From a virus: a stretch of 55,033 bases of DNA. How positions within the stretch are numbered: position 1 is the first letter of the stretch; every line of letters starts with the position of its first letter. Positions 1 to 55,033 of the stretch are shown here, one piece after another. The notes below the pieces were generated by a model. That model was not told the DNA's origin and did no database searches. It saw only the letters and a list, made by a program, of their open reading frames with translations. The stretch is taken from the UHGV virus genome UHGV-0072939; one strand, given 5' to 3'. The position numbers were made by a program, and so were the translations under genes.

Positions 1-49
1 AATAAACAGTATTTCATGTACCGTTTTTACCCATTAAAAGGAGTTCACC

Positions 50-289
50 ATGTTCGTCGAACTGGTTTACGACAAACGCAATGTGGCAGGGTTACCTGGG
101 GCAAAGGAAATCATCCTGAATGAGCTGACCAAGCGAGTGCATCATATCTTCCCTGATGCAGAGGTGAGGGTTAAGCCAATGCAGGCGAACGCATTAAACA
201 GCGACTGTACCAAAACAGAAAAGGAACGGTTAAACCGCATGCTGGAGGAAATGTTCGAAGAATCTGATTTTTGGATGGTAGCCGAATAA
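50..289 (+). CDS. dinI: DinI-like DNA-damage-inducible protein
   Basis: 79-aa ORF with AAGGAG Shine-Dalgarno 8 nt upstream of ATG at 50; size and acidic C-terminal tail (EESDFWMVAE) resemble DinI family as recalled from memory. Confidence 0.75.
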   Translation: MFVELVYDKRNVAGLPGAKEIILNELTKRVHHIFPDAEVRVKPMQANALNSDCTKTEKERLNRMLEEMFEESDFWMVAE

Positions 290-412
290 TAAACTTTGTT
301 TTTGCATTGCTGTTTTATAGAATCCGCCGCCAGCCGGATATTTTCAATACTCGCACTATCGATTAAAACTGGCTGGCCGCAGCCCCTCTATATACGGGGA
401 GCTGCGGTATTT

Positions 413-793
413 TCACATTACCGGGCAGTCATCAAATTCATCAGAACGCGCATCGTTGATAATGTAGATCACGACGCCAAAAACACCACTCTCATCAAGT
501 TCTGACAGGTCGTCACACTTCAACGGGTCATCGAGTCTTTCCAGAACAGTGCTCCGGGAAAATCGAATACGGCGCAGAGTAAACTCGCCAGCAATAGCAC
601 AGATCACGATTGAACCTTCACAGGCTCTGACACCAGAGTCCACCACCAGCAACGCATCTTTCATAATACCAGCACGCCAGTACGACTGGCCGGCACGCAT
701 GAAATACGTCGAAGACGGGCTTCTGATAAGCTGTTCGTCCAGTGAAATTCTTCGCTCAACATAGTCCTGCGCTGGCGACGGAAACGGCCCCAT
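413..793 (-). CDS. UmuD'-like S24 peptidase-fold protein, starting at the position of the UmuD cleavage site, with catalytic Lys replaced by Arg
   Basis: 126 aa from ATG 793..791, which overlaps the upstream stop as TAATG; aligns by eye to E. coli UmuD residues ~25-139 (GPFPSPAQDYVE vs GFPSPAADYVE, STYF, LLVVDS, GEFT, VFGVVI); GDSM appears as GQSY and the KK after GEFT as RR. Confidence 0.7.
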   Translation of the reverse strand: MGPFPSPAQDYVERRISLDEQLIRSPSSTYFMRAGQSYWRAGIMKDALLVVDSGVRACEGSIVICAIAGEFTLRRIRFSRSTVLERLDDPLKCDDLSELDESGVFGVVIYIINDARSDEFDDCPVM

Positions 794-1035
794 TACCACA
801 CCCTCCCCATCGCGCGGAGTATCCAGTATCTGTTCTCCGTCTGCTGGGTTGTCTTGTCTGTAAAATCGCCCTGATATCTCTTGATCCAGGCGTTGGCCTC
901 CTTCTCCGTGAAAAACCATCCACGCGATCGTAATTCGCGGATAAAGTCACAGGTCTGCAGGTACTGGTAACCCTTCGGATTGAGCTGCACGGCAGCCATG
1001 AATGCAAACTGAATGTCATTTTCTCTCGGCATGAT
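793..1035 (-). CDS. hypothetical small protein (80 aa), translationally coupled to the UmuD'-like gene
   Basis: ATG at 1035..1033 preceded by GAGGTG; stop TAA 795..793 overlaps downstream ATG; no family recognised. Confidence 0.5.
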   Translation of the reverse strand: MMPRENDIQFAFMAAVQLNPKGYQYLQTCDFIRELRSRGWFFTEKEANAWIKRYQGDFTDKTTQQTENRYWILRAMGRVW

Positions 1036-1249
1036 ACACCTCTCATCAATACTGATTATACATACAGTAGTTTTAACGAGAGAGCAGATCAACCCCTGAT
1101 TTCTGGCTTTCCTGTAACCCGTTATGGGATGAAGATTTTTAGTTTTCCGGGGCAGCCGCTGGTAAACTGCGCGGCGGTTGCCAACGGCATGAACACCCGT
1201 CAACCAGCCGCAGCCCGCTCTGCATACGGCGGGGCTGCGGCGCCACAGT

Positions 1250-1446
1250 CTACTTCGCTACAGCCTCCTCTGGGTCAGGTTCAGCTGGCGCGATGAAGTT
1301 TTCACCATTCCACGCATAGCCTATAGATACTCCCCGCCCCTCGGCCAGGACAAGCTCAAGACCCTCTCCCGGATCATAATCGGTTATACCATCCCATTCG
1401 ATAACATTGACGACGAGACCATTTTGAACAACTGCGTAAATGCTCA
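1250..1446 (-). CDS. hypothetical small phage protein (65 aa); possibly a tail-fibre-assembly remnant
   Basis: internal ATG at 1446..1444 of the 149-aa ORF; the upstream part of that ORF overlaps the acyltransferase gene in another frame; function not recognised. Confidence 0.4.
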
Positions 1447-1509
1447 TATTTTCTCCATATATTAACGAAAAACCCAGCCGGAGCTGGGTTATAGAGCGTT
1501 TAGTTAACG

Positions 1510-2628
1510 TTATGCTACTGCAGGTTTTCTTTCCAGCATCCCTCTTATTGCTTTCCTTGCTGGCACTTCCACGAAGTGGAAAAGCAGCGCTGAGATTGCT
1601 ATGGTTACCAACCAATACATCACGTACATGGTAGTTGGGTTTTCTTTTAGTATATCCCCATGAAATATACGTAAGTAATTCAATATTACCTGATGACACA
1701 TATACACAGAGAAACTGATCTCACCAAGATAAACAAAGTACTTATTTGATAAAAAATTAGATATCATGCCATTTTGACGTGAAAAGACAAAAACAAGAAA
1801 ACCAATAGTAGGGAAACTACCAGCTACAGCAAGCCAGTAAAAAAACGTTGCCATTGGCGAGTTGCTCCAATATCCATATAGTGAGCTAAATGTACATAAC
1901 GACAAAAAAACAAGAATTATGCTAATTAATTCAGCAGACATAAGCCTGCGATTATTTCCTTCAACATTTACAATCTTGTTTTTCATGCTAAATACATACA
2001 TGCCAAACGCAAATTCAGCAAGCCTTGAAACTGGATTTATATACACTAAGTAATACCCATCAACTGAGTCGTTCCCTGAATGCAAGGGTATTGACATTGC
2101 GGCACAGGCAATAGAGATAACTATCGGGAACGAAATGCAAAACAGCAAAACAGAATTCCCATACTTTCTGCCAAGAACCAATAGGAACGGGAACATCGCA
2201 TAGAAAAACAACTCAGTAGACACACTCCACGAAACTGCATTGTATGAAAAATAAAACTTTTGATAAGGAATCCATGATTGCATCAAAACTGAGTTTACTG
2301 AAAACACATCAGAGTAACTCTTCCCACTCTCATAAAAAATGTTAGGACCAAAAACAAAAAGGCATGTTATCAACATAACCAAGTGCAAAGGCCATATCCT
2401 TGCAATCCTGGCAATTAAAAACCTGAGATAGCCACTTTTAATATCCATATTGTAATACGTGAAAGAAAGTATAAATCCAGACAAAACATAAAAGAAAGAA
2501 ACGGCGTTATTTAGTTGAATCGAACCAATTCTAAACACCTCAAAGCCCGGTGCATTCCCCGCATGCCCTATGACAATCATTGCGGCAGCAAAAAAACGAA
2601 TGGAGGTTAACGAATTAATTTTATTCAT
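1510..2628 (-). CDS. acyltransferase family 3 integral membrane protein (O-antigen acetyltransferase-like, serotype-conversion candidate)
   Basis: 372 aa, multiple hydrophobic helices, N-terminal SIRFFAAAMIVIGHAG motif typical of acyltransferase-3/OafA/Oac family; AT-rich composition; directly downstream of tail fibre gene. Confidence 0.8.
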   Translation of the reverse strand: MNKINSLTSIRFFAAAMIVIGHAGNAPGFEVFRIGSIQLNNAVSFFYVLSGFILSFTYYNMDIKSGYLRFLIARIARIWPLHLVMLITCLFVFGPNIFYESGKSYSDVFSVNSVLMQSWIPYQKFYFSYNAVSWSVSTELFFYAMFPFLLVLGRKYGNSVLLFCISFPIVISIACAAMSIPLHSGNDSVDGYYLVYINPVSRLAEFAFGMYVFSMKNKIVNVEGNNRRLMSAELISIILVFLSLCTFSSLYGYWSNSPMATFFYWLAVAGSFPTIGFLVFVFSRQNGMISNFLSNKYFVYLGEISFSVYMCHQVILNYLRIFHGDILKENPTTMYVMYWLVTIAISALLFHFVEVPARKAIRGMLERKPAVA

Positions 2629-2707
2629 GTTTTATCATAACTTGTCTTTGGGATTTTGATGTAAAGTAGATCATGGCATAAATGATTAGTTTATGCCATG
2701 GCGATCA

Positions 2708-3556
2708 TCATGCGTACTCGCAAACTGTCACAAATCCCTTTCCTCCATTGAAACCAGCCCTTGCGGGCTGGTTAATAAGATTGACCAAACCTCCCGCGCC
2801 AGAGCCATTTTCCCCATCACCACCAGTACCACCCGCAGAATACGGAGATGCCGCACCAGTACCAAGGTTTCCTACGGAACCATTCACCACAGTTGACCCA
2901 GCGCCGGCCTTTCCCTTAGTTGAAATAATGTTACCACCTGTAGGTGCAGTAGTTTCTGTGCTGCCCCCTCTGGAAGTTGGAAAAGAGATTGCTGTGCTTC
3001 CTGTAGATCCACCTCCGTTTCCACCAGGGCAAACAATTAAAGACCCGAAACTTGAAGTGCCACCAGTCCCACCATCGCCCCCGCCTGCCGTCCCTGCGGC
3101 ACCACCCACCCCGATAGTGACGGCTTGGGATGAGCCGATTTGCACTGCTGTAAATATCCCCTTCGCATACGCTCCCGACCCACCGGCTCCTGATGCTCCT
3201 ACACTACTGGAGCCCGTTGCAGGCACACCACCACTTCCTCCACCAGCCCCCTGAACCTCTACAATTGAGAACGTCATTCCAGGAGTAGGCGTAAAGTTTG
3301 CTGAAGATGTGAACGTCCTGACGTTAAGAAGACGCCCTGAAATGGGGAGTAGCTTTTTCAGCGCAGTCAGTACCTGGGTCATATTGTTGGGATCCAGCGT
3401 CATTCCCGCCGATTCGACTATGTTTGCCAGCTCCTCCTGCAAAGCATTAAAGGCCGGTGCGCGAAGACGCGTCGCCGGGGTTCCGCCGGCAACGTTGCCA
3501 TCGGTATATTTGCCATCGGATGTGGCAGTAGGCTCAACTTGCCCGATTCTGAGCAT
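2708..3556 (-). CDS. tail fibre protein (Gly-rich, Mu S / Stf-like)
   Basis: 282 aa, GAGGA SD before ATG 3556; long Gly/Ser/Thr-rich stretches (GGGSGG, GGTGGT) typical of side tail fibres; position after the Mu R-like gene. Confidence 0.7.
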   Translation of the reverse strand: MLRIGQVEPTATSDGKYTDGNVAGGTPATRLRAPAFNALQEELANIVESAGMTLDPNNMTQVLTALKKLLPISGRLLNVRTFTSSANFTPTPGMTFSIVEVQGAGGGSGGVPATGSSSVGASGAGGSGAYAKGIFTAVQIGSSQAVTIGVGGAAGTAGGGDGGTGGTSSFGSLIVCPGGNGGGSTGSTAISFPTSRGGSTETTAPTGGNIISTKGKAGAGSTVVNGSVGNLGTGAASPYSAGGTGGDGENGSGAGGLVNLINQPARAGFNGGKGFVTVCEYA

Positions 3557-3610
3557 GGGTCATCCTCACTTGATTAAGCGATTAAAATGAAAGTCATGAT
3601 GTTGTGTCAG

Positions 3611-4204
3611 TTATGCGTAACTGAAAATAAGACGCAGATGCGAGGGCGCAATTTTAGTGATCGCGCACTCGAGTTGTTTATTTCCCCAGGAGGCCAGAGA
3701 ATCACCGCAGTAAGATGCACCTGACAGTGCGTATTTGATGGTGGTTTGCGGGGCGTTAATCTGCCAGGTAAAAGGCCACTCATCGCCGTTCAGGGCATCG
3801 CCGCACGCCGACATACCGCACATCGCGGGGCGAAACTGTGTGATGGTGATGGTATACCCCAGCTCCGCCGCCACGCGGATGTAGTAATCGCGGTTCAGGC
3901 CGCCGGTACTGATGAGCTTTGCCACCACCAGGCGCTGGCGATCGCTGACTCCATCGATTTCACCGATAGTGCAGTCATCCGGCAGACCAAGCGTCGCTTC
4001 CCATTCCGGAAGCATACTGGTCGCAGTGGGCGGAAATGCCCCGGCAATGAGATTTACCGCATCGTCATCCGAACGCTGGAATGCACTTGCCAGGGCGCGC
4101 AGAACCGCCGCCTGTACTGTTTTTGATGCCCGTGGCCATGCCCTGCCGGTGGGCAGCAGCGCACCCAGCGCGCCGGCGTAATCATCTTTCGAAAAGAGGC
4201 TCAT
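3611..4204 (-). CDS. tail protein, YmfQ/DUF2313-like (Mu gp48 position)
   Basis: 197 aa; gene order and recalled similarity to e14 YmfQ / Mu R family. Confidence 0.65.
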   Translation of the reverse strand: MSLFSKDDYAGALGALLPTGRAWPRASKTVQAAVLRALASAFQRSDDDAVNLIAGAFPPTATSMLPEWEATLGLPDDCTIGEIDGVSDRQRLVVAKLISTGGLNRDYYIRVAAELGYTITITQFRPAMCGMSACGDALNGDEWPFTWQINAPQTTIKYALSGASYCGDSLASWGNKQLECAITKIAPSHLRLIFSYA

Positions 4205-5343
4205 ACAAAATGCACCTCACCCAGCACCGGAATTTCACCCACCGCAAACGTAATATTGGCCGTCGGAGAGTTCAGGATATAGCCCGTGGTGCCGTTAACA
4301 TCACCGATGCTCCCGTTGATATCCGAGAGATACACTTTCCCGGAGCCGTCAGGATTGGCCTCATCAAAAAACAGCGTTGTCAGCGCATCCCTGATGCCCT
4401 GTACCGTGGTGCTGTCGGCATTTTTGATCCCCGCAATTTCGACGTCGATGGTTTTCGGGACTGGAGAGCACACAAACACGATGGCTGTGTCAGTCTGCAG
4501 CGGGTAGATGTGATCGGCGACAGCCAGCTGGTCCCCGGTGGCCCTGAGCGCCCCCCAGTCTTCCAGCTGCGATATTCCGTCGGTACCGACAGGAAACCCG
4601 CCGCTGGCGTTCCGGTCACACATGATGTACACCCCGACGGTCCCGGCCCCGTTCAGGCGACGTTTTACCCACGCCCGGGTCACGCCAGGTACCTCGAGCG
4701 CCCATTTTTTATAATCGGTATCGCTGCCTCCCTGTGGCGGATTCTGCCATGCCAGCAGGCCACGGCTGCGAAACTCGTCTTCACTTTCAATGTCCGCCCC
4801 GCCGGTAGCGGCAGACAGCAGCGTCACCTGCGCATCCACCCCGGCAATATTGGCATCCAGTGTCAGAAGGGTCCCGGCATCCGCATTACCGCGGGCACCG
4901 CCCCCGGTCACATCGCTGGTGATATCCGGCAGTATGGCGGTCACGGCAACAGTACCATAGCCATTCGCCTGAATTTTCAGCTCAGCATCCGTGCGATACT
5001 GGTATCCGTCGCCACGGTTCAGGATCGTACCCGGAGGAATGATGCTGTCAGCGGCACCGGAGGCCTGTGCCGATGGCGATTTCGCGGCCATGGCTGGTTT
5101 ACGAAAAACCTGCTTCATGGCCATCCATCCTGCCTGGAACTCATCGGTAGACGTGAACGGGTTCGTCTGCAGGGCTATATAGTCCAGGTAGGCGTAGTGC
5201 AGATGTCCCATCCCGGCATCCATATCGGCGAGCACTTTCAGGTTAGCGAAGCGCAGCAGCGCGCCGACTCCCTCCAGCTCCGCCTGCATAAACTTCCGGT
5301 TTCCGTCACGCAGCTCGCTGAGCGTCGGTCGTTTAAACGGCAT
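4201..5343 (-). CDS. baseplate J-like protein (Mu gp47 / P2 gpJ family)
   Basis: 380 aa; synteny within Mu-like baseplate block; ATGA overlap with neighbours. Confidence 0.8.
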   Translation of the reverse strand: MPFKRPTLSELRDGNRKFMQAELEGVGALLRFANLKVLADMDAGMGHLHYAYLDYIALQTNPFTSTDEFQAGWMAMKQVFRKPAMAAKSPSAQASGAADSIIPPGTILNRGDGYQYRTDAELKIQANGYGTVAVTAILPDITSDVTGGGARGNADAGTLLTLDANIAGVDAQVTLLSAATGGADIESEDEFRSRGLLAWQNPPQGGSDTDYKKWALEVPGVTRAWVKRRLNGAGTVGVYIMCDRNASGGFPVGTDGISQLEDWGALRATGDQLAVADHIYPLQTDTAIVFVCSPVPKTIDVEIAGIKNADSTTVQGIRDALTTLFFDEANPDGSGKVYLSDINGSIGDVNGTTGYILNSPTANITFAVGEIPVLGEVHFV

Positions 5344-5344
5344 A

Positions 5345-5782
5345 TTAACGTTGCTCCCATATCCAGTAAAACCTGAATTCCTGCCAGTCTTTGCCCGGTG
5401 CCAGATACCGGATGATGAGGTTCAGGCGGTTCGGCATGACGATCTGCGCAACGGGGATAACATCGCTGACCACGCCATCATCCTTAAGCCAGGCAAGAGC
5501 CTCGCGCGCATATTCCTCCGCTCTTTTCGCCACGTCGGTCGTCAGTTTCTGCCTCCGGAGTAACCACAACCTTGACCCGAGCTGCGATTCATCACCAGAA
5601 TCCCCCCACCAGCCACGGCGATCGCTGCCTTCATAATCGTCATCCGCGCGCGCCAGCCGGTCGGTAAACAGGCTGTCCAGTATCGCGGTCTGTAAATCGT
5701 ACCCGGTGGTGAGTGCACCCGGGCCTTCCTGCCAGTCGGCAACCATCTCGTCCACGTTCCAGAAAGAGGCAATGTCGCTCAT
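5345..5782 (-). CDS. baseplate protein, Mu gp46-like
   Basis: 145 aa; position between V-like and J-like genes; recalled GP46 family features. Confidence 0.7.
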   Translation of the reverse strand: MSDIASFWNVDEMVADWQEGPGALTTGYDLQTAILDSLFTDRLARADDDYEGSDRRGWWGDSGDESQLGSRLWLLRRQKLTTDVAKRAEEYAREALAWLKDDGVVSDVIPVAQIVMPNRLNLIIRYLAPGKDWQEFRFYWIWEQR

Positions 5783-6363
5783 GTCACCTGCTCCTCGGGT
5801 TGTTCACTGCGGATATCGTCATTGCCTCTCTGGGCATTTTTAACCAGGTGATCGTGGTCGTTGTGTGCATCCCGCAGGTCTTTCAGCGTTCTGCTGTTGG
5901 TGTCGCAATTGTCCACGATGTCGCCGGTACATCTCAGAAGCGGGGTGTTCGCCAGAATCCCCTTGCTGGCGTTAATGGTCACGCTTGTGGCGTTGTTGAC
6001 TTCCACATCCCTGCCTTTTGCATCGACAAATACCCCCTCTTTGGTCAACAGCACCTCCTGCCCCCACTGGCTGTAGATAACGGTTTCGCCGTCTTTCAGC
6101 CCGGTGCGCCGGTACCCCTGATGATTCGTGGCAATGACCACCGGACTTGAACGGTCACCGCCAATAAAGGCCAGGACCACGTCGGTGCCTTTTGGCAGCC
6201 CGGAAGAAAAGCCAAACTCGGCGAGCCGCGGCGCGCTGGCGACCTCAAGCGGCGTCTGGTACTGAACAGTCTGCACAACACCACTGTCTTTCAGCGCAGT
6301 GATCCGGCCAATGCCCAGCATGCTGGCGATGCGGGTGGCGGCGCGCCTGACTAACTGGTTCAT
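5779..6363 (-). CDS. baseplate assembly protein V-like (Mu gp45)
   Basis: 194 aa; synteny; N-terminal OB-like region typical of gpV spike proteins. Confidence 0.7.
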   Translation of the reverse strand: MNQLVRRAATRIASMLGIGRITALKDSGVVQTVQYQTPLEVASAPRLAEFGFSSGLPKGTDVVLAFIGGDRSSPVVIATNHQGYRRTGLKDGETVIYSQWGQEVLLTKEGVFVDAKGRDVEVNNATSVTINASKGILANTPLLRCTGDIVDNCDTNSRTLKDLRDAHNDHDHLVKNAQRGNDDIRSEQPEEQVT

Positions 6364-7445
6364 GTATTTAACCCCGGTATCTGCTGGTAGAAGGCGTAGG
6401 GCTGAACTTCAAACGCTGCCGGCGGCATCAGTGTCATGCGTGCATGCGTCCCGTTGTCATCACGCATGTAGGTGACATCTGCCAGCAGCAGCTCGGTATC
6501 AGGGAGGCGGAACGTCGGCATATTCACCGGAATAAGGGTATTGGGCTCCCACAGATTCCCCGCCTCATCCCGCCAGGAGTCTGTCGTCACAGTCAGCGGC
6601 TTCGAGCGGCCATACCGGCGGTTCATTTCCCAGTCGATAGCGCGCTGCGCCTGTTGCGATGCCATCAGAGTGCTTTCAATAATGGAAATATGCTTTCGGT
6701 AGCGCATGCGGGCGGCTTCTGGATCCCTCGCCGTCGCCAGCGTCACGGCGTCATAGGCCGAATCCGGCGAATAGCCTGCTATCGGGGAAATACCCATAGA
6801 AACACCGACATAGTCAGAAAACCTGTCAGCCATCGATTTACGGTAATAAGCCTGCTCGACGTTCACACCCTCGGCAATACCGCTGGCGGCACGGCGCGTA
6901 CCTACGCGGGTCAGCAGCAGGTTGCCGTCAGGCTGGTCGTAATAAAGCAGGGCTGACCACCGGGCCACCCGCTCTATAATCTCTTGCGGTGACTCCCCCC
7001 AGTTAAGGGTGAACTGGGGAACCTTAATCAGATCGCTTACATCCGTCGAGACGCTGATGCCGTAATACGACGCCAGCCGCGTGGCGATTTCCAGCGCATT
7101 ACCGCCATTGATGACGTTATTGGGCCACTCAGCGGAGCAATCCACCAGATCCTGGCATTTGCTTCTCCCCGTCGCGCGCACCTCGTGGCGGGAGCGCGAT
7201 ATTGACGGCTCCCAGTCATCCACATAGCCCGTCAGTGTCAGGTCATTCCCGATACGGACGGTACAGGGCATCCCTTCTTCCACAAGCTGGCGGTTATCAC
7301 TGCCGGGGAAATAATCCATCAGGCCAAGATCGAAATCTGAGGGGAAACGTTCAATACCGCGGGTCACCCTGACAGAATCCCAGCCCTCAATAATTTTACC
7401 GCCGACCGTCAGCGAGACGGCTTCCTGCTCGCTGTCTGCACTCAT
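6360..7445 (-). CDS. baseplate hub / tail protein, Mu P (gp44)-like, P2 gpD-like
   Basis: 361 aa; synteny between DNA-circulation-like and V-like genes. Confidence 0.7.
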   Translation of the reverse strand: MSADSEQEAVSLTVGGKIIEGWDSVRVTRGIERFPSDFDLGLMDYFPGSDNRQLVEEGMPCTVRIGNDLTLTGYVDDWEPSISRSRHEVRATGRSKCQDLVDCSAEWPNNVINGGNALEIATRLASYYGISVSTDVSDLIKVPQFTLNWGESPQEIIERVARWSALLYYDQPDGNLLLTRVGTRRAASGIAEGVNVEQAYYRKSMADRFSDYVGVSMGISPIAGYSPDSAYDAVTLATARDPEAARMRYRKHISIIESTLMASQQAQRAIDWEMNRRYGRSKPLTVTTDSWRDEAGNLWEPNTLIPVNMPTFRLPDTELLLADVTYMRDDNGTHARMTLMPPAAFEVQPYAFYQQIPGLNT

Positions 7446-8845
7446 TGTCTCAGTACCTTCATGGTTACCGGCATAAACGCCGGATGCGGAACGCGCGCTT
7501 CCTGCACCAGTTCATCCGCACGGGCGGCATCCTGATACAGCCGGTTAGCCAGTGTCAGCGCCGGAAGGGGCTGCGCCATCGTGACCTGAATCAGTTCGCT
7601 CAGCCCGGATGCGCGATCGCTCATTGTGGCTAAAAAGGAAGATCTGATGGCGAGCAGACTGCCATACATACCGTCCTCCGCCCGGTCACCGGCCAGCACC
7701 AGCGCCTTATCCAGCTGAACAGAAACCCGCTGCGTTATCGCTTCAGCCTCATCGCGGCTGGTCGGGCTGGCATCAGCCGCTGCGCGGGTCATGGCCCCCG
7801 TGCACAACACAACGATCAGCGTGTTCATGGTCGCGGATATCGCCTTGCTGCTGTCGGATTGCTGGTATTCCGTGCTGATGGCATTAGCCAGTTTTTCCAG
7901 TGCTGAGATCCGGTCATTCACGCTGCCGGCACTGTCAAGAATGGCATTCACAACATCGGCGACACCCTGCACAAAGTCATCCGGGTTGGTTGAGTTATTC
8001 AGATGATCCACGGTATCGGTGATGTTTTTCCGGTCCATCACCGACTGCGCGGTCACCTGGTCGGCAAGCGCCTGAGTGTCCTCCACGTCGGCAGTCGGCG
8101 TATTGCCTGAAACAGCGGAAGAGCTACCACCGACTGGCCCCTTGCTGTAACGGCCATATTGCGTATTTCCAAACGTGGAATTCAGGACGTTACTGAGGTT
8201 TGTGACTTCGCTGATGGTGCTGTCCACCATATTCGTCCAGAACGTGACGGTACCTTTAATGGTGTTGATCGCCTGCGTAACACCGCGGATTTCACCCTTT
8301 ATCCTGGCGAGCGTACTGGCGACCGTCGTGCTCACCAGTTTCAGGTAGTTGGTGTTTACCGTATCGCCTGCGGTGGTACTGTCCGTGACCGCAAATACTT
8401 TAAGGCCTGACTCAATCGCCATCAGGGTGAACTCAAACACTCGGCCATTTTCTGTCGATCCGGAAATACGCAGACCGTTTTCAGGAATAGAAACCGTTAA
8501 TTCGCCGAGCGTCGGGTGGATCAGGGTACCGCTTCCCTTTGCTTCACAGGCGGCGATCAGCGACTGACGCTGGGTAATGGCATCGCCGCCGCCGTAGACC
8601 TGGCTGTTCTGGATAAGGAACCCGCGAATAATAAACCGCCGGGTGGCGCGGCCGATATCTTCAATCCACGCGGTATCACGCCAGGGGTACTCATGCACGG
8701 CCTGACGACGGCCGTGGCTGCCCTCTTCTGCCACAACGGCAAACGGCACGCCGCGAAACGAGCTGGCGCGCAGCTGGCTCTGCCAGTCATCGCTGGCACC
8801 ACCACCCATCAGGGACGTTATTACATCCTGGATAACTGGCATCAC
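7442..8845 (-). CDS. DNA circulation protein N-like (Mu gp43)
   Basis: 467 aa; position immediately downstream of tape measure; recalled family resemblance. Confidence 0.65.
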   Translation of the reverse strand: MMPVIQDVITSLMGGGASDDWQSQLRASSFRGVPFAVVAEEGSHGRRQAVHEYPWRDTAWIEDIGRATRRFIIRGFLIQNSQVYGGGDAITQRQSLIAACEAKGSGTLIHPTLGELTVSIPENGLRISGSTENGRVFEFTLMAIESGLKVFAVTDSTTAGDTVNTNYLKLVSTTVASTLARIKGEIRGVTQAINTIKGTVTFWTNMVDSTISEVTNLSNVLNSTFGNTQYGRYSKGPVGGSSSAVSGNTPTADVEDTQALADQVTAQSVMDRKNITDTVDHLNNSTNPDDFVQGVADVVNAILDSAGSVNDRISALEKLANAISTEYQQSDSSKAISATMNTLIVVLCTGAMTRAAADASPTSRDEAEAITQRVSVQLDKALVLAGDRAEDGMYGSLLAIRSSFLATMSDRASGLSELIQVTMAQPLPALTLANRLYQDAARADELVQEARVPHPAFMPVTMKVLRQ

Positions 8846-8911
8846 GCCTCCGGAAATAAAAAACCGCCAGAGCGGCGGTTAACATTGCTGATAGCGACCG
8901 GAATTTCTCGG

Positions 8912-10717
8912 TCAGTAAGACATGGGCAGCGTGATCCTGCCACCATCCCGGGTAATGTATTCCTTCCGTTCCCCTTTCCCGTCCACCATAGTGATTTCAA
9001 GCTTCATCTTTTGCTCTTCCATGGCACTTTTAAATGAGCGGGTGAGGTTTTCGGTCAGCACCTGCCCCGAGGCGCCCCCCTGCGATGCTGGCTGGATAAT
9101 GCCGGTTCCGGCCGTTCGCTCCGTCACCGGGGCGTCAGAAAAAACATTGTCAGGCGGATTTTCTGCATTAATGATCCGCTGGTAATGTCCAAGTACCGCG
9201 CCGGGATAGGCCTGATTTTCCTGCCCCCACCGGCGGGTGTCGTAACCGCCGTTGTAATATCGAAGCGCCAGCGGAACATTACCGCCCGAATTCTTCAGGT
9301 TCTCGGACAGAATTTGCGCACCTGCCATGATGTTTTGCCGCGGGTCGGTCCAGTCGGTAACGCCGGTCGACTGGAAATTTGACGGCATGATCTGCATCAG
9401 CCCTTTAGCCCCGGCTTTGCTGACTGCCTGCGGGTTACCTCCGGACTCCTGGGTCATTATGGCCTTCAGCAAGCGGGGATCCACACCGTATTGCTTGCCG
9501 GCTTCATTGAGTAGAACGTCATACTGTCCGCCCTGGTTATACGGTACATAGTTATTGCCGCCGACAGCAGGTCGGGTAATGGCAGCCATATCATCCTGCA
9601 GCTGGTTCGCCGTATCCGTCGCCCGGTAATTCGCATCGTAGCGTTTGCTCACGGCATCCGTCATAAACCCGGCATCCACCATCCCGCGCTCGCTGCGGGG
9701 CAGGCTGTTATAGAGTTCCTTGTCACCCTGAATACGGCGCAGTTTGGCCGCGTCCGCGCTGCTGATAAACCCCAGCGCATGCGACAGGCCGGTGAAATCG
9801 CCGTTGGTAAACAGGTCTGTCACGCCCTCGAGGCCGTCTTTCACCGACCCGTCGGAAAGCAGGCCTTTGAACAGCTTATTCTGCGATCGCTGCTTCAGTC
9901 CATCCCATGAGGCGCCCAGTTCGTTCATCGTGCCGTTGATATCGGACAGTTGTTTATTAAGTTCGGGATCGACCGTCAGCCCAAACGTATCGGATTTCGC
10001 CAGCAGGGTTTTCATGCGCTCGCCTTCACGCATCAGCGCCAGCATTTCAGGGGTAAAACCCATCGCATCAGCGACAGATTTCTGCTGCTCTGGTCGCAAC
10101 GTCGGGAACACGCGCGCGATCTCTTCCATGGTTTTGAGCGTATCGACTGAACCATCCTTGTTTTTCTGGATCTGCACACCAATTTGCGACAACGCGCCAA
10201 GGACCTGACCGTTTGCACCGCTGGCCGCTTCCTTCAGCGTTTTTGCCATCCCTTCAATCGATGCATTTGCGCTTTCGCTGTCAGCCCCCAGAATACGCAT
10301 GGCGCCCGCGAGCCGGGTAAAATCATCAACCCGCATACCGGCGTTTTTCGACGCTGTATCCAGGTTATACGCCTCCCGGGAGGCCTCCCGAAAACCGTAG
10401 GCAACCTGCTGAAGGCCATATCCTGCCGCCCCAACAGCACCGAGCGCACCCAGCTTGCCGGAGATTTCCCCCACCATTTTTAGCGGGGGAACCATATCAC
10501 CGATGAACTGCACGTTATCCCGCGCGCTCTTCGACATATTCTCCAGGCGTGAAATAAAACCGTTCAGCCCGTCGACCGTCTCCTGGCCGCCTAACTGGAG
10601 CCCTTCTTTGGTTTTATTCAGTTTCGGTTCCAGATCGCGGATAGCTTCGTCAATCCGGGTTATCGCGTCACTGACCTGATCGCTGGCCACCAGCTCAAAA
10701 TCAAAAGAATTACTCAT
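8912..10717 (-). CDS. tail tape measure protein with C-terminal lytic transglycosylase (SLT) domain
   Basis: 601 aa; C-terminal LLKAIMTQESGGNPQAVSKAGAKGLMQIMPSNF matches the SLT catalytic motif (ES...GLMQ); position after chaperone pair. Confidence 0.8.
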   Translation of the reverse strand: MSNSFDFELVASDQVSDAITRIDEAIRDLEPKLNKTKEGLQLGGQETVDGLNGFISRLENMSKSARDNVQFIGDMVPPLKMVGEISGKLGALGAVGAAGYGLQQVAYGFREASREAYNLDTASKNAGMRVDDFTRLAGAMRILGADSESANASIEGMAKTLKEAASGANGQVLGALSQIGVQIQKNKDGSVDTLKTMEEIARVFPTLRPEQQKSVADAMGFTPEMLALMREGERMKTLLAKSDTFGLTVDPELNKQLSDINGTMNELGASWDGLKQRSQNKLFKGLLSDGSVKDGLEGVTDLFTNGDFTGLSHALGFISSADAAKLRRIQGDKELYNSLPRSERGMVDAGFMTDAVSKRYDANYRATDTANQLQDDMAAITRPAVGGNNYVPYNQGGQYDVLLNEAGKQYGVDPRLLKAIMTQESGGNPQAVSKAGAKGLMQIMPSNFQSTGVTDWTDPRQNIMAGAQILSENLKNSGGNVPLALRYYNGGYDTRRWGQENQAYPGAVLGHYQRIINAENPPDNVFSDAPVTERTAGTGIIQPASQGGASGQVLTENLTRSFKSAMEEQKMKLEITMVDGKGERKEYITRDGGRITLPMSY

Positions 10718-10901
10718 CGTTGTCAGGGTTCCTGAGTTTGTTAATCCGGGAGGCCTGTGTCACCCACCAGGTCAGCCGGGCGCGGGTCATTCCCCACGCC
10801 CGGTCCTCAGACCAGCGGAAATAGAAGGTGATATCAGCGGCGGCTTCCTGCCAGACGGTCAGGGCTTCCAGGTCAAAAAACCGAGCAGGTACTCCTCGCA
10901 T
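10710..10901 (-). CDS. -1 frame extension of tail assembly chaperone (GT-like frameshift product segment)
   Basis: 63-aa ORF in the -1 frame overlapping the chaperone 3' end by 43 nt; no independent RBS; reading FFDLEALTVWQE directly after slippery TTTTTTG. Confidence 0.55.
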   Translation of the reverse strand: MRGVPARFFDLEALTVWQEAAADITFYFRWSEDRAWGMTRARLTWWVTQASRINKLRNPDNDE

Positions 10902-11137
10902 TTTCGAAAATCGATGAAGTCCATCGGCTGCAGCACGGATTCACGCGTGCCGGACACCAGCGCGATAAGCAGGCGCATCGCCGCCAGTGAGGTGGATGCG
11001 GCCTGTTTTTCATAAAACTGCTCTGCCTGGCTGAGCGTCGGGGCTTTCAGCTCCAGCTGCTCATAGCGGGTTTTCTGCGGCGCATCTTCAAGCGGTACCG
11101 CCAGCGAAATGATTTTTACACGTTCAATTTCTGCCAT
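10859..11137 (-). CDS. tail assembly chaperone (lambda G-like role), zero-frame product
   Basis: 92 aa, GGAG SD before ATG 11137; lies between tail tube and tape measure; ends just after a slippery heptamer. Confidence 0.6.
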   Translation of the reverse strand: MAEIERVKIISLAVPLEDAPQKTRYEQLELKAPTLSQAEQFYEKQAASTSLAAMRLLIALVSGTRESVLQPMDFIDFRKCEEYLLGFLTWKP

Positions 11138-11138
11138 C

Positions 11139-11510
11139 TTAGTTCTCCGTTACTTCACGGCCTTCCCAGCGAACATCAAATACAGCATCTTCGCTTTCCA
11201 CTTCCTGAACATTTACCGTCCAGAGCCCTTCACCAATAATCGTTTTACCATTTGCCAGCTCCGCAACGATGTTGACGTTGGTTTGCTCGTTAAAGCCCAG
11301 AACATTAGTCCCACCGCTATCACGTAAGCGGGCTGAGATGTACGGGGCTACAGGCTTTTCTTTATACCCGTGAACACCATCCATCCCCGTTAATGTCGTC
11401 CGATTAACCTTAGAGGGCTGATATTTAAAAGACCCTTCAACCATCACCGTCACACCGTTAACGGTGACGTACGCGGTCCCCGCCAAGCGGTTAGAAGTAT
11501 CACCTGCCAT
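11139..11510 (-). CDS. tail tube protein (Mu gp40-like)
   Basis: 123 aa; directly downstream of sheath gene. Confidence 0.75.
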   Translation of the reverse strand: MAGDTSNRLAGTAYVTVNGVTVMVEGSFKYQPSKVNRTTLTGMDGVHGYKEKPVAPYISARLRDSGGTNVLGFNEQTNVNIVAELANGKTIIGEGLWTVNVQEVESEDAVFDVRWEGREVTEN

Positions 11511-11513
11511 CGT

Positions 11514-13016
11514 TTACGCTCCTGTTGATTCTGCCCGCGTACGGAACTGGTTGAGTAACGCGAAAACGCGCAGCTGGTTAATAAGAGTTCCCGGCCACAG
11601 CACATCAACGCGGTTAGGGTTTTTGGCGTTCTGCTCAACAATGATGTTTTTGGCAAAGGCCGCCTTGTCCTGGGCATATCCGTTCCACACCAGCTTTCCG
11701 TATTCGGCGATCTGATCTGCTTTGATAATGTTCGGGGTGACAATCGCGGCGCCAGGCGCAAAACGGGTACCGTCAGCCGCCAGCTTCATCCGGCCAAACT
11801 TACTGGTCACCGCCGTGCGCAGGTAACGGGTCACAAACATCAGACTGAAGAGCGTTTCCACCTCGAGGTAGCTGTCATCTTCGTCGCCGTAGCTGTTCTT
11901 CTGGTAAGTGGTGATCAGGTTCTCAATACGCACCGTGCCGTCATCATCCACCGTAAACGTCGAAATGCCGCTGTATAGCAGGTTGTTACGCTCGGTCAGT
12001 TCAAAGCGGTCCTGCAACTCCGGCGCAAGAACCCCCAGGATAGCCAGCGACTGCACCGGGCGCCCCGGATCATTGCGCAGGCTGACCGCCGCCGCGCCGG
12101 TGTACCCGGCAGACCACACCCAGGAGGGCGACGGTGATTTATTCACGCCCATCAGCGTTTCATGCTGGTTGTTTCGCACCTCGCCTTTCGTTCCGAGCTG
12201 CGCATAGGTTCCGGTAGTCGTACCAAAGGAATGACCGTACAACTGCTTATCCCACGCCCAGCGACCGCCGACATCTGAAAGGAACGCCTTCATCGCATCC
12301 AGTGATGCGGTGTCGTCATAGGGGTTAACGATAAAGTCGAACGTCCGGTCCTGCAGGTTGGCCAGCGCGCCGGTGATATCCGGCGCACTGGCACCACCGC
12401 TCATGGCTGTAATGGTCAGTTCCAGGCCTGCAGGTGTCACCTCCCCACCAGGTGATCGGAGGTAGTTCAGGCGAACATCGATACCATTGCCAATGGCGCC
12501 AAGGTTTTTCGCTGTCAGGGTTACTGTATCAGTGGCCGCACTGGCGGTTACCGGCAGCGTGGTTTTTGCGTTAATCGCCGCCGCCAGTGAGGTGGCAATC
12601 GCGGCCGCCGTATCCGTTGCCACAACGGTCAGCTGAATTCGTTCTCCGGCGATGTACAGCGAAATGACCCCGGTTGCTGTGGGCGCGCTGGTCACTTTGA
12701 TAGTGCCGGTTGCGGCAACCATGGAAGCAGGGTCTTCCTCCAGCGGCAGGATCCAGACTTCGGCGGCGGTATCATTGTTCTGATACGCCGTCATCATGGC
12801 CTGCAGGATACTGCCCTTTCCGGCAAGATCGCCGACAGTATCAGCAGAAGAGACGCGTTCAGGAATACCGGCGGTTGCCGAACCGGAAGTCAGCATCCCA
12901 CCGATAAGCAGGGTGCGCTGCGTGGCCGTGGCGTTATTCGCCATCGAGTTATCAAACTCGACGAAGAACAGCCCCACCCGCAGGTTATCGGGGACTCGTG
13001 CGAAGGGTACGGTCAT
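11514..13016 (-). CDS. contractile tail sheath protein (Mu gp39-like)
   Basis: 500 aa; size and position upstream of tube gene; recalled sheath family resemblance. Confidence 0.8.
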   Translation of the reverse strand: MTVPFARVPDNLRVGLFFVEFDNSMANNATATQRTLLIGGMLTSGSATAGIPERVSSADTVGDLAGKGSILQAMMTAYQNNDTAAEVWILPLEEDPASMVAATGTIKVTSAPTATGVISLYIAGERIQLTVVATDTAAAIATSLAAAINAKTTLPVTASAATDTVTLTAKNLGAIGNGIDVRLNYLRSPGGEVTPAGLELTITAMSGGASAPDITGALANLQDRTFDFIVNPYDDTASLDAMKAFLSDVGGRWAWDKQLYGHSFGTTTGTYAQLGTKGEVRNNQHETLMGVNKSPSPSWVWSAGYTGAAAVSLRNDPGRPVQSLAILGVLAPELQDRFELTERNNLLYSGISTFTVDDDGTVRIENLITTYQKNSYGDEDDSYLEVETLFSLMFVTRYLRTAVTSKFGRMKLAADGTRFAPGAAIVTPNIIKADQIAEYGKLVWNGYAQDKAAFAKNIIVEQNAKNPNRVDVLWPGTLINQLRVFALLNQFRTRAESTGA

Positions 13017-13210
13017 TCAGTCTCTCCCTCTTTTTTCAGTGAAACACCTTTCGCTGGCGCGATCGTCTGCAGAGTGGCCGGAACCACATCACCGTCACTC
13101 AGCCGGCGGCGCCAGAAAATATTGGCAGGAACCTCTGCGCCGTCTGGCGGCAAAGGGCTGCCCTTGACGGGACAGCGAACGCTGAGCCCGTCTTTCGGTT
13201 TTACAAACAT
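13013..13210 (-). CDS. small phage protein (Mu gp38 position)
   Basis: 65 aa, ATGA-type overlap with sheath gene. Confidence 0.4.
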   Translation of the reverse strand: MFVKPKDGLSVRCPVKGSPLPPDGAEVPANIFWRRRLSDGDVVPATLQTIAPAKGVSLKKEGETE

Positions 13211-13213
13211 GAT

Positions 13214-13759
13214 TTACTCCTGGAGGTTGAGGCTGATACCAGGCTGTGGCGTACCGTCGGGTACGACAATCGCGATATCCACGCCTTCAAGGGGAACCGC
13301 CTGAACGGGATAAAAGTCTTCCGGCCCCTGATAATGTTCGATGTCGATTTCAAGCAGCAGCTGGCCCATATGCGCTTCACCGTCGGCATCGACATTGATG
13401 GTTGAGCGCACCTCGGCGTATTTCTGGATCTTCCGGGTCAGCTCATAGCTGTTGATGACCGCGCGCTCCACCTGATCCCGCAGCGCTTCCAGCGCCAGCT
13501 CTGCTTTCATCGCGCCATCATCTGTCGTATCGCCGTCGTACTCCTGTACCCGGCCAGTAATTCTGACGGTGGTGATGGTAGTAAACGCCGGGGTGTTCCG
13601 CCCCTGCGACTTTTTTTGCTCAAACGGCGTCTGAACCAGCAGCGCCGGATACAAGTCCACCGATGTTGACCAGTCGCGGGGGGAATACACGCTGCTGCCG
13701 GCGTCCGTGGCGCCGGTCAGCGCCGTGACCACCATCTGTCGTACTGCTGCTGCATTCAT
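13214..13759 (-). CDS. tail completion / neck protein (Mu gp37 position)
   Basis: 181 aa; synteny only. Confidence 0.45.
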   Translation of the reverse strand: MNAAAVRQMVVTALTGATDAGSSVYSPRDWSTSVDLYPALLVQTPFEQKKSQGRNTPAFTTITTVRITGRVQEYDGDTTDDGAMKAELALEALRDQVERAVINSYELTRKIQKYAEVRSTINVDADGEAHMGQLLLEIDIEHYQGPEDFYPVQAVPLEGVDIAIVVPDGTPQPGISLNLQE

Positions 13760-14115
13760 CGTTGTTTCACCACGTTAAGAACGAGTTTTGAGCCGCCATG
13801 GCTGTCCGGTTCGACGTTTGATACCACGAACAACTGATTCACAGGCTTTCCGCCGGCGGTTTTGATAAAGACACGATCGGACACCGCCGGGAGCGGTCTG
13901 CCGGAGTCTGTAAACTCTGCATCGCGCACCCCCAGTACCGGGCTCGTGGTATTTATCGCTGAATCACCGTCCAGATTTTCGGTTACCTGGGCGTAACCGC
14001 GGTCGAAAATGCCGTTTATCAGAAAGGGAGTACCGTTTCGGGGGCGGTACTCTTGCTCGTCGCCGAAGACACCATGCAGCGGACTCAGGAGGTGTAAATC
14101 CCAGTCCACGCCCAT
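13756..14115 (-). CDS. head-tail joining protein (putative)
   Basis: 120 aa from internal ATG 14115..14113 (the upstream part of the 174-aa ORF overlaps the neighbouring gene); synteny. Confidence 0.45.
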   Translation of the reverse strand: MGVDWDLHLLSPLHGVFGDEQEYRPRNGTPFLINGIFDRGYAQVTENLDGDSAINTTSPVLGVRDAEFTDSGRPLPAVSDRVFIKTAGGKPVNQLFVVSNVEPDSHGGSKLVLNVVKQR

Positions 14116-14119
14116 GGCA

Positions 14120-14473
14120 TTACCCCGAAGTGACTGTGACGGAGGGCTGGGCCGCCAGCACGCGCTGACGCAGTACACTGACATCGGCAATAATGCCCGC
14201 CTGCAGCAGGCGCTCTGCATCCTGGCCAGTGACCGGAATGACACTGTTTTCCCGGTAGACTTCGCCGTTGTGGCGGACACTGTTGCCCTTCAGGACAACG
14301 AATTCCGGCCCTTCCCTCTCATCATCGGCCTGAACTTCAGGATCACCTGCCATATTCAAATCATCAACGGATGGTTCTGTGACCAGGTCGGTTCCCCCGG
14401 CATTCAGGTTATCAATCCCAGGGTCTGCATTCAGATCGGCTGCAGGTGCCGGACTGTTTGTTGCTTTCGCCAT
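14120..14473 (-). CDS. hypothetical head-associated protein
   Basis: about 117 aa from ATG 14473..14471; immediately downstream of major capsid gene. Confidence 0.4.
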   Translation of the reverse strand: MAKATNSPAPAADLNADPGIDNLNAGGTDLVTEPSVDDLNMAGDPEVQADDEREGPEFVVLKGNSVRHNGEVYRENSVIPVTGQDAERLLQAGIIADVSVLRQRVLAAQPSVTVTSG

Positions 14474-14474
14474 A

Positions 14475-15524
14475 TCACACCACCGTTGCACAGAGGGACG
14501 CGTTTACCCTGCTCGGGATCACCAGCGGCGCAGACTGCATCATCAGCAGGCGCTGCGCCGGGTCTTCTTTCACCCAGGTTTTCGGGGCAAATGCCAGCGG
14601 GCCATAGTTGAACGCCGGATCCAGAATCACGCCGAATGCGCGGGTTCCCATCAGGTCTGCACCACACATAATCACCGCACCGTCCGGGATTAATGGTTTT
14701 TCCACACCGTCCACCGGATCAATGAACCAGTCGTTGTAGAGCCAGAGGTCGAAGTTACCCCAGCGTCCTTTATAAACGGCCCCCTTCTGAACCTGCGGAT
14801 CGGCGTTAATCTGGTTACCAAACGGGCTCAGCGCCGGGAAAGTGATGGCGTTATCCTTGATGGTGGTATCGAGACGGAACGCTTTCCACGATTTATTGGT
14901 GAACACCAGATCCGTCGGCACCCCACCGGACTCCTTCAGATAGAGGGTCTGCCAGTCTTCGATATCGTCGGAAGGCTGGGTATTGGTGGTACCGGCTGGT
15001 AAGGTCAGAGGCCATTTATCTGACCCACTCAGGGTGATGGTCAAATCCGGAGAACGGCCGAAATCCACCACCTGGGTTTCATAGCCGTCCCCCTGGACTT
15101 TCACCGTCCCGCTGACCAGCGCACTGGCCGCCATCCACTCCAGACGGCGGTTAATCATGTCAATCTGATCAGCCATCTCAAACTGCAGATTCAGCATTTC
15201 ACGCTCAGCAGCGGTGTACTCACCGCCGATACGCTCACCAATCTGGCGGCGAATCGGTTTACGAAGATCCGGCGCGCGCTTGTCCTTGATGTACGCAGGT
15301 TTGAAGGTGTTGGTCTGGTACTTACGGGACTCCACCAGCTTACCTTCCACCAGTGGGGAAACAAACGGCGACATACGACGCAGACCCACGTCAACATCGA
15401 TAGCCACCTCTTCCGTCTCGTAGGTCACCACATTCGGGAAGAAACGGTCCAGAAGCCAGTTCTGGCTGAGCTTCAGATTAGGAACCACCTGTACCAGCAC
15501 ACTGGTATCAAAAATATTATCCAT
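14475..15524 (-). CDS. major capsid protein, lambda gpE-like
   Basis: 349 aa; recalled matches to lambda E (MSPFVSPLVEGKLV vs MALYVSPIVSGEVI; SDDIEDW vs TDDIEAY; MMQSAPLVI vs MIQSAPLML). Confidence 0.8.
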   Translation of the reverse strand: MDNIFDTSVLVQVVPNLKLSQNWLLDRFFPNVVTYETEEVAIDVDVGLRRMSPFVSPLVEGKLVESRKYQTNTFKPAYIKDKRAPDLRKPIRRQIGERIGGEYTAAEREMLNLQFEMADQIDMINRRLEWMAASALVSGTVKVQGDGYETQVVDFGRSPDLTITLSGSDKWPLTLPAGTTNTQPSDDIEDWQTLYLKESGGVPTDLVFTNKSWKAFRLDTTIKDNAITFPALSPFGNQINADPQVQKGAVYKGRWGNFDLWLYNDWFIDPVDGVEKPLIPDGAVIMCGADLMGTRAFGVILDPAFNYGPLAFAPKTWVKEDPAQRLLMMQSAPLVIPSRVNASLCATVV

Positions 15525-15629
15525 AGTCAGTCTCTTGATGATGCCGGACGGTGGCCCGGCAGGAATTTGAAATACGCGATCCCCTGCCGGTTAAAGCACG
15601 GAGAAGGAAATATCCGGGGAAGCGTTAAA

Positions 15630-16031
15630 TCAGGAAACGGGTGCCTGAATGCTGTCGCGCAGGAAAATCGCCAGCGGGCGCAAGGCTGTCTTCAGGTCCG
15701 CAACAGTCCAGGAGGCATCAATAATGATACGGTTCTGGTTGAACTCACCCATCAGGTAAACACCGCCGGACTGATCGCCGTGCGTGGTGGCATCCACATC
15801 ATCCACCAGAATGGCGCAGGGCTTTTCGCTGCCATCGGTGGCAGTTTTCACGCAGGCCGTGTACTTCATGGAAGCCGTAATCTGCCCCAGCACAGTACCG
15901 CGCTTATAAATACCGCCGGTAATGGTGCCGGTATCAGTCACCAGCTGCAGATTACCAGCAACAAGCTGATCCGGCACAAACAGCGAACTTTTCATACCCG
16001 GCGCAAACGGACTTTGACCAAACTGATCCAT
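15630..16031 (-). CDS. head decoration protein, lambda gpD-like
   Basis: 133 aa; lies between scaffold and major capsid genes as in lambda C-Nu3-D-E. Confidence 0.6.
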   Translation of the reverse strand: MDQFGQSPFAPGMKSSLFVPDQLVAGNLQLVTDTGTITGGIYKRGTVLGQITASMKYTACVKTATDGSEKPCAILVDDVDATTHGDQSGGVYLMGEFNQNRIIIDASWTVADLKTALRPLAIFLRDSIQAPVS

Positions 16032-16609
16032 TATTTTTCCCCTTTCACAGAGTTGTAGAGGCTGGTCATCTTGCCCACCAGCGCAGATTTACCAGTCTGT
16101 TTTTCACCGTCCGGGTTCAGGCGCGCCTGGTGACTGGCCTGCATACGTTCATCCAGAGAACGACCGCGCTTAGGCTGCGATGCCGGCGCCTGCGAAGCCA
16201 TGACGTTGATGGCTGCAGCAGAGCTCATGCCGGTATTAAAAGCGAGCGATGCGGCAAGCGCTGGGTTGGCGGCAGCATGCGGGCTACCGAAGATACGGGC
16301 GCAGCGCTTACGCTCTGAAATACGCGCCTGGCGGCCAGACTTACTTTCTTTTCGGTCATCGCCATCATCGTCTTCAGCGTCCGGATCGTCTTCATCATCC
16401 TCTGCATCCGGATCGTCATCTTCGGCGCTTTTATCACGGTCATCGTCTTCCGCATCATCATCGCGCTCATCGTCTTCAGCATCGTCCTCGCGGTCATCTT
16501 CTTCCGCTTTACGTGCCTTCGATTTTTTGGTTTTTTTATCTTCATCTTCTTCTGATGCCGATTTTCCAAAACCCAGCAGGTGAGCAAAACTCGTCGTTTT
16601 CTTTGCCAT
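16031..16609 (-). CDS. scaffold-like protein with long acidic Asp/Glu repeat tract
   Basis: 192 aa; between protease and decoration genes; contains EDDREDDAEDDERDDDAEDDDRD... encoded by short DNA repeats. Confidence 0.5.
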   Translation of the reverse strand: MAKKTTSFAHLLGFGKSASEEDEDKKTKKSKARKAEEDDREDDAEDDERDDDAEDDDRDKSAEDDDPDAEDDEDDPDAEDDDGDDRKESKSGRQARISERKRCARIFGSPHAAANPALAASLAFNTGMSSAAAINVMASQAPASQPKRGRSLDERMQASHQARLNPDGEKQTGKSALVGKMTSLYNSVKGEK

Positions 16610-16610
16610 A

Positions 16611-17480
16611 TCAGGCTCCTGTTACTTGAAGTAAATGTCTGAACGCAGCATCAGGAGGGCATACCTCATCCGCCAGTCCAAGCTCCACACCATCAGCCGC
16701 CATAAAACAGGCCGCCCGCGTATTTTTGATAATCTTTGCGCTGATCCCGCGGTTGCGGGCAACGGTATTCACGAACAGCTCCCCCATGGTGTTGATGTCA
16801 TGCTGTATGGCCGCCAGCGCCTCTTCTGACAACTCACGATACGGAGAGCCCTCCGCCTTCCGGCTGCCGAAAGTAATGATGGTGACCTTCAGACCGTCCT
16901 CTTTAATGCGCTGCGTCCAGTCAAGGTGCATGGTGATGACGCCCACCGACCCCACACCGCCGGTGCGGGGAACAGAAATCCGGTCAGCCGCGCTGGCGAT
17001 GGCGTACGCAGCTGAATACGCGCTTTCCGTCAGAATGGCGTGGACAGGCTTTTCGCCGCGGGCGTTGTAGATTTCGTCCACCAGGTCGAAACATCCCGCC
17101 ACTTCCCCGCCCGGTGAATCGATATCCAGACAGATACCCTTCACATCAGGGTCGGCCAGCGCGGACAAAAACGCCTGGCGGATACCGTCATAGCCCGTCA
17201 TGCCACTGTACGGCCGCAGGCTGCCGAGCTTTTGAACCAGGGTTCCGCAGATGGAGATGACCGCAACACCCGCCACATTGTCATAGCCGGGGTCGCGCCG
17301 GGTTTCCCGCCCGCGGTTGTCGTCGTAGCCGTACCCGTCGTCATCGTCCATCGCCAGTGAGGTTTCAATTCTGGAGATACCGAACCGATCCATGACGGCC
17401 GCCATGATGACTTCGGCTTTGTTCGGGTGGATGGCCAGCGGCGTGTTAAACAGGCGCTGGGCCAGATGAGGTAGATTCAC
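16611..17480 (-). CDS. head maturation protease, S49 family (lambda gpC-like)
   Basis: 289 aa; ClpP/S49-like core; position after portal. Confidence 0.8.
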   Translation of the reverse strand: MNLPHLAQRLFNTPLAIHPNKAEVIMAAVMDRFGISRIETSLAMDDDDGYGYDDNRGRETRRDPGYDNVAGVAVISICGTLVQKLGSLRPYSGMTGYDGIRQAFLSALADPDVKGICLDIDSPGGEVAGCFDLVDEIYNARGEKPVHAILTESAYSAAYAIASAADRISVPRTGGVGSVGVITMHLDWTQRIKEDGLKVTIITFGSRKAEGSPYRELSEEALAAIQHDINTMGELFVNTVARNRGISAKIIKNTRAACFMAADGVELGLADEVCPPDAAFRHLLQVTGA

Positions 17481-19114
17481 TTTTCCTCCGGGTCTTTAAT
17501 CGTTTCGGGGGCGAATACATCCGCCTGCGCCCAGCTGGGTAGCGGCAGCCCGCGTTTCTTACAGGCATCAATTTCACGCTGGCGCTGATCGAGCACTTCT
17601 TCCCAGTCTTCACCGACGTTCTCACCCACCTCAATTTCGAGGGTGGAAAGCCCGGCATCCAGGCCAAGAATGGCGCCTTTCTTCTCTGCAACCGGATCCA
17701 CCCAGCCGCGGCCCGGCCCCATCCAGCGCGCGCGGGAATAGGCTGCTCTGGCGTCAACGAAGTCCGGTGCGCCGGCAGGCAGGGGTAAATCCTCGTTGTC
17801 GTGCACTTCCTCAGCAAAAGCGGTCACCACAGGTTGTGCGGTTCCCATGGCGAAATCGTCGCGGCGCCGGGTCAGCGTCTTCCAGGCCTCCAGCAGCGAA
17901 GAGCGCGCGGAGCTGTAGTTAACGTCAGACCAGTCCTGGGTGACCTGCTGCGGCGATAAGCCGGTACCGGAGGAGAAATTGCGCAGCACGGCAGATTCGA
18001 ACACCTCGAAGTTGCTGTAGGGCCTAGCCGCATTGACCGTGGTGATTTTTTCCCCGGGGTAAAGAATGGGCATACGGGCACCGTTCTGTAGGGTAAGCCG
18101 CCTGTCGTTGTGGAACTCAACACGTCCATCCTGATAAACACCCAGCTCGGATTCGTCATAGGTTTCCCCCATCGCTGCCTGTACCGCTGCCGGGTCATAG
18201 GGTGACTCGATATAGGCTGCAAAAATGGCGTTGAGAATGGCGGCCTCGAGCTCACTCTGGTCGTACTTCACCAGCATTTTCAGGCGCTGGACCACCGGCG
18301 TCAGGATGCCGTTTCCGCGATGCTGCGCACCGCGCTCATGGTCAAAGTCATGTACCACATGCGGGCGTCCCCAGGCCGTCTCGCGCGGGATACGCTGCCA
18401 GGTCATGGTTCTGGCCCCGCTCCACCAGTCACCGATATGGGCCTCCCGGATGTGGTAGGCCACCGGCGCACCGTCGGCGTCAATCTCCACACCGCCACGA
18501 ATATGCGGCATATCGAAATTCTGCTGCGGATTGCTGAGGCGATCAGGATCTACAACCTGCACCGTGGTGGCATAGCGCCCCCGTCCTCGTCCCAGCCGGT
18601 CCGTCCGGTACTGGAGCACCAGCAGCGCATCACCATCGATTAACTTATGGCGAAATGCCAGCCGTAGCATCTGGGGAACCGTCAGCTTGCGCTCGGCATC
18701 GCAGTAGCGCCCGGGGTCATATGCCCAGGTTCGCCAGTGCGCCTCCAGTGCCTTGCCATACTCTTCAGCCCACGTGGCATCGAATGACGGGTTCCCGGTC
18801 ATCATCATGAGTACCCGGTGATCCGGTTTCATAATGGGACGGAAGTTTGCACCGACAGCATTGTCCAGCAGACGGGTCACCGCACCGTTAGCCCAGCCAT
18901 CGTTACGGACCAGGTCCCGCGCGCGGGAGACAATCCGGTCCCGGTAGATGTTGATTTCGTTATCCGGCGACCAGAGCGCCGGTTGCCAGTTCGCCAGCTG
19001 GTCACTGAACGAATCCGCCGCGTCATAGGGCACGCGACTGCCGCCCACAAGCATCGAGGGCCGCGCCGGGCGTACCGGCTGACCGTCCGGCCCCAGTATC
19101 TGTACTTTATTCAT
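17477..19114 (-). CDS. portal protein, lambda gpB family
   Basis: 545 aa; position between gpW-like and protease genes; recalled lambda-type portal features. Confidence 0.85.
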   Translation of the reverse strand: MNKVQILGPDGQPVRPARPSMLVGGSRVPYDAADSFSDQLANWQPALWSPDNEINIYRDRIVSRARDLVRNDGWANGAVTRLLDNAVGANFRPIMKPDHRVLMMMTGNPSFDATWAEEYGKALEAHWRTWAYDPGRYCDAERKLTVPQMLRLAFRHKLIDGDALLVLQYRTDRLGRGRGRYATTVQVVDPDRLSNPQQNFDMPHIRGGVEIDADGAPVAYHIREAHIGDWWSGARTMTWQRIPRETAWGRPHVVHDFDHERGAQHRGNGILTPVVQRLKMLVKYDQSELEAAILNAIFAAYIESPYDPAAVQAAMGETYDESELGVYQDGRVEFHNDRRLTLQNGARMPILYPGEKITTVNAARPYSNFEVFESAVLRNFSSGTGLSPQQVTQDWSDVNYSSARSSLLEAWKTLTRRRDDFAMGTAQPVVTAFAEEVHDNEDLPLPAGAPDFVDARAAYSRARWMGPGRGWVDPVAEKKGAILGLDAGLSTLEIEVGENVGEDWEEVLDQRQREIDACKKRGLPLPSWAQADVFAPETIKDPEEK

Positions 19115-19374
19115 CAGAATCGAAACCTCACTGGTTTCCGTGGACGCACGACGATTCCCAGTTGCGCCTGCAGGAGCTGGATCAGCGCCAGCAGGTCTGC
19201 CAGGGTGCTTTGCTGGTAGGACACGGAGCGGGTGCCGTCTCCCTGGGAATAGGAAAACGAAACACCGTGGCTGCCGGTCGCTAAATCAATGTAGGCCTGC
19301 TGAGCTTTGGCGAGCGCAGCCCTGAGCTGTTCGTCGCTCATGCCAGCCAGCAGGCTGGTGTTCCGGTTAAACAT
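19114..19374 (-). CDS. head-tail joining protein gpW-like
   Basis: 86 aa between terminase large subunit and portal, as in lambda A-W-B. Confidence 0.7.
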   Translation of the reverse strand: MFNRNTSLLAGMSDEQLRAALAKAQQAYIDLATGSHGVSFSYSQGDGTRSVSYQQSTLADLLALIQLLQAQLGIVVRPRKPVRFRF

Positions 19375-19382
19375 ACTTTTCC

Positions 19383-21512
19383 TTATTGCGGCAGGAGTTT
19401 TGACAGTCGCTTACGTTTGACGGGTGCAGGCTCTTCAATAACGGCCCCCGGTAATTCGTAGCTGATGGTTTCTTCCGGTACGGCCGGCGCCAGCAGGAAT
19501 TTATCCGGATTGGCTTCCAGATTCGCGGCGCGCACGTTCAGCTTGAGCCCCATGTGCATCAGGCCACACAGCGCGGCGTAGCTATACACCCGGCAGTCGA
19601 GCGCTTCGTTTGCCCTGCCGGGAATGGCTTCCCAGACGCTGAAGCGCTGCCCGGCAATGACTTTGTACACAAGGCGCTCAGCCAGCAGCTGGTTGAAATA
19701 GCCGATATCCCGATCGTCAGGGAAATGCATATACCCCGGCGCGGCCATACCCGGCGCAGGTGGCTCGATATGCAGCCGCCCGCGGATCACATCCTTCGCG
19801 GAGTTGACCCCCAGAATGATCGGCCGGAACTGCGCCTTGCTCTTCGATGAAGGACGTTTGGTTGGCCAGACCGGATTTCGCTTGCCTCCTTGTGCCGATT
19901 CACCTTTGACAGCCCAGATTCGGCGGTTGAGCCGCTCTTTCGCAAACTCGTAGACCTTCTGGGTATGGTGACCGCCGGAGTCATGGCAGGCCGCCATAAT
20001 GGTCAGTCCCCTGCCATCGTTCCGGCGCCATATCTGCTTCAGGTACGCATCCAGACGCCGCCAGGGTTCATCCGTTTCCAGATCGCCGTAGATGACATCA
20101 TGGGAGACAGACCAGGACTCTTCGTTTTTACCCCAGCCCGTCACTTCGATTTCGAAGCGATCGTCCTGGGTATCAATCCCGGCCGTCAGCAGGGCAACAC
20201 CATCCGGCACTTTCGCCGGAAAGACCTCCCTGCGGGCCAGCAGGATATCCACCGGCAGCTGCTTGCCGTGGTTTGGTCGGTGCGGCAGTCCCATCTGGGT
20301 ATTCCACCAGGCCTGCTCTTTATCCGGGTCTCCCTTCGCTTTGATGTATTTTTCAGCGATGTCAGCGGGTTTATCCTTCTGCCAGGGGCTGAACAACTTG
20401 GACGCCTGGTACCCGGCATGGTGGTTATCGACCGCTTCACGCCCACAGTCAGGACAGATGGCGCGGTAAACCGCATGGCGTTCAGATTCCGACCATCGCC
20501 ATACTTTTTCAATGCTGCCGTCATCCTCTGCCCGCCAGGCCAGATCATAATCCATCAGCGGTGAATGCCTTTCTCCGCAGCACTCGAACGGCCGGGTCTG
20601 ATGCCAGCGAATGGTCTGCAGAGCCCTTAGCCGCTCCCCCTCCGACCAGCCGGCACCACAGCACTCACAGTGGAGCATCGCTGATTTGGTCATGTGTTTA
20701 TCCCCGTCCTTCGGCCACTGGACGTGTTTAAAAAAGTCAGGAAACTGTCGGTGACCACAGTGCGGACACACCACCGAGGCCCGGCGCTGGTCAGATTCGG
20801 CATAGCTGTCGGCAATCCGGCTTTCGTCTTCCACCGTCGGCGAGCAGGCACGAACCGACAGCCAGGTGAGACCAAACGTCGCCGTGCGCTCTTCCGCCAG
20901 CGCAATGGGGTCGCCTTCGCGGGTGATCGGGTATTTATCCACCTCATCCGCCAGCAGGACACGAATCGGACGGCGCGCGAGGTTATCGGGACTACCGGCA
21001 CCCGCCAGCGCCAGAAAGCCGCCGGTGAACGCCTTATAGAGAATGGTTTCTTTCGAGCTCTTCTGCTTTGAGTCGCCGATGATTCTGCGCAGTGCCGGCG
21101 TCACCCTCACCAGCGGGCTGATGCGTTCCTTCGAGAACTGCTCGGCCGCTTCCTCTTTCGGCTGCAGCAGCAGTATCGGGCAGGGATCGAGATGCGCGAA
21201 ATAACCAAACAGGTTTTCCAGCAGCGCGGTTTTCATCAGCTGCGTGCAGCACATCACCGTAATGATGTGAACGCCTGATTCTGTCGCCGCCAGCATCGGG
21301 CCGCGGGCGATCTCCACGGTGGACGTCTCCCAGTTGCCCGACGTACTCCCGGCTTCCTTCGCCAGTTTGCGATAATCATCAGCCCACTGCGGAACGCTGA
21401 TCCTCGGCGGCGGCGTCCAGCCTTTTCGGACGCTCAGCTCAAGACGCTCAATCTTCTGCCGGGGTAAATTCTGGCTCTCCGAGGACTGAGATATGTTTGT
21501 GGACATGTTCAA
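19383..21512 (-). CDS. terminase large subunit, lambda gpA family
   Basis: 709 aa; size, position and recalled GpA family resemblance. Confidence 0.9.
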   Translation of the reverse strand: MNMSTNISQSSESQNLPRQKIERLELSVRKGWTPPPRISVPQWADDYRKLAKEAGSTSGNWETSTVEIARGPMLAATESGVHIITVMCCTQLMKTALLENLFGYFAHLDPCPILLLQPKEEAAEQFSKERISPLVRVTPALRRIIGDSKQKSSKETILYKAFTGGFLALAGAGSPDNLARRPIRVLLADEVDKYPITREGDPIALAEERTATFGLTWLSVRACSPTVEDESRIADSYAESDQRRASVVCPHCGHRQFPDFFKHVQWPKDGDKHMTKSAMLHCECCGAGWSEGERLRALQTIRWHQTRPFECCGERHSPLMDYDLAWRAEDDGSIEKVWRWSESERHAVYRAICPDCGREAVDNHHAGYQASKLFSPWQKDKPADIAEKYIKAKGDPDKEQAWWNTQMGLPHRPNHGKQLPVDILLARREVFPAKVPDGVALLTAGIDTQDDRFEIEVTGWGKNEESWSVSHDVIYGDLETDEPWRRLDAYLKQIWRRNDGRGLTIMAACHDSGGHHTQKVYEFAKERLNRRIWAVKGESAQGGKRNPVWPTKRPSSKSKAQFRPIILGVNSAKDVIRGRLHIEPPAPGMAAPGYMHFPDDRDIGYFNQLLAERLVYKVIAGQRFSVWEAIPGRANEALDCRVYSYAALCGLMHMGLKLNVRAANLEANPDKFLLAPAVPEETISYELPGAVIEEPAPVKRKRLSKLLPQ

Positions 21513-22011
21513 TCAGCACCTCTGTCATCCTGTCCGCCGGTACATCCAGATCAGCGGCCATCAGCGGCGCCACCCTGGACGGCCAGTTGAGCCAGGCATC
21601 ACGCTGCTGGCGAAAGGCGTTGAAAAGAACCTCCTCGGCAACCACCAGCTCAACGAGCTGGCCACTGTCTTTTTCGTACTGCAGTTTGGCCTGCAGGGCC
21701 ATATAGTTTTCGCGGATACGCGCCGCCTCCTCCCGCGAAAGGCCTGCGCCTTCGGTGAGCATTATCTGGCGTACGGTATTCCCGATGTCATCCCCGTCAT
21801 CATCGCTGGCAACAGGGGCTTTCTTTTTCTTCGCGTTCGAAGCGCGCGGGTCTTTGCCATCGCGGTTTTTCTTCAGTGCGGCATCGCTGGCCTGAACATC
21901 AATCAGGTCCCCATCCATCACAATGAAGCGACCCGCTTTAATCCAGCGTCCGATGGTCTTGCGATCGACACCCGAATGTTGTGCGTACTGACTCTGGTTC
22001 ATCGTGGTCAT
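21448..22011 (-). CDS. terminase small subunit, Nu1-like
   Basis: 187 aa; N-terminal HTH-like region (QYAQHSGVDRKTIGRWIKAG); overlaps start of the large subunit; adjacent to a repeat array. Confidence 0.7.
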   Translation of the reverse strand: MTTMNQSQYAQHSGVDRKTIGRWIKAGRFIVMDGDLIDVQASDAALKKNRDGKDPRASNAKKKKAPVASDDDGDDIGNTVRQIMLTEGAGLSREEAARIRENYMALQAKLQYEKDSGQLVELVVAEEVLFNAFRQQRDAWLNWPSRVAPLMAADLDVPADRMTEVLIEHVHKHISVLGEPEFTPAED

Positions 22012-22158
22012 GGGACATCACCTGGGACATTTTCAGGGGTGGGACATTTACCTGGGACATTTTTGCGATGTCCCACCGGAATGTCCCACTGGAATAAACA
22101 GGAATAGCCAGCACTGGTGCGGTGTCAGGCGCGATCGCCCCGGGTGGGACATGGGACA
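22011..22158. repeat. array of 7-8 copies of TGGGACA(T) in both orientations upstream of the terminase small subunit gene; candidate cosB/terminase-binding region
   Basis: copies read directly at 22011, 22023, 22040, 22053, 22145, 22152 (direct) and 22068, 22081 (inverted). Confidence 0.55.
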
Positions 22159-22252
22159 CAAATCTGAAACCTGTAGCTAGGAAAACACCGCGGCGCGCAA
22201 TGCCCGTGCAATATGATCCCCTCAGGAAGGACCCAAACCCACCGGGGTGGGG

Positions 22253-22606
22253 TCACAAGGCATGCTGGAAAAGAAAAATACGCGTGATGCTATCCTGACG
22301 GAAATGGAAACGATCGCGGGCAATGTTTAACAATCCACCCTCCCCGAACCGCTCAAACTCTTCGGCGCAGCGTATGGCGTCATCAAAAACATAAATATCG
22401 GGCGGCGGTAATGTGAGGCTTCTCACGTTGTCTGCGGGGAGAATACGGCCACCAAAGAGACCTGGGCGGATATTATTCACATCACGCATCGTAGGTACGA
22501 TTAATTGCACATGCAGACCAGCTGCTTCAAATCCACTCGCTAATGCCAGTGCGGCGCTTGTCATTCCACTATGGCGCTTAATAAGAATTGTTGCTGTGTT
22601 GCTCAT
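22253..22606 (-). CDS. hypothetical protein (117 aa)
   Basis: GAGGA SD before ATG 22606; no family recognised. Confidence 0.4.
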   Translation of the reverse strand: MSNTATILIKRHSGMTSAALALASGFEAAGLHVQLIVPTMRDVNNIRPGLFGGRILPADNVRSLTLPPPDIYVFDDAIRCAEEFERFGEGGLLNIARDRFHFRQDSITRIFLFQHAL

Positions 22607-22613
22607 GATGTCC

Positions 22614-23255
22614 TCATTTCGCTGTTCGGAGCGCCTCCGCTATAGCCTGATTCAATGCAGACGGTAGCAGCGCGTTGGCCATGGAGTTTGCCCGGTCCAT
22701 ATAGCCCAGCGTGGGTTTTACTGGCAACGCGTCACCAAAGCGGATAAGCAGTTTTGGCGTGCGTTGTTTAACCTTCTCCCGACGCGTTCCATTCGGCGAG
22801 CGTTTCGCCCGCTTCTTCCCTTTCCTGGTCCTGGCCTTTCTGCGCTGCCAGACGGCGTTAACACCACCGACATCACCGATGAAAACATTTGGCTTCGCCT
22901 TAAGCTGAGAAAGCTTGTTACGCGGCAGGTTGCCGAATTTATTCAGCTTAATGTCTTTGGGATTTAGCAGCGCGCTGCCATTGAGCTTATGTTCGCCGCC
23001 AAACTCAAACGGCTCGAGGTAATCCGCGGCAGTATCGCGAACGAACACTTTCGCGCGCAGACTGTTTTTTCGGGCAGCCACAGAGCCGACCGACTTCACG
23101 GTGAAAGGTGTGGGATTGTCCAGATGACGTTCGAACGCCGTTTTCTGAGCCGTTTCTATCTGCCGAACGACCTTTGTCATCGCCTGCGCAGTTGCGAATG
23201 GGATTTGTTTTTGCAGCTGCTGGAGCTGGCGGGATAAATCCTTCAGTGCCGCCAT
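22614..23255 (-). CDS. hypothetical basic protein (213 aa, Lys/Arg-rich centre)
   Basis: ORF with start at 23255..23253; no family recognised. Confidence 0.4.
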   Translation of the reverse strand: MAALKDLSRQLQQLQKQIPFATAQAMTKVVRQIETAQKTAFERHLDNPTPFTVKSVGSVAARKNSLRAKVFVRDTAADYLEPFEFGGEHKLNGSALLNPKDIKLNKFGNLPRNKLSQLKAKPNVFIGDVGGVNAVWQRRKARTRKGKKRAKRSPNGTRREKVKQRTPKLLIRFGDALPVKPTLGYMDRANSMANALLPSALNQAIAEALRTAK

Positions 23256-23256
23256 A

Positions 23257-23685
23257 TCAGATGTCCGGTTTTACAGATAACCCTTCTACCTTGTCGCGGG
23301 CAATGGCGACGCACAGTCGCATCAGAAGTACCACCAGCACATAACACACGGCGGTGAATACCCAGCCGGAGAATGAGAGCAAAGAGGCGATGGCCGCATC
23401 TTCAACCCAGCGCAGCACCCGGAAGAAAATCCCTTTTTTCTTCGTTGCGTCACTGATGGACTCAATCGCTTTTTGTCTGGCGTCTTTGCCCTCAATGCCA
23501 GACGCCCCATAGCTAACAATAAGAATGATGGCGCTGGCAAATAAACCGGCGAACATAATTACCCAATAGGCGGCAGCAGATACACCGATCAGCGACTTAG
23601 CCCCGGTAAATGTCGCATAGCCGAGCAACAATAGAATCCCGTATGAAAAGATGCCGATGATAACCTTGATAAAAAACTTACTCAT
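23257..23685 (-). CDS. hypothetical multi-pass membrane protein (142 aa)
   Basis: several hydrophobic helices; lies just downstream of Rz. Confidence 0.45.
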   Translation of the reverse strand: MSKFFIKVIIGIFSYGILLLLGYATFTGAKSLIGVSAAAYWVIMFAGLFASAIILIVSYGASGIEGKDARQKAIESISDATKKKGIFFRVLRWVEDAAIASLLSFSGWVFTAVCYVLVVLLMRLCVAIARDKVEGLSVKPDI

Positions 23686-23821
23686 GGTATTTCCTTTTAG
23701 GCGTGAGCCTGTCGCATGGCAAAGCCGCCAAGAGCAAACGACTCACCCAGGCTCACCACTGAAAGTCTCTTTTAGGGAATGCGCATGCGAAGCGCATGAA
23801 AAAGCCCCGCATGAGCGAGGC

Positions 23822-24352
23822 TTAATGGTTTTGCAGGGCAGCGTATGCCCTTTGACATGCATCTCCCCTTATTCGGGATTCGTCAGCAATTTCTGCCAGT
23901 CTCTGCGCGCGTTCGTCAGCGCGAGCGTACAACTCGGCGAGCACTCCGGCACCAGGGGTTGTTGCACGGCTTCCGGTGGCAGTGCCGGTATTGCCGGAGG
24001 CGCGACTTTGCTGCAGCTGGCGGGCGTAATCGGCGACCTGCTGGCGCAGGCTGTCAGCGTCAGTACGAGCGTGAGCAGCATCAGCCTGAGCGCGGGTGAG
24101 TTGCTGAGATGCCTGCGCGGCGGCTTTGGCAATACCATTCTGTCTCTCCTGTTCGGTTTGTCTGTTTTTAGCCTGCAGGTCAGCTACCGCCTGTACGTCA
24201 GCAGCATCGCGGGCAGTCCATTTTTCCTGCCAGGCGTTATCAGTGGCTGTAACACCCGCGACATATCGCCAGTGACCAAAGGCCCATAACGACAAAGCCA
24301 CCAGCACGATTAGCGCCAGTGGCTTCCAGTACTTCCCCAGGAGAAGCGTCAC
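23822..24352 (-). CDS. i-spanin Rz-like lysis protein
   Basis: 176 aa; N-terminal TM helix then long Ala/Gln/Arg-rich coiled-coil; ATGA overlap with lysozyme gene. Confidence 0.7.
   Translation of the reverse strand: MTLLLGKYWKPLALIVLVALSLWAFGHWRYVAGVTATDNAWQEKWTARDAADVQAVADLQAKNRQTEQERQNGIAKAAAQASQQLTRAQADAAHARTDADSLRQQVADYARQLQQSRASGNTGTATGSRATTPGAGVLAELYARADERAQRLAEIADESRIRGDACQRAYAALQNH
23869..24081 (-). CDS. o-spanin Rz1-like lipoprotein embedded in Rz in the +1 frame
   Basis: 70 aa from ATG 24081; lipobox LTAC, Pro-rich mature region. Confidence 0.6.
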   Translation of the reverse strand: MLLTLVLTLTACASRSPITPASCSKVAPPAIPALPPEAVQQPLVPECSPSCTLALTNARRDWQKLLTNPE

Positions 24353-24789
24353 GACAAGAACAGAGCGCGCTCTGCCTCACGCCGTTTGACCAGGCCATTA
24401 AGCACTTTACCGCCGGCTTTATTCCATTTCGGAAACTCATCAGCTGCGCCGCGGTAATCGCCAGCGTTCAGCTTCTTCAGCAGCGTGGAGCTTTCAAGTG
24501 CCCCGACGCCGATGTTATATGCGAAGCCCACCAGCGCATCGAACTGGTTCTGGTTCAGCACCACCCTGACCAGACGATTCACGCCGTTTACGTACTGCAC
24601 TACACCGCTCACCAGCAGGTTATCGGCAGTAGCCTGTGTAATAATCATTCCACTACCGACCGGAACACCACCTACAGGCTGCGTCCATCCATAGCCGATG
24701 GTCCATACGCCTACACTGTCCTGATAGGCCGACAGGCGACAGTCCTCGAATTGCTTGATAAGGGAGAGACCCTTTCCACTGATTTGCAT
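24349..24789 (-). CDS. endolysin, glycoside hydrolase family 24 lysozyme
   Basis: 146 aa from ATG 24789 (TAATG overlap with upstream gene); MQISGKGLSLIKQFEDCRLSAYQD and GYGWT motifs typical of T4/P22-type lysozymes. Confidence 0.85.
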   Translation of the reverse strand: MQISGKGLSLIKQFEDCRLSAYQDSVGVWTIGYGWTQPVGGVPVGSGMIITQATADNLLVSGVVQYVNGVNRLVRVVLNQNQFDALVGFAYNIGVGALESSTLLKKLNAGDYRGAADEFPKWNKAGGKVLNGLVKRREAERALFLS

Positions 24790-25064
24790 TACGTTGCCCT
24801 CACAAATTTTGCCAGATTGCCGCCAGCAAGCCACACGGCAATGCATACCGTCACATTGATCATGAATTCGCCGGGGTCAACCTGCATATAATCGCCGTGG
24901 ATGATCCGGAACGCGGTATACCCGGCGGAAAGAATAATCAGGTAGGCAAACACCGAGACGCCCAAGCGGTGAGCTTTTCCGGCTTTATTGAAAAACAGCA
25001 GCCGGAACATAATCAGCAGGCATATCATCGCGTTTGCATGAAGCATCAGGTATTGCCATGTCAT
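24789..25064 (-). CDS. small membrane protein, holin/antiholin-like
   Basis: 91 aa with 2-3 hydrophobic helices, between holin candidate and endolysin. Confidence 0.5.
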   Translation of the reverse strand: MTWQYLMLHANAMICLLIMFRLLFFNKAGKAHRLGVSVFAYLIILSAGYTAFRIIHGDYMQVDPGEFMINVTVCIAVWLAGGNLAKFVRAT

Positions 25065-25459
25065 TCATCACCTCCATCCAGCCCAGGGAGTTTCCCTTTT
25101 TTGGATCTGGCCAGAATGCGAAGCAGAATAGCGACAGAAATGGAGGCAGCAACCAATGCACCGATATTCGGAGATACCTCAATAGTCACCGGCGGTGTTA
25201 ATACGCTCAATGCGGCATTGATCACGGCAGCCAGAATCTTCGCCATCGGTCCTGAGAAGGAAACCCCACCCAGGAACGAGATAACAGCGAATATTGCCTG
25301 TTTCCATATCTGGTGGGGATCAGAGGTCAACACATACAGTGCTGCACCACTCAGAGAGAAAACCATGACTCCTGGTGTCGCCTCCGGAAACCAGGTTGCT
25401 AGCGTCGCACCTACAAACCCGGCAGTTACGCCACCAGCTACAGTTACAGGATCGGACAT
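25061..25459 (-). CDS. putative holin (membrane protein)
   Basis: 132 aa, hydrophobic helices, charged C-terminus (RSKKGKLPGLDGGDE); first gene of lysis cassette. Confidence 0.55.
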   Translation of the reverse strand: MSDPVTVAGGVTAGFVGATLATWFPEATPGVMVFSLSGAALYVLTSDPHQIWKQAIFAVISFLGGVSFSGPMAKILAAVINAALSVLTPPVTIEVSPNIGALVAASISVAILLRILARSKKGKLPGLDGGDE

Positions 25460-25607
25460 TAAGCCCCCTCGTTATTGCTGTGAGTCCTCTCAGAATTGAG
25501 GGGATAAGGAATCAGGCTCGCGGGCTCTTATGTAAAAATGAAGGTAAGGGTGATTCCCGGAGCCTGAAGTGGTTGGTCACCACAGCTACAGGGAGCGTGA
25601 TGATCCG

Positions 25608-26660
25608 TTATGTCTGGTTGAGCGCCTGCAGCTCGCTGACCGTCTGAATAAATCGCTCGGTCTCAAGCTCTACGCCGATCGCCCGGCGCCCAAGCTCCAT
25701 TGCCGCTTTCACGGTGGAACCCGAGCCCATAAAAAAATCGGCTACCGTGTCGCCCGGCCTGCTGCTGGCGCTGATAATCTGCCTGAGCATGTCAGCAGGT
25801 TTTTCGCAGGGATGCTTCCCCGGGTAAAACTGCACAGGCTTGTGGGTCCATACGTCGGTATACGGAACCGAGACGGATACAGAGAAACAGCGCCGGAGAG
25901 TTTTGTATTCCTCCAACAGCGCTGAATATTTCCGGTTGAGCGACTGGTATGTGCCCACCAGCTGGTGGTGTGGATGTTCAAGTTCCTGCCGCTGGTGCTT
26001 TTCTGCCGCGATGCGGGTGAACAGCTGCTGCAGCGTCAGGTAATCATTCTCGTTCGGTAACTGCCACTGGCTGGCGCTAAACCAGTGCGAGACCATATTC
26101 TTTTTGCCCGTGGCGTCGGCGATAGCTTTGCTCGTTACGCCAAGTGCCTCGCGGGCGTTGCGGAAATAGTCAATCAGCGGCGTCATGACATGCTGCTTGA
26201 GCTCGTTGCTTTTGCGGTCGTAACCGTCATCCTTCTCTTTGTATGGTCCCGTGTGATGTTCAGCAAAAAGAATACGCTCGGTTGCCGGGAAGTAAGCGCG
26301 AAGGCTTTCTTTATTACAGCCATTCCAGCGGCCAGAGGGCTTTGCCCAGATAATATGATTCAGGACGTTGAACCGCGCCCGCATCATGATTTCAATATCA
26401 GATGCCAGTCGATGCCCGGAGAACAGATACAGGCAGCCGGCTGGTTTAAGCACTCGCCAGAATTCCGCCAGACATCCGTCAAGCCAGAGCAGGTAGTCCT
26501 CATCCCCTTTCCACTGGTTGTCCCATCCGTCCGGTTTCACTTTGAAGTAAGGCGGATCGGTAACAATCAGGTCAATGGAGTTGTCCGGGAGAGAAGCGAT
26601 GAAATGCAGACAGTCAGCGTTGATTAACTCAACACTGTTTATTTTTACAGTATTTTTCAT
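25608..26660 (-). CDS. orphan DNA methyltransferase, amino-methyltransferase (N6-adenine or N4-cytosine) with DPPY motif
   Basis: 350 aa; DPPY near N-terminus and FFMGSGST (AdoMet-binding) near C-terminus, i.e. beta-class motif order; no adjacent restriction endonuclease gene. Confidence 0.8.
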   Translation of the reverse strand: MKNTVKINSVELINADCLHFIASLPDNSIDLIVTDPPYFKVKPDGWDNQWKGDEDYLLWLDGCLAEFWRVLKPAGCLYLFSGHRLASDIEIMMRARFNVLNHIIWAKPSGRWNGCNKESLRAYFPATERILFAEHHTGPYKEKDDGYDRKSNELKQHVMTPLIDYFRNAREALGVTSKAIADATGKKNMVSHWFSASQWQLPNENDYLTLQQLFTRIAAEKHQRQELEHPHHQLVGTYQSLNRKYSALLEEYKTLRRCFSVSVSVPYTDVWTHKPVQFYPGKHPCEKPADMLRQIISASSRPGDTVADFFMGSGSTVKAAMELGRRAIGVELETERFIQTVSELQALNQT

Positions 26661-27054
26661 AGATCAGTAAGCGTAACTTTGATAGGCTCACTTCGCTTTT
26701 GCGCTAAAGCAATGGGCCCTGGTTAGCTTGTGACCTGAAAGCATGAGCTGATGGCTGGCCGGGTGCGCTAACACCCACCAGCCGCCCATTTTCACAGCAT
26801 CTGAAATCCCACCAATGCAGGATCTGTAATTGTTGCCGCTATAGGTCGTGCGGCGCACCATCTCATTTTTAGGCTACTTACGCGTTAAACCGGGCGCCAA
26901 CCGTAACTCAGTGATGCATTACGCCACCTTTCCCTCACTACGTCGCCGTGGGAACCCGACCGGATTAACACCGTCGTCACGCAGCCTGAACCCAATCAGG
27001 CATCCAATATGAGGTCTGTCCGTTTAGCGGATCATAGTTGCATCCTCCAGAAAG

Positions 27055-27077
27055 CAAAAAACCCCGCCGGGGCGAGG
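27055..27077 (-). terminator. hairpin flanked by A6 on the plus strand (T6 on the minus strand); candidate intrinsic terminator for leftward transcripts (tR'-like)
   Basis: sequence AAAAAACCCCGCCGGGGCGAGGTTT read directly; short GC stem with one mismatch. Confidence 0.35.
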
Positions 27078-27211
27078 TTTAGAAATCGTTTAAGTCCGTG
27101 ACGTAGTAACCACTCTTAACACGTTACTACACTTTTTGCGGACCGCATTAATGTTTTTTATCATTAAAACAGGTATTTTATGGAAAAAAATCAAACCATA
27201 GTGAGCAAATA

Positions 27212-28081
27212 GTGACCAATACTACTTCTTTTCAGATCTTCTATGATGCAGAAGATACTGAATTGGCACAGCATAAAATTGATGCAAAAACACTTAGCAT
27301 TTCCATAGGTTCTATGGCTGATTTGATTTCAGCCGCTGATAAACGGCTTAACGACGGTCAACAAACTGTGAAGTTGATGGTTACAAACCCGGCGGAGGCT
27401 GGCTCTCTCGGCGTATCCTATACGATGATGGAGCTTGTTCCGCATGCAATCAATGTTGCGAAAGTGATCGGATTGACAGGGTTAGCTGGCGCCGCAATTG
27501 GTGCACCTGCATTATCATTAATTCGACAGTTGGGAAGTAAGAAAGTCATTTCCATCACGAAACGAGCTGGTACAGACCAATCCGTTCTTGAGCTCGAAGG
27601 TGAAGAAATTGTTTGTCATGATTCTGTAGCCAAGCTAGTGACTGATCCAGAGATTAGGAATGCTTTAGTGAACGTAGTGCGAGCACCTTTAGACGGGAAA
27701 GAAGGCGCAGTGTTCAAAGTTCTGAATGAAGACGGTGTTGAAGTCGTGCGCTTGGAAGGTGAAGAAACTGAGGAAATAAAACCGCTTCCTAGGGGCACTT
27801 TGCTGGAAAAAGAAGAATCAGTGGAAGAAGTAAACGTAAGATTCGTCCAAATAAACTTCGAAGGAACAAAAGGTTGGAGGATTGAGTACCTCGGAGAGGA
27901 ACACGCTGTTTCGTTTGAGGATCAACTTTTTATACATCAAGTCCAAAATGGGATTGTTAGTTTCACCAAAGAAGATTTGTTTGTAGTTGACCTCAAAACA
28001 ACAAAAACTTTCACTGCACGTAATGCTTCAACCAAGTATGCTATAACCAGAGTTAAGCGAAAACGCCCTGCTGAGGCTTGA
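27212..28081 (+). CDS. hypothetical protein (289 aa), first gene of AT-rich three-gene operon
   Basis: long ORF; GTG at 27212 is the first in-frame start after a stop; a 10-codon upstream ORF (ATG 27180) ends TAG overlapping this GTG; no family recognised. Confidence 0.5.
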   Translation: MTNTTSFQIFYDAEDTELAQHKIDAKTLSISIGSMADLISAADKRLNDGQQTVKLMVTNPAEAGSLGVSYTMMELVPHAINVAKVIGLTGLAGAAIGAPALSLIRQLGSKKVISITKRAGTDQSVLELEGEEIVCHDSVAKLVTDPEIRNALVNVVRAPLDGKEGAVFKVLNEDGVEVVRLEGEETEEIKPLPRGTLLEKEESVEEVNVRFVQINFEGTKGWRIEYLGEEHAVSFEDQLFIHQVQNGIVSFTKEDLFVVDLKTTKTFTARNASTKYAITRVKRKRPAEA

Positions 28082-28137
28082 TTAACGTGGCATTAAACTT
28101 GCAAATAGCGCAACTGATCTTCTGGATAGGAGTGGTT

Positions 28138-28347
28138 ATGATCATTCCTACCTTTAGTCGTTTCTGCTATTCGGCATCTGCTTTGCTATGGCGTCGATTG
28201 TTTCCTACCAGGACCTTTGAGTTCCGGTATCACGATGAAGATACTGGTACAACTAAAACACTCATTGTTAAGGTACCAAGAAAAAACGGGAAAATGCTTA
28301 CCAGTCTTATTGATGAGGCTATTTCGGAGAATTCAAAACAAAAATGA
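28138..28347 (+). CDS. hypothetical small protein (69 aa)
   Basis: ATG 28138 with GGAG SD 7 nt upstream; stop TGA overlaps next ATG (ATGA). Confidence 0.45.
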   Translation: MIIPTFSRFCYSASALLWRRLFPTRTFEFRYHDEDTGTTKTLIVKVPRKNGKMLTSLIDEAISENSKQK

Positions 28348-28766
28348 GTTCTCAAAGTAAAGGGTTAAGTACTGGAAAAGCGACACTTTCCACTGGAGGT
28401 TGGGGAGCAATACTCAGCGTTTTAGTTGGTGCTGTTCTTACCGACCCCAACAGTGTGTGGAGGACGGTTGCTTATGCCCTAGTGCCAGGTGTTGCTGCTG
28501 TCCTTACCTACGTGATGAATTGGTTCATTTCTCGGCATGGGTTTGAATCACCAGAAGATGCAGCTAAACGAGCGAAGTGTAAACGCGATTTAGCAGAGAT
28601 CGAAAAACAGCTACGTTCAGAGCATTTAACCTCTGAAATTGAATCTAGGCTGATGCAGGCAAAGGCCAAGACAATTGAAATACTCGTTTCTATTGGCAGC
28701 GACTCAATCCTTGAGGCCTCATCACGTTCGAGCCAACTACCAGATACTGCCGGGCCCAAAGGCTGA
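28344..28766 (+). CDS. hypothetical membrane protein (140 aa, two predicted TM helices, charged C-terminal half)
   Basis: hydrophobic segments GGWGAILSVLVGAVL and VAYALVPGVAAVLTYVMNWFI; translationally coupled to upstream gene. Confidence 0.55.
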   Translation: MSSQSKGLSTGKATLSTGGWGAILSVLVGAVLTDPNSVWRTVAYALVPGVAAVLTYVMNWFISRHGFESPEDAAKRAKCKRDLAEIEKQLRSEHLTSEIESRLMQAKAKTIEILVSIGSDSILEASSRSSQLPDTAGPKG

Positions 28767-28788
28767 CCGGCAGTCTTGAACTTAACAA

Positions 28789-29154
28789 TCAATTATCCAT
28801 TTCAAGTCGAATATCAAGCATAGCCAAACATCCGTCTATAAATCCTTCTGCCATCTGCATCTCAATTCGGATCAATTTTTCGTCTTTTTTGCGCATCTTT
28901 GCAATCTTGCGTTTTGAAATGCCATAAAGGTAATGAGCTACCAGAAGAGAATGCTCATATGGCTTTCTTTTCTTTAATTGAGCCAAACACCCTTCAATGA
29001 TGAGAGCATCATCATCGGTACAGGACAATCGCGATTTACTACTCTGTGGCAAGAGCCCCTTAAACCCTGCCGCAATTGGTGAATAATCAACGCCAGAGTT
29101 GTCACTGGCCGCCCATCCTCCCCAGCATTCCAGGACTTTTTGCATATCACGCAT
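28789..29154 (-). CDS. late-gene antitermination protein Q-like
   Basis: 121 aa; position upstream of lysis genes; recalled Q-family resemblance. Confidence 0.6.
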   Translation of the reverse strand: MRDMQKVLECWGGWAASDNSGVDYSPIAAGFKGLLPQSSKSRLSCTDDDALIIEGCLAQLKKRKPYEHSLLVAHYLYGISKRKIAKMRKKDEKLIRIEMQMAEGFIDGCLAMLDIRLEMDN

Positions 29155-29169
29155 TTATGTTCTCCATAC

Positions 29170-30231
29170 TTACACTTTAACAATTACGCCGATCGCCAGC
29201 GCCCGATCCAGAACGCGAAACAGCAGCTCCAGCTGCGTGCCGTGCTTCTTCTCGAACGCCGCTACATCGGCATGCAACTCGTCGTGGCACTCTCTGCACA
29301 GAGGGATCACGAAGAGGTCGTGGGCTTTTGTAGCTGTACCGCCCATACCATGCCCGATGATATGGTGCGGGTCGTCTGCCGGACGGCGGCAACCTTCGCA
29401 GGGCTGAACCTTTACCCAGCGGGTGTATTTCTCGTTCTCCCAGCGGCGGCGCTTCGGTCGCAGCATGAATGATTCCGGCGATTCCGGATCGATCCTCAGC
29501 GCCAGCACCGCGGGCTGCTCCTGCACCTCCTGCGGGTTTGTGCTGCTCCTGCACTGTTTTACTGCTCCTGCGGTTGCAGCCTTCTCCTGCAGGATGCTGG
29601 TGGCCGGCGGCATTGGGACAATGTCGCTTTCCCGGTAAAACGGCAGAAACGGCTCATCGGGCATCTGCAGCGCGCGGCGGGCCATCGTTTCAGGGATTGC
29701 ACCGGCGATACCTGCACAGACCGCCCACCAGCACAGCTCACCCAGCGACAGCTCCCGCTCTTTGTTGAAACCCAGCGCCGCGAGCACAGTATCAATCACC
29801 CAGGCGACAACGTTACGGCGCGCCAGCTCCGCCAGCTGCTCTGTCGTCTGCTGGCGCAACTCGTTATCGCAGTGCCAGCACAGCACCATCGCACCGGGCG
29901 GGTGGCGCATAGCAACCAGCTCCTTATGGTGGTAGCCGGAGTGCTGATACTGGCACTGATGCACACGGTGCAGCAGCCAGAACTCGAGACCGGGCAATCC
30001 GCCGGCGGCACGCATAACCCGCTCGTCGGTGAAGAAGGAAACAAGAAGCGGATCATCGGCCAGAGGCTGCCGGGCATCGGGAACACGGCCTGACGGAAGC
30101 GCGGCCATGCTCCTGGGCTCGGATTCCACCAGCACACGGCCGTCACTGAACAGGCGCATCAGGTCTTTACCCGGCTTCAGCAGCACCAGGCCGAGGCGCG
30201 GTACCGTTTCGGCTGTCAACAATGCTCTCAC
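29170..30231 (-). CDS. DUF968-like phage protein with Cys/His-rich C-terminal region
   Basis: 353 aa; C-terminal CEGCRRPADDPHHIIGHGMGGTATKAHDLFVIPLCRECHDELH resembles DUF968 of lambdoid nin regions. Confidence 0.55.
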   Translation of the reverse strand: MRALLTAETVPRLGLVLLKPGKDLMRLFSDGRVLVESEPRSMAALPSGRVPDARQPLADDPLLVSFFTDERVMRAAGGLPGLEFWLLHRVHQCQYQHSGYHHKELVAMRHPPGAMVLCWHCDNELRQQTTEQLAELARRNVVAWVIDTVLAALGFNKERELSLGELCWWAVCAGIAGAIPETMARRALQMPDEPFLPFYRESDIVPMPPATSILQEKAATAGAVKQCRSSTNPQEVQEQPAVLALRIDPESPESFMLRPKRRRWENEKYTRWVKVQPCEGCRRPADDPHHIIGHGMGGTATKAHDLFVIPLCRECHDELHADVAAFEKKHGTQLELLFRVLDRALAIGVIVKV

Positions 30232-30929
30232 GCTGCATGCCCCTTAGCGATATGCGCCGTCCACAGTCCGCCGATCCACTCAACACCTTTTGCGGTAAAG
30301 CGCGCCTGGCTGAATGCATAGTTCGATTCACTGGTGGTCCCGGTTTTTACCTCAAACCGCCCGGCGTTAATGTGCTGGTGCCGCGGAGTCAGTACGCCCC
30401 CGAGGCGGTACATGATGTCGCTGTCGATGAGGAACAGGCGGAAGTCGGTCTCTTTGGCGTTCAGGAGCTTTGCCACCTGGCGAAATGACATTGACCCTTT
30501 CGCGGTACAGTAGCGATCGACAAACTCGACCTTTGGCGCCGCGGCGGCCAGCTGCTGTGTCAGTTGCTCTTTCTGCTCAGCGAGGTCTGCCGCCAGGCGA
30601 AGCGCTTCCGGGAGTGACTGCGGCACACTGACCTGCTGACCGTTCTCCAGCTCAAGCCAGCGATCGATAATGCGTTTACGCAGCACCACGTTGTACCCGG
30701 AGACCAGCGTAAGGCATAAGTCTTTTGGCAGGTGGTAAAGCGGATAGCTGCGCCCGCGGTCGTCCCGGTAATCTCCTAAAAATTCAGGAGATGAAATATT
30801 GAGCTGTTCGAACATATTGCGGATATCGGCCATGACGTTGTCGTGCCGCTTATCACACAGACCTGCAATCTCCAGGCTGCTCATCGCCGGGAAGCCTGGG
30901 ACACTTTTAACGTTAGTTAACTGGGTCAT
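30228..30929 (-). CDS. antirepressor-like protein (Rha-type N-terminal domain plus KilAC/Ant-type C-terminal domain)
   Basis: 233 aa; recalled domain resemblance. Confidence 0.65.
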   Translation of the reverse strand: MTQLTNVKSVPGFPAMSSLEIAGLCDKRHDNVMADIRNMFEQLNISSPEFLGDYRDDRGRSYPLYHLPKDLCLTLVSGYNVVLRKRIIDRWLELENGQQVSVPQSLPEALRLAADLAEQKEQLTQQLAAAAPKVEFVDRYCTAKGSMSFRQVAKLLNAKETDFRLFLIDSDIMYRLGGVLTPRHQHINAGRFEVKTGTTSESNYAFSQARFTAKGVEWIGGLWTAHIAKGHAA

Positions 30930-30943
30930 GCTTTTTCTCCATA

Positions 30944-31330
30944 TCAGGCGGCTGCACCCGCCGGTTCGTATTGGCTGATCGTTATCTCAACCCTGCCTTT
31001 CGTCACCACTGGCCCCCACTCCACCAGCATGCGTTTTACCTGGCTGTCATCCTCCCACACGCCAGCATGTGTCAGCGCGTCAAACAGCGCTTTGTTGTAG
31101 TTGTCCAGATCCCGGCGGCGCGCGTCCGGCGGATACAGGGTGATTTCGACTGCAGCAGGCGCTGTTGATGGCTTCGGCAGCCTGCGCAGCTGCTCAATGA
31201 TCGCCGCGCAGGCCGCGCTCTGGTATTTGCGGCCGTCAGCACTGATAAGATGGCGCCCGGCCAGCGGCCCCTTGTTAGGGGCGCGCCAGTAGGTGTTAAC
31301 GCTCGGAGGAAACGGCAGCACCAGCTTCAT
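30944..31330 (-). CDS. rusA: Holliday junction resolvase RusA-like
   Basis: about 128 aa from ATG 31330 (MKLVLPFPPSVN...), characteristic RusA N-terminus and DxDN-containing core. Confidence 0.8.
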   Translation of the reverse strand: MKLVLPFPPSVNTYWRAPNKGPLAGRHLISADGRKYQSAACAAIIEQLRRLPKPSTAPAAVEITLYPPDARRRDLDNYNKALFDALTHAGVWEDDSQVKRMLVEWGPVVTKGRVEITISQYEPAGAAA

Positions 31331-33366
31331 GCCACCTCCCGCTGCGGATCCGCGCACATCTCAGGTAAGTTTGCCTCCACCAGCGCGCGGGCGAATGGTG
31401 GCGGGACGGCGTTGCCGCAGCGCGCGACCTGCTTATCCTTCGCGTAGCGGTTGCCCCGGTAGTCCTGATCGATAACGTAGCCATCCGGGAAGCCCTGGGC
31501 TTTGTACAACTCATGGGGCTGCAACATACGCATGCCGATATCAACAATCTGGTACTTAACACCCTCGATCGTCACCAGCCATTCGTCTTCGCTTTCCCCG
31601 CAGTAGGTTTCCAGGAATGTCCGAACCTCCCCTACATGCTGGCCGCCGGCGGTGATGGTTGGCATCGGTTCGTCCAGGCGCTGCCCGTCGCGGCATGTTC
31701 CCCTTAATTTGATTAGATGCGACGTCACCATCGCGCTATCAGCTTTTGTAGTCAGGGTTTGAATAGGCTCACTTACATCCCTAGGACGGCTCTGCCCGGC
31801 ACGACCGCCTACACCTACGACCTGTGCACTTACAAGTGCGTGGTGATCGACCGTCGTCACGGAGTGTGCTGGCTCATCCAGACCCACGCCCGGGCCCGTA
31901 TAATTCCCGCCGTAGTGCTTCGCCAGGAATGCGCTCACCGTTGCAAACTTATTGCCACCAGCGGTAACTGTGCCCAACGGGGTATCGATTTTCAGCACGT
32001 GCGGCTGCTGCCCCGGACGCTCACCGTAGCCCATCTGTATCAGGGTTGGTGTAACCAACTGGGATTTACCGCCACCACCCGCTGTGATGGTCGCACTCGG
32101 CTCATCCGCCCGGTGGCCGATACTGGCGCCGAACTGGCGGGCAATCACTGGCGTAACCAGGCAGGCGCGGGATTGCTTCAGGATAGTGTGGGCAGGCTTA
32201 TTCAGCGCGCGCGGCTTCGCCTGGTATTCGCTGCCGCCGTTGCCAGCCAGGAATGGTGTCAGCGCCGCCTCAACAACGCCTAGGGCATGACCATTCCCGC
32301 CCGGACGCGCCGATGTGCCAGCGGTCACCGTAGGAACCGGTTCGGTAACGGGTTGCCCGGTTGCGCCGGTGCGGAATTTAGTCAGGTGCGGTACCGCTAT
32401 CGCGTAGCCGTGGGTTTTGGTGATGGTCTGCAGCGGCGCGCCCAGCTCCTGACCACGAAAACAGTCATAGCTACCTTTCGTCGTGGTGTGGTTACATTTC
32501 ACGATGAACGGCGAGGCGCTCTCGATGACAAACCGCTGGATACCGCGCGCAATACGCTTCAGGGTATTTTCTGCCAGGGGCTTTTTGCGATCGAAGATAG
32601 AAAGCGCCGGGATATTCCAGTCGATACACTCCGCCGCGGTGCGCCACGGCGCCAGCCTGCCGCTCTGCACTTCCAGTGATTTCGGATCCCCGTGGGTCGG
32701 TTCAGGCCAGTGAATGGCTTTACCATCGCAGCGCATGACCATAAAGAAACGGCGACGGATTGTCGGCGCGCCATAGTCGCACGCGCGCAGCTCGCGATAA
32801 TCGACGTCATAGCCGAGCCCGGCAACCAGCTGTTGCGCCTGCCCGCTGCCAGGTTCAATAGAGAGAAATTCGCAGACCTCAGCCAGCGCCGGATGATCTG
32901 CCGGGATCCCCGTTGACAGCATAGCGACAAACGCCGTGAACGTTTCGCCAGCACGCGCAGGATCCGGGCGCATTTCGTCAGCCAGCAGCGGCCCCCACGT
33001 TTTAAACTCTTCGACGTTCTCCAGCATCATTACGCGTGGTCGCTTCGCCAGCGCCCAGCGGATAACTACCCACGCCAGCCCGCGGATTTCCTTCTTCACC
33101 GGCTTCGCGCCTTTCGCCTTTGAAAAATGGCGGCAGTCGGGGCTGAACCATGCCAGGCCAACAGGATGCGCGCCAGTGGCAGCAACCGGATCCACATCAA
33201 ACACCGATTCGCAGTAATGCAGCGTGTCGGGGTGGTTGGTCTTGTGCATGGCGATGGCGTTTTCGTCGTGGTTGATGGCAATATCCACGCTGCGCCCTAT
33301 GGCGAGTTCGATCCCGGTAGAGGCACCGCCGCCGCCGGCGAAGTTATCAACGATAATTTCACGCAC
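31327..33366 (-). CDS. DNA cytosine-5 methyltransferase with long C-terminal extension
   Basis: 679 aa; motif I FAGGGG, motif IV-like SPDCRHFS, motif VI ENV (MLENVEEF). Confidence 0.8.
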   Translation of the reverse strand: MREIIVDNFAGGGGASTGIELAIGRSVDIAINHDENAIAMHKTNHPDTLHYCESVFDVDPVAATGAHPVGLAWFSPDCRHFSKAKGAKPVKKEIRGLAWVVIRWALAKRPRVMMLENVEEFKTWGPLLADEMRPDPARAGETFTAFVAMLSTGIPADHPALAEVCEFLSIEPGSGQAQQLVAGLGYDVDYRELRACDYGAPTIRRRFFMVMRCDGKAIHWPEPTHGDPKSLEVQSGRLAPWRTAAECIDWNIPALSIFDRKKPLAENTLKRIARGIQRFVIESASPFIVKCNHTTTKGSYDCFRGQELGAPLQTITKTHGYAIAVPHLTKFRTGATGQPVTEPVPTVTAGTSARPGGNGHALGVVEAALTPFLAGNGGSEYQAKPRALNKPAHTILKQSRACLVTPVIARQFGASIGHRADEPSATITAGGGGKSQLVTPTLIQMGYGERPGQQPHVLKIDTPLGTVTAGGNKFATVSAFLAKHYGGNYTGPGVGLDEPAHSVTTVDHHALVSAQVVGVGGRAGQSRPRDVSEPIQTLTTKADSAMVTSHLIKLRGTCRDGQRLDEPMPTITAGGQHVGEVRTFLETYCGESEDEWLVTIEGVKYQIVDIGMRMLQPHELYKAQGFPDGYVIDQDYRGNRYAKDKQVARCGNAVPPPFARALVEANLPEMCADPQREVA

Positions 33367-34258
33367 TGGTCACCCCCTGTATGCTGCTGACCAGTCCACC
33401 AGCAACCGTTATGATTTCGCTGGTTGGCATACGCTCGAGCCACAGCTGGTTAATGTTCGCTTTCAGCTTGTTCTGCTGCGATGCATCCAGAGAATCCGCC
33501 CCCTCAACCTGGTTGAACACCAGACCAACCTCAAGCGGCCAGATACGCGAATCCACATCAGGTAATGCTGCTGGCGCTACAATGGGTTCTTCTTGCTCTG
33601 GCGCCGTGGTGGCTGGTGGCTGAACCTTACCCGCGGCAAATTCGACAAGCGCCATGAAAGCCTGGCCTTTAGCCTCCAGCTCTGTGCGGTGGATATAGCT
33701 GAAGCGCTCGCCGCGCCAGGTCTTGTCAAACACAGCGATGGCGCCCGCAAAAAATGCGCTGGTGGGCTGCTGCTTGTCGTCTACAGGTACAAACCATTCC
33801 GGAAGGTCAAAACCGATGCGACCGCGGATGAAAACAATGTGGTCTGCATCTTCCGGCCACCATGTTTCGCTTGGTGCTGCTTTGACCAGAAACACATAGC
33901 GACCGCCCTTCTCTCGCATGGCCATCGTGTGGTTAATGATGTGGGTCATCCCGGTGATTGCCTGCTTTTCGTGGTACTGCGATCGGCTGTATGGCGGGTT
34001 AGCAAACGCGGCGCCGCCGAGTTCCGCCAGGCGCTCAGACCAGTCCTGCGTCAGCGCGTTGTCTTCTGCGGTATACCAGGCAGGGCATTTAGCGTTGCTG
34101 TCGTCGGCAAAGAGGTCCAGCACCAGCGGGCCAAACATCGCATTAATCCCCCAGAACAGCAGCTCCGGCGTGCGCCACTGATCGCCAACTTCTTTCAGCT
34201 TGTGAGCGTTCCTGCTGCGCATTTCCGCCAGCGCCTGGCAGTATTTATTTTCATTCAT
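33359..34258 (-). CDS. phage Dam-type N6-adenine DNA methyltransferase with extra C-terminal domain
   Basis: 299 aa; FANPPYS motif and N-terminal WRTP...DLFA pattern of phage N6A-MTases. Confidence 0.75.
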   Translation of the reverse strand: MNENKYCQALAEMRSRNAHKLKEVGDQWRTPELLFWGINAMFGPLVLDLFADDSNAKCPAWYTAEDNALTQDWSERLAELGGAAFANPPYSRSQYHEKQAITGMTHIINHTMAMREKGGRYVFLVKAAPSETWWPEDADHIVFIRGRIGFDLPEWFVPVDDKQQPTSAFFAGAIAVFDKTWRGERFSYIHRTELEAKGQAFMALVEFAAGKVQPPATTAPEQEEPIVAPAALPDVDSRIWPLEVGLVFNQVEGADSLDASQQNKLKANINQLWLERMPTSEIITVAGGLVSSIQGVTSA

Positions 34259-35115
34259 CCCCTGAACCCCTCAGGAATCTTGGTATCAACTGGCCCGAAC
34301 TTCACAGGATCATGCTTACGAGCTGCATCCCAGTACTGGCGCTCCGGGCGGCCTTTGCTATCCCAGCGGGTAGCGCTGGACAGGTACCCTTCGAACTTTT
34401 TCGGCCCAAACAGGGTTTCAGGACGCATGTACTGGTACTGCTCATCGTTGCCGTTCCAGTGCTCGTGCTTCAGGTCAATAACCAGCTTCAGGTCATTGAC
34501 GCTGTAACCTTCCCGCAGACGGGCGCGGATGTTTTCCAGCGAGGTCCTTGATTTCTGGTAGCGCGATCCGCTGACCTGGTTCAGATGGAGCAAAACTTCA
34601 ATCGCATGGTCAGTAATCACCACTTCCGGGTCGGGTTGCGCAGCAACCGGACAAGAAGGTTTTTTATTTACTGATGGATCAGTAGTTGTATTTACTGACG
34701 GATCCCCGCCAGATCCTGACGGGTGAAAACGCCCCTTTTTGCCGGATTCTGATGCATCAGATTTTGACGGGTCAGATTTTGATGCGTCAGAATTTGACGT
34801 GTCAGAATCTGACAGGTGAGAAAAGGCCGCAGCCTGAAGCTTTGCCACATTCAGCTGGTAAACGTTTGAAGCATTGCGGTTACCGTTGCGGCGTTGTTTG
34901 CGTGACAACCAGCCCTCCTGCTCAAGCTTACCGATGGCGGTACGTACGGTGCTTTCCCCCGCCCCTATCTGCCGGGCAATGGTCCCGATAGACGGCCAGC
35001 ACACGCCCTCGTCACTGCTGAAGTCGGCCAGGCGCGCCATGATGGCAACGCTGGACAGCTTCATGCCAGAAGCGGCGCAAGCGTCCCATACGTAGCCGGT
35101 TAATTTAGTGCTCAT
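34255..35115 (-). CDS. replication initiation protein (lambda O-like role), ori iterons inside the gene
   Basis: 286 aa; N-terminal winged-helix-like region, low-complexity SD-rich linker encoded by iteron-like repeats, conserved C-terminal phage replication domain. Confidence 0.7.
   Translation of the reverse strand: MSTKLTGYVWDACAASGMKLSSVAIMARLADFSSDEGVCWPSIGTIARQIGAGESTVRTAIGKLEQEGWLSRKQRRNGNRNASNVYQLNVAKLQAAAFSHLSDSDTSNSDASKSDPSKSDASESGKKGRFHPSGSGGDPSVNTTTDPSVNKKPSCPVAAQPDPEVVITDHAIEVLLHLNQVSGSRYQKSRTSLENIRARLREGYSVNDLKLVIDLKHEHWNGNDEQYQYMRPETLFGPKKFEGYLSSATRWDSKGRPERQYWDAARKHDPVKFGPVDTKIPEGFRG
34667..34818. repeat. iteron-like direct repeats (about eight copies of a 15-bp unit with core CTGA(C/T)G); candidate replication origin
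   Basis: tandem units TCAGATTTTGACGGG / TCAGATTTTGATGCG / TCAGAATTTGACGTG / TCAGAATCTGACAGG read directly at 34758-34818, with further copies upstream to 34667. Confidence 0.55.
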
Positions 35116-35287
35116 GGTCGTTCTTTATCTCCCTGAACTTGCGCTGAAACTGCTCGAGCGGGCTGAAACATTCACCGTGTTCATAGTCCTCGCGCAGGTA
35201 GATAACGCGCCTCGTTTCTGGCTCCCAGCGAATAACACGGACGGGCACGCCGTGGTGGTCTTTGAACCTTCGGTTAACTTCGCGCAT
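35105..35287 (-). CDS. hypothetical small protein (60 aa)
   Basis: ORF only; overlaps replication gene start. Confidence 0.35.
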   Translation of the reverse strand: MREVNRRFKDHHGVPVRVIRWEPETRRVIYLREDYEHGECFSPLEQFQRKFREIKNDHEH

Positions 35288-35459
35288 AAGCGTTTCGCCT
35301 TCCTGTAGTAAACACCCACAATTGCGGCCGCCCGACTGTGGTTACATGGCACCCAGCGGTTTGATATTCTGCGTTCATACCGAAACAGCGGAGTTCCCTG
35401 CACCGGGATCATCCTCAGTTGCGGTAAACGGTTAAAAGCCGTTAAACTGGTCATGCGGA

Positions 35460-36026
35460 TTATTTCTCCATACACGAAGAGTTGTTCGCCAAGGCGCCCG
35501 GAGCTGCACACTCGCGGGCGTCACTTTTTTCCGGCGCACAAAACACACGAAACAGCAGCGTCAGATGCTCCTGCCACTTCGCCATCACCTGGTAACTGTT
35601 CTCTTCGATTTGCTCACGTTCTGCCGGGTCAATAACGCCGTCAGCGGTCGCCTTGCGCAGGTACTGTGAGTGTCTGCCGATCCATTCGATTGACTCCATC
35701 AGGCGCTGGTTGATGTCACCGTTGTCGACGTCATCAATGTCCACCAGCGGCACAAACACACCACCGCTACGGCGGGCTATCGCATCGGTGACGTACTTAG
35801 TGCCGCTGGCATCCTGCAGCACCATCGCCCACTCAAGCGGGAAAATCTGGTCGCCTTCGCTGCGCAGCCGGTTATAGAGCGCATCGGTTGAAACTTTTCC
35901 GGCGCGATACAGGCCAAGCCATTCAGCAGCTTCGGCATATCCGCCAGGCATTTCGGCGATAGTCCGTTTAATGGCAGCCACCAGCCAGGCGGGCTGTCGT
36001 TCGACTTTCCAGTGTTGTTTATCCAC
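35460..36026 (-). CDS. regulatory protein in the CII position (possibly YdaT-like); start uncertain
   Basis: ORF 35460-36128; GTG at 36026 with AAGGGG SD is the favoured start, to limit overlap with the cro-like gene. Confidence 0.4.
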   Translation of the reverse strand: MDKQHWKVERQPAWLVAAIKRTIAEMPGGYAEAAEWLGLYRAGKVSTDALYNRLRSEGDQIFPLEWAMVLQDASGTKYVTDAIARRSGGVFVPLVDIDDVDNGDINQRLMESIEWIGRHSQYLRKATADGVIDPAEREQIEENSYQVMAKWQEHLTLLFRVFCAPEKSDARECAAPGALANNSSCMEK

Positions 36027-36054
36027 GGTTGTCCCCTTGTTTCTGTGGTATTCG

Positions 36055-36252
36055 TTAAGCGACTGTCTGATTAGACTTTTGATAAAGAACGGAGCTGTAC
36101 TTGAGCTTTCCTTTCGTGATCCGCTCAATCACAAAAGCTTGCTTCTCGGGGATGATCTCCCCCCATCGACAAACTGCTGGATGGGAAATACCTAATGCAT
36201 TAGCAGTTTTGGCTACTCCGCCGAAGTGCTCTATGACTTCAGATTTGCGCAT
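36055..36252 (-). CDS. Cro-like HTH repressor
   Basis: 65 aa, AGGAGG SD, HTH (VAKTANALGISHPAVCRW); divergent from the cI-like gene. Confidence 0.7.
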   Translation of the reverse strand: MRKSEVIEHFGGVAKTANALGISHPAVCRWGEIIPEKQAFVIERITKGKLKYSSVLYQKSNQTVA

Positions 36253-36277
36253 GATTCCTCCTGGTTACCTTACGCAC

Positions 36278-36348
36278 CACAAGGTAACAAAAGGTACATT
36301 AAATAGCAAACAACAGTTACCATCAAAAGAGGTAACATTGGTTACATG
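36278..36348. promoter_or_regulatory. operator-like AGGTA direct-repeat pairs in the cro/cI intergenic region (OR-like)
   Basis: AAGGTAACAAAAGGTACATT and GAGGTAACATTGGTTACATG read directly; same unit recurs downstream of cI. Confidence 0.45.
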
Positions 36349-37005
36349 AAAACAGAGATGAAAGACCGTATTCGTTCGCGTCGAGTCCAGCTCGATATGA
36401 CTCAGCTTACCCTTGCCAAAAAGCTTGGGGTCAGTCGCGTGTCTGTAACGAAATGGGAGAATGGAACAACGAAGCCGGATGGTGAGAATTTACACCAACT
36501 TGCTGGTGTACTTCAGGTAACCCCGGAATGGATTCTCTATGGCAAAGGAGATGCTGACGTTGATGATATCAAATTAGTCCCCTTCCTTAAGCCGCCAACA
36601 GCAGTGCCTATTATATCAGCCGTTCAGGCTGGTTTATGGACAGAAACCTACGCCAGTTCAAGGCTTACAGACGTGATTGCATGGACACAAACTACAGCTA
36701 ATGTATCTGATGAGGTTTTCGGGTTAGTGGTCCGCGGAGAGTCAATGACTAACCCTCATGGATTGCCATCAATTCCAGAAGGTTCCATTGTTATCGTTGA
36801 ACCACATTTCGGGCAAATTGATGATCTTTACGGGAAAATAGTCGTTGCCACACTGGAAGGCTCTACCGAAGCGACTGTAAAAAAATTAGTGTGGGATAGC
36901 CCATTCGCCTATCTCATGCCACTTAACCCAGCTTTCAAGCCTATCCAAATTGACGGAAACTGCCGAATTGTCGGCAAAGTCGTCCAAATAACCCAGAACA
37001 TTTAA
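36346..37005 (+). CDS. CI-like prophage repressor (HTH plus S24 peptidase domain)
   Basis: 219 aa; N-terminal HTH (LTQLTLAKKLGVSRVSVTKWENG), C-terminal GESM...K (VVRGESMTNP, KKL) LexA-type autocleavage domain. Confidence 0.85.
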   Translation: MKTEMKDRIRSRRVQLDMTQLTLAKKLGVSRVSVTKWENGTTKPDGENLHQLAGVLQVTPEWILYGKGDADVDDIKLVPFLKPPTAVPIISAVQAGLWTETYASSRLTDVIAWTQTTANVSDEVFGLVVRGESMTNPHGLPSIPEGSIVIVEPHFGQIDDLYGKIVVATLEGSTEATVKKLVWDSPFAYLMPLNPAFKPIQIDGNCRIVGKVVQITQNI

Positions 37006-37020
37006 CCCCCCAGATATGTA

Positions 37021-37047
37021 GCCAAAGTTACCTTTGGCTATTTTTTT
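37021..37047 (+). terminator. intrinsic terminator downstream of the cI-like gene
   Basis: GCCAAAG-TTAC-CTTTGGC hairpin followed by TATTTTTTT. Confidence 0.7.
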
Positions 37048-37053
37048 ACCCCT

Positions 37054-37109
37054 AAAGGTAACATTAGGTACATTTCACGCTTGACCATCAAGGTAACTAA
37101 AGGTACATT
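37054..37109 (+). promoter_or_regulatory. candidate early rightward promoter with overlapping operator repeats (PL-like)
   Basis: two AGGTAAC-N-AGGTACATT repeat pairs; TTGACC (37081) 17 bp upstream of TACATT (37104). Confidence 0.4.
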
Positions 37110-37847
37110 CAATCCATCAACAGCGAACAGGCAGGACGCCCACGAAGTAGCCGCCGGTGGCATACGAAAAACCGGATGATTCGCTGACAGGTGTCTTCGG
37201 GAGGGGTAACAGGGTCGCGGCCTGATTAACCGCTACTCGTAGTCAAATTCCTACAGCTGGTGGCGATACCCAAGCCAGGAATACCTAAAACCAGCAGGGA
37301 GTGTTAAGGACAAGGGCTAATCATCCCCCTTAGCACCCCGCCCGAAGATCCCTGTTATTGCCAACGACCCTTTCTGGCGGCCCGTGTTTTCCCTTATGTC
37401 CGCGGTCACCGCCAGCTTTTTCAGGGCACAACATGCAAGCGCATTCTATCTAACATCGGTCGTGGGGACTGGTTTGTAACTGAAAGAGTGCGCTTCCAGT
37501 TGTGATGTGCTCAAGCGAGCTGCAGCGCCGGCCGACGCAAAGACCTGTGAATCGGCTTAGCCGCAGTTTCTGGCGGCCAATACCAAAACAGAGCGGCAGG
37601 AAGTAAGCGGGTTAGCGACCCGGTGTCACAACGTTCAATCCCGATAAGCACCCTTGCGAGGATGTTTATCGGGACTGGAAGAGTTACCACTTGGAGACGG
37701 TCCTTATAAATGTCCTGGGAAGTGGCGCTTTGGTCGCGATAACAACCACTCCAGTTGATCCTGGGAGTTATCAGGTCAGTGAGCTGCCAGCACTCTCGAC
37801 GGCAGTGACGGCGGGAAGTAGACCGCTGACAGCTGGGAAAGACCAGC

Positions 37848-37936
37848 ACACAACAGATAAGAGCATCGCCGGGCGACGGGCTCATAACCCAACCCACCCG
37901 GGCGGTTGCAGCCGCAGGTGCTCTTATCTGTTGTGT
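37848..37936 (+). other. perfect 18-bp inverted repeat (ACACAACAGATAAGAGCA / TGCTCTTATCTGTTGTGT) with 53-bp GC-rich spacer in a long untranslated leader
   Basis: read directly; right arm contains boxA-like TGCTCTTA; lies ~50 nt upstream of the first early ORF. Confidence 0.6.
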
Positions 37937-37985
37937 ATGGAGATAACTTACTGGCGGTGGCAGCCGCCGTTACGAGGGTAAACCG

Positions 37986-38357
37986 ATGAGCAATGATCGC
38001 ATGACCATAGTGCCCGATTTCCTGGGCGAACTGGATGCCGGGGTGTTCATGAACAAAATCGCGGCAGCTTTAAACACCACCGCGCTTGGTGTTCTGAATA
38101 ACGGCAGCAAAGGCAAAGTAGTCCTCACCTTTGACTTTGAGCGTATGGGTAACTCCGTCGAGGAGAAGCGCGTCAAGATCAAGCACAAGCTGAACTACAG
38201 CACCCCAACTCCGCGCGGTAAAGCCTCCGAAGAAGACACCACCGAAACACCTATGTGGGTTAACAAAGGTGGCAAGCTGACCATCCTGCAGGAAGATCAG
38301 GGGCAGTTGTTCGGGATCAACGGCGGCGTTGACGGAAAGCTTAAAGCGGCACAGTGA
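37986..38357 (+). CDS. hypothetical early protein (123 aa)
   Basis: GAGGGT SD before ATG 37986; first gene of rightward early operon. Confidence 0.4.
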   Translation: MSNDRMTIVPDFLGELDAGVFMNKIAAALNTTALGVLNNGSKGKVVLTFDFERMGNSVEEKRVKIKHKLNYSTPTPRGKASEEDTTETPMWVNKGGKLTILQEDQGQLFGINGGVDGKLKAAQ

Positions 38358-38410
38358 TCCGCAGCAGACAAATCACTGACATCACTTTGACCACATATTA
38401 AGGAAATTTT

Positions 38411-39241
38411 ATGTCCCAGATTTTAGACGGCAATGCCCTGCAGCAGGTGAAAGACCTGGTTCTTTCCGGTTACCACCTGACTGCTGTTAAAGAAACGGCA
38501 TGCCCTACCGCCCTTCTCCCTGAAGGCGTAAACGTTGAAAGCCTCGAGCGTTTCGACCTGGAGCGTTTTCGTTTCCGCGGCGCCATGACCACAACCAGCA
38601 TTCCTGATTTTGTGCGTTATGCGGCTGGCTACGCCAACGAGGCCGAACCAGCGCGCTGCTTTATCGATGCTGACAACATGACCGCACGCTCCGTCTTTAA
38701 TATCGGTACGCTGGCTAACCCAGGCCATGCTGATAACGTCGCCTCTATCACCCTCAAAAAGACAGCACCATACCGAGCCCTGCTCCAGATTAACGGTGAT
38801 CGTCTGGGTCAGAAAGAAATAGCTGAGTGGCTGGAAGACTGGGCCGACTACCTCACCGCATTTGATGCCGACGGGAATGTATTGTCCATCGCGCAAGCAG
38901 CTGGTGCTGTTCGCCGCGTCAACATTAAACAAGTCTCAGAAGCAGCTCATGAAGACGAAGACTTTGGCGGCAGAAAGTCCCTGATGCAGAGCGTTGAAGC
39001 CAGCAGCAAAGACGTCATGCCGGTGGCCTTTGAGTTCAAATGCGTGCCATATGAAGGCCTGGGCGAACGCCGCTTTAGTCTGCGCAATAGCCTGCTCAAA
39101 AGTGGGGAACCGATATTTGTGCTGCGCATTGTTCAACTGGAAGCCCAGGAAGAAGCTATCGCCAATGAGTTCCGAGATCTGCTGATCGAGAAATTCACCG
39201 ATAAGCCGGTAGAAACCTTCATCGGTAATTTCAAAGCGTAA
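38411..39241 (+). CDS. YfdQ/DUF2303-like early protein
   Basis: 276 aa; recalled resemblance to CPS-53 prophage YfdQ; followed by HD-domain gene as in that prophage. Confidence 0.45.
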   Translation: MSQILDGNALQQVKDLVLSGYHLTAVKETACPTALLPEGVNVESLERFDLERFRFRGAMTTTSIPDFVRYAAGYANEAEPARCFIDADNMTARSVFNIGTLANPGHADNVASITLKKTAPYRALLQINGDRLGQKEIAEWLEDWADYLTAFDADGNVLSIAQAAGAVRRVNIKQVSEAAHEDEDFGGRKSLMQSVEASSKDVMPVAFEFKCVPYEGLGERRFSLRNSLLKSGEPIFVLRIVQLEAQEEAIANEFRDLLIEKFTDKPVETFIGNFKA

Positions 39242-39377
39242 TTGCATTGCCTTAATTGCCCTGCGCGCCGGGGCAATTAGTGAAGCGTAATTCCGTTAAT
39301 TATCGCCACCTGGCGAGGGATTCGCATACCCAAAAACAGCCGCAGGTGCAGCTGCGAAAATATGGAGAAGTACAGCG

Positions 39378-39917
39378 ATGAGCTATATCCAGACACTTTC
39401 TGGCAAGCATTTTGACTACATCAACGCCACCACTGACGATATTGATATCGAAGATATCGCCAACGCGCTTTCTAATATCTGTCGCTTCGCCGGCCACCTG
39501 CCGGAGTTCTACAGCGTCGCCCAGCACTCTGTGCTAGCCAGCCAGATTGTACCGCCTGAGCTTGCCCTGGAAGCGCTGCTGCACGATGCGGCGGAAGCCT
39601 ACTGCCAGGACATTCCGGCGCCGCTGAAAGCCCTGCTGCCGGATTACCGCCGCATTGAAACGGAGGTGGATGACTTGATCCGCAGCAAGTTCAACCTCCC
39701 GATGCACCAGACGGACGTGGTGAAGTATGCCGACCTGATGATGCTGGCCACTGAGCGGCGCGACCTCGAGATCGATGACGGGTCAGTGTGGCCCTGCCTC
39801 GAGGGTATCCCCTGCTCCGATATCGTGCAGATTGTCCCGCTGCGACCGGGCCAGGCGTTTGGTCTTTTCATGAATCGCTTTAACGAGCTGATGGAGATCC
39901 GCAAATGCGCCGCCTGA
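39378..39917 (+). CDS. HD-domain phosphohydrolase (YfdR-like 5'-deoxynucleotidase)
   Basis: 179 aa; H...HD...D metal-binding pattern (AQHSV, LLHDAAEAY). Confidence 0.6.
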   Translation: MSYIQTLSGKHFDYINATTDDIDIEDIANALSNICRFAGHLPEFYSVAQHSVLASQIVPPELALEALLHDAAEAYCQDIPAPLKALLPDYRRIETEVDDLIRSKFNLPMHQTDVVKYADLMMLATERRDLEIDDGSVWPCLEGIPCSDIVQIVPLRPGQAFGLFMNRFNELMEIRKCAA

Positions 39918-40120
39918 AGGTGAAAGAACTTGTCACAGAGGCGCATGCCGCTGTGCCGGGACTACCACCAGCTACAGCAGCGCTGATGCGCGAGATGGCG
40001 ACCAGACTCGATGTCACCTTTACAGCATTGACCGAGTTGATGGATCAGCGGGTGGCGCTTATGGCTGAAATCGAATGTCTGCGTGACAGCAGCAGCGTTA
40101 GTAAGGAGCGTGCAGCGTGA
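39905..40120 (+). CDS. hypothetical small protein (71 aa)
   Basis: ORF overlapping neighbours by a few nt; no family recognised. Confidence 0.35.
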   Translation: MRRLKVKELVTEAHAAVPGLPPATAALMREMATRLDVTFTALTELMDQRVALMAEIECLRDSSSVSKERAA

Positions 40121-40944
40121 CAGTTCATACATTAAGACAATGTCGTCCAGACCAGGAAGAGACAGAGTATTTCTGGAAACTTTTTCATGCTGCGCAGCGT
40201 AATGATGCTCGTTGGCACGGCAGTGAAATCGGCTTTATTGCTGAAGAACTTTCCCGCACGGATTTGGACCGCAACCAGAAGCTCTTTCTCCTGCGCGCCT
40301 GGCAGGTGCTCGTCGATGATAAAGGCGGGTTTGGGCGCTTTATGGGGGCGTTCGATACCTATGTGTTCAATATGCAGGATCCTGATGATGACTGCGTAGC
40401 GTGGAAACCTGAACTGAGCAAGCTGCTACAGGACGGTGATCTGCTGGATGTTGTGCTGGAGGCATATACCGAAGCGCAACGGCGCATCGCCGAGTTGGAA
40501 GCCAGAACGCTGGCAGTGAAGCTGCTAGATGAGTTTTACACCATCGCCGAAAATATCCACACTCAGGACAACCGGATCACTTCAGACCCGATGTTTTGCG
40601 TATACCAAAAGCGTGAAATTGTTGTCGATGCAGACTACGACTATGACCGCATTGTATGGGTTGATGAAGAAGGCAATGAAGCCAGCCCGCACCAGAGCGC
40701 GCGTCTTGAATTACTCCATGAAAACTTTCGCGAGCCGCCTGAAAAATGGCGCAGAATTGCGGTGAAAGAGATTGATGATTTCGTTACCTGCTGCTTTACC
40801 GAGCAGGGTTGCAAAGACTACTTGGCGTGCAATGGCCATAATCTTCGCCTGCCATTTATCTACGTAAAAAGCGGATTCAGGAATGCTGAATACATCGGCC
40901 TTCGAAACTGGTTAGCTGGCATCACTGTAAGCGAGGGAGAGTGA
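40117..40944 (+). CDS. hypothetical early protein (275 aa)
   Basis: ORF with ATGA-type coupling; no family recognised. Confidence 0.4.
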   Translation: MTVHTLRQCRPDQEETEYFWKLFHAAQRNDARWHGSEIGFIAEELSRTDLDRNQKLFLLRAWQVLVDDKGGFGRFMGAFDTYVFNMQDPDDDCVAWKPELSKLLQDGDLLDVVLEAYTEAQRRIAELEARTLAVKLLDEFYTIAENIHTQDNRITSDPMFCVYQKREIVVDADYDYDRIVWVDEEGNEASPHQSARLELLHENFREPPEKWRRIAVKEIDDFVTCCFTEQGCKDYLACNGHNLRLPFIYVKSGFRNAEYIGLRNWLAGITVSEGE

Positions 40945-40945
40945 T

Positions 40946-41365
40946 ATGGCTCTGACCAAAAAACAGCGTGCAGAATTGCGAATGAAGTTCGGCGGTCGCT
41001 GCGCTTATTGTGGTTGCGAATTGCCGGAAAAGGGCTGGCACGCCGATCACGTAGAAGCTGCGTTACGGAAATGGGAATTTGGGGACCGCCAGGCCAATGG
41101 AACACGCCGCACAGTTGCCACTGGAGAATTCTGGAAGCCTGAGAACGATTCTCTAGAAAACCTTTTCCCGGCCTGCGCCCCCTGCAATTTGTTTAAGGCT
41201 ACTTTCAGCATCGCACTATTCCGCCATGAGATAGCGCAGCAGGCGGAGCGTGCCCGCGCATACAGCGTCAATTTCCGCACAGCTGAACGTTTTGGCCTGG
41301 TTGAAGTGATAGAAAAGCCAGTTGTGTTCTGGTTCGAACGGTATCAGGAAGGAGTGCCAGCATGA
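40946..41365 (+). CDS. HNH endonuclease
   Basis: 139 aa; CxxC ... HADH ... CAPCN zinc/HNH motif arrangement. Confidence 0.7.
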   Translation: MALTKKQRAELRMKFGGRCAYCGCELPEKGWHADHVEAALRKWEFGDRQANGTRRTVATGEFWKPENDSLENLFPACAPCNLFKATFSIALFRHEIAQQAERARAYSVNFRTAERFGLVEVIEKPVVFWFERYQEGVPA

Positions 41366-41859
41366 CCAATAACAACCTGACAGAAGAAGAGTTGAACGGC
41401 CTCGCCGAAGAAATGCAGCTGTGCGCCAACCGCTGCCGACACCAGGGCTTGGAGGGTAACGCGCGGGAGTATGACCAAATTATTTGTGCCCTGCGCGAGC
41501 TTCAGCAGCGCCGGAAAGCTGATGAGCTGTCGATCCAGACAGCGCCAGCGCTGTATTCTTTATCAAAAACAGGCGAAGTGCGCTGTAGCAACTATCCGGT
41601 AATTCCGGATGGATACTGCATCATGCCTGTAACGCTGACTGCGGAGAATGGCGCGAAACGTGCTTTATCTGGTGAGTTCAGCATACCCCGTTCCGTTACT
41701 TGTCCTGAGTGTGGCGGCGACGGTTGCAGTGATTGTGATGGGCGCGGCGACTGGAATGAGGATCAGATCATTGACTGGCCGACAATAAAACTCATCTACC
41801 AAAAAGCAGTAGAAGCATGCGCAATAGCCGCAACACAGAAACAGGATAAATCAGCATGA
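41362..41859 (+). CDS. hypothetical Cys-rich protein (CPECGGDGCSDCDGRG zinc-ribbon-like)
   Basis: 165 aa; CxxCxGxG repeats. Confidence 0.4.
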   Translation: MTNNNLTEEELNGLAEEMQLCANRCRHQGLEGNAREYDQIICALRELQQRRKADELSIQTAPALYSLSKTGEVRCSNYPVIPDGYCIMPVTLTAENGAKRALSGEFSIPRSVTCPECGGDGCSDCDGRGDWNEDQIIDWPTIKLIYQKAVEACAIAATQKQDKSA

Positions 41860-42425
41860 ACCACTTAATGATCGACCTCGAAACCATGGGTAACAAGCCA
41901 AAGGCGCCAATTGTCTCCATCGGTGCCGTGTTGTTTGACCCGCAGAGCGGCGCGCTGGGCGAAGAGTTTTACACGGCCGTGCAGCTCGAAAGTGCAATGG
42001 TACAAGGCGCGGTTCCTGACGGTGACACCATCATCTGGTGGATGAAGCAAAGCCCGGAAGCCAGAGCAGCGATTTGCGCTGATGATGCTATGCCTGTAGA
42101 TGCAGCGCTTTCCGAGTTGAGCCACTTCATCAACCGTCACGCGGACAACCCGAAATATTTGAAGGTGTGGGGCAATGGCGCAAACTTCGACAACGTCATT
42201 ATTCGAGGCGCGTACGAGCGTGCCGGCCATATTTGCCCCTGGCAATTCTGGAACGATCAGGACGTGCGCACGATGGTGACCCTCGGTCGCGCTATTGGCT
42301 TCGACCCGAAGCGGGATATGCCGTTTGATGGTGAGGTGCATAACGCGCTGGCCGACGCCCGCCACCAGGCCAAATATGTTTCTGCTATCTGGCAGCGACT
42401 GGTGCCCACCAGCACCGAAGAGTAA
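41856..42425 (+). CDS. DEDDh-type 3'-5' exonuclease
   Basis: 189 aa; IDLETMG (exo I) and HNALADA (exo III) motifs. Confidence 0.75.
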   Translation: MNHLMIDLETMGNKPKAPIVSIGAVLFDPQSGALGEEFYTAVQLESAMVQGAVPDGDTIIWWMKQSPEARAAICADDAMPVDAALSELSHFINRHADNPKYLKVWGNGANFDNVIIRGAYERAGHICPWQFWNDQDVRTMVTLGRAIGFDPKRDMPFDGEVHNALADARHQAKYVSAIWQRLVPTSTEE

Positions 42426-42467
42426 AGGTAAATGCCCGGGTGCAGCCGGGCTGTGTGGAGAAACTAC

Positions 42468-42839
42468 ATGACCAAGTTGATCAACAAAAAAGTATGCGCC
42501 CTTACCGGACGACAGCGACAAGTTCTGGACTTTGTTACCCAGTACATCGCCAGTCACGGTATGCCACCCACTAAATCTGAAATCGCTGTCGGGATGGGAT
42601 TTTGCTCGACAAATGCAGCTGTTGAACACTTACGCGCATTGGAGAAGAAAGGCTTCATAGAGATACGTACTGGTGTTTCGCGCGGGATCATGCCTGTAGC
42701 AAAGCGAGAAATATCGCTACCATCCACCAGCAATGAAGATTACTGGTTTGATGGCACTTTTCAGCATCGGCGCTATGAGCGTGATATATGCAAAGCAGTT
42801 GAAGCGATGGGATTAAAGGTTTTGGGGGGTGGATCATGA
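42468..42839 (+). CDS. LexA N-terminal DNA-binding-domain homologue lacking the peptidase domain
   Basis: about 123 aa from ATG 42468 (GGAG SD); LTGRQRQVLDFVTQYIASHGMPPTKSEIAVGMGFCSTNAAVEHLRALEKKGFIEIRTGVSRGI closely parallels the LexA winged-helix domain; no GDSM/KR domain follows. Confidence 0.7.
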   Translation: MTKLINKKVCALTGRQRQVLDFVTQYIASHGMPPTKSEIAVGMGFCSTNAAVEHLRALEKKGFIEIRTGVSRGIMPVAKREISLPSTSNEDYWFDGTFQHRRYERDICKAVEAMGLKVLGGGS

Positions 42840-43045
42840 ATCTTGAATGCGTACCCATATCAACTTACTGCCGTGACTCCGGCGAGACCGTAGAAGCTGT
42901 TAATAAACGGATACAAAGGGGATTATGGCAGGAAGGGGTCCATATATTAAAGATCGATGGCGTAAAAGAGCGCTGGATTGATTTAACTGAGGTCACGAAA
43001 TGGGCGAGAAAAAACAAGGATCCTTACAGCTCCCACGCGGTATAA
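42836..43045 (+). CDS. excisionase-like protein
   Basis: 69 aa immediately upstream of and overlapping the integrase gene. Confidence 0.5.
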   Translation: MNLECVPISTYCRDSGETVEAVNKRIQRGLWQEGVHILKIDGVKERWIDLTEVTKWARKNKDPYSSHAV

Positions 43046-44175
43046 CCGCGCGCCATCATAAGAACGGCTCAACACTTATTATCACGTTCACATATAAAGG
43101 GGTTCTATGCCGGGAACCCCTTTCCCGTATCGAGCTGAATCCAAAGGGTATAAAATATGCAGAACGCCTCCTGGGAGAGGTTCAGAACAGAATTGCGGAG
43201 GGTGATTTCGATTATGCCAAATACTTCCCAAAATCTAAGAAGTTGGATATTTTTGGGAAAGTTAACCGGACAAAAAACATCAAGTCTTATCTCGATGAAT
43301 ATCTGGAGATCTGCGCAAATCGAAACTTATCGCCATCGACAATTGGAGGGTATGAAAAATGCCTCTCAGCTCTGTCTGATTTACATAAACTACACGTCGC
43401 CGAGCTTACACCGGCAGTATTGAAAAACTGGATCGCCAGCCGGAAAACAAAGCTTAAAACGATACGAAACAACCTCTCATTTTTGCGTAGCGCAATCGAT
43501 GAGGCAGTGACTGATGGGCTGTTGACGATAAACCCGGTTACGCTTGTCAGCGCCAGCCGGTACCACGTGATCGACAGCACGCCGAACCCCGACGATTACG
43601 AGGTGGATCCGTTCACACCTGCAGAGGCCAGCGCCATTTACATGCACTGCAGGTTTCAGGAATGGGAAAACCTGTTCCGCTTTGCATTTAACACCGGGAT
43701 GCGTAGTTCTGAACTGTGCGCGTTGCGCTGGCCTGATATCGACTTTATCGAGAATACTGCTCACGTTCAGGCAGCCAGCGTTGTCGGTGTGCTGAAGGGT
43801 ACCAAGACAAAAGCTGGTACCCGTAAAGTCGAGCTGAATAGCGATGCGCTGTCGGCGCTGCAGGCGCAAAAGCCATTCACCTTTATGAAGAGCGATTTCA
43901 TCTTCAGCGATCCTAAAACAGAGAAACCATGGGCAAACGCTGATGCGATTCGAAAAAAGGCCTGGGTCCCCACGTTGAAGAAAGCAGGAGTTCGGTACCG
44001 AAACCCATATCAAACACGCCATACGTTCGCTACGCGCCACATCAGCCAAGGCGTTAACCTTTTCTGGTTGGCCGGGCAAATGGGGCACAAAGGACCGGAA
44101 ATGTTGTTCCGTCACTATGGTTCCTACCTGGCTGCTTATGATGGGAAAACGGCAATTGAAGCGAGGAAATTTTGA
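43000..44175 (+). CDS. tyrosine integrase (lambda Int family)
   Basis: 391 aa; C-terminal catalytic region with R...HTFATRH...Y pattern (RHTFATRH, HYGSY). Confidence 0.9.
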   Translation: MGEKKQGSLQLPRGITARHHKNGSTLIITFTYKGVLCREPLSRIELNPKGIKYAERLLGEVQNRIAEGDFDYAKYFPKSKKLDIFGKVNRTKNIKSYLDEYLEICANRNLSPSTIGGYEKCLSALSDLHKLHVAELTPAVLKNWIASRKTKLKTIRNNLSFLRSAIDEAVTDGLLTINPVTLVSASRYHVIDSTPNPDDYEVDPFTPAEASAIYMHCRFQEWENLFRFAFNTGMRSSELCALRWPDIDFIENTAHVQAASVVGVLKGTKTKAGTRKVELNSDALSALQAQKPFTFMKSDFIFSDPKTEKPWANADAIRKKAWVPTLKKAGVRYRNPYQTRHTFATRHISQGVNLFWLAGQMGHKGPEMLFRHYGSYLAAYDGKTAIEARKF

Positions 44176-44283
44176 GTCCTTCCTGACGGAGGGAGGACAT
44201 CGCAAGGACATGAAAATGCACGTAAAATGCACTCACAGAGTTTTTAAAAGTTAATTTTGTTATATATCAATACATTAAGATAG

Positions 44284-44319
44284 TTTCGGACACGGGTTCA
44301 ACTCCCGCCAGCTCCACCA
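44284..44319 (+). other. prophage attachment site: partial copy of the tmRNA (ssrA) 3' end
   Basis: TTTCGGACACGGGTTCAACTCCCGCCAGCTCCACCA matches the recalled 3' end of E. coli tmRNA with one mismatch; upstream sequence is not tmRNA, so this is a partial att copy. Confidence 0.7.
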
Positions 44320-44448
44320 ATCATGATTGGACGGTGTAAGGACAACACCAACAAAAACAGGAAGTTAGAAGTCTCAGCAAAACACCGACCAGACGGTGAG
44401 GAGACATAAAAGGATACGCAAAGGAGCCGCGGCTCCTGGTAACATGAA

Positions 44449-44470
44449 AGCCCACAGATGTGGGCTTTTT
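44449..44470 (+). terminator. intrinsic terminator hairpin (bidirectional context)
   Basis: AGCCCAC-AGAT-GTGGGCT followed by TTTTT; lies just past the 3' end of the minus-strand autotransporter gene. Confidence 0.6.
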
Positions 44471-44479
44471 CGTTGATGG

Positions 44480-47400
44480 TCAGAACGACCAGTTCACACC
44501 AGCTACCGCGTTCCACGGGGATTCCACACCGGCACTATGGCTATACCCCACCCCAAGATGCCCGCTTAACGTACTGCTGAATGAGGCTTTAATACCTGCC
44601 TGGTATATTCCACGTCTGCCCGACAAATAATTGACGAAATTACCGTCACTATTCACTTTCACCCGGTTATCATCGACAAATTCTTTGCGCACAGCCGCCT
44701 TCAGCCACGGCTCAACTTCCATACCGTTCCCCAGACGCATGTTGTAACTCAGCGTTGCGCCCAGTTCACGATATATACTGCGGGTATCGACTGATTTCGA
44801 TTTCATGCCATTGGATAAATGATATTCGGGGTTATCAGCGGTGAACCCCGTTAACGATGCATACGGCGTCAGGTTCCAGTTACCATCGGTAAATCGCATC
44901 CCGGTTTCAATGTGACCGCCCAGCCCGTTGCTGTGGTAACTGCCATTGGCGGCTCCACCGCTGCTCATTTTACCTGCTACGTTACTTTTAAAACGGTTCA
45001 GCTTCACGACACCGTCCAGATAGAAACCACTTTCATGTTCCCAACTGGCATAGCCGCCCAGAGAATAACTGCCCACACTGCCATGTCCTCCGCGATCAAA
45101 ACCGATATGTGAATGGGAATAGCCCATAAAAGCGCCTAGCGTGGTAATTCCTTCAGGAATATCATTACGGCTGTCGATCCCCACTGTCATTCCGGTCAGC
45201 GTCTGCTCAAACCCGGCACCCGCATCGGTGGTGACATTATTACGGGTGTTATACGTCGCCCCCCAGACATTATTGTTGTGTGGACTCGCTTTCATTATGT
45301 TCAACCGCTCGCGAATACTGTTTAGCTCAGCATCAAATACCAACGGTAATGTTGCTGCCATATTGAGTACGGCTGCCGTAGAAGGCGTAATGCGTTTCTC
45401 CGGAACGGGTGTCGGCGTTGGATCGGGAGTAGGGTCTGGTTTTGGATTTGGGTCTGGCTTTGGATCGGGTTTTGGGTCTGGCTTTGGATTTGGGATGGGG
45501 TCCGGGTTGGGTTTGACATCATTGGTCAGGTTCCAGTTGCTGTTGCCGTCACTTTTCAGGACATACTCATAGGTCCCAAGATCAACGAAACCGCCGGTAT
45601 TGCCCAGCGTAAACGAAGCATCCCCTCCCCCTGTTTTCACCAGCGTCATCGCGTCGTCAGACTGTGGGCTGACGCCGGTATCCTGAACAAAGATTTTAAA
45701 ATTACCAGTGGCGTTGTTGTTGACGACCAGTTGATCGCCCCGGGAGCCTGCAACGTTGGTATGCAGGTAGAAATTACCGCTACCGGAAAGTTCATTGGTT
45801 GTCAGCGTATTGTAGATACCGTTAGTTGTGGCAGGCGCTGCTGTTTGTGCTGACAAATAAACATCACCGTCGTTGAGTAGCAAACTGTTTACTCTATATT
45901 CGCAGTTGCTGGTACCTGCACAGGAATTATTGCTGTTAAGCCAGACACTGCCCCGGCTGGCAGCCGTCAGGTCGGCAAGCGTGGTATCGACGCCATTTCC
46001 CAGAGTCAATGTCGCGCTATCGGTAATCCGGACCGCCCCTTCGAGTTTAACTGGCGTAACATTATCCCGTGGCGTCATTAACGACAGGCTTCCTGTCGCG
46101 CCACTGACCGATGCATCCGCCAGCGTACCTGCGTAGACGATTGCCGTACCGCCAGCGACCTGGAGATCTTCTGCCCGGGCCAGAGCCTGAAACTCATCTT
46201 TTGACCGCCCAAGGGTATATTGCCCGCCAGAGTTAACCTTTGTGGCGGAGTCCTGACCCAGGTTTTGCATTGCCCCACCCTTGCCAACCGTGGAGTCGCG
46301 AGCTTCGGTACCTGCTAATACCAATAAATTACCGCCATTTTCCAGCAACATATTAGTCGCTAAATTGCCGGAAATGGAAAAAGTACCGTACTGGTGAGTA
46401 CCGCTGATTTCAATACCGTTAGCCGTGCTCGTCTGGAGAGCGGCACCGCTGTTCTGGACGATATCTGTCGCTTTGCCATTATCGTTGACTGTCAGCGTAC
46501 CGCCTTCATTGATCTTTGTTTTTATTGCCTCTCCGTTAGCTGAAACTGTTTGTATTCCGCCGTCGTTAATTGTTGTCTCATTCGCCACACCCTCGACAAT
46601 TTGTTCACCGCCGGTGAGCGTCGTGCCTGTCGCAGTGGCTTTTGTTTTGACGATCTCCCGTCCGCCCATATTGACCTGTGTTTTGTCAGAAGAGGTGTCT
46701 GACTCCACGGTTAACACGCCGCCATTTGCCAGCAGGATATTGTTCGCCGCACCCTGCTCGATGCTGAACGCGACGCCATCCGCGCGTGTTCCTGTGACCC
46801 GCGTCGCCCTGGTGGTTGCAACCAAAGCGCCCTGGCTACTCTGCTGTATCCCCGTTGCGCTGCCTTTCTCCCGCACATCGAGTGTGCCGCCGTCATTAAG
46901 CACCGAGTTTTCAGCCAGACCGCCCTCATTAACTACCTGTGAACCCCCATTAATAATGGAACCTTCCGCTGTCCCGTTTGCCATAATTTGTTGTAGGCCA
47001 GAGACGATATCGGTATTGATTGCCTTACCATAATTCTGAACGGTTTGCGTGCCACCATTGATGTGTGTTTTCTCTGTTGACCCACCATCAACAATTTGTT
47101 CACCACTTTCGATATTTGCTTCAGTGGCTAAACCATATACCGTTTGCTTGCCACCTTTGATATTTGCTTTATCAGAAGTGGCACTGGCATATATTGTTTG
47201 GGTGCCAGCACTATTGAGTACAGTGCCAACATCTTTTCCATAAACATCCATTTTGCCGTTGGCATTAATAATCGTGTCAACTGCGCGGGAACCAGTGACG
47301 ACTGTTAATGAGCCAGCGTTTTCCAGCACTACATTTTTAGCTTCTGAATTCCTGATGTAGAAAGCATCACCATAACTGTTGGTTCCTTCGATAAGTGTTC

Positions 47401-49060
47401 CGGAGGTCGTGGAAGCAATTAATGCGCCGCCGGATTGTTGCTCAACATGCTTAGCCTCACCACCGTCCTGAACCTCCAGAACGCCGCCATTATTAAGTCT
47501 GGTGCTATCTGTTTTAGCCTCCTTCTGGACAATCAGCTTACCGCCAGTATCAATGGTAGTATTTTTCGCCGAGGTTTTAGCCACTACCGTCAGTTCGCCG
47601 GTATTTTCCAGCACAACATAATTAGCCTCCCCTCCGGTAATAGTGAAGTGAGAGAGCTTGTTGTATCCTTCGATATCAGTCCCTGCACCCGTGTTGGCAA
47701 CTAAAGCACTGCCCGTCTCCTGGTTAACCCCATGTGCAATACCGCCGGTATAGACAATCAGCGAGCCTCCGGCGCTAATATTGCTGCCAATTGCCGTACC
47801 ATCTTTCTCAACAACCTGCCGGCTCCCGGAGGATATAATTGTTGTGTCAGCTTTCCCGCCGCTTTTGATATTTTGCGTTCCGCTGTTGATATTGGTGCCT
47901 GTGGCTATGCCATAATTATTAATATTCTGTGTGCCACCATTAATTATGGTATTTGTCGCGTTTCCTGCAACATCCATAACCCCGCCATTATCTATTCGGG
48001 TCGCATCAGCTTTAGCATTGGTTAAAACTGACATTGTTCCTTTATCTTTAATAATCGTCTTGTTTGCCGAACCATATGCGTTTATGTCTAAATGACCACC
48101 GTTTTCCAGCAACACATTGTCTGCCACGTGATTGTGGATGGAGAATGCACCTTCACTATTCGTACCGCTCACCGTCGTACCGTTAGTGTTAGTTTTTAAA
48201 ATTGCACCATCGTGCTGGGTAACATTTGTTGCCGTACCACCACTAACATCAAGCACGCCACCAGAATAAACTTCAATAACATCCGAGGTGCTGGTGTTAT
48301 CAACAATTTGCGTGCCACCAGAATAGATATGCGTATTTTTTGCCGTTGACTTACTATTCAGAGACTGAGTTCCGCCTTCAATCGTCGTGTCCAGCGCACG
48401 GCTCTCATATACTCTTTGCTCACCGCCATTTTTAATGGTTGTTGTTTCTACTGTGCTCTGTTCAACATACTGTCGACCACCATTTATGGTTGTGTTCGTT
48501 GCCAGACTTCCTTGTACTACGTCCTGAGAGCCAGACTTATTTATCGTTGTACCATCAGCATGCCCTTGAACTTTTACTATCTGGCTACCACCATCAATGA
48601 GTATTCCATTCGCACTCCCTCCCTCTACGCGTGAAGCACCGCCCTTAATTGTCGTTCCATTGCTGATACCCCCTTTATAAACGTCCTGATTGCCACTCTC
48701 GATTGTCGTACCTGTGGAAATACCCCCGTCATGAATTGACTGTCTGCCACCGTTAATGGTTGTATTATTAGCCTGCCCCACAAAATTGTTATGACTTCCT
48801 ATATCTTGATATCCACCAGATTCAATAAGACTTCCATTAGATACCCCGCCATGAACATTCTGCTGGCCATGGTTGATAATATGAGTGTTATTTGTTGTAC
48901 CTCGTTCATCCACTTTTTGGTTGCCATCTACAGTCTCATCGTTTACCACACCAATAACATTAGTAGTGAAGGCAGCCATCCCGGGCGGGGCATATATCAA
49001 GGCAGATATCAATAAGGAAAGTACTGAGCGGCGACAATAATAGGGACTGGTCCTGTTCAT
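44480..49060 (-). CDS. ypjA: AIDA-I type autotransporter adhesin (type Va secretion)
   Basis: ORF 44480-49189; favoured start ATG 49060 (GAGG 9 nt upstream) giving MNRTSPYY... signal region; repetitive GG.Q.V passenger repeats, PKPDPKPDP linker, C-terminal beta-barrel ending NWSF; ypjA assignment from memory. Confidence 0.85.
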   Translation of the reverse strand: MNRTSPYYCRRSVLSLLISALIYAPPGMAAFTTNVIGVVNDETVDGNQKVDERGTTNNTHIINHGQQNVHGGVSNGSLIESGGYQDIGSHNNFVGQANNTTINGGRQSIHDGGISTGTTIESGNQDVYKGGISNGTTIKGGASRVEGGSANGILIDGGSQIVKVQGHADGTTINKSGSQDVVQGSLATNTTINGGRQYVEQSTVETTTIKNGGEQRVYESRALDTTIEGGTQSLNSKSTAKNTHIYSGGTQIVDNTSTSDVIEVYSGGVLDVSGGTATNVTQHDGAILKTNTNGTTVSGTNSEGAFSIHNHVADNVLLENGGHLDINAYGSANKTIIKDKGTMSVLTNAKADATRIDNGGVMDVAGNATNTIINGGTQNINNYGIATGTNINSGTQNIKSGGKADTTIISSGSRQVVEKDGTAIGSNISAGGSLIVYTGGIAHGVNQETGSALVANTGAGTDIEGYNKLSHFTITGGEANYVVLENTGELTVVAKTSAKNTTIDTGGKLIVQKEAKTDSTRLNNGGVLEVQDGGEAKHVEQQSGGALIASTTSGTLIEGTNSYGDAFYIRNSEAKNVVLENAGSLTVVTGSRAVDTIINANGKMDVYGKDVGTVLNSAGTQTIYASATSDKANIKGGKQTVYGLATEANIESGEQIVDGGSTEKTHINGGTQTVQNYGKAINTDIVSGLQQIMANGTAEGSIINGGSQVVNEGGLAENSVLNDGGTLDVREKGSATGIQQSSQGALVATTRATRVTGTRADGVAFSIEQGAANNILLANGGVLTVESDTSSDKTQVNMGGREIVKTKATATGTTLTGGEQIVEGVANETTINDGGIQTVSANGEAIKTKINEGGTLTVNDNGKATDIVQNSGAALQTSTANGIEISGTHQYGTFSISGNLATNMLLENGGNLLVLAGTEARDSTVGKGGAMQNLGQDSATKVNSGGQYTLGRSKDEFQALARAEDLQVAGGTAIVYAGTLADASVSGATGSLSLMTPRDNVTPVKLEGAVRITDSATLTLGNGVDTTLADLTAASRGSVWLNSNNSCAGTSNCEYRVNSLLLNDGDVYLSAQTAAPATTNGIYNTLTTNELSGSGNFYLHTNVAGSRGDQLVVNNNATGNFKIFVQDTGVSPQSDDAMTLVKTGGGDASFTLGNTGGFVDLGTYEYVLKSDGNSNWNLTNDVKPNPDPIPNPKPDPKPDPKPDPNPKPDPTPDPTPTPVPEKRITPSTAAVLNMAATLPLVFDAELNSIRERLNIMKASPHNNNVWGATYNTRNNVTTDAGAGFEQTLTGMTVGIDSRNDIPEGITTLGAFMGYSHSHIGFDRGGHGSVGSYSLGGYASWEHESGFYLDGVVKLNRFKSNVAGKMSSGGAANGSYHSNGLGGHIETGMRFTDGNWNLTPYASLTGFTADNPEYHLSNGMKSKSVDTRSIYRELGATLSYNMRLGNGMEVEPWLKAAVRKEFVDDNRVKVNSDGNFVNYLSGRRGIYQAGIKASFSSTLSGHLGVGYSHSAGVESPWNAVAGVNWSF

Positions 49061-49429
49061 AAATTTCATCCTCTGAAAAGTGAATACTGAGTAGCGTTTA
49101 AGCGACCTTAGCTTTGCTGCAACATCAGCCCACAGGCACCAGACCAGGGGATTCATCCTGAAGAGACAGCGCAAGTGTATTGTGTTCACCGCTCATCAAA
49201 GACATCATGATGAAATGATGATATTCCGCATAAGAATGAGGCATTTTTTAAACGCAGTGCGCTGAAGTGTGGTTGGATAAAAAAGTCAATCCATTCAGGA
49301 AATACGGGCGTATTCTTTTCTTTCGACAATGAGGCCGTTGGCAAAATAAAATGATTTACATAATCGTTTCTGATGAATATCTTCTGCTCACATAAAAATC
49401 ACACAATAACTTTGAGATCGCAGATTGTT

Positions 49430-49700
49430 TTACTTTTACAGCATTCGTCCCCCCATTGTTGGGCAAATATAGATTGGGCCAGAGCACGAAAGTTAATACC
49501 ACGTTCGCACAGCTCCTCCAACAGCACGACAAGATGCCACATACTGCGCCCCAGTCGGTTCAGTTTACAGACTAGCAGTGCGTTCCCTGCCGATGATGTC
49601 CTGACCAGTTTTTTCAGTCCGGACCTCCTGCCACGGTTTTACGTTGAAGTGGTAACCCTGAGCACGCAGTTCTTCAGTCAGGCGTGGTGCACCGTAACGC
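49430..49700 (-). pseudogene. remnants of a serine recombinase (invertase/resolvase) and possibly an IS3-family transposase fragment
   Basis: minus-strand translation gives KLNRLGRSMWHLVVLLEELCERGINFRAL (resolvase-like core without N-terminal catalytic Ser) and [15 protein letters not shown] in another frame; no intact ORF. Confidence 0.4.
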
Positions 49701-49971
49701 TGTTATTGCTGGGTAAGATCAAAAAACTTTCAGGCAGCTAAGGAAAGTTGAACCAGACATTAGATGAAATATTTCAACCAATTACAGCACCAATTCAGTC
49801 ACTGCCAGCCCACCAAATAAATCAAGGGGTTACATGAAAACGTAGCCCCTTTTTCTTTGGTAGTGACACTAAAATGGATGTAGTGTGAAGAATAATCCCG
49901 TTTACTCAATCAATAATACATATTGTTTCAATCTACGTTATTATCTCTTTGTAAAAATTGCCATTTATTAA

Positions 49972-50763
49972 TCATTGAAAACTGCTTTTAGAACTTGATA
50001 CAACGGGACTAGTCACAACAGGACTATTCTCAACGGGATCATCCTCAGAGGAACTATCATCAAAGTCATCATCCATAAATAAAATATCATCGAATGGTGC
50101 CACGCCCGTGATGAGTTTTATTTTATTATTACGATCAGTCAATACTCCACTTAAACCGTTTTCGCTCACAGGTTTTAATGATTTTTCATTACTCTTGTTG
50201 TAAGCAGGCGCATTAAAAATACACGGAATATCAACATCAAACAATGACGTTCCCCAGTTCACATATTGAATATCATAGTTACTGAAGTTCTGTCCAGAAA
50301 AGAAGCACCCCTTAAAATCCAATCCACGTAAATTATATAAACCACCCTCTTCTTTTTGGAGAGTAATGTTAATTTTGGCTATCTCCCGGACATCATCGCC
50401 ATTTTTGTATTTGAATACCGTTTCAAGATGTTCTCCAGACAGCTTGACTTCAGGAAATAATTTGAAATCAAAGCCTATATTATTATGTGTCAACGTAGAT
50501 GAACAAAAAATGGAAAAAGCTTGCAGTGCTGAATTATAGCTATCGATTTTATCTTGAGGCTGAGCTCTTGGTAAAAACTTATAGCAACACTCATAAAAAT
50601 TAAACAGAAGCTCTGAAGACCTTGTATTTTTATCAAATAATACCCCCTTGAACTCATTCACAAACGCATCTTTTTTTTCTTGAATATCTATGGGGTGTTC
50701 CTTTGACTCTGACAAAGATGAAATCTCATCTATTTTGTTTTCATATGAATTACGTGATTCCAT
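49972..50763 (-). CDS. hypothetical protein (263 aa), AT-rich
   Basis: long ORF in strongly AT-rich DNA; no family recognised. Confidence 0.5.
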   Translation of the reverse strand: MESRNSYENKIDEISSLSESKEHPIDIQEKKDAFVNEFKGVLFDKNTRSSELLFNFYECCYKFLPRAQPQDKIDSYNSALQAFSIFCSSTLTHNNIGFDFKLFPEVKLSGEHLETVFKYKNGDDVREIAKINITLQKEEGGLYNLRGLDFKGCFFSGQNFSNYDIQYVNWGTSLFDVDIPCIFNAPAYNKSNEKSLKPVSENGLSGVLTDRNNKIKLITGVAPFDDILFMDDDFDDSSSEDDPVENSPVVTSPVVSSSKSSFQ

Positions 50764-50862
50764 ACAGACATTTGGCGGCGTTTCTAAAATAACACTACGC
50801 GTACTACTTGGCTTAAGTAAACCAACATGAAAATCACTTTTTCTTATATTATCGAAAAGGTT

Positions 50863-51345
50863 CTATTCATTTCTTTTAGCGCATTCAAAAAACTGATCGG
50901 CATTATTTTTATTCGATAATTTTTTAGTTTCAGAAAACACATTTTCATTGTTTTCCAGCTTTAGTTTAATGAGAAGATTTTCCCAGACCTGCTTGCTTAA
51001 ACATATTACGTCAGGCTCACCAGAACTAACTAACTCGTGATTATTATTAAAGTGTACGTTGAATACCTTTAAGTTATTTTCACCAACTTCATATTTAATA
51101 CGTTTTAATTGTTCTCCAGTTCCCATAATGACAAAGGCGTTGCCTTCTTGATATATACATTCAGACATCATTTTTTGTAAAGTTTCAAGAGCACCGCGAT
51201 ACGTCTCTGATGCAGCTTCCTTACAAATTAATTTTAAAATACTATGAGCTAGTAGCTCCATGTGTTTAGAAGATTTATTTTCATTATAACTTCCACTACC
51301 CAAAACTGCGCTAGCGTTAAATCCGTTGCTTTTACTAACTAACAT
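50863..51345 (-). CDS. hypothetical protein (160 aa), AT-rich
   Basis: ORF in AT-rich DNA; no family recognised. Confidence 0.45.
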   Translation of the reverse strand: MLVSKSNGFNASAVLGSGSYNENKSSKHMELLAHSILKLICKEAASETYRGALETLQKMMSECIYQEGNAFVIMGTGEQLKRIKYEVGENNLKVFNVHFNNNHELVSSGEPDVICLSKQVWENLLIKLKLENNENVFSETKKLSNKNNADQFFECAKRNE

Positions 51346-52095
51346 TGTCTATTCCTCAATTAATGTCTACATGGCTATTTTTAATGTTATTACTGTTTGT
51401 CACTATAAAAAAACGCTCATTTGAGACAATTACTGACATTAACTGCTTCACTTGCTACGCATGGAACTTTTAATTAAATTAGCACAGGAATGTTAAATTT
51501 AATAAACAAAAGGTTATTTCGCTGTATGATAAAAAAAACCGTTATAATTTATTAGTGAAAATCGTTTTTCAAGTGTTAGAAATTTATATCTCAATAGCGT
51601 TGGTTAATGAGCATAGCCACGCTCCTGTAACGCTCACAAAACTCATCTGCCTGCGGCGGGTGTTCTGGTCAGTAGTAGATGTTTAAGGCGTGGCAGAGAC
51701 ATTTCATCCTTACTCTACGGCATTGTTCTACATACATTGGTTGTGGTACTCACTTATCATCAGTGAGCGAACAGAGAATAGTTCAGTGATTTGAGTAATT
51801 AACCTGATTAAATGAAGGGGTATAATAAATGATAATACTCTGGCTTTATCGTTAATTACTTAATTCCACATGTAAGCAATTTGCCCGCTTGGCATAGCAG
51901 GCATTTTTTCCAGGTACTTTTGAATGAGTACTGATGGATAAATACATTGCAGTGGCGTGCCACGTACCAAAACACCAGCCCTCATTCGAAACCACCCACC
52001 GCACTTCTTCCTTGAAATGGCGTTAGTCATGAAATATAGACCGCCATCGAGTACCCCTTGTACCCTTAACTCTTCCTGATACGTAAATAATGATT

Positions 52096-52171
52096 TGGTG
52101 GCCCTTGCTGGACTTGAACCAGCGACCAAGCGATTATGAGTCGCCTGCTCTAACCACTGAGCTAAAGGGCC
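52096..52171 (-). tRNA. ileY: tRNA with anticodon CAU, tRNA-Ile2 (lysidine) type
   Basis: reverse complement GGCCCTTTAGCTCAGTGGTTAGAGCAGGCGACTCATAATCGCTTGGTCGCTGGTTCAAGTCCAGCAAGGGCCACCA folds as a cloverleaf with GGTTCAAGTCC T-arm and CAU anticodon; matches recalled ileX/ileY. Confidence 0.9.
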
Positions 52172-52730
52172 TTGAGTGTGCAATAACAATACTTATAAAC
52201 CACGCAATAAACATGATGATCATATGATGTAAATAACAGATTTTTATGCGTTCCCATTCACCTTGGGTCGTGATTACACGCGACATAAAACCCGACACCG
52301 CCTCCATTCGCAAAGTCGATACTCGCAGTCAACAAGCAAATGTTAATAATTAGCACTATCTATAGTTATCATCGATTCAATGATACTTTGTAATGATTTT
52401 GTATCTAATAATATAACTTTATTACATTAGCTGAAGAGTTTTCGCATCATTATGATATCTGTTACTTTTCACTCCATAAAAATAAACTTCGTATAGCAAT
52501 ATATTCTTTCATAGATCTTATTCTGCTAATCATTAGTTTCGTATGAGCGATTTTTGACAGTTGCCTCTCCAGACCACATCGATAATTAATAAAACAGATT
52601 TAAGCATTATCCTTTTCCATATAAATATTGGATAAAAGTAGGACATCTGTTTGCAATTACTTTCACAACAATTAAACATTTTTATGTTTCCGTATACATC
52701 ATATTACTCTACCATTAGAGGAACTTTATT

Positions 52731-54983
52731 ATGTTTTCTATAAAACCAGGACCCAGAAATTTACCTATCGACAACCCCACATTGTTATCATGGAACATTA
52801 CTGACGGGGATCTAAATTCCAAATTAAATACATTAGAATATCTAAACTGTATAACAAATATTATTAATTCTTGTGGAGTTTACCCTCAAGGATTAAAAGA
52901 CAGAGAAATTATATCAACTTTTCACGCAGAAAAATTTATTAATGATCTGTTAAAAAACGATTATAAAATTTCCCTTTCTCCAGATACAACTTACCGAGAG
53001 TTGAATAAAGCAGCACAGCGTAGCATTACAGCGCCAGACAGGATAGGAGAAAGAAAAACATAGGTTTATCAACGAGATACAATGATTGAAAGAGGTGATA
53101 ACAGCGGTGTTTATCAGTATGGTCGTGCTGAACATTTCACCCACATTATATCTGACAAACCTTCCCCAAAAGATAAATATGTTGCATATGCTATTAACAT
53201 TCCTGACTATGAGCTGGCAGCCGATGTATATAATATTAACGTGACGTCACCTTCCGGACAGCAAGAAACATTTAAAATATTAATCAATCTAGAACATCTA
53301 CGGCAAACACTTGAGCGTAAATCTCTTACTGCTGTTCAGAAATCACAATGTGAAATCATCACCCCCAAAAAACCTGGCGAAGCGATTCTTCATGCTTTTA
53401 ATGCCACCTACCAGCAGATCAGAGAAAATATGTCTGAATTTGCACGTTGCCATTATGGGTATATACAAATCCCTCCAGTGACAACTTTCCGCGCCGACGG
53501 ACCAGAAACTCCCGAAGAAGAAAAGGGTTACTGGTTTCATGCTTATCAACCCGAAGATCTTTGTACCATCCATAATCCAATGGGAGATTTGCAGGATTTT
53601 ATTGCATTGGTTAAAGATGCTAAAAAATTTGGTATCGATATCATTCCTGATTATACCTTTAACTTTATGGGAATTGGGGGTAGTGGTAAAAATGACCTGG
53701 ATTATCCCTCTGCTGATATACGAGCGAAGATCAGTAAAGATATAGAAGGTGGTATCCCTGGCTATTAGCAAGGTCAGGTTTTGATTCCATTCATTAAAGA
53801 TCCAGTAACAAAAGAACGTAAACAAATCCATCCAGAAGATATACATCTCACTGCAAAAGACTTCGAAGCAAGTAAAGATAACATCTCTAAGGATGAATGG
53901 GAAAACCTCCATGCATTAAAAGAAAAGCGTTTAAATGGAATGCCTAAAACAACACCCAAAAGTGACCAGGTTATTATGTTGCAAAATCAATACGTTCGTG
54001 AAATGCGAAAATATGGCGTACGAGGTTTACGTTATGATGCGGCAAAACACTCAAAACATGAACAAATAGAAAGATCAATAACCCCACCGCTTAAAAATTA
54101 TAATGAGCGGTTACACAATACTAACTTATTTAACCCAAAATATCATAAAAAAGCCGTTATGAATTACATGGAATATCTGGTAACTTGTCAGTTGGATGAA
54201 CAACAAATGTCATCACTGCTTTATGAAAGAGATGATTTAAGCGCCATTGATTTTTCATTGCTCATGAAAACGATAAAAGCCTTTTCATTTGGTGGAGATC
54301 TTCAAACCCTTGCATCAAAACCGGGTTCCACAATCTCAAGTATCCCATCAGAAAGACGGATATTGATTAACATTAACCACGATTTTCCTAACAATGGTAA
54401 TCTTTTCAATGACTTTCTATTTAACCATCAACAAGATGAACAATTAGCAATGGCATATATAGCCGCTCTGCCGTTCAGCAGGCCTTTAGTTTACTGGGAT
54501 GGCCAAGTATTAAAATCAACGACTGAAATTAAAAATTATGATGGGTCCACGCGTGTCGGCGGTGAGGCGTAGCTTAATAAAGGTTGCTCTACCTATCAGC
54601 AGCTCTACAATGAATTCCACGCATTATATATAGATAAAGCAGGAATATGGAGCGCATTTGAGGGTGTATCTGCAACTAAAAACGTTCTGGCCTTTAGTCG
54701 TGGGGATTCTGTGAACATTAATCACTCTCCTCATGATGGACTAGTTATAATAAATAAAGGAAACGAAGAAGTTGAAGGTACCTGGCCTAACAAATTGCAA
54801 CCTGGAATATACAAAAACATGGGGAGTAATAGCGTTAACATTATTATTAATAATACCCGAAAAATTATCCCCCCTGGTAAAGTATTTACGCTTAGAGGCG
54901 GAACTCTAAATATCAATATTCCTGGGCGTAGCGCTCTTCTTTTAGGGAAAACAGGAGAACCGCCGAACTATCTCTATTTATAA
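52731..54983 (+). pseudogene. alpha-amylase-family (GH13-like) reading frame interrupted by three in-frame TAG codons
   Basis: four ORF-track segments (52731-53063, 53082-53768, 53781-54572, 54711-54983) share one frame; separated by TAG at 53061, 53766 and 54570; GLRYDAAKH matches alpha-amylase conserved region II. Confidence 0.6.
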
Positions 54984-55033
54984 TTTAATGTTATATCTGC
55001 CCCGATAAAACGGGGCAGATAATATGTTTAGTT

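Follow-up and report, generated by a model that had tools for sequence, protein, structure and literature searches.

The region between positions 37986 and 42425 of the window (the whole 55,033-nucleotide stretch of the virus genome UHGV-0072939 analyzed here) is the body of a cI-repressed early-left operon of the lambda PL type, and belongs to a phiNP/LLS/ST64B-type lambdoid prophage in an E. coli chromosome. Its eight closely packed + strand genes form a mosaic of phage gene families already described, centred on a conserved yfdP-yfdQ-yfdR cassette; because it is assembled from such known families, the stretch is mostly ordinary. The mosaic has three layers: the conserved yfdP-yfdQ-yfdR genes with a 71-aa ORF; sporadic cargo comprising three genes (Ead/Ea22-like, HNH and zinc-ribbon); and a DEDDh exonuclease of the DexA/Rv2179c family, commonly encoded beside xis-int. 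The best explanation, and one we lean toward accepting, is that this three-layer mosaic is the PL-type operon of a Rec-less lambdoid prophage, whose cassette would take control of DNA and nucleotide metabolism in the host.

Table 1. Features of the early-left operon and its flanks (window coordinates)
Feature	Position	Strand	Details
cro, P22_Cro type	36055-36252		divergent from cI-like gene
cI-like repressor	36346..37005	+	HTH + S24 peptidase; directly upstream of operon
PL/OL equivalent	37013..37113	+	after cI; terminator-like hairpin, three operator-like repeats, sigma-70-like promoter
Leader, ~0.87 kb	37114..37985	+	no credible ORF
YfdP-like protein, 123 aa	37986..38357	+	phrog_204 at 1.3e-40
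YfdQ / DUF2303 protein, 276 aa	38411..39241	+	Pfam PF10065, 211 bits (cut-off 26.6 bits)
YfdR-like HD-domain phosphohydrolase, 179 aa	39378..39917	+	phrog_318 at 3.7e-96
71-aa ORF	39905..40120	+	phrog_12248 at 2.8e-27; overlaps yfdR end
Ead/Ea22-like mosaic protein, 275 aa	40117..40944	+	phrog_1138 (N-terminal), phrog_3205 (C-terminal)
HNH endonuclease, 139 aa	40946..41365	+	phrog_2118 at 9.9e-59
Acidic protein with DnaJ-type double CxxCxGxG zinc ribbon, 165 aa	41362..41859	+	
DEDDh 3'-5' exonuclease, Rv2179c/T4 DexA family, 189 aa	41856..42425	+	PF16473, phrog_255
LexA-DNA-binding-domain-only protein, 135 aa	42432..42839	+	no S24 peptidase
Excisionase (xis)	42836..43045	+	phrog_2917 at 8.9e-38
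Integrase (int), 391 aa	43000..44175	+	ORF overlaps xis; last operon gene, prophage end

The repressor upstream of the operon has HTH_3 and Peptidase_S24 domains (Pfam, 2e-16 and 3.8e-23). An operator-like repeat, AAGGTAAC-N4-GGTACAT, is present in three copies after cI (37016-37034, inverted; 37054-37078; 37089-37113) and in two copies between cro and cI (36280-36304 and 36328-36352). The operator repeats overlap a promoter-like site at 37081-37109, and a terminator-like hairpin is located at 37018-37041. Since the promoter is overlapped by repeats common to the cro-cI interval, the operon is of the lambda PL type and, judging from these sites, is probably silent in the lysogen. The preliminary description called it a rightward operon, which holds in window coordinates only (+ strand); as it spans from downstream of cI to xis-int, it is the counterpart of lambda's leftward PL operon. 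The leader contained no plausible + strand ORF and had no Rfam match; of 5426 complete E. coli genomes, 1384 contain unannotated pieces of it, and E. coli F5 has such pieces at the equivalent position behind a cI-like gene. When the 5.2-kb region was compared with the same 5426 genomes, no match exceeded 42% of the region or 86% identity. From yfdR through int, the ORF coordinates of neighbours overlap by 4-46 nt or are spaced by 1-6 nt, and the exonuclease gene is followed by those of the LexA-DNA-binding-domain protein, xis and int, in that order. In related prophage loci, tblastn matches to the integrase (66-69% identity) adjoin the xis matches. The sequence directly after int is E. coli chromosome (ypjA region); starting at window position 44284, the identity is 100%.

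All five gene types named in the preliminary description (DUF2303-like, HD-domain, HNH, zinc-ribbon and DnaQ-like exonuclease) were found where it had placed them, by Pfam, PHROG and motif residues, while three others in the same region, encoding the YfdP-like protein, the 71-aa ORF and the Ead/Ea22-like protein, had been missed. The YfdP, YfdQ and YfdR proteins are 55-66% identical to those of K-12 (59, 55 and 66%, respectively). YfdP homologues carry the precomputed Pfam annotation PF27127 'YfdP', and a search for structural relatives of YfdQ with known function found none. Conservation was evaluated in 137 related YfdQ loci, 81 close and 56 species-level. yfdP-yfdQ is an almost invariant pair: YfdP is directly upstream of YfdQ in 80/81 close and 54/56 species-level loci, and the pair was found too in Pseudomonas, Xanthomonas, Vibrio and Marinobacter phages. 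The HD gene is downstream in 77/81 and 40/56 loci (71-95%), and the 71-aa ORF, the usual fourth cassette member in enterobacterial phages, lies at fixed spacing in 70/81 and 20/56. Sixteen of the 56 species-level loci have the pair with no HD gene within 5 kb; thus, YfdP-YfdQ can work without YfdR. The exonuclease gene is present in 55/81 close and 22/56 species-level loci (39-68%), usually beside xis/int.

The cargo genes are sporadic, each occurring in at most three loci per set (81 close; 56 species-level): the Ead/Ea22-like gene in two of each, and the HNH gene in one of each. The Ead/Ea22-like protein matches ArgO145 gp18, annotated 'ead/Ea22-like' (phmmer 6.1e-83), and the HNH protein matches the ArgO145 gp11 HNH (phmmer 5.6e-36). 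The latter has C19xxC22, H32-A-D-H35, N72 and C77xxC80, with a Pfam HNH score of 19, slightly under the cut-off of 21.4. The zinc-ribbon protein, with CPECGGDG and CSDCDGRG in residues 114-129, has weak matches to phrog_12449 and phrog_60 and no homologue in the PDB; partial homologues of about half its length (46-67% identity) are encoded directly 5' of the exonuclease in 11 loci. Farther downstream, the LexA-DNA-binding-domain protein, which possibly starts at M13 (42468), matches Pfam LexA_DNA_bind over residues 23-85 (1.3e-22) and TIGR00498 lexA in its N-terminal part only (3.5e-18). Its relatives are present in 76 phage records, SfV orf42 among them, and in none of the 137 YfdQ loci. The window cargo occupies the same place between the recombination slot and xis as the lambda exo-xis ('ea') region, e.g., ea22; both are mosaic and dispensable in character, and the window has a member of the Ea22 family. 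Lambda, however, has Red/Gam upstream and no yfdPQR cassette, while the opposite is true of the window.

The absence of Red/Gam genes from the operon, noted previously, was confirmed. A PHROG scan of 10 early-left and 10 nin/replication proteins yielded no annealase, Red-type exonuclease or Gam/Abc match; no Red, RecET, Erf or Gam gene was found in this set, in which rusA (30944-31357, - strand) was the sole recombination gene. The Rec-less group to which this prophage belongs is already described: PMC12315714 (2025) defines an 'LLS functional type group' of Rec-less lambdoid phages and names the yfdPQR cassette. The group (LLS, ST64B and phiNP; also Eeyore and Flotzy) and the window are alike in having no Rec module. 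The yfdP-yfdQ-yfdR DNA of the window is 79-85% identical to that of phiNP, LLS, Eeyore and Flotzy (~85% for Eeyore, Flotzy and LLS), its virion genes are ~75% identical to those of phiNP, and its exonuclease is also found in phiNP (beside xis), ST64B (Sb30) and LLS (gp34). The middle of the operon differs, as Eeyore has a DksA-like zinc finger gene and a queuine tRNA-ribosyltransferase-like gene where the window has the Ea22-like, HNH and zinc-ribbon genes.

In these phages without a known Rec module, the cassette takes the position of the Red genes (PMC12315714), as it would if Red were replaced by a cryptic recombination module, with YfdP-YfdQ serving as an annealase/accessory pair that has gone unrecognised and the DEDDh exonuclease carrying out resection. 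The cassette adjoins an SSB gene in Vibrio 44E38.2 and in ArgO145, and in 44E38.2 it is also near a DnaQ-like exonuclease gene. One PDB entry contains 36 YfdQ chains, and large rings or filaments are typical of annealases; a yfdQ deletion is reportedly MMS-sensitive, as cited in PMC4776307. However, ArgO145 carries yfdP-yfdQ immediately after an entire gam-RecT-exo-SSB module, and the YfdQ profile showed no relationship with the two recombination proteins to which it was compared, the RecT-type annealase and the SSB of ArgO145 (hhalign probability 0.1%). The occurrence of the cassette beside a complete recombination module is also the argument by which the authors of PMC12315714 hold that it is not a recombinase. 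The suggestion of a recombination toolkit made in the preliminary description is therefore not supported, and we regard such a module as very improbable.

The exonuclease is a clear member of its family (Pfam PF16473, Rv2179c-like, 5.1e-74, 248 bits with the cut-off at 27; phrog_255, 3.4e-87). It matches the T4 DexA structures 8ken/8kel at 3e-12, and its catalytic D7, E9, D112, H162 and D167 are invariant in the alignment, as is W132 (DexA W152). T4 DexA and EcD ('HREX', PMC12153337) share its DEDDh fold and sequence family. Like EcD, it retains the catalytic residues as well as the counterpart of W152, and the position of D90, which forms the tetramer in DexA, is occupied by an Ala (A83); its likeness to EcD is judged from this residue combination, reported in PMC12153337 as the signature of EcD-like enzymes. 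An EcD-like enzyme could serve prophage defence or superinfection exclusion by destroying modified DNA as T-even phages enter, with the nucleotidase depriving these phages of salvaged dNMPs. Yet, unlike the genes of DexA and EcD, the window gene sits in a repressed phage operon, whose promoter has three cI-type operators, and it should therefore be silent in the lysogen. In addition, DexA D169, the proposed 5-hydroxymethyl sensor, is not conserved and aligns with Ala146; the protein is only 28% identical to DexA and has none of its extra loops; and the same exonuclease is common beside xis in free-living temperate phages. We consider a defence role improbable.

The YfdR-like protein is predicted to be a 5'-deoxynucleotidase: its K-12 homologue is so annotated in RefSeq, it matches PDB 2gz4 at 1.2e-12, and H40, H50, H69-D70 and D119 are intact. 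Such an enzyme could drain dNMP pools or degrade messengers and, with the exonuclease removing nucleic-acid signals, blunt early host immune signalling, which is one form that the anti-defence toolkit suggested in the preliminary description could take. The one precedent for this is T5 Dmp, also an early phage gene, whose reaction (dNMP to deoxynucleoside) the window HD protein is expected to share; Dmp inhibits Kongming by destroying dAMP, and its catalytic mutant loses this inhibition (bioRxiv 10.1101/2024.12.20.629578). The early expression predicted from the PL-type promoter and the intact HD active site are consistent with this role, as is the retention of the cassette in many temperate phages, in which yfdP and yfdQ were assigned no function by the Genome Research authors. 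However, Dmp is unrelated to the window HD protein in fold and family (BLASTP E = 15; phrog_415 vs phrog_318). In T5, Dmp goes together with a phage dNMP kinase and with the degradation of host DNA, and Dmp genes travel mainly with such kinases, the Kongming trigger (bioRxiv 10.1101/2024.12.20.629578), while a scan of 20 early, nin and replication proteins of the prophage revealed no dNMP kinase. No protein matched a PHROG annotated for anti-defence function, PADLOC yielded weak generic HNH and DEDDh matches only, and the prophage has three orphan DNA methyltransferases, encoded elsewhere in its genome, as its obvious counter-restriction devices. Finally, a DexA-family E. coli exonuclease has been reported to defend against T4 rather than to counter a defence (PMC12153337). 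An anti-defence role is thus unlikely in our view, and the homologue data point elsewhere, to DnaA binding by YfdR and inhibition of replication initiation by the cluster (PMC4776307).

These data come from the yfdP-yfdQ-yfdR-yfdS-yfdT genes of the K-12 prophage CPS-53 (KpLE1), in which yfdP, yfdQ and yfdR are upstream of the excisionase in the same order as in the window. CPS-53 is a remnant (cryptic prophage), while the window prophage is apparently complete; the window has no homologue of YfdS or YfdT, and instead encodes the 71-aa ORF and the Ea22-like, HNH, zinc-ribbon, DEDDh exonuclease and LexA-DNA-binding-domain proteins. In PMC4776307, purified K-12 YfdR bound DnaA in a Phe46-dependent manner and competed with DiaA and DnaB, and multicopy yfdQRS or yfdQRT inhibited initiation at oriC both in vivo and in vitro. 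A lambda P-like role in the ancestral phage was suggested in that study. The same study reports that the DnaA effect was seen only under overexpression and was possibly an artefact, that a yfdQRST deletion had no replication phenotype, that the effect on oriC initiation required YfdS or YfdT, and that YfdQ, YfdS and YfdT did not bind tightly to YfdR or DnaA in pull-downs. Overproduction of YfdQ increased the production of phage SW1 in K-12 (bioRxiv 10.1101/413146).

In the host takeover that we favor, induction or infection would allow the cassette to commandeer host DNA and nucleotide metabolism. YfdR, as an HD 5'-deoxynucleotidase, would bind DnaA domain I and, together with YfdQ, a presumed large homo-oligomer almost always accompanied by YfdP, would hinder the recruitment of DiaA and DnaB at oriC. 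New rounds of host replication would thereby be suppressed, leaving the replication machinery to the O-type initiator of the phage. The exonuclease may trim or degrade 3' ends of DNA, and the other operon genes would be dispensable cargo.

The window contains a lambdoid prophage. On the - strand it carries virion genes with ~75% identity to Citrobacter phage phiNP, and the same strand encodes a Q-like antiterminator, DUF968/HNH, Ant, RusA, C5 and Dam-like DNA methyltransferases, an O-like initiator, a CII-like protein and a P22-type Cro. Since the right-hand flank matches the ypjA region of E. coli chromosomes at 100% identity, the host of the prophage is E. coli. A tRNA-Met gene in the flank was the sole match of an Rfam scan. 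When 5426 complete E. coli genomes were searched with a 5.2-kb query (37900-43100), no genome covered more than 42% of it, and none surpassed 86% identity. These partial matches indicate that the prophage is rare.

Downstream of a cI-like repressor gene, eleven ORFs occupy 37986-44175 on the + strand. Gene identities were assigned from Pfam, PHROG and NCBIfam scans (see the table of features). From yfdR to int, adjacent genes overlap by 4-46 nt or are separated by 1-6 nt, a packing typical of one translationally coupled operon, while 53 nt separate yfdP from yfdQ. The region between cI and the first gene holds a terminator-like hairpin and a promoter-like site, and the final two genes are xis and int, as expected of an early-left operon. 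The repeat AAGGTAAC-N4-GGTACAT (19-25 nt) has two copies in the cro-cI intergenic region and three that overlap the promoter-like site, as in the OR and OL of lambda. This shared operator arrangement identifies the operon as the equivalent of lambda's PL operon, which is expected to stay repressed in a lysogen and to be switched on when the prophage is induced or a cell is infected. Its description as a "rightward" operon therefore holds in window coordinates only.

Features of the prophage and its flank discussed in the text (window coordinates)
Feature	Coordinates	Strand	Length	Details
N6/N4 DNA methyltransferase	25608-26660	-		Orphan
SOS-box-like palindrome	26635-26650			
Low-GC island	27212-28766	+		~43% GC vs ~57% for prophage
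C5-cytosine DNA methyltransferase	31327-33366	-	679 aa	Orphan; extra domains fused
Dam-like DNA methyltransferase	33359-34258	-		Orphan
cI-like HTH/S24 repressor	36346-37005	+		Precedes the operon
Operator-like repeats	37016-37113			Three copies
Terminator-like hairpin	37018-37041			
Promoter-like site	37081-37109			
Leader	37114-37985		~0.87 kb	ORF-free
YfdP-like	37986-38357	+	123 aa	phrog_204, 1e-40
YfdQ/DUF2303	38411-39241	+	276 aa	Pfam 2e-62
YfdR-like HD hydrolase	39378-39917	+	179 aa	phrog_318, 4e-96
71-aa ORF	39905-40120	+	71 aa	phrog_12248
Ead/Ea22-like	40117-40944	+	275 aa	Two unknown-function PHROGs; phmmer 6e-83 to ArgO145 gp18
HNH endonuclease	40946-41365	+	139 aa	phrog_2118, 1e-58
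Zinc-ribbon protein	41362-41859	+	165 aa	Two CxxCxGxG motifs
DEDDh exonuclease, Rv2179c-like	41856-42425	+	189 aa	Pfam 5e-74
LexA-DNA-binding-domain-only protein	42432-42839	+	135 aa	Pfam 1e-22
Excisionase (xis)	42836-43045	+	69 aa	
Integrase (int)	43000-44175	+	391 aa	
E. coli flank	44284-55033			ypjA region

The lambda PL operon begins with N, whereas this operon begins with yfdP: there is no N-like antiterminator gene, and no credible ORF lies in the leader. The leader had no match in an Rfam search. Pieces of it recur, unannotated, in 1384/5426 complete E. coli genomes; in E. coli F5 they likewise follow a cI-like gene, at the position seen here. Its function may be that of a structured leader or of an antitermination RNA.

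A search for LexA boxes returned three perfect CTGT-N8-ACAG sites in the window, compared with 0.47 expected by chance; none of the three falls at the early-left promoter. One of them, CTGTTTATTTTTACAG, is an AT-rich, perfect palindrome resembling an SOS box, and it overlaps the N6/N4 methyltransferase gene at its 5' end. Just before xis, the operon encodes a protein with a LexA DNA-binding domain, no S24 cleavage domain and a tail of ~50 residues. The recognition-helix region of this protein reads STNAAVEHLRAL, the counterpart of SPNAAEEHLKAL in E. coli LexA, and the protein may bind SOS boxes without being cleavable. It has relatives in 76 phage records; one of them, SfV orf42, is annotated only as 'repressor'.

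All of the gene types named in the preliminary description of 37986-42425 (YfdQ, HD, HNH, zinc-ribbon and DEDDh) were confirmed, and the expected catalytic and metal-binding residues are all present. Three genes omitted there, yfdP, the 71-aa ORF and the Ea22-like gene, also belong to the interval. The HNH protein scored 19.0 bits against Pfam HNH, under the cut-off of 21.4, and places its catalytic motif between two zinc ligand pairs (C19xxC22, H32-A-D-H35, N72, C77xxC80). Sequence search found no solved homologue of the HNH, YfdP, Ea22-like or zinc-ribbon proteins, and the NCBIfam and PADLOC scans contributed only weak, generic matches.

The operon had been read as lacking lambda Red/Gam and as carrying a possible recombination or anti-defence toolkit in their place. 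We scanned 20 early-left, nin and replication proteins encoded between 27212 and 43045, and none matched an annealase, a Red- or RecE-type exonuclease or a Gam/Abc family; RusA was the sole recombination protein among them. The absence of Red/Gam is thus borne out, while a recombination role for the interval is disfavoured. YfdQ was also compared with RecT and SSB, and a relationship to either was rejected. The Rec-less gene set fits a published class: the Rec module is absent from 22% of a panel of Enterobacteriales lambdoid phages, and the 'LLS functional type group' (LLS, ST64B and phiNP) carries yfdP, yfdQ and yfdR-type genes, the last termed yfbR (PMC12315714). At the DNA level, yfdPQR shares 85% identity with phages LLS, Eeyore and Flotzy and 79% with phiNP. 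The interval most likely represents a mosaic operon of the early-left type, nothing out of the ordinary for a Rec-less lambdoid prophage.

Conservation of the individual genes was counted in two sets of related loci. The close set, built on near relatives of YfdQ, comprised 81 loci: 80 from IMG/VR and the one of phage Eeyore. The species-level set comprised 56 loci from a one-genome-per-species collection and extends to Pseudomonas, Stutzerimonas, Marinobacter, Pseudoalteromonas and Rubrivivax.

Occurrence of the operon's genes in loci related to the interval
Gene	Close set	Species-level set
YfdP, directly upstream of YfdQ	80/81	54/56
YfdR-type HD, downstream on the same strand	77/81	40/56
71-aa ORF	70/81	20/56
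DEDDh exonuclease	55/81	22/56
Ead/Ea22-like	2/81	2/56
HNH	1/81	1/56
Zinc-ribbon	1/81	3/56
LexA-DBD protein	0/81	0/56

These counts divide the interval into a conserved cassette (yfdP-yfdQ-yfdR and the 71-aa ORF), a frequent exonuclease and sporadic cargo. The exonuclease gene lies at a varying distance and usually adjoins xis/int. A YfdP gene is also upstream of YfdQ in all distant phage or K-12 loci (9/9). The pair is kept at 30-58% identity in Pseudomonas, Xanthomonas and Vibrio phages, and the neighbours of distant pairs include genes for SSB, DnaQ-like or Rv2179c-like exonucleases and HD hydrolases. The first matches listed from a large protein database were at least 72% identical; a profile of distant phage homologues widened the diversity. 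The YfdP-like protein of the window had no Pfam match because PF27127 is missing from the Pfam copy used. In Pseudomonas and Marinobacter prophages, PF27127 'YfdP' appears in the precomputed annotation (loci L147, 5611-5958, and L148, 5612-5959). The same operon slot holds a queuine tRNA-ribosyltransferase-like gene in Eeyore (locus L001, 10910-11662) and a PAPS-reductase-like gene in ArgO145 (locus L085, 7450-8328), which suggests that some phages of the group carry DNA-modification genes as cargo.

The cassette proteins have homologues in the K-12 prophage CPS-53, with identities of 59% for YfdP, 55% for YfdQ and 66% for YfdR. YfdQ matched Pfam PF10065 over residues 27-274 (211.3 bits; cut-off 26.6) and the YfdQ sequence of PDB 9o7m at 3.6e-40. 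In this entry, titled 'YfdQ Protein', the sequence is present in 36 chains. The fold-search libraries, with entries up to April 2026, lack 9o7m, and a literature search found no paper on it or on any YfdQ structure. In K-12, overproduction of YfdQ raised the production of phage SW1 (bioRxiv 10.1101/413146).

The HD protein aligned with K-12 YfdR over 178 residues (E = 2.7e-91), and phrog_318 was the best match of both proteins. Residues H50, H69-D70 and D119 (and H40) are present and align with their counterparts in PDB 2gz4; against Pfam YfbR-like the score was 20.7 bits, under the cut-off of 25.9. RefSeq names K-12 YfdR a 5'-deoxynucleotidase, and the window protein is a predicted 5'-deoxynucleotidase by homology, dNMP phosphatase activity and DnaA binding being known only for K-12 YfdR. 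[quoted passage not shown] The inhibition was seen only on overexpression, deletion had no phenotype, and YfdS or YfdT was required; a role in the ancestral phage akin to that of lambda P was proposed (PMC4776307). Both YfdS and YfdT are absent from the window.

Most plausibly, the cassette manipulates host replication initiation and dNMP pools, on which it would act early in lytic growth. Since this mechanism derives from K-12 overexpression data, it is only moderately secure. A bolder and unlikely alternative is that YfdP, YfdQ and YfdR form one undescribed, widespread machine, which would either capture DnaA and shut off host replication or collapse the dNMP pools and thereby disarm immunity based on nucleotides, of which Kongming is an example. 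YfdQ, whose fold has no characterised structural relative, would form a large homo-oligomer and, with its constant partner YfdP, would work with the HD 5'-deoxynucleotidase. If true, such a machine would be a new host-takeover or anti-defence class in Rec-less temperate phages.

An anti-defence role for the interval genes, as raised in the preliminary description, is conjectured by analogy. One genuine precedent exists: the 5'-deoxynucleotidase Dmp of phage T5 inhibits Kongming by removing dAMP (bioRxiv 10.1101/2024.12.20.629578). The HD enzyme might have a Dmp-like action, yet it stands outside the Dmp family, and homology to Dmp was rejected (BLASTP E = 15; Dmp belongs to phrog_415 and the HD protein to phrog_318). 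No phage dNMP kinase, the trigger of Kongming and the usual companion of Dmp, was found in the scan of the same 20 proteins (early-left, nin and replication). In addition, no interval protein matched a PHROG annotated as anti-defence, and the PADLOC matches were confined to weak, generic HNH and DEDDh ones. The real anti-restriction devices of the prophage are probably its three orphan methyltransferases, which lie outside the interval. A low-GC island, bordered by the late genes on one side and the Q-like gene on the other, looks like moron cargo; its two opposite-strand ORFs encode proteins of 289 aa (phrog_3243, function unknown) and 140 aa (no family match).

The exonuclease matched PF16473 with 248 bits (cut-off 27) and is related to T4 DexA (3e-12 to PDB 8ken). 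Its residues D7, E9, D112, H162 and D167 form the DEDDh set and are invariant in the DexA alignment. An E. coli DexA homologue, EcD ('HREX', HAK9828821.1), is reported to degrade 5hmC DNA selectively and to confer protection from T4 (PMC12153337), and we judged likeness to EcD by the residues described in that work. W132 aligns with DexA W152, a residue also kept in EcD. The tetramer contact D90 of DexA is absent, as in EcD, and is replaced by A83, an approximate assignment given a nearby gap. DexA D169, which is proposed to recognize the 5-hydroxymethyl group, aligns with Ala146 in MAFFT, the nearest acidic residue being D149, in a region of low alignment confidence. The gene also lies in a repressed operon, which speaks against lysogen protection as its function. 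A literature search returned nothing useful on the phage role of Rv2179c-like exonucleases.

The main outcome is a corrected annotation, with an operon built of families already catalogued and discussed in the literature. What remains of interest is the very widespread, unexplained YfdP-YfdQ(-YfdR) module. It deserves attention for three reasons: yfdP-yfdQ-yfdR is kept from phages of Escherichia through those of Pseudomonas, Vibrio and Xanthomonas, experiments have tied it only to DnaA and replication initiation, and no protein of known function is structurally related to its central member. Once found, the function of the cassette would account for a very common early phage module, and it could reveal how temperate phages that lack Red/Gam handle host replication or nucleotide-based immunity.

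Follow-up and report, generated by a model that had tools for sequence, protein, structure and literature searches.

The tmRNA gene ssrA is a well-documented integration hot spot. In Escherichia coli K-12 it is the target of CP4-57, a P4-type cryptic prophage with ypjA as its right host flank. The duplicated segment of CP4-57, psaA, comprises about 14 nt of the extreme 3' end of the gene, and CP4-57 itself is annotated from ssrA position 349. Its integrase gene intA, transcribed away from the intact ssrA, begins 204 bp past that gene. Phage lambda is a second point of reference. It has an intergenic target with a core identity of 15 bp, its xis and int genes follow each other in this order towards att, and its integrase is heterobivalent with an arm-binding domain. 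The attR copy of CP4-57 is devoid of T357, and excision inactivates the tmRNA (PMC10107115). More generally, the Islander signature of a tDNA island consists of an intact tRNA or tmRNA gene, the island and a displaced 3' fragment of the gene (PMC4383910). In a survey of integrase genes that adjoin intact tRNA genes only, tRNA-then-int and convergent arrangements dominate (PMC2951348).

Here we describe a 55,033-nt stretch of DNA, UHGV virus genome UHGV-0072939, the whole of which is called the window below. With a probability of roughly 0.93 its segment 44284-44470 contains the attR at which a prophage of about 44.5 kb, brought into the 3' end of E. coli ssrA by a tyrosine integrase of the lambda style, meets the host DNA.

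Results

A displaced 3' end of ssrA

The plus strand of the window at 44284-44319 reads TTTCGGACACGGGTTCAACTCCCGCCAGCTCCACCA and matches tmRNA positions 328-363, i.e. the last 36 nt of ssrA (Table 1). Alignment to the intact ssrA of E. coli 20A24 gave an identity of 35/36 with a single mismatch of A 44292 versus G336. The Rfam tmRNA model returned a 5'-truncated match that ended at 44319 with 34.3 bits and an E-value of 2.6e-12; this score is below the gathering score of the whole gene, as expected for a fragment. The aligned segment covers the T arm, the 3' strand of the acceptor stem and CCA, and the A at 44292 breaks the first pair of the T stem. A whole tmRNA gene was not detectable in the window with ARAGORN or with Rfam at the gathering threshold. 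The 27 nt of the match that form the common core (see below) were present in the window as a single copy, with 0 of 100 shuffles yielding a match when up to 3 mismatches were allowed, and no second copy of the core was found in the window even at 3 mismatches. Rfam matches to rsmX and isrB in 44100-44500 turned out to be the terminator hairpin only and were discarded.

A preliminary description made from the sequence alone had reported a 36-nt tmRNA 3' end in plus orientation with one mismatch, about 110 bp past the integrase stop and lacking the rest of the gene. Formal alignment, Rfam and ARAGORN agreed with it in all these points; the distance from the stop of the integrase ORF (44175) to the match was 108 nt.

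Table 1. Features of the prophage ends and of the adjoining host DNA (window positions)
Feature	Position	Strand	Basis and remarks
Prophage left end: last 49 bp of P' arm, then dinI (50-289)	1-289	+	Pfam DinI; identity to contig L004
Excisionase gene (xis), 69 aa	42836-43045	+	PHROG 2917 'excisionase', E=8.9e-38
Tyrosine integrase gene (int), 391 aa	43000-44175	+	Pfam and PHROG; transcribed towards the att site
Phage P arm of attR	44176-44292	+	Identity across assemblies; homology to LMessi attP
Two direct AGGACAT copies, 11 bp apart	44194-44200, 44205-44211	+	Candidate recombination-protein sites
Two direct AAAATGCAC copies, 11 bp apart	44213-44221, 44224-44232	+	Candidate arm-type integrase sites
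Exact match (TATCAATACATTA) to IHF consensus WATCAANNNNTTR	44265-44277	+	Between arm sites and core; candidate bending site
36-nt tmRNA 3' match	44284-44319	+	Sequence, alignment, Rfam
Common core CGGGTTCAACTCCCGCCAGCTCCACCA, 27 bp	44293-44319	+	attL/attR/attB alignment; exact copy in LMessi attP
Host B' arm: native 160-bp ssrA trailer and ssrA-ypjA spacer	44320-44479	+	Identity to empty site
16-bp perfect palindrome AGGAGCCGCGGCTCCT	44422-44437	.	Host DNA, outside the att site
Native ssrA intrinsic terminator, hairpin then T5	44446-44470	+	Fold; identical in empty-site strains
ypjA, adhesin-like autotransporter	44480-49189	-	ORF list; first host gene right of the prophage

The intact ssrA and the left end of the prophage

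The intact ssrA had been predicted to lie beyond the left edge of the window. An exact-protein look-up led to contig ABXXFZ010000006.1 of GCA_047874185.1 (L004), which has 0 mismatches to window positions 1-10289; a window position equals the L004 position minus 9951. L004 carries smpB and a complete ssrA at 9371-9733 (ARAGORN) with the tag ANDENYALAA. The gene spans 218-580 bp to the left of window position 1, its end being at 218 bp, and the prediction was thereby confirmed. The left junction lies outside the window and was taken from L004 with its 10,289 identical overlapping bases. From this identity L004 and the window very probably, though not provably, belong to the same genome.

A second att copy, which the preliminary description had proposed to look for, was found as a copy of the 27-bp core at L004 9707-9733, corresponding to 244-218 bp left of the window. 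The distance from core to core yielded a prophage length of 44,537 bp. The integrase gene was about 43 kb away from ssrA and thus at the end distal to the intact gene, as had been inferred before; this arrangement was also seen in the complete genome of UMNK88.

The P' arm between the left core and dinI contains a trailer that was 55% identical to the host trailer of the B' arm (z=6.5), and it ends in a strong terminator hairpin of the phage's own (L004 9854-9885) with -18.3 kcal/mol. The trailer and terminator of ssrA thus have a diverged homologue in the phage. About 40 bp upstream of dinI the left window edge cuts through a canonical LexA (SOS) box, TACTGTATAAATAAACAGTA (L004 9943-9962; window 1-11), whose right half is located within the 49 bp of P' arm that the window contains. 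After dinI a UmuD-like gene follows on the minus strand (413-919). The LexA box, dinI and the UmuD-like gene make up an SOS-related cargo cluster beside attL.

Limits of the core

Alignment of attL, attR and attB showed that exactly 27 bp, 44293-44319, are common to the three. The base to the left of the core is G in attL, where it is host DNA, and A in attR, where it is phage DNA. To the right of the core attL continues with phage CTTTTGATAGG and attR with host ATCATGATTGG, the first base being C versus A. The flanks have the B-O-P' and P-O-B' parentage of a conservative site-specific insertion. Strand exchange must fall inside the 27-bp core. The crossover is most likely at the 7-nt T loop TTCAACT (44297-44303), between the inverted CGGG and CCCG. 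A scheme of tDNA sublocations, T loop versus 3' end, was reportedly set out by Williams in 2002 and 2003, and the 2002 work reportedly includes a symmetric T-loop sublocation, to which the proposed crossover would correspond.

A perfect palindrome of 14 bp, CCAATCATGATTGG (window 44317-44330), comprises the CCA end of the ssrA fragment together with the beginning of the host trailer. It is present in the empty site, too, and is missing from the P' arm of the phage.

Excisionase, integrase and the P arm

The excisionase gene overlaps the start of int by 46 nt. Its product had no Pfam match; a 210-nt ORF at the corresponding position in relatives carries an excisionase annotation. Upstream, a 135-aa protein encoded at 42432-42839, with a 4-nt overlap with xis, has a LexA-type DNA-binding domain (PF01726) as its only domain and may be a regulator of the excision module.

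The integrase showed an N-terminal Arm-DNA-bind_2 domain (70.3 bits) and a Phage_integrase domain (63.2 bits), both above the Pfam cut-offs, and matched PHROG 1 'integrase' with an E-value of 8e-64. Its translation contains the motifs GMRSSE, YQTRHTFAT, GH and RHYGSY. Identity to the integrases of LMessi, PhiR12 and phiES15 was 84-87%, with 86.6% for LMessi.

Between the int stop and the core lies a P arm of 117 bp, which was identical in six independent assemblies with the same integrase, whatever the right flank. It is homologous to the P arm of LMessi attP and to those of related prophages and is unlike ssrA upstream of 44284. Two pairs of direct repeats were noted in it. In the first pair the AGGAC and GGAC columns were invariant in seven diverged P arms. 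The 9-mer of the second pair, AAAATGCAC, occurs 3 times on the plus strand of the window versus 0.21 expected, and two of the three copies are in the P arm. The same tandem pair is present in the P' arm at L004 9823-9842, and A-ATG-AC-TAAAATGCAC is invariant in relatives. The enrichment and conservation of the AAAATGCAC pairs in both arms, together with the arm-binding domain of the integrase, suggest that they are arm-type Int sites. The IHF consensus WATCAANNNNTTR has 3 matches in the whole window on both strands, and TCAATA of the match next to the core is conserved in relatives. The AGGACAT pair and the IHF-consensus match are candidate accessory sites.

The host side of the junction

From 44320 to the stop of ypjA the window agreed base for base with strain 20A24, which has an empty site with ssrA directly adjoining ypjA; ypjA of this strain is broken by IS1 further in. 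In both, CCA and the ypjA stop are 160 bp apart, and the same 160-bp spacer was found at attR of UMNK88 and to the right of CP4-57 in K-12. In matching E. coli genomes, with up to 99.9% identity, ypjA is annotated as ypjA/ehaD. Further into the host DNA is the only tRNA of the window, 52096-52171 on the minus strand. ARAGORN called it tRNA-Met (CAT); the orthologue in UMNK88 is annotated as tRNA-Ile, of the lysidine-modified ileY type.

The palindrome at 44422-44437 is the only perfect 16-bp palindrome of the window. With 0.84-0.93 expected and at least one present in 56% of shuffles, a single one in 55 kb is no more than chance. Transcribed into RNA it forms a hairpin of 6 bp with a 4-nt loop on either strand, the -10.5 kcal/mol (z=-1.7) being unexceptional. 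It is missing from the attP of the phage and from the other B' contexts used by the same phage.

The stem of the terminator is formed by 44446-44455 and 44460-44469 with a GC core of 44450-44455 and 44460-44465, and the T run is at 44466-44470. The fold had -15.4 kcal/mol with z=-5.2 and was part of the centroid structures of both strands. A stable GC-rich hairpin directly followed by a T run qualifies it as a predicted terminator. A simple consensus terminator scan did not flag 44446-44470 on the plus strand; pairing of the A tract with the T tract is the probable reason. The A tract upstream would make the predicted terminator usable from the ypjA side, too. In the lysogen the terminator sits downstream of int. 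The RNA of the entire B' trailer folded on either strand into several successive hairpins (z=-3.4 and -4.5).

Relatives with the same attachment site

The free phage LMessi contains a P arm, the exact 27-bp core and a P' arm as a contiguous sequence, with the core 133 nt after the integrase stop. We reconstructed the attP of the present phage by joining window 44176-44319 to L004 9734 onwards. LMessi, a homologue of the present phage and not identical with it, was 89% identical to this attP over 208 nt. In the complete genome of UMNK88, with a related integrase, ssrA is followed by dinI and a prophage of about 36 kb, with xis, int, attR and ypjA at the other end, and an int-to-ypjA junction of this type was found in 14 complete E. 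coli genomes. LMessi, the PhiR12 phages, the UMNK88 prophage and CP-1639 share with the present prophage an integrase of 84-87% identity, the 27-bp core, the ssrA site, a P' arm with ATGCAC repeats and a terminator, and dinI after ssrA at the left end. They differ from it in the rest of the phage and in the P arm outside the conserved motifs. phiES15 and phi467, with integrases of 84-85% identity, do not have an ssrA core directly after int. phiES15 (L008 2680-3000) has two genes between int and the P' arm, in which the record ends, and the integrase of phi467 is split into two ORFs (L009 2676-3160).

The tail of the present phage is Mu-like and contractile, and its structural genes have 55-60% G+C. 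Across 3000-36000 of the window the structural and replication genes range from 55 to 62% G+C versus about 49-50% for int and ypjA. Along with the Mu-like baseplate and contractile tail set we noted an O-antigen-type acyltransferase gene (1510-2628) in a patch of low G+C. The phage was not found among 5,426 complete E. coli genomes; window 1-1300 was unmatched and the structural genes reached only about 79% identity. Identical copies are present in many draft and metagenome assemblies.

To the right of the identical int and P arm we saw four different sequences, with divergence setting in inside the core or directly past it. They were ypjA in the window, a P4-type island (L018), a CP4-57-like flank (L019) and ypjA with a damaged fragment (L021). 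L018 and L019 are tandem arrays. In L018 (4177-5701) a P4-type integrase gene with Arm-DNA-bind_3 and Phage_int_M domains follows attR. The displaced fragment of L019 (4177-4600) is devoid of T357 and runs into the CP4-57-like flank. In L021 (about 4310) the displaced ssrA fragment has lost 8 nt (TCCACCAA), and in OkiPb01695 and 06-00048 (L012 and L013, about 1310) it has lost 5 nt. Excision in L021, OkiPb01695 and 06-00048 would truncate the tmRNA; the copy in the window is intact.

Discussion

We favor the view that the locus arose by site-specific recombination between ssrA and a phage attP with a 27-bp copy of the end of this gene, comprising T arm, acceptor 3' strand and CCA. Past this copy the attP has its own, diverged ssrA trailer and terminator. 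Recombination within the core joined the body of the host ssrA to the 3' flank of the phage, forming attL with an intact tmRNA. In the same event the 3' end of the host gene with its trailer, the palindrome and the terminator was carried behind xis and int at the far end, forming attR. This view is carried by the identities and limits of the P arm, the core and the B' arm, by the intact ssrA at the other end and by the contiguous attP of a free phage, all of which could be read directly from the DNA. The earlier proposal of a prophage integrated at ssrA is borne out on both sides of the core, with the spacer of the empty site to the right and xis, int and the match to a free-phage attP to the left.

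The order of xis and int towards att, the heterobivalent integrase with an arm-binding domain, the repeated candidate arm sites in both arms and the IHF-consensus site between arm and core resemble lambda, the resemblance in site layout being inferred from sequence. In contrast to lambda, the target is an RNA gene and not intergenic, and the core identity is 27 bp.

The locus has the standard signature of a tDNA island. We found an intact target gene at one end (ssrA on L004), a co-oriented 3' fragment downstream at the other (44284-44319, plus strand) and an internal tyrosine integrase with Pfam scores above the cut-offs. The outer flanks join seamlessly in the empty attB of 20A24, and in the homologue LMessi the inner flanks are joined as a gene-restoring attP. 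Nothing essential differs from the island signature; the integrase gene adjoins the fragment instead of the intact gene. An int beside the fragment falls outside the survey of integrase genes next to intact tRNA genes (PMC2951348), yet the position is constant within this integrase group.

The site is distinct from that of CP4-57 despite the common target and the common right flank ypjA. The integrase has Arm-DNA-bind_2 instead of the Arm-DNA-bind_3 and Phage_int_M domains of the P4 family. It is encoded about 43 kb from the intact ssrA, instead of adjoining it and being transcribed away. The identity block is longer than the last 14-15 nt of ssrA; the T loop is part of the 27 nt that are common. 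The preliminary description had suggested a comparison of the core with CP4-57-type att sites. With 27 nt versus about 14 nt the core does not belong to this type, and a CP4-57-type site was rejected because integrase family, int position and core length all differ.

The 36-nt match extends 9 nt beyond the core, and one might regard it as a decaying pseudogene copy, where a random G-to-A mutation at 44292 hit a duplicate of 36 nt and the att identity is at least 36 nt. The 8 nt to the left of the mismatch (TTTCGGAC) do agree with ssrA, and displaced ssrA fragments of other strains have decayed by losing 5 to 8 nt. Yet the position was A in six of the six related junctions compared, including the attP of the free phage LMessi, and G in attB and attL. 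Relatives of the rl0044 type have CACGATC before this position without any resemblance to ssrA and still keep the A; likewise, the likeness of TTTCGGAC is wholly missing in some relatives that retain it. Because the A is kept where the ssrA likeness upstream is missing, we assign A 44292 to the phage arm, and decay of a longer duplicate is very unlikely. The mismatch marks the boundary between phage arm and core, and the match consists of the 27-bp core plus 9 nt of phage arm (TTTCGGACA, 44284-44292) that resemble ssrA by chance. A fragment left behind by an older, lost element of a tandem array, with the present prophage ending elsewhere, is conceivable at a hot spot like ssrA, where tandem arrays with this very phage exist (the P4-type integrase immediately to the right in L018). 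This is extremely unlikely at the present locus, where the P arm runs straight into the core and the core straight into the native ssrA-ypjA spacer, without additional DNA at either joint. The spacer measures 160 bp in window and empty site alike, the window has one core copy, and neither a second copy nor an integrase remnant was found between 44176 and 44480.

The palindrome and the terminator might themselves be functional parts of the prophage end, i.e. sites for Int, Xis or host factors or a sib-like element for the control of int. Both are within 150 bp of the core, and either strand of the B' trailer has an unusual amount of structure (z=-3.4 and -4.5). However, both are identical in empty-site strains and in K-12 beside an unrelated element, both are missing from the attP of the phage, and the same phage adjoins B' sequences without them. 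One 16-bp palindrome is expected by chance, and its hairpin has a z of only -1.7. We consider such a function highly unlikely. Because the sequence from 44320 to the ypjA stop is identical to that of empty-site strains, the palindrome and the terminator are host DNA. They belong to the native ssrA trailer and terminator, shared with the convergent ypjA, and not to the prophage. The preliminary description was right about the position of the palindrome and about the hairpin-T5 terminator; being host sequence, the two have no relation to the end of the prophage.

Lysogeny might alter the 3' processing of the tmRNA or the read-through into dinI, or the fate of the int mRNA between attP and attR in a sib-like manner. 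Such a change in ssrA output comes into consideration because trailer and terminator are replaced, an SOS-boxed dinI is directly downstream of ssrA and the native terminator is behind int. We regard it as improbable. ssrA is very strongly transcribed, and if true, this would be a regulatory effect of lysogeny on ssrA output beyond simple integration.

Junctions of this type are known, and no new biological question follows from the present one. For annotation the result matters in that the limits of the prophage are now exact to one base and that palindrome and terminator are assigned to the host ssrA-ypjA spacer. The lysogen keeps a wild-type tmRNA gene because the last 27 nt of ssrA are supplied anew by the phage. 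From 44293 on the attR copy is undamaged, with T357 present at 44313, and because of this excision should regenerate wild-type ssrA. Thus, unlike the excision of CP4-57, excision of the 44.5-kb prophage should leave the tmRNA intact.

Follow-up and report, generated by a model that had tools for sequence, protein, structure and literature searches.

The best-described counterpart of the DNA considered here lies on the chromosome of E. coli K-12. In the MG1655 record, ypjC (b2650) and ypjB (b2649) are both entered as CDS with protein accessions, in the order ypjA, pinH', ypjB, ypjC, ileY, ygaQ', and to the left of ypjA the cryptic prophage CP4-57 sits at ssrA. Several K-12 studies have touched on these genes. 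Genomic SELEX placed a constitutive sigma-70 promoter in the spacer between ileY and ypjC and marked it HNS (table entry 'TTATCA-18-TTTAAT ypjC < HNS < ileY'; PMC3946193); Hha is enriched at ileY and ypjC, and the ypjC transcript responds to it (PMC2408971); and deletion of ypjC gave a modest phenotype in mixed-biofilm colonisation (PMC3646849). In addition, one study employed ygaQ as a horizontally acquired gene under H-NS silencing (PMC7229825), and insertion of ter-operon elements at ileY is on record (PMC8193136). A literature search with the b-numbers returned nothing useful, ypjB being mentioned as a list entry only.

The window analysed here, a stretch of 55,033 nucleotides (UHGV-0072939), carries the same locus in the same order and orientation, where a region of 10,554 bp has just 7 substitutions relative to MG1655. 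The likeness ends to the left of ypjA where, unlike in K-12 with its CP4-57, there is a different, G+C-rich prophage. A sequence-only reading had described this region as two hypothetical genes, strongly A+T-rich, next to a tRNA-Ile2(CAU), and had taken them for a probable older, horizontally acquired islet. Its two ORFs are there, both on the minus strand, one of 263 aa (49972-50763) and one of 160 aa (50863-51345), and they are indeed richer in A+T than the prophage and the autotransporter gene. The picture of two genes, in contrast, did not hold. With high probability, 49972-51345 is a single orphan gene, ypjCB, restricted to E. coli and Shigella, which carries the amber lesion of K-12 and lies inside a dispensable segment of ~10.6 kb. 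It is a decaying orphan that is already known, in a segment already annotated in K-12.

Single-frame translation of 49972..51345 (minus strand) gives one frame of 457 codons with a single internal stop, an amber TAG at codon 161 (50863..50865, minus strand), common to the window and MG1655. The 5' part, which is ypjC of K-12 (50863..51345, minus strand), has 160 codons and closes at this stop; the 3' part, ypjB of K-12 (49972..50763, minus strand), begins at codon 195 of the full gene, a Met inside the frame. The ancestral codon is CAG (Gln): codon 161 is TAG in the window and in all K-12-type alleles, CAG or CAA in nearly all other sampled alleles, and AAG in one (L023), while a protein alignment (A1) has Q at position 161 in 19 of 20 proteins. 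Intact proteins 99% identical to the window's read-through are available for comparison (P0001-P0003). A single point mutation, C to T in the Gln161 codon (CAG to TAG), has killed the gene, and E. coli K-12 carries the identical lesion. Both halves fall on one NCBIfam model, NF050179 (YpjCB, 465 positions), the 160-aa piece at positions 1-160 with 313 bits and the 263-aa piece at positions 218-465 with 560 bits; each stays below the 650-bit whole-protein cut-off for the sole reason that the gene is split. At a near-identical locus the RefSeq label is 'ypjCB, pseudo, internal stop', and the window's copy is likewise a pseudogene member of the YpjCB family, matching it in sequence but not in having an uninterrupted frame.

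The unit that is present or absent among genomes is larger than this gene. It measures ~10.6 kb, lies between an ssrA flank and glaH, and comprises ypjA, the pinH remnant, ypjCB, ileY and ygaQ. Its left part is ypjA/ehaD (44480..49189, minus strand), an autotransporter adhesin gene annotated as such at near-identical loci. The pinH remnant (49399..49638, minus strand; mapped from the coordinates of the MG1655 pinH pseudogene) is a fragment of a serine recombinase/invertase, a longer allele of which matches Pfam Resolvase, and it adjoins an IS3-related fragment with matches at ~49630-49716. At the other end, ygaQ (52731..54983, plus strand) is a pseudogene of 750 codons for a divergent GH13 alpha-amylase-like protein, traced through its ORF fragments and the MG1655 annotation. 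It has in-frame stops at codons 111, 346 and 614 and no frameshifts, which brings the segment to four nonsense codons across two genes; an intact ygaQ allele passes the Pfam cut-off for Alpha-amylase_C and narrowly misses it for the Alpha-amylase catalytic domain.

As for the boundaries, positions 44284..44470 (plus strand) hold a duplicate of the ssrA 3' end with its downstream flank, an 89.9% match to the corresponding sequence of the ST131 strain ZH193. Here the prophage integrated at ssrA has its right junction and the islet begins on its left; in MG1655 the equivalent stub derived from ssrA is entered as the pseudogene psaA. In ZH193 itself, the only genome without the islet that was looked at, glaH comes straight after ssrA, no tRNA intervenes, and 333 bp take the place of the segment. 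Of the complete E. coli genomes, about 57-62% have the segment from ypjA to ygaQ, and 3078 of 5426 have ypjCB, always on the chromosome and nearly always as a single copy.

An intriguing question is what the tRNA is doing beside these genes. Did it serve as the attachment site of an island? Or does it travel as part of the load? The gene, ileY (52096..52171, minus strand), has its 3' end towards ypjCB. ARAGORN finds the anticodon cat, and ARAGORN alone labels it Met; Rfam tRNA scores 73.8 bits, and all 76 nt are identical to MG1655 ileY, annotated tRNA-Ile(CAU). By fold, anticodon and identity it is therefore a tRNA-Ile2, as the sequence-only reading had said. The CAU anticodon of tRNA-Ile2 reads AUA after lysidine modification, which is predicted for ileY here. 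It is a second tRNA-Ile2 copy that moves with the segment; four spread-sampled genomes without the ileY flanks have one tRNA-Ile2 match each.

Site-specific integration at the ileY 3' end, with the AT-rich genes as the remains of the island, would fit the position of ypjCB downstream of that end, which is the usual island geometry, and the use of ileY by ter-operon elements (PMC8193136). It would also fit the exact loss of homology at the ileY 3' flank in some genomes (H152) and the pinH recombinase remnant beyond ypjCB. Nevertheless, we consider it improbable. The ileY 3' end is not repeated anywhere in the window (searched with its final 25 nt at up to 3 mismatches and its final 14 nt at up to 2), no tyrosine integrase adjoins ileY, and the sole recombinase trace is the serine-invertase fragment 2.5 kb away. 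Moreover, the AT-rich DNA goes on past the other side of ileY, in ygaQ, and genomes free of the islet lack ileY together with the flanking genes. With ileY inside the variable unit, its adjacency does not show integration at a tRNA. The segment thus shares with tRNA-linked genomic islands the neighbouring tRNA, atypical composition, variable presence and a recombinase remnant, but it has neither the integrase nor the direct repeat; its tRNA is cargo, and the segment is anchored at its ends by the ssrA flank and by glaH. An inverted duplication around ileY was also looked for, and none was found.

The atypical composition is marked. G+C is 35.0% in the 263-aa ORF, 32.5% in the 160-aa ORF and 34.1% in ypjCB as a whole, with a GC3 of 28.8%; ypjA has 49.1% and the window's prophage 57-58%. 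Host genes have 54-60% G+C, and GC3 in glaH, lhgO and gabD is 67-72%. The right half of the segment, which runs from ypjCB to ygaQ, greatly exceeds the host in A+T, and AUA codons are many throughout, ATA making up 8/25 Ile codons in ypjCB, 21/66 in ygaQ and 20/90 in ypjA. In G+C, GC3 and rare codons alike, the DNA is strongly atypical for its host. It has the AT-richness, relative to the genome, of H-NS-type xenogeneic DNA, and it resembles acquired E. coli genes silenced by H-NS/Hha in its low G+C, rare codons, variable presence and the reported association of the ileY-ypjC spacer with H-NS/Hha in K-12. Of the acquired islet proposed from the sequence, the atypical DNA and the accessory presence stand, whereas the genes become one, the unit extends from ypjA to ygaQ, and ileY turns from landmark into cargo. 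The locus is neither conserved across the species nor host-like in codon usage, and the association with H-NS that had been expected of it is reported for K-12 (PMC3946193, PMC2408971, PMC7229825).

Intact alleles, of 449-492 aa, occur in divergent lineages, among them O157:H7 and O145 EHEC. Their DNA differs by up to 12% (dS up to 0.25), and the gene is a local hot spot of divergence, with 84-86% identity vs 95-100% in the flanks. Among the intact alleles dN/dS is ~0.7 overall and 0.36-0.52 in the C-terminal core; the C-domain is thus under weak purifying selection, from which it follows that YpjCB is, or recently was, a real protein. Loss is frequent: 11 of 18 sampled genomes have ypjCB as a pseudogene, with no fewer than six different lesions among them, and an IS3-associated deletion at the locus was seen in another lineage. 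Its rapid change and recurrent loss suggest a role that is conditionally useful rather than housekeeping. Together with this widespread decay, the depth of dS and the missing integrase and att repeat make the 'older' acquisition proposed from the sequence plausible. The overall dN/dS is also close to neutral, and some of the intact alleles may be functionally dead already.

What kind of protein is lost in this way? Intact YpjCB, of ~450-490 aa, has no signal peptide and no membrane segment. To judge from the models, its layout would be an alpha/beta N-domain, then a linker that is hypervariable and probably disordered, a helical-plus-beta C-domain with seven pentapeptide-like units at its end, and an acidic tail. 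The acidic, Ser/Asp-rich stretch DDDFDDSSSEDDPVENSPVV..., earlier placed at the N-terminus of the 263-aa ORF, is this C-terminal tail, because the gene lies on the minus strand. Two AlphaFold2 runs gave models of low confidence (pLDDT 41 with the whole protein, 50 with the YpjB part), and Foldseek against the PDB returned no match better than E 0.012, with a TM of at most 0.17 and no fold assignment. A PDB profile search with YpjCB and the PADLOC defence-protein models (E up to 1) gave 0 matches each, and the sole significant match in PHROGs, the unannotated phrog_30093, is the YpjCB family itself.

Relatives are equally few. HMMER, run exhaustively against 1.84 billion representatives, produced 45 matches, essentially all of them close relatives or fragments, and a one-genome-per-species scan found YpjCB in E. 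coli and Shigella only, plus one contaminated MAG. No homologs that would point to a donor lineage were found outside E. coli/Shigella; a phage reservoir was sought by tblastn of YpjCB against phages, with no match. The single distant match (P0164, E 5.9e-4) was discounted as spurious, since it goes back to a repeated 'GCYYSDQNFTN' motif in a 799-aa repeat protein with no relation to YpjCB. Kinship with YgaQ, which begins with MFSIK as do some YpjCB alleles, was also rejected as coincidence (best BLASTP E 4.5).

One likeness deserves to be described, that to the pentapeptide-repeat proteins (PF00805). Residues 338-372 can be divided into seven successive units of five (NLRGL DFKGC FFSGQ NFSNY DIQYV NWGTS LFDVD), position 1 being D/N and position 2 F/L/I/W, and, as in PF00805, short strands every five residues are predicted for this region in the model of the YpjB part. 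Unlike a family member, however, the fragment scanned alone reaches 12.2 bits (E 0.14), below the Pentapeptide cut-off of 20.2; the same model matches 0 of 20 full-length alleles, and Foldseek matched no beta-helix proteins to the YpjCB models. Membership calls for at least eight tandem units and a quadrilateral beta-helix, and with seven units of sub-threshold score YpjCB is not a member.

Could the intact protein be an unrecognised secreted factor, e.g., a substrate of the ETT2 or LEE type III secretion system or another factor directed at hosts or competitors, evolving fast under antagonistic selection and lost wherever it is of no use? The N-terminus, over its first 21 positions, is polar, rich in Ser and Asn and devoid of acidic residues, with no Sec signal or membrane segment in the protein; its pentapeptide-like units resemble the repeats of some effectors; its G+C is low, as in many effector genes; and the gene diverges rapidly, with a high dN/dS, and is intact in O157:H7 and O145 EHEC. 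On the other side, no homology to a known effector or Pfam family was found, and the repeats score below the cut-off. The N-terminal composition is at most suggestive. In no region of YpjCB does dN/dS exceed 1. The gene is a pseudogene in E110019 (identified by strain name alone) and is intact in several genomes of ~4.8 Mb, and no reports of secretion were found in the literature. We regard secretion as unlikely. It is similarly unlikely that intact YpjCB is an E. coli-specific, fast-evolving factor outside ordinary physiology (an ETT2/LEE substrate, or one directed at host, phage or competitor) with ileY aiding translation of the AUA-rich islet. If it were, YpjCB would be kept in O157:H7, O145 and others and repeatedly discarded elsewhere.

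It is very unlikely that ypjC and ypjB function as genes in their own right, as their separate entries in MG1655 would have it. Each ORF begins with ATG, Pfam keeps DUF5507 and DUF5508 as separate families, and a phenotype has been reported for the ypjC deletion (PMC3646849). Yet the two ORFs share one frame and are parted by one TAG, where the intact alleles read straight through codon 161 with Gln, and both NCBIfam and RefSeq have one gene at the locus. The two Pfam families tell the same story: DUF5507 matches the 160-aa piece end to end (1-160/160, E 1.9e-110, 366 bits) and DUF5508 the 263-aa piece (1-263/263, E 1.1e-186, 619 bits), both with a gathering threshold of 27 bits, and the model lengths are exactly those of the K-12 fragments (160 and 263), so that both families were evidently modelled on the pieces. 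The earlier verdict of no recognisable motifs is thus right for function and wrong for family matches. The start sites differ as well: the ypjC ATG has a GAGG Shine-Dalgarno sequence 9-12 nt upstream, but inspection of the sequence upstream of the internal ypjB ATG found none. Against the reading as one dead gene stand the K-12 deletion phenotype and the Hha response: the N-terminal fragment may retain some activity, or the effect of the deletion may be in cis.

That these frames are open by mere chance in non-coding, AT-rich DNA, an idea to which the lack of functional annotation, the lack of homologs found outside the species and the low-confidence structure models might lend themselves, can be dismissed as next to impossible, given that at 34% G+C a stop is expected about every 14 codons, that 457 open codons would arise with a chance of ~1e-15 and the 296 past the TAG with ~2e-10, that the frame is open in alleles up to 12% diverged, that dN/dS is below 1 and down to 0.36 in the C-terminal core, and that a Shine-Dalgarno sequence precedes the first ATG.

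How, then, might the broken gene be expressed? The spacer between ileY and ypjCB (51346..52095), put at about 750 bp in the sequence-only reading, is exactly 750 bp with 37.2% G+C, and it is 94-98% identical between divergent strains, i.e., better conserved than ypjCB. It holds the reported ypjC promoter: TTATCA-N17-TTTAAT (51807..51835, minus strand) is a motif match to the constitutive sigma-70 promoter, with a spacing of 17 nt in the window vs the 18 written in the table (PMC3946193). The number of promoter-like sites in the spacer shows no excess over the shuffled expectation, terminator-like sites are in marginal excess (4 vs 2.4 ± 1.5 in shuffled sequence), and an Rfam scan at E up to 1 found no family besides tRNA. 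A possible terminator, a G+C-rich hairpin with T runs (49824..49851), was picked up by pattern scan alone 120 nt past the ypjCB stop.

By analogy with K-12, H-NS and Hha would bind the DNA of the segment. The most that could be made from the good ribosome-binding site would be YpjC, the N-terminal fragment of 160 aa; the 3' part, having no such site, would probably go untranslated barring amber suppression. The locus as a whole is drifting toward loss, as the different lesions and IS-mediated deletions elsewhere and the three nonsense codons in ygaQ show.

The value of these results is mainly one of annotation: two hypothetical genes and two DUF families are pieces of one gene broken by a nonsense codon, and the neighbouring tRNA is cargo of a variable segment, not an attachment site. 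Beyond this, ypjCB is a compact example of the decay of a silenced orphan gene, with an unusually deep divergence of alleles and no new mechanism implied. A plasmid reservoir was considered and rejected, the matches being chromosomes mislabelled as plasmids, plus one small fragment. The latter, on an IncHI2 plasmid, is a 360-bp K-12-type piece between IS1 copies, and its apparent identity of 60% is a gap artefact.

The two AT-rich ORFs beside the CAU tRNA, ypjC (160 aa, 50863-51345, minus strand) and ypjB (263 aa, 49972-50763, minus strand), had been taken for two genes by the sequence-only reading. Are they? Read from 51345 to 49972, a single frame runs through 457 codons, with codon 161 as the sole internal stop, and one NCBIfam model of 465 positions (NF050179, YpjCB) spans both pieces, the 160-aa piece at positions 1-160 and the 263-aa piece at 218-465. 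With one frame, one TAG, and one model, they are a single gene, ypjCB. NCBIfam thus treats as one protein what Pfam divides into two separate families, DUF5507 (160 positions) and DUF5508 (263 positions), each of which matches its respective piece end to end; no other Pfam family was matched. Because these model lengths equal those of the K-12 fragments exactly, DUF5507 and DUF5508 appear to have been built from the two halves of a pseudogene.

Full-length YpjCB proteins of 449-492 aa are common among E. coli. Codon 161 reads TAG in the window and in every K-12-type allele, and nearly all the others sampled have CAG or CAA there (one has AAG): the amber lesion at 50863-50865 is one C-to-T transition in an ancestral CAG (Gln) codon. 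The first ATG of ypjCB is preceded by a GAGG Shine-Dalgarno sequence, and none was found upstream of the internal ATG that opens "ypjB". At the base composition of the gene, 457 open codons would arise by chance with a probability of ∼1e-15, and the 296 after the TAG with one of ∼2e-10; such open frames are so improbable that the ypjCB frame must be real and its lesion evolutionarily recent. The amber suppressor supE inserts Gln. Laboratory strains with supE would restore the exact wild-type residue at codon 161 with some efficiency.

The locus itself is not new. From 44480 to 55033, the only differences between the window and E. coli K-12 MG1655 are 7 substitutions; there are no indels. The tRNA (anticodon CAU, 52096-52171, minus strand), the only one here, is identical to MG1655 ileY, annotated as tRNA-Ile(CAU). 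The annotated order in MG1655 is psaA (ssrA stub), ypjA, pinH (pseudogene), ypjB, ypjC, ileY, ygaQ (pseudogene), and glaH, and newer RefSeq records give "ypjCB, YpjCB family protein, pseudo, internal stop". The object is already annotated, as the K-12 ypjCB pseudogene within the known variable ssrA-glaH region.

The composition and layout described from the sequence alone, i.e., the ORF sizes, the low G+C, the 750-bp spacer, and the CAU tRNA, hold when G+C and GC3 are computed. The G+C content is 32.5% for ypjC (GC3 27.3%), 35.0% for ypjB (GC3 30.7%), and 34.1% for both combined (GC3 28.8%); it is 37.2% for the ileY-ypjCB spacer (51346-52095), 49.1% for ypjA (GC3 47.8%), 57-58% for the prophage left of ypjA, and 54-60% for the host genes glaH, lhgO, and gabD of a near-identical strain (GC3 67-72%). 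AT-rich DNA (31-39% G+C) runs on beyond the tRNA up to 55033. A 20-nt inverted repeat, 85% complementary (52076-52095 and 52528-52547), flanks ileY and its upstream region and is probably a chance occurrence in AT-rich DNA.

How far does the acquired segment extend? Presence or absence across strains, one of the checks that had been proposed along with the islet, shows that ypjCB occurs in 3078 of 5426 complete E. coli genomes, always on the chromosome and in a single copy in nearly all carriers (at most two matches per genome); for the ileY-ygaQ-glaH stretch, coverage reaches 80% or more in 3355 genomes. The islet is absent from the ST131 strain ZH193, where ssrA is followed by 683 bp and then glaH, with no tRNA in between. 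The last bases of ssrA and ∼150 bp of flank in ZH193 match 44284-44470, ending 10 nt short of the ypjA stop codon, and the 199 bp ahead of glaH align with the far side of the islet; ∼10.6 kb in the window thus correspond to 333 bp in ZH193. These junctions define the presence/absence unit as ypjA, the pinH remnant, ypjCB, ileY, and ygaQ. The proposed islet stands as AT-rich DNA of variable presence, but it is larger than described, and the tRNA is part of it.

The tRNA counts place ileY as a second copy inside the segment: in a spread sample, each of the four genomes without the ileY flanks has only one match to tRNA-Ile2 (identity 96-97%), presumably ileX; genomes with the flanks have at least two. 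Within the window, no further copy of the ileY 3' end was found, and no integrase adjoins ileY. The adjacency is real, yet it is no evidence for integration at ileY. The tRNA gene does serve as an insertion site for other elements (PMC8193136), and H152, a genome in which homology is lost exactly at the ileY 3' flank, is also such a case. Isoleucine is often encoded by the rare codon ATA in ypjCB (8 of 25 Ile codons), ygaQ (21 of 66), and ypjA (20 of 90); the counts for glaH and lhgO are 1 of 9 and 1 of 30. We infer only that ileY might aid the translation of its own AUA-rich islet. E. coli NIID080884 (12775-15109 of the comparison sequence) has no ypjA, ypjCB, or ileY; its ygaQ is truncated at the 5' end and borders an IS3-family element, and phage and integrase genes come next. 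Most of the islet has been deleted here in association with an IS.

The case for silencing of the segment comes from published K-12 work. In a genomic SELEX table, ypjC has a constitutive sigma-70 promoter (TTATCA-18-TTTAAT) in the ileY-ypjC spacer, with an HNS mark (PMC3946193); its motif lies at 51807-51835 (minus strand). Hha pull-down arrays show enrichment at ileY and ypjC, many Hha sites being H-NS-dependent, and Hha overproduction raises the ypjC transcript (PMC2408971). One study took the neighboring ygaQ, with its intragenic promoters, as an example of horizontally acquired genes that H-NS silences (PMC7229825). The reading of this DNA as acquired, silenced, and AT-rich is broadly right. 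In the window, ygaQ (52731-54983) has in-frame stops at codons 111, 346, and 614 and no frameshifts; an intact allele encodes a protein of 750 aa, amylase-like (GH13) but divergent. Together, these two adjacent AT-rich genes, ygaQ and ypjCB, carry four nonsense mutations and no indels.

The alleles of ypjCB share 88-100% DNA identity. In comparisons with O157:H7 EDL933 and another divergent strain, the least conserved region is 50751-51000 (84-86%), the linker that joins the two halves, with flanks at 95-100%. The linker (alignment columns 122-280, window ∼50700-50990) also varies in length: among the alleles, one 25-aa stretch (PPNVCME...RNSY) is tandemly duplicated, and there are insertions of 35 aa and 11 aa. 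Pairwise dN/dS among seven intact alleles and the repaired window allele has a median of 0.72, and dS goes up to 0.25; constraint is stronger in the C-terminal core (0.36-0.52). In a sample of 18 genomes that spans the identity range, ypjCB is intact in seven (EDL933, O145 RM8995-C1, CE0021a, PSJ-42, MRSN346638, S1-ZIM-01-A, and 1604D011) and a pseudogene in 11, with at least six different first lesions: TAG161, TAG119, and frameshifts with stops at codons 205, 112, 409, and 167. Some TAG161 alleles bear extra frameshifts. Truncated proteins of 204-205 aa occur on >170 contigs and intact 457-aa forms on >1000, and in one EHEC-like genome everything from ypjA into the 5' part of ygaQ is missing, beside an IS3. 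The pattern is that of a dispensable, weakly constrained gene, repeatedly lost.

Relatives of YpjCB were found only in E. coli and Shigella. Searched exhaustively with HMMER, 1.84 billion cluster representatives gave 45 matches, all close relatives or fragments save one, dismissed as spurious repeat similarity. In agreement, a one-genome-per-species scan (185,579 species) with two short peptide patterns found it only in E. coli, Shigella flexneri, and one "Planococcaceae" MAG contig. That 2.8-kb contig (DEQI01000374.1, Planococcaceae bacterium UBA3370) carries a ypjCB 99.85% identical to that of the window with the same TAG, and is for these reasons almost certainly E. coli contamination. On the conjugative IncHI2 plasmid NZ_MN732922.1, a 360-bp K-12-type fragment (7968-8360 of the comparison sequence, codons ∼169-296) lies between IS1-like sequences and looks like chromosomal DNA captured through IS activity.

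The protein had no PDB or PADLOC matches and no informative PHROG match. The AlphaFold2 models had a pLDDT of 41 for the whole protein and 50 for its C-terminal part, and Foldseek returned no meaningful match for them. In the best-modelled part, YpjB 100-170 (pLDDT 64-80), a three-stranded meander leads into short strands that recur every five residues; the sequence of this part can be written as seven pentapeptide-like units, and its Pfam Pentapeptide score is below threshold. The acidic Ser/Asp-rich stretch, previously placed at the N-terminus, is the C-terminal tail, with 11 acidic residues and 1 basic among the last 40; the protein as a whole has a pI of 5.2. Two papers' gene lists count ypjB among outer-membrane proteins (PMC7414163 among them), an assignment not borne out by the sequence, in which no signal peptide, lipobox, or hydrophobic segment was found (maximum 19-residue Kyte-Doolittle mean 0.74). 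The sole phenotype found in the literature is that of a K-12 ypjC deletion, with which a pathogenic strain colonized mixed biofilms somewhat better; constitutive ypjC expression had no effect (PMC3646849). A secreted or antagonistic role of intact YpjCB is possible but unsupported.

The left-hand prophage (1-44283) is a separate insertion at ssrA (junction 44284-44470), and most of it is G+C-rich (57-60%). Such a prophage is unusual in E. coli. Coverage of 36000-44479 stays below 80% in every complete E. coli genome, and over 1-24000 the best phage match is Citrobacter phage phiNP, with 75% identity over 38%.

Follow-up and report, generated by a model that had tools for sequence, protein, structure and literature searches.

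A single frame interrupted by three amber codons

The window, by which we mean the whole stretch of 55,033 nucleotides analysed here (UHGV virus genome UHGV-0072939), carries on its plus strand at positions 52731–54983 a single frame of 751 codons, which translates from an ATG at 52731 to the ancestral ORF's own TAA terminator at 54981–54983. Three internal stops interrupt this frame, all of them TAG: codon 111 (53061–53063), codon 346 (53766–53768), and codon 614 (54570–54572). The ORF listing resolves it into four pieces that share the frame (52731–53063, 53082–53768, 53781–54572, and 54711–54983), and the alignment to intact 2253-nt alleles is gapless, so the window allele is free of frameshifts. 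A preliminary description had read the locus in just this way, as four segments in one frame with exactly three TAG interruptions and no indels. The interrupted frame has 3 stops and the five other frames of this 37% G+C stretch have 39 to 86, so the frame is a decayed ORF and did not arise by chance.

A Shine-Dalgarno-like GAGG, read in the sequence and of presumed function, lies 9 nt 5' of the ATG (52718–52721, plus strand), and a consensus scan alone picked out a terminator-like, G+C-rich hairpin directly 3' of the ORF (54994–55021, plus strand). The only tRNA gene in the window is ileY (52096–52171, minus strand), which forms the upstream flank of the AT-rich segment and is a tRNA-Ile(CAU), labelled Met-CAT by ARAGORN; a tRNA was also the sole match of the Rfam scan. 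An ORF of 189 aa on the opposite strand (53343–53912) had no Pfam match.

The feature is the Escherichia coli pseudogene ygaQ, which is young and already annotated. Its counterpart in MG1655 is listed as "pseudogene ygaQ, b4462" (NC_000913.3, 2786397–2788649), has the identical three TAGs, and differs from the window allele at 2 of 2253 nt (99.9% identity), the window carrying V69F and one further substitution. The window allele is 100% identical to those of the wild isolates MB57, PRO_A-2576, and N61, which come from poultry, cattle, and human sources, and the identical allele is flagged "internal stop" by PGAP. The window and MG1655 also share the flanks of the gene, ileY upstream and glaH-lhgD-gabD downstream. 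The G+C content of ygaQ is 37%, against 52% for the window, and the gene has been used to illustrate H-NS silencing of AT-rich, horizontally acquired genes that contain an intragenic promoter (PMC7229825). By megablast, the ygaQ region is found in 4129 of 5426 complete E. coli genomes, with at least 80% coverage in 3366. The older ORF names at the locus are ygaQ, ygaR, yqaC, and yqaD; searching the literature with these names and b4462, we found no paper that treats the triple amber.

The ancestral product resembles GH13 alpha-amylases

For the Pfam search, the protein was restored with Trp at the three stops. The restored protein matches Alpha-amylase (PF00128, residues 264–519) marginally, with 22.6 bits against a cut-off of 22, and Alpha-amylase_C (PF02806, residues 648–738) with 30.6 bits against 21.2. 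Seven GH13 residues (R434, D436, K439, H440, E481, H550, and D551) are invariant in both of our alignments (A1 and A2), and the translated window retains them all. GLRYDAAKH, which the preliminary description had recognised as alpha-amylase region II, lies at about 54024–54050 and includes the GAT of the predicted catalytic nucleophile Asp436 (54036–54038), intact in the pseudogene. The predicted general acid/base of region III, Glu481, is kept as GAA at 54171–54173, and His550-Asp551 of region IV (NHD) is kept as CAC GAT at 54378–54383. By its domains and catalytic residues, the ancestral ygaQ product is thus a predicted GH13 family member.

Sequence matches to alpha-amylases in the PDB reach E values down to 1e-6, and the best matches in both sequence and fold are the Bacillus subtilis alpha-amylase (1ua7 and 1bag) and Ruminococcus bromii Amy16 (9qf9). 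An AlphaFold2 model built from an eight-sequence alignment left the barrel poorly resolved (mean pLDDT 56.9). Foldseek with this low-confidence model placed alpha-amylases at the top (1ua7, E = 4e-15, TM-target 0.63); given its pLDDT, the model lends only weak support to a GH13 fold. Pfam identified no known domain in residues 1 to about 215.

Searched exhaustively with HMMER, a set of 1.84 billion representatives yielded only about six full-length relatives (32–39% identity). Full-length relatives are limited to Escherichia and a handful of metagenomic proteins. Among the matches listed for GTDB species representatives, only Escherichia contributed family members, and E. albertii was absent there; generic alpha-amylases of Vibrio, Lysobacter, and cyanobacteria were 21–27% identical over the catalytic domain among the matches listed. 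One metagenomic homologue with 34% identity adjoins genes with InvH, LRR, FidL-like, and invasin domains. These neighbours hint at a virulence-island context, and they prompted the idea that the ancestral protein might have been a type III secretion effector.

Tryptophan codons preceded all three stops

O157:H7, E. albertii, and eight intact E. coli alleles all have TGG (Trp) at codons 111, 346, and 614; the ancestral-type proteins compared were an intact E. coli protein of 750 aa (P0001) and its E. albertii counterpart of 738 aa (P0005, 60% identity). Trp614 is invariant in all eight alignable full-length family members. Since intact alleles and relatives have TGG, each TAG goes back to a G>A transition in the second position of the Trp codon. 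TAG-614 alone costs the protein its last 137 residues and with them domain C. The preliminary description had proposed comparing orthologues at these positions and had offered two readings, one of them a pseudogene generated by recurrent TGG- or CAG-to-TAG transitions; with TGG ancestral at three of three sites and the locus annotated as ygaQ, this reading is borne out.

Intact alleles occur in seven sampled complete genomes (SM107, WCHEC005784, PCP07014, AR_0015, PapRG-06-5, TW10590, and GN05505) and in one draft assembly (GCA_958335045). Four of eight TGG-614 carriers sampled for spread had an intact gene, and by rough extrapolation perhaps 600–800 of the 5426 genomes hold one. Among four intact alleles, dN/dS is 0.09–0.18, i.e., about 0.1 (Nei-Gojobori), which marks intact ygaQ as a genuine gene that purifying selection maintains. 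The corresponding values between pseudogene alleles (0.18–0.30) were rejected as a measure of selection, since the differences are concentrated in a segment of recombinant origin (nt 205–708).

Allele frequencies suggest the order of the stops

Alleles were typed in the 5426 complete genomes by megablast with 55-mers centred on the variant base and a 28-nt seed; every such seed spans the variant base, so a match demands that allele. TAG-614 was found in 2403 genomes and TGG-614 in 1655, together 4058 of the 4129 carriers. TAG-346 was found in 1082 genomes, and TAG-111 in 1041, of which 895 have the exact K-12 flank. Carriers of TAG-111 include wild isolates from poultry, cattle, pigs, and humans.

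Intermediate haplotypes accompany these nested counts. RSHH22, 123636, and EC61 have TAG-614 alone, ET979 combines TAG-346 and TAG-614 with a new TAA-595 (AAA>TAA), and SY033 adds a fourth amber, TAG-413, to the K-12 triple. Counts and intermediates together suggest the order 614, then 346, then 111. TAG-614, the most widespread, was probably the first inactivating mutation, and TAG-111, the least widespread of the three, is probably the youngest. Recombination within the gene has reshuffled the combinations of stops and blurs this inferred order: a MAG contig (L018) has TAG-111 and TAG-614 without TAG-346, and two mosaic alleles (L007 and L010) have TAG-111 without either of the others. In a mosaic lineage (EA2, CAVP776, L6_E562, and 67-1), the 5' 760 nt resemble the K-12 type, TAG-111 included, and the 3' part is O157-like; this lineage has a 1-nt deletion at nt 1193, and sublineages carry TGA-108 or TAA-107.

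Inactivation has taken many other routes, with at least nine distinct types of lesion at ygaQ across E. coli. O157:H7-type alleles have TAG-413 as their sole amber, a CAG>TAG change at the inner C of the Dcm site CCAGG; this stop is present in 304 genomes, 20 of which have different flanks. The site lies at 53966–53970 in the window (plus strand), where codon 413 is still CAG (Gln). TAG-413 arose twice independently, in the O157:H7-type alleles and in the K-12-type allele of SY033. Other alleles have a +1 frameshift at nt 1640 (TUM12355), IS3 truncations (504838 and SC423), or IS1 and IS5 insertions (MB57 and E94), and further lineages have 5' deletions. One allele with many scattered 1-nt indels (L020, ECMA0423) was excluded as evidence of frameshifts because the indels were judged to be assembly errors.

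Mutational statistics of the window lineage

The window allele differs from the closest intact allele, that of TW10590, at 27 sites. About 17 of the differences are derived on the lineage of the window, among them 3 nonsense and 7 nonsynonymous changes, with about 7 synonymous. No synonymous change is among those limited to TAG-111 haplotypes (the window, MG1655, and the mosaics), which consist entirely of nonsynonymous and nonsense changes. The small number of changes since inactivation makes the missing indel unremarkable, and other lineages do have indels. Nonsense changes are in mild excess among the approximately 17, with 3 seen and about 0.85 expected (Poisson p ~0.05).

There are 334 single-base routes to nonsense in ygaQ, 9 of which are TGG>TAG. 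The share of TGG>TAG is 2.7% under uniform rates, about 6% under a spectrum like that of wild-type mutation accumulation, and 10.7% under the spectrum of the lineage's own remaining derived changes. The probability that three of three stops are TGG>TAG is thus 2e-5 to 1e-3, and the probability that all are TAG by any route is 1–3%. In a wider, biased sample, three of eight independent nonsense events are TGG>TAG and five of eight lead to TAG (binomial p roughly 0.01–0.05). The preliminary description had thought the TAGs notable on the ground that TAG is the rarest natural terminator; that argument fails, because use as a terminator says nothing on the rate at which mutation creates the codon, and 23–30% of nonsense routes lead to TAG.

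G:C>A:T transitions account for 17 of 31 derived changes on the window lineage; their dominance explains much of the TGG>TAG bias and makes transition-driven stops expected. We found no mutational hotspot context at the three TAG sites. A Dcm hotspot was rejected, as none of the three sites lies in CCWGG and only the unmutated codon 413 does, and so was strand-biased deamination, as the lineage's remaining derived transitions are symmetric (9 G>A and 7–8 C>T). We treat the three-of-three TGG>TAG pattern as a mild post-hoc statistical curiosity, for which no mechanism was found.

Decay weighed against readthrough and selection

The other reading in the preliminary description was a gene expressed solely under amber suppression. 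Functional ygaQ would then yield its full-length protein only by readthrough of three UAGs, through an amber suppressor tRNA or a programmed event, which we consider next to impossible. Its appeal is that the frame is otherwise intact and keeps the catalytic D436, E481, and D551, that C is the next base at two of the three TAGs, and that many laboratory K-12 strains carry supE44; C after UAG is reportedly a weak termination context, as Poole et al. are said to have described in 1995. The TAGs are, however, derived replacements of conserved Trp codons; read by supE, they would yield Gln, even at the invariant Trp614. A screen of the 5426 genomes for the glnV suppressor allele (a 55-mer with the anticodon CTA of supE44) found it in 158, against the 1041–2403 genomes that have the TAGs, wild isolates included; all 25 of the matches listed are laboratory K-12 strains or derivatives (C600, RR1, DH1, JM109, DH5a, J53, and transconjugants). 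Alleles that share the stops also carry further disabling lesions, which the preliminary description had named as evidence against expression: TAA-595 in ET979, TAG-413 in SY033, an IS1 insertion in MB57, which shares the window's stops, and TAA-107 or TGA-108 plus the 1-nt deletion in the group of L6_E562, CAVP776, and 67-1. Three readthrough events would in any case multiply to a negligible yield. As to pyrrolysine recoding, Pyl machinery is not known in Escherichia, and the ancestral residue at the UAG sites is Trp, neither Lys nor Pyl.

Two further rivals take the truncated products seriously. A 110-aa "YgaQ" from ASKA has been reported to have ssDNA-flap nuclease activity and, when overexpressed, to confer UvrD-dependent mitomycin C resistance, and both activities were gone after mutation of D25/D27 and a C-terminal Glu-Arg-Lys triplet (PMC4725251). 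This protein is the piece that ends at TAG-111, and the triplet is codons 107–109. The fragments might then be genes themselves, with the 110-aa product a newly exapted ssDNA-flap nuclease that aids mitomycin C tolerance. Consistent with this, R108 is derived and exclusive to the K-12-type TAG-111 haplotype (895 genomes), codons 107–108 changed three times independently in TAG-111 haplotypes, and a good Shine-Dalgarno sequence precedes the ATG at 52731. We nevertheless find exaptation very improbable: Pfam recognises no domain in the piece, its residues fall outside the catalytic domain of the amylase, only about 19% of E. coli genomes have it, related haplotypes shorten it further at codon 107 or 108, the additional nonsynonymous change V69F of the window falls within it, ygaQ is regarded as H-NS-silenced (PMC7229825), and the reported activity comes from plasmid overexpression only (PMC4725251). 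A stump found in only about one-fifth of genomes calls for tempered functional claims. The fuller proposal that TAG-111 created a functional nuclease, that the changes at 107–108 reflect selection on its new C-terminus, and that the upstream run of ambers was selected strikes us as barely more plausible. No better placed than exaptation, and thus also a long shot, is the idea that positive selection favoured ever more upstream stops (614, 346, 111, and 107/108 in relatives), each of which would shorten a costly or toxic truncated product of the foreign gene. The frequency-inferred order does run 3' to 5', two further independent stops lie just 5' of TAG-111, nonsense is mildly in excess among the derived changes, and the many independent inactivations across E. 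coli suggest a dispensable or costly gene. Yet neutral mutation would place the second stop upstream of the first, and the third upstream of the second, with a probability of about 0.38 (estimated from codon positions), which deprives the order of any weight; in SY033 a stop was added downstream of earlier ones, selection would favour neither TAG nor Trp codons specifically, and silencing by H-NS should have made the gene cheap already.

Ordinary decay of a foreign gene through three successive TGG>TAG mutations is therefore the account that we hold with high confidence. The ancestral gene is AT-rich, was presumably acquired horizontally, and lies between the tRNA gene ileY and glaH. It encoded a predicted enzyme of the GH13 alpha-amylase family, 750 aa long and either cytoplasmic or secreted, whose N-terminal extension (about 215 aa) is specific to the family. 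The gene is still intact, and under purifying selection, in some E. coli lineages and in E. albertii. In the K-12-like lineage that led to the window, a G>A change in the invariant Trp614 codon would have turned TGG into TAG and removed the C-terminal domain, presumably abolishing function. Selection may then have relaxed, and G>A changes would have converted Trp346 and later Trp111 into TAG, along with several nonsynonymous changes. With about 17 derived point changes relative to the closest intact allele, this decay is recent.

Within a single species, the locus clearly exemplifies how a foreign gene silenced by H-NS can decay in parallel along separate lineages. The "YgaQ" that has been studied biochemically is a 110-aa stump of a 750-aa enzyme, and the intact protein, as a very narrowly distributed GH13 relative, may be worth enzymology. 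As to the pseudogene itself, the finding re-discovers one that is catalogued in K-12 and has little import for biology at large.

Comparison with known systems

The neighbouring pseudogene ypjCB (ypjB and ypjC of K-12) resembles ygaQ in that it is AT-rich, flanks ileY, and is split solely by an in-frame TAG, where intact alleles have Gln. It differs from ygaQ in that it belongs to an unrelated family (DUF5507/DUF5508), lies on the opposite strand, and has a single stop. The four local ambers, three in ygaQ and one in ypjCB, are all G>A on the plus strand.

Amber hotspots at Dcm (CCWGG) sites were reportedly found in lacI by Coulondre and Miller in 1978. The change of codon 413 of ygaQ (CAG in CCAGG) to TAG, twice independently, is of the same kind, whereas the three TAGs of the window arose outside CCWGG (ACATGGG, ATTGGC, and GCGTGGC).

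With the GH13 alpha-amylases 1ua7, 1bag, and 9qf9, YgaQ shares regions I–IV, the Asp/Glu/Asp residues, and a C-terminal all-beta domain, although identity in the structural alignment is only 16–17%. In region I, YgaQ has Phe (DIIPDYTFNF) where GH13 usually has His, and, unlike these enzymes, it has the additional N-terminal region of about 215 aa.

Recurrent changes within ygaQ

The Dcm methylation site CCAGG at window 53966-53970, which holds codon 413 (CAG, 53967-53969) of the alpha-amylase-family pseudogene ygaQ, is a population-level amber hotspot. A C>T change at this site produced the amber codon of O157:H7-type alleles (TAG-413; 284 of 5426 complete E. coli genomes with the exact flank), and 20 genomes have non-O157 flanks around TAG-413. 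The identical change arose independently in SY033 on a K-12-type allele, the haplotype of MG1655 and the window, and ygaQ of this strain thus has four in-frame ambers.

Changes also cluster at codons 107-108 (window 53049-53054), just upstream of the in-frame amber at codon 111. Among haplotypes with this amber, three independent changes fall within 5 nt: GGA>AGA (G108R) in the K-12 type (895 genomes), GGA>TGA at codon 108 in the CAVP776 type, and GAA>TAA plus GGA>GTA in the L6_E562 and 67-1 type; the mosaic allele EA2 retains the ancestral GAA GGA. The clustering would be due either to a local hotspot or to selection that acts on the new C-terminus. The Glu-Arg-Lys triplet that was mutated in PMC4725251 coincides with these codons.

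Otherwise near-identical ygaQ alleles differ from the window mainly at nt 205-708 of the gene (window 52935-53438). EC61, RSHH22, and ET979 show 15-19 differences from the window in those 500 nt and 2-8 in the other 1750 nt, a distribution that indicates intragenic recombination. Ancestry switches near nt 760 in the mosaic alleles L007, L010, and L106.

A consensus scan identified a terminator-like hairpin followed by TTTTGATT on the plus strand (window 53757-53778), the loop of which contains the amber at codon 346, probably by coincidence. The GTDB species representative E. coli ECMA0423 has a ygaQ copy (locus L020, 8001-10253; CP178302.1) with the amber at codon 614 and many scattered single-base indels; the indels resemble errors of long-read assembly more than real mutations.

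The ileY locus and its second amber-split gene

The minus-strand tRNA gene ileY (window 52096-52171) was labelled Met(CAT) by ARAGORN, whereas the MG1655 and PGAP annotations give tRNA-Ile(CAU), which is read as Ile once lysidine-modified. Different islands, with CbtA/YeeU toxin-antitoxin and DUF4942 genes, adjoin ileY in other strains, which makes ileY an integration hotspot.

The AT-rich ygaQ neighbour ypjCB (K-12 ypjC and ypjB, DUF5507/DUF5508; window 49972-51345, minus strand) has a single in-frame TAG (50863-50865, minus strand) as its sole interruption. Intact alleles encode Gln at this position, as CAA in O157:H7 and CAG in GCA_958335045. Counting this TAG, the window has four internal stops on the two sides of ileY, every one of them amber.

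A metagenomic relative of intact YgaQ

Outside Escherichia, a single moderately close homologue had retrievable context: P0008, which lies on a human gut metagenome contig (L006, 877-15390) and is 34% identical to intact YgaQ. YgaQ family members have Ser-, Thr-, Asn-, and Pro-rich N-termini that lack a signal peptide. Purely as a lead, ancestral YgaQ might be a secreted effector-like enzyme. Genes around P0008 encode InvH, LRR_4, FidL-like, Trans_reg_C, EAL, and invasin/intimin-type domains, and this neighbourhood resembles a virulence or T3SS island.
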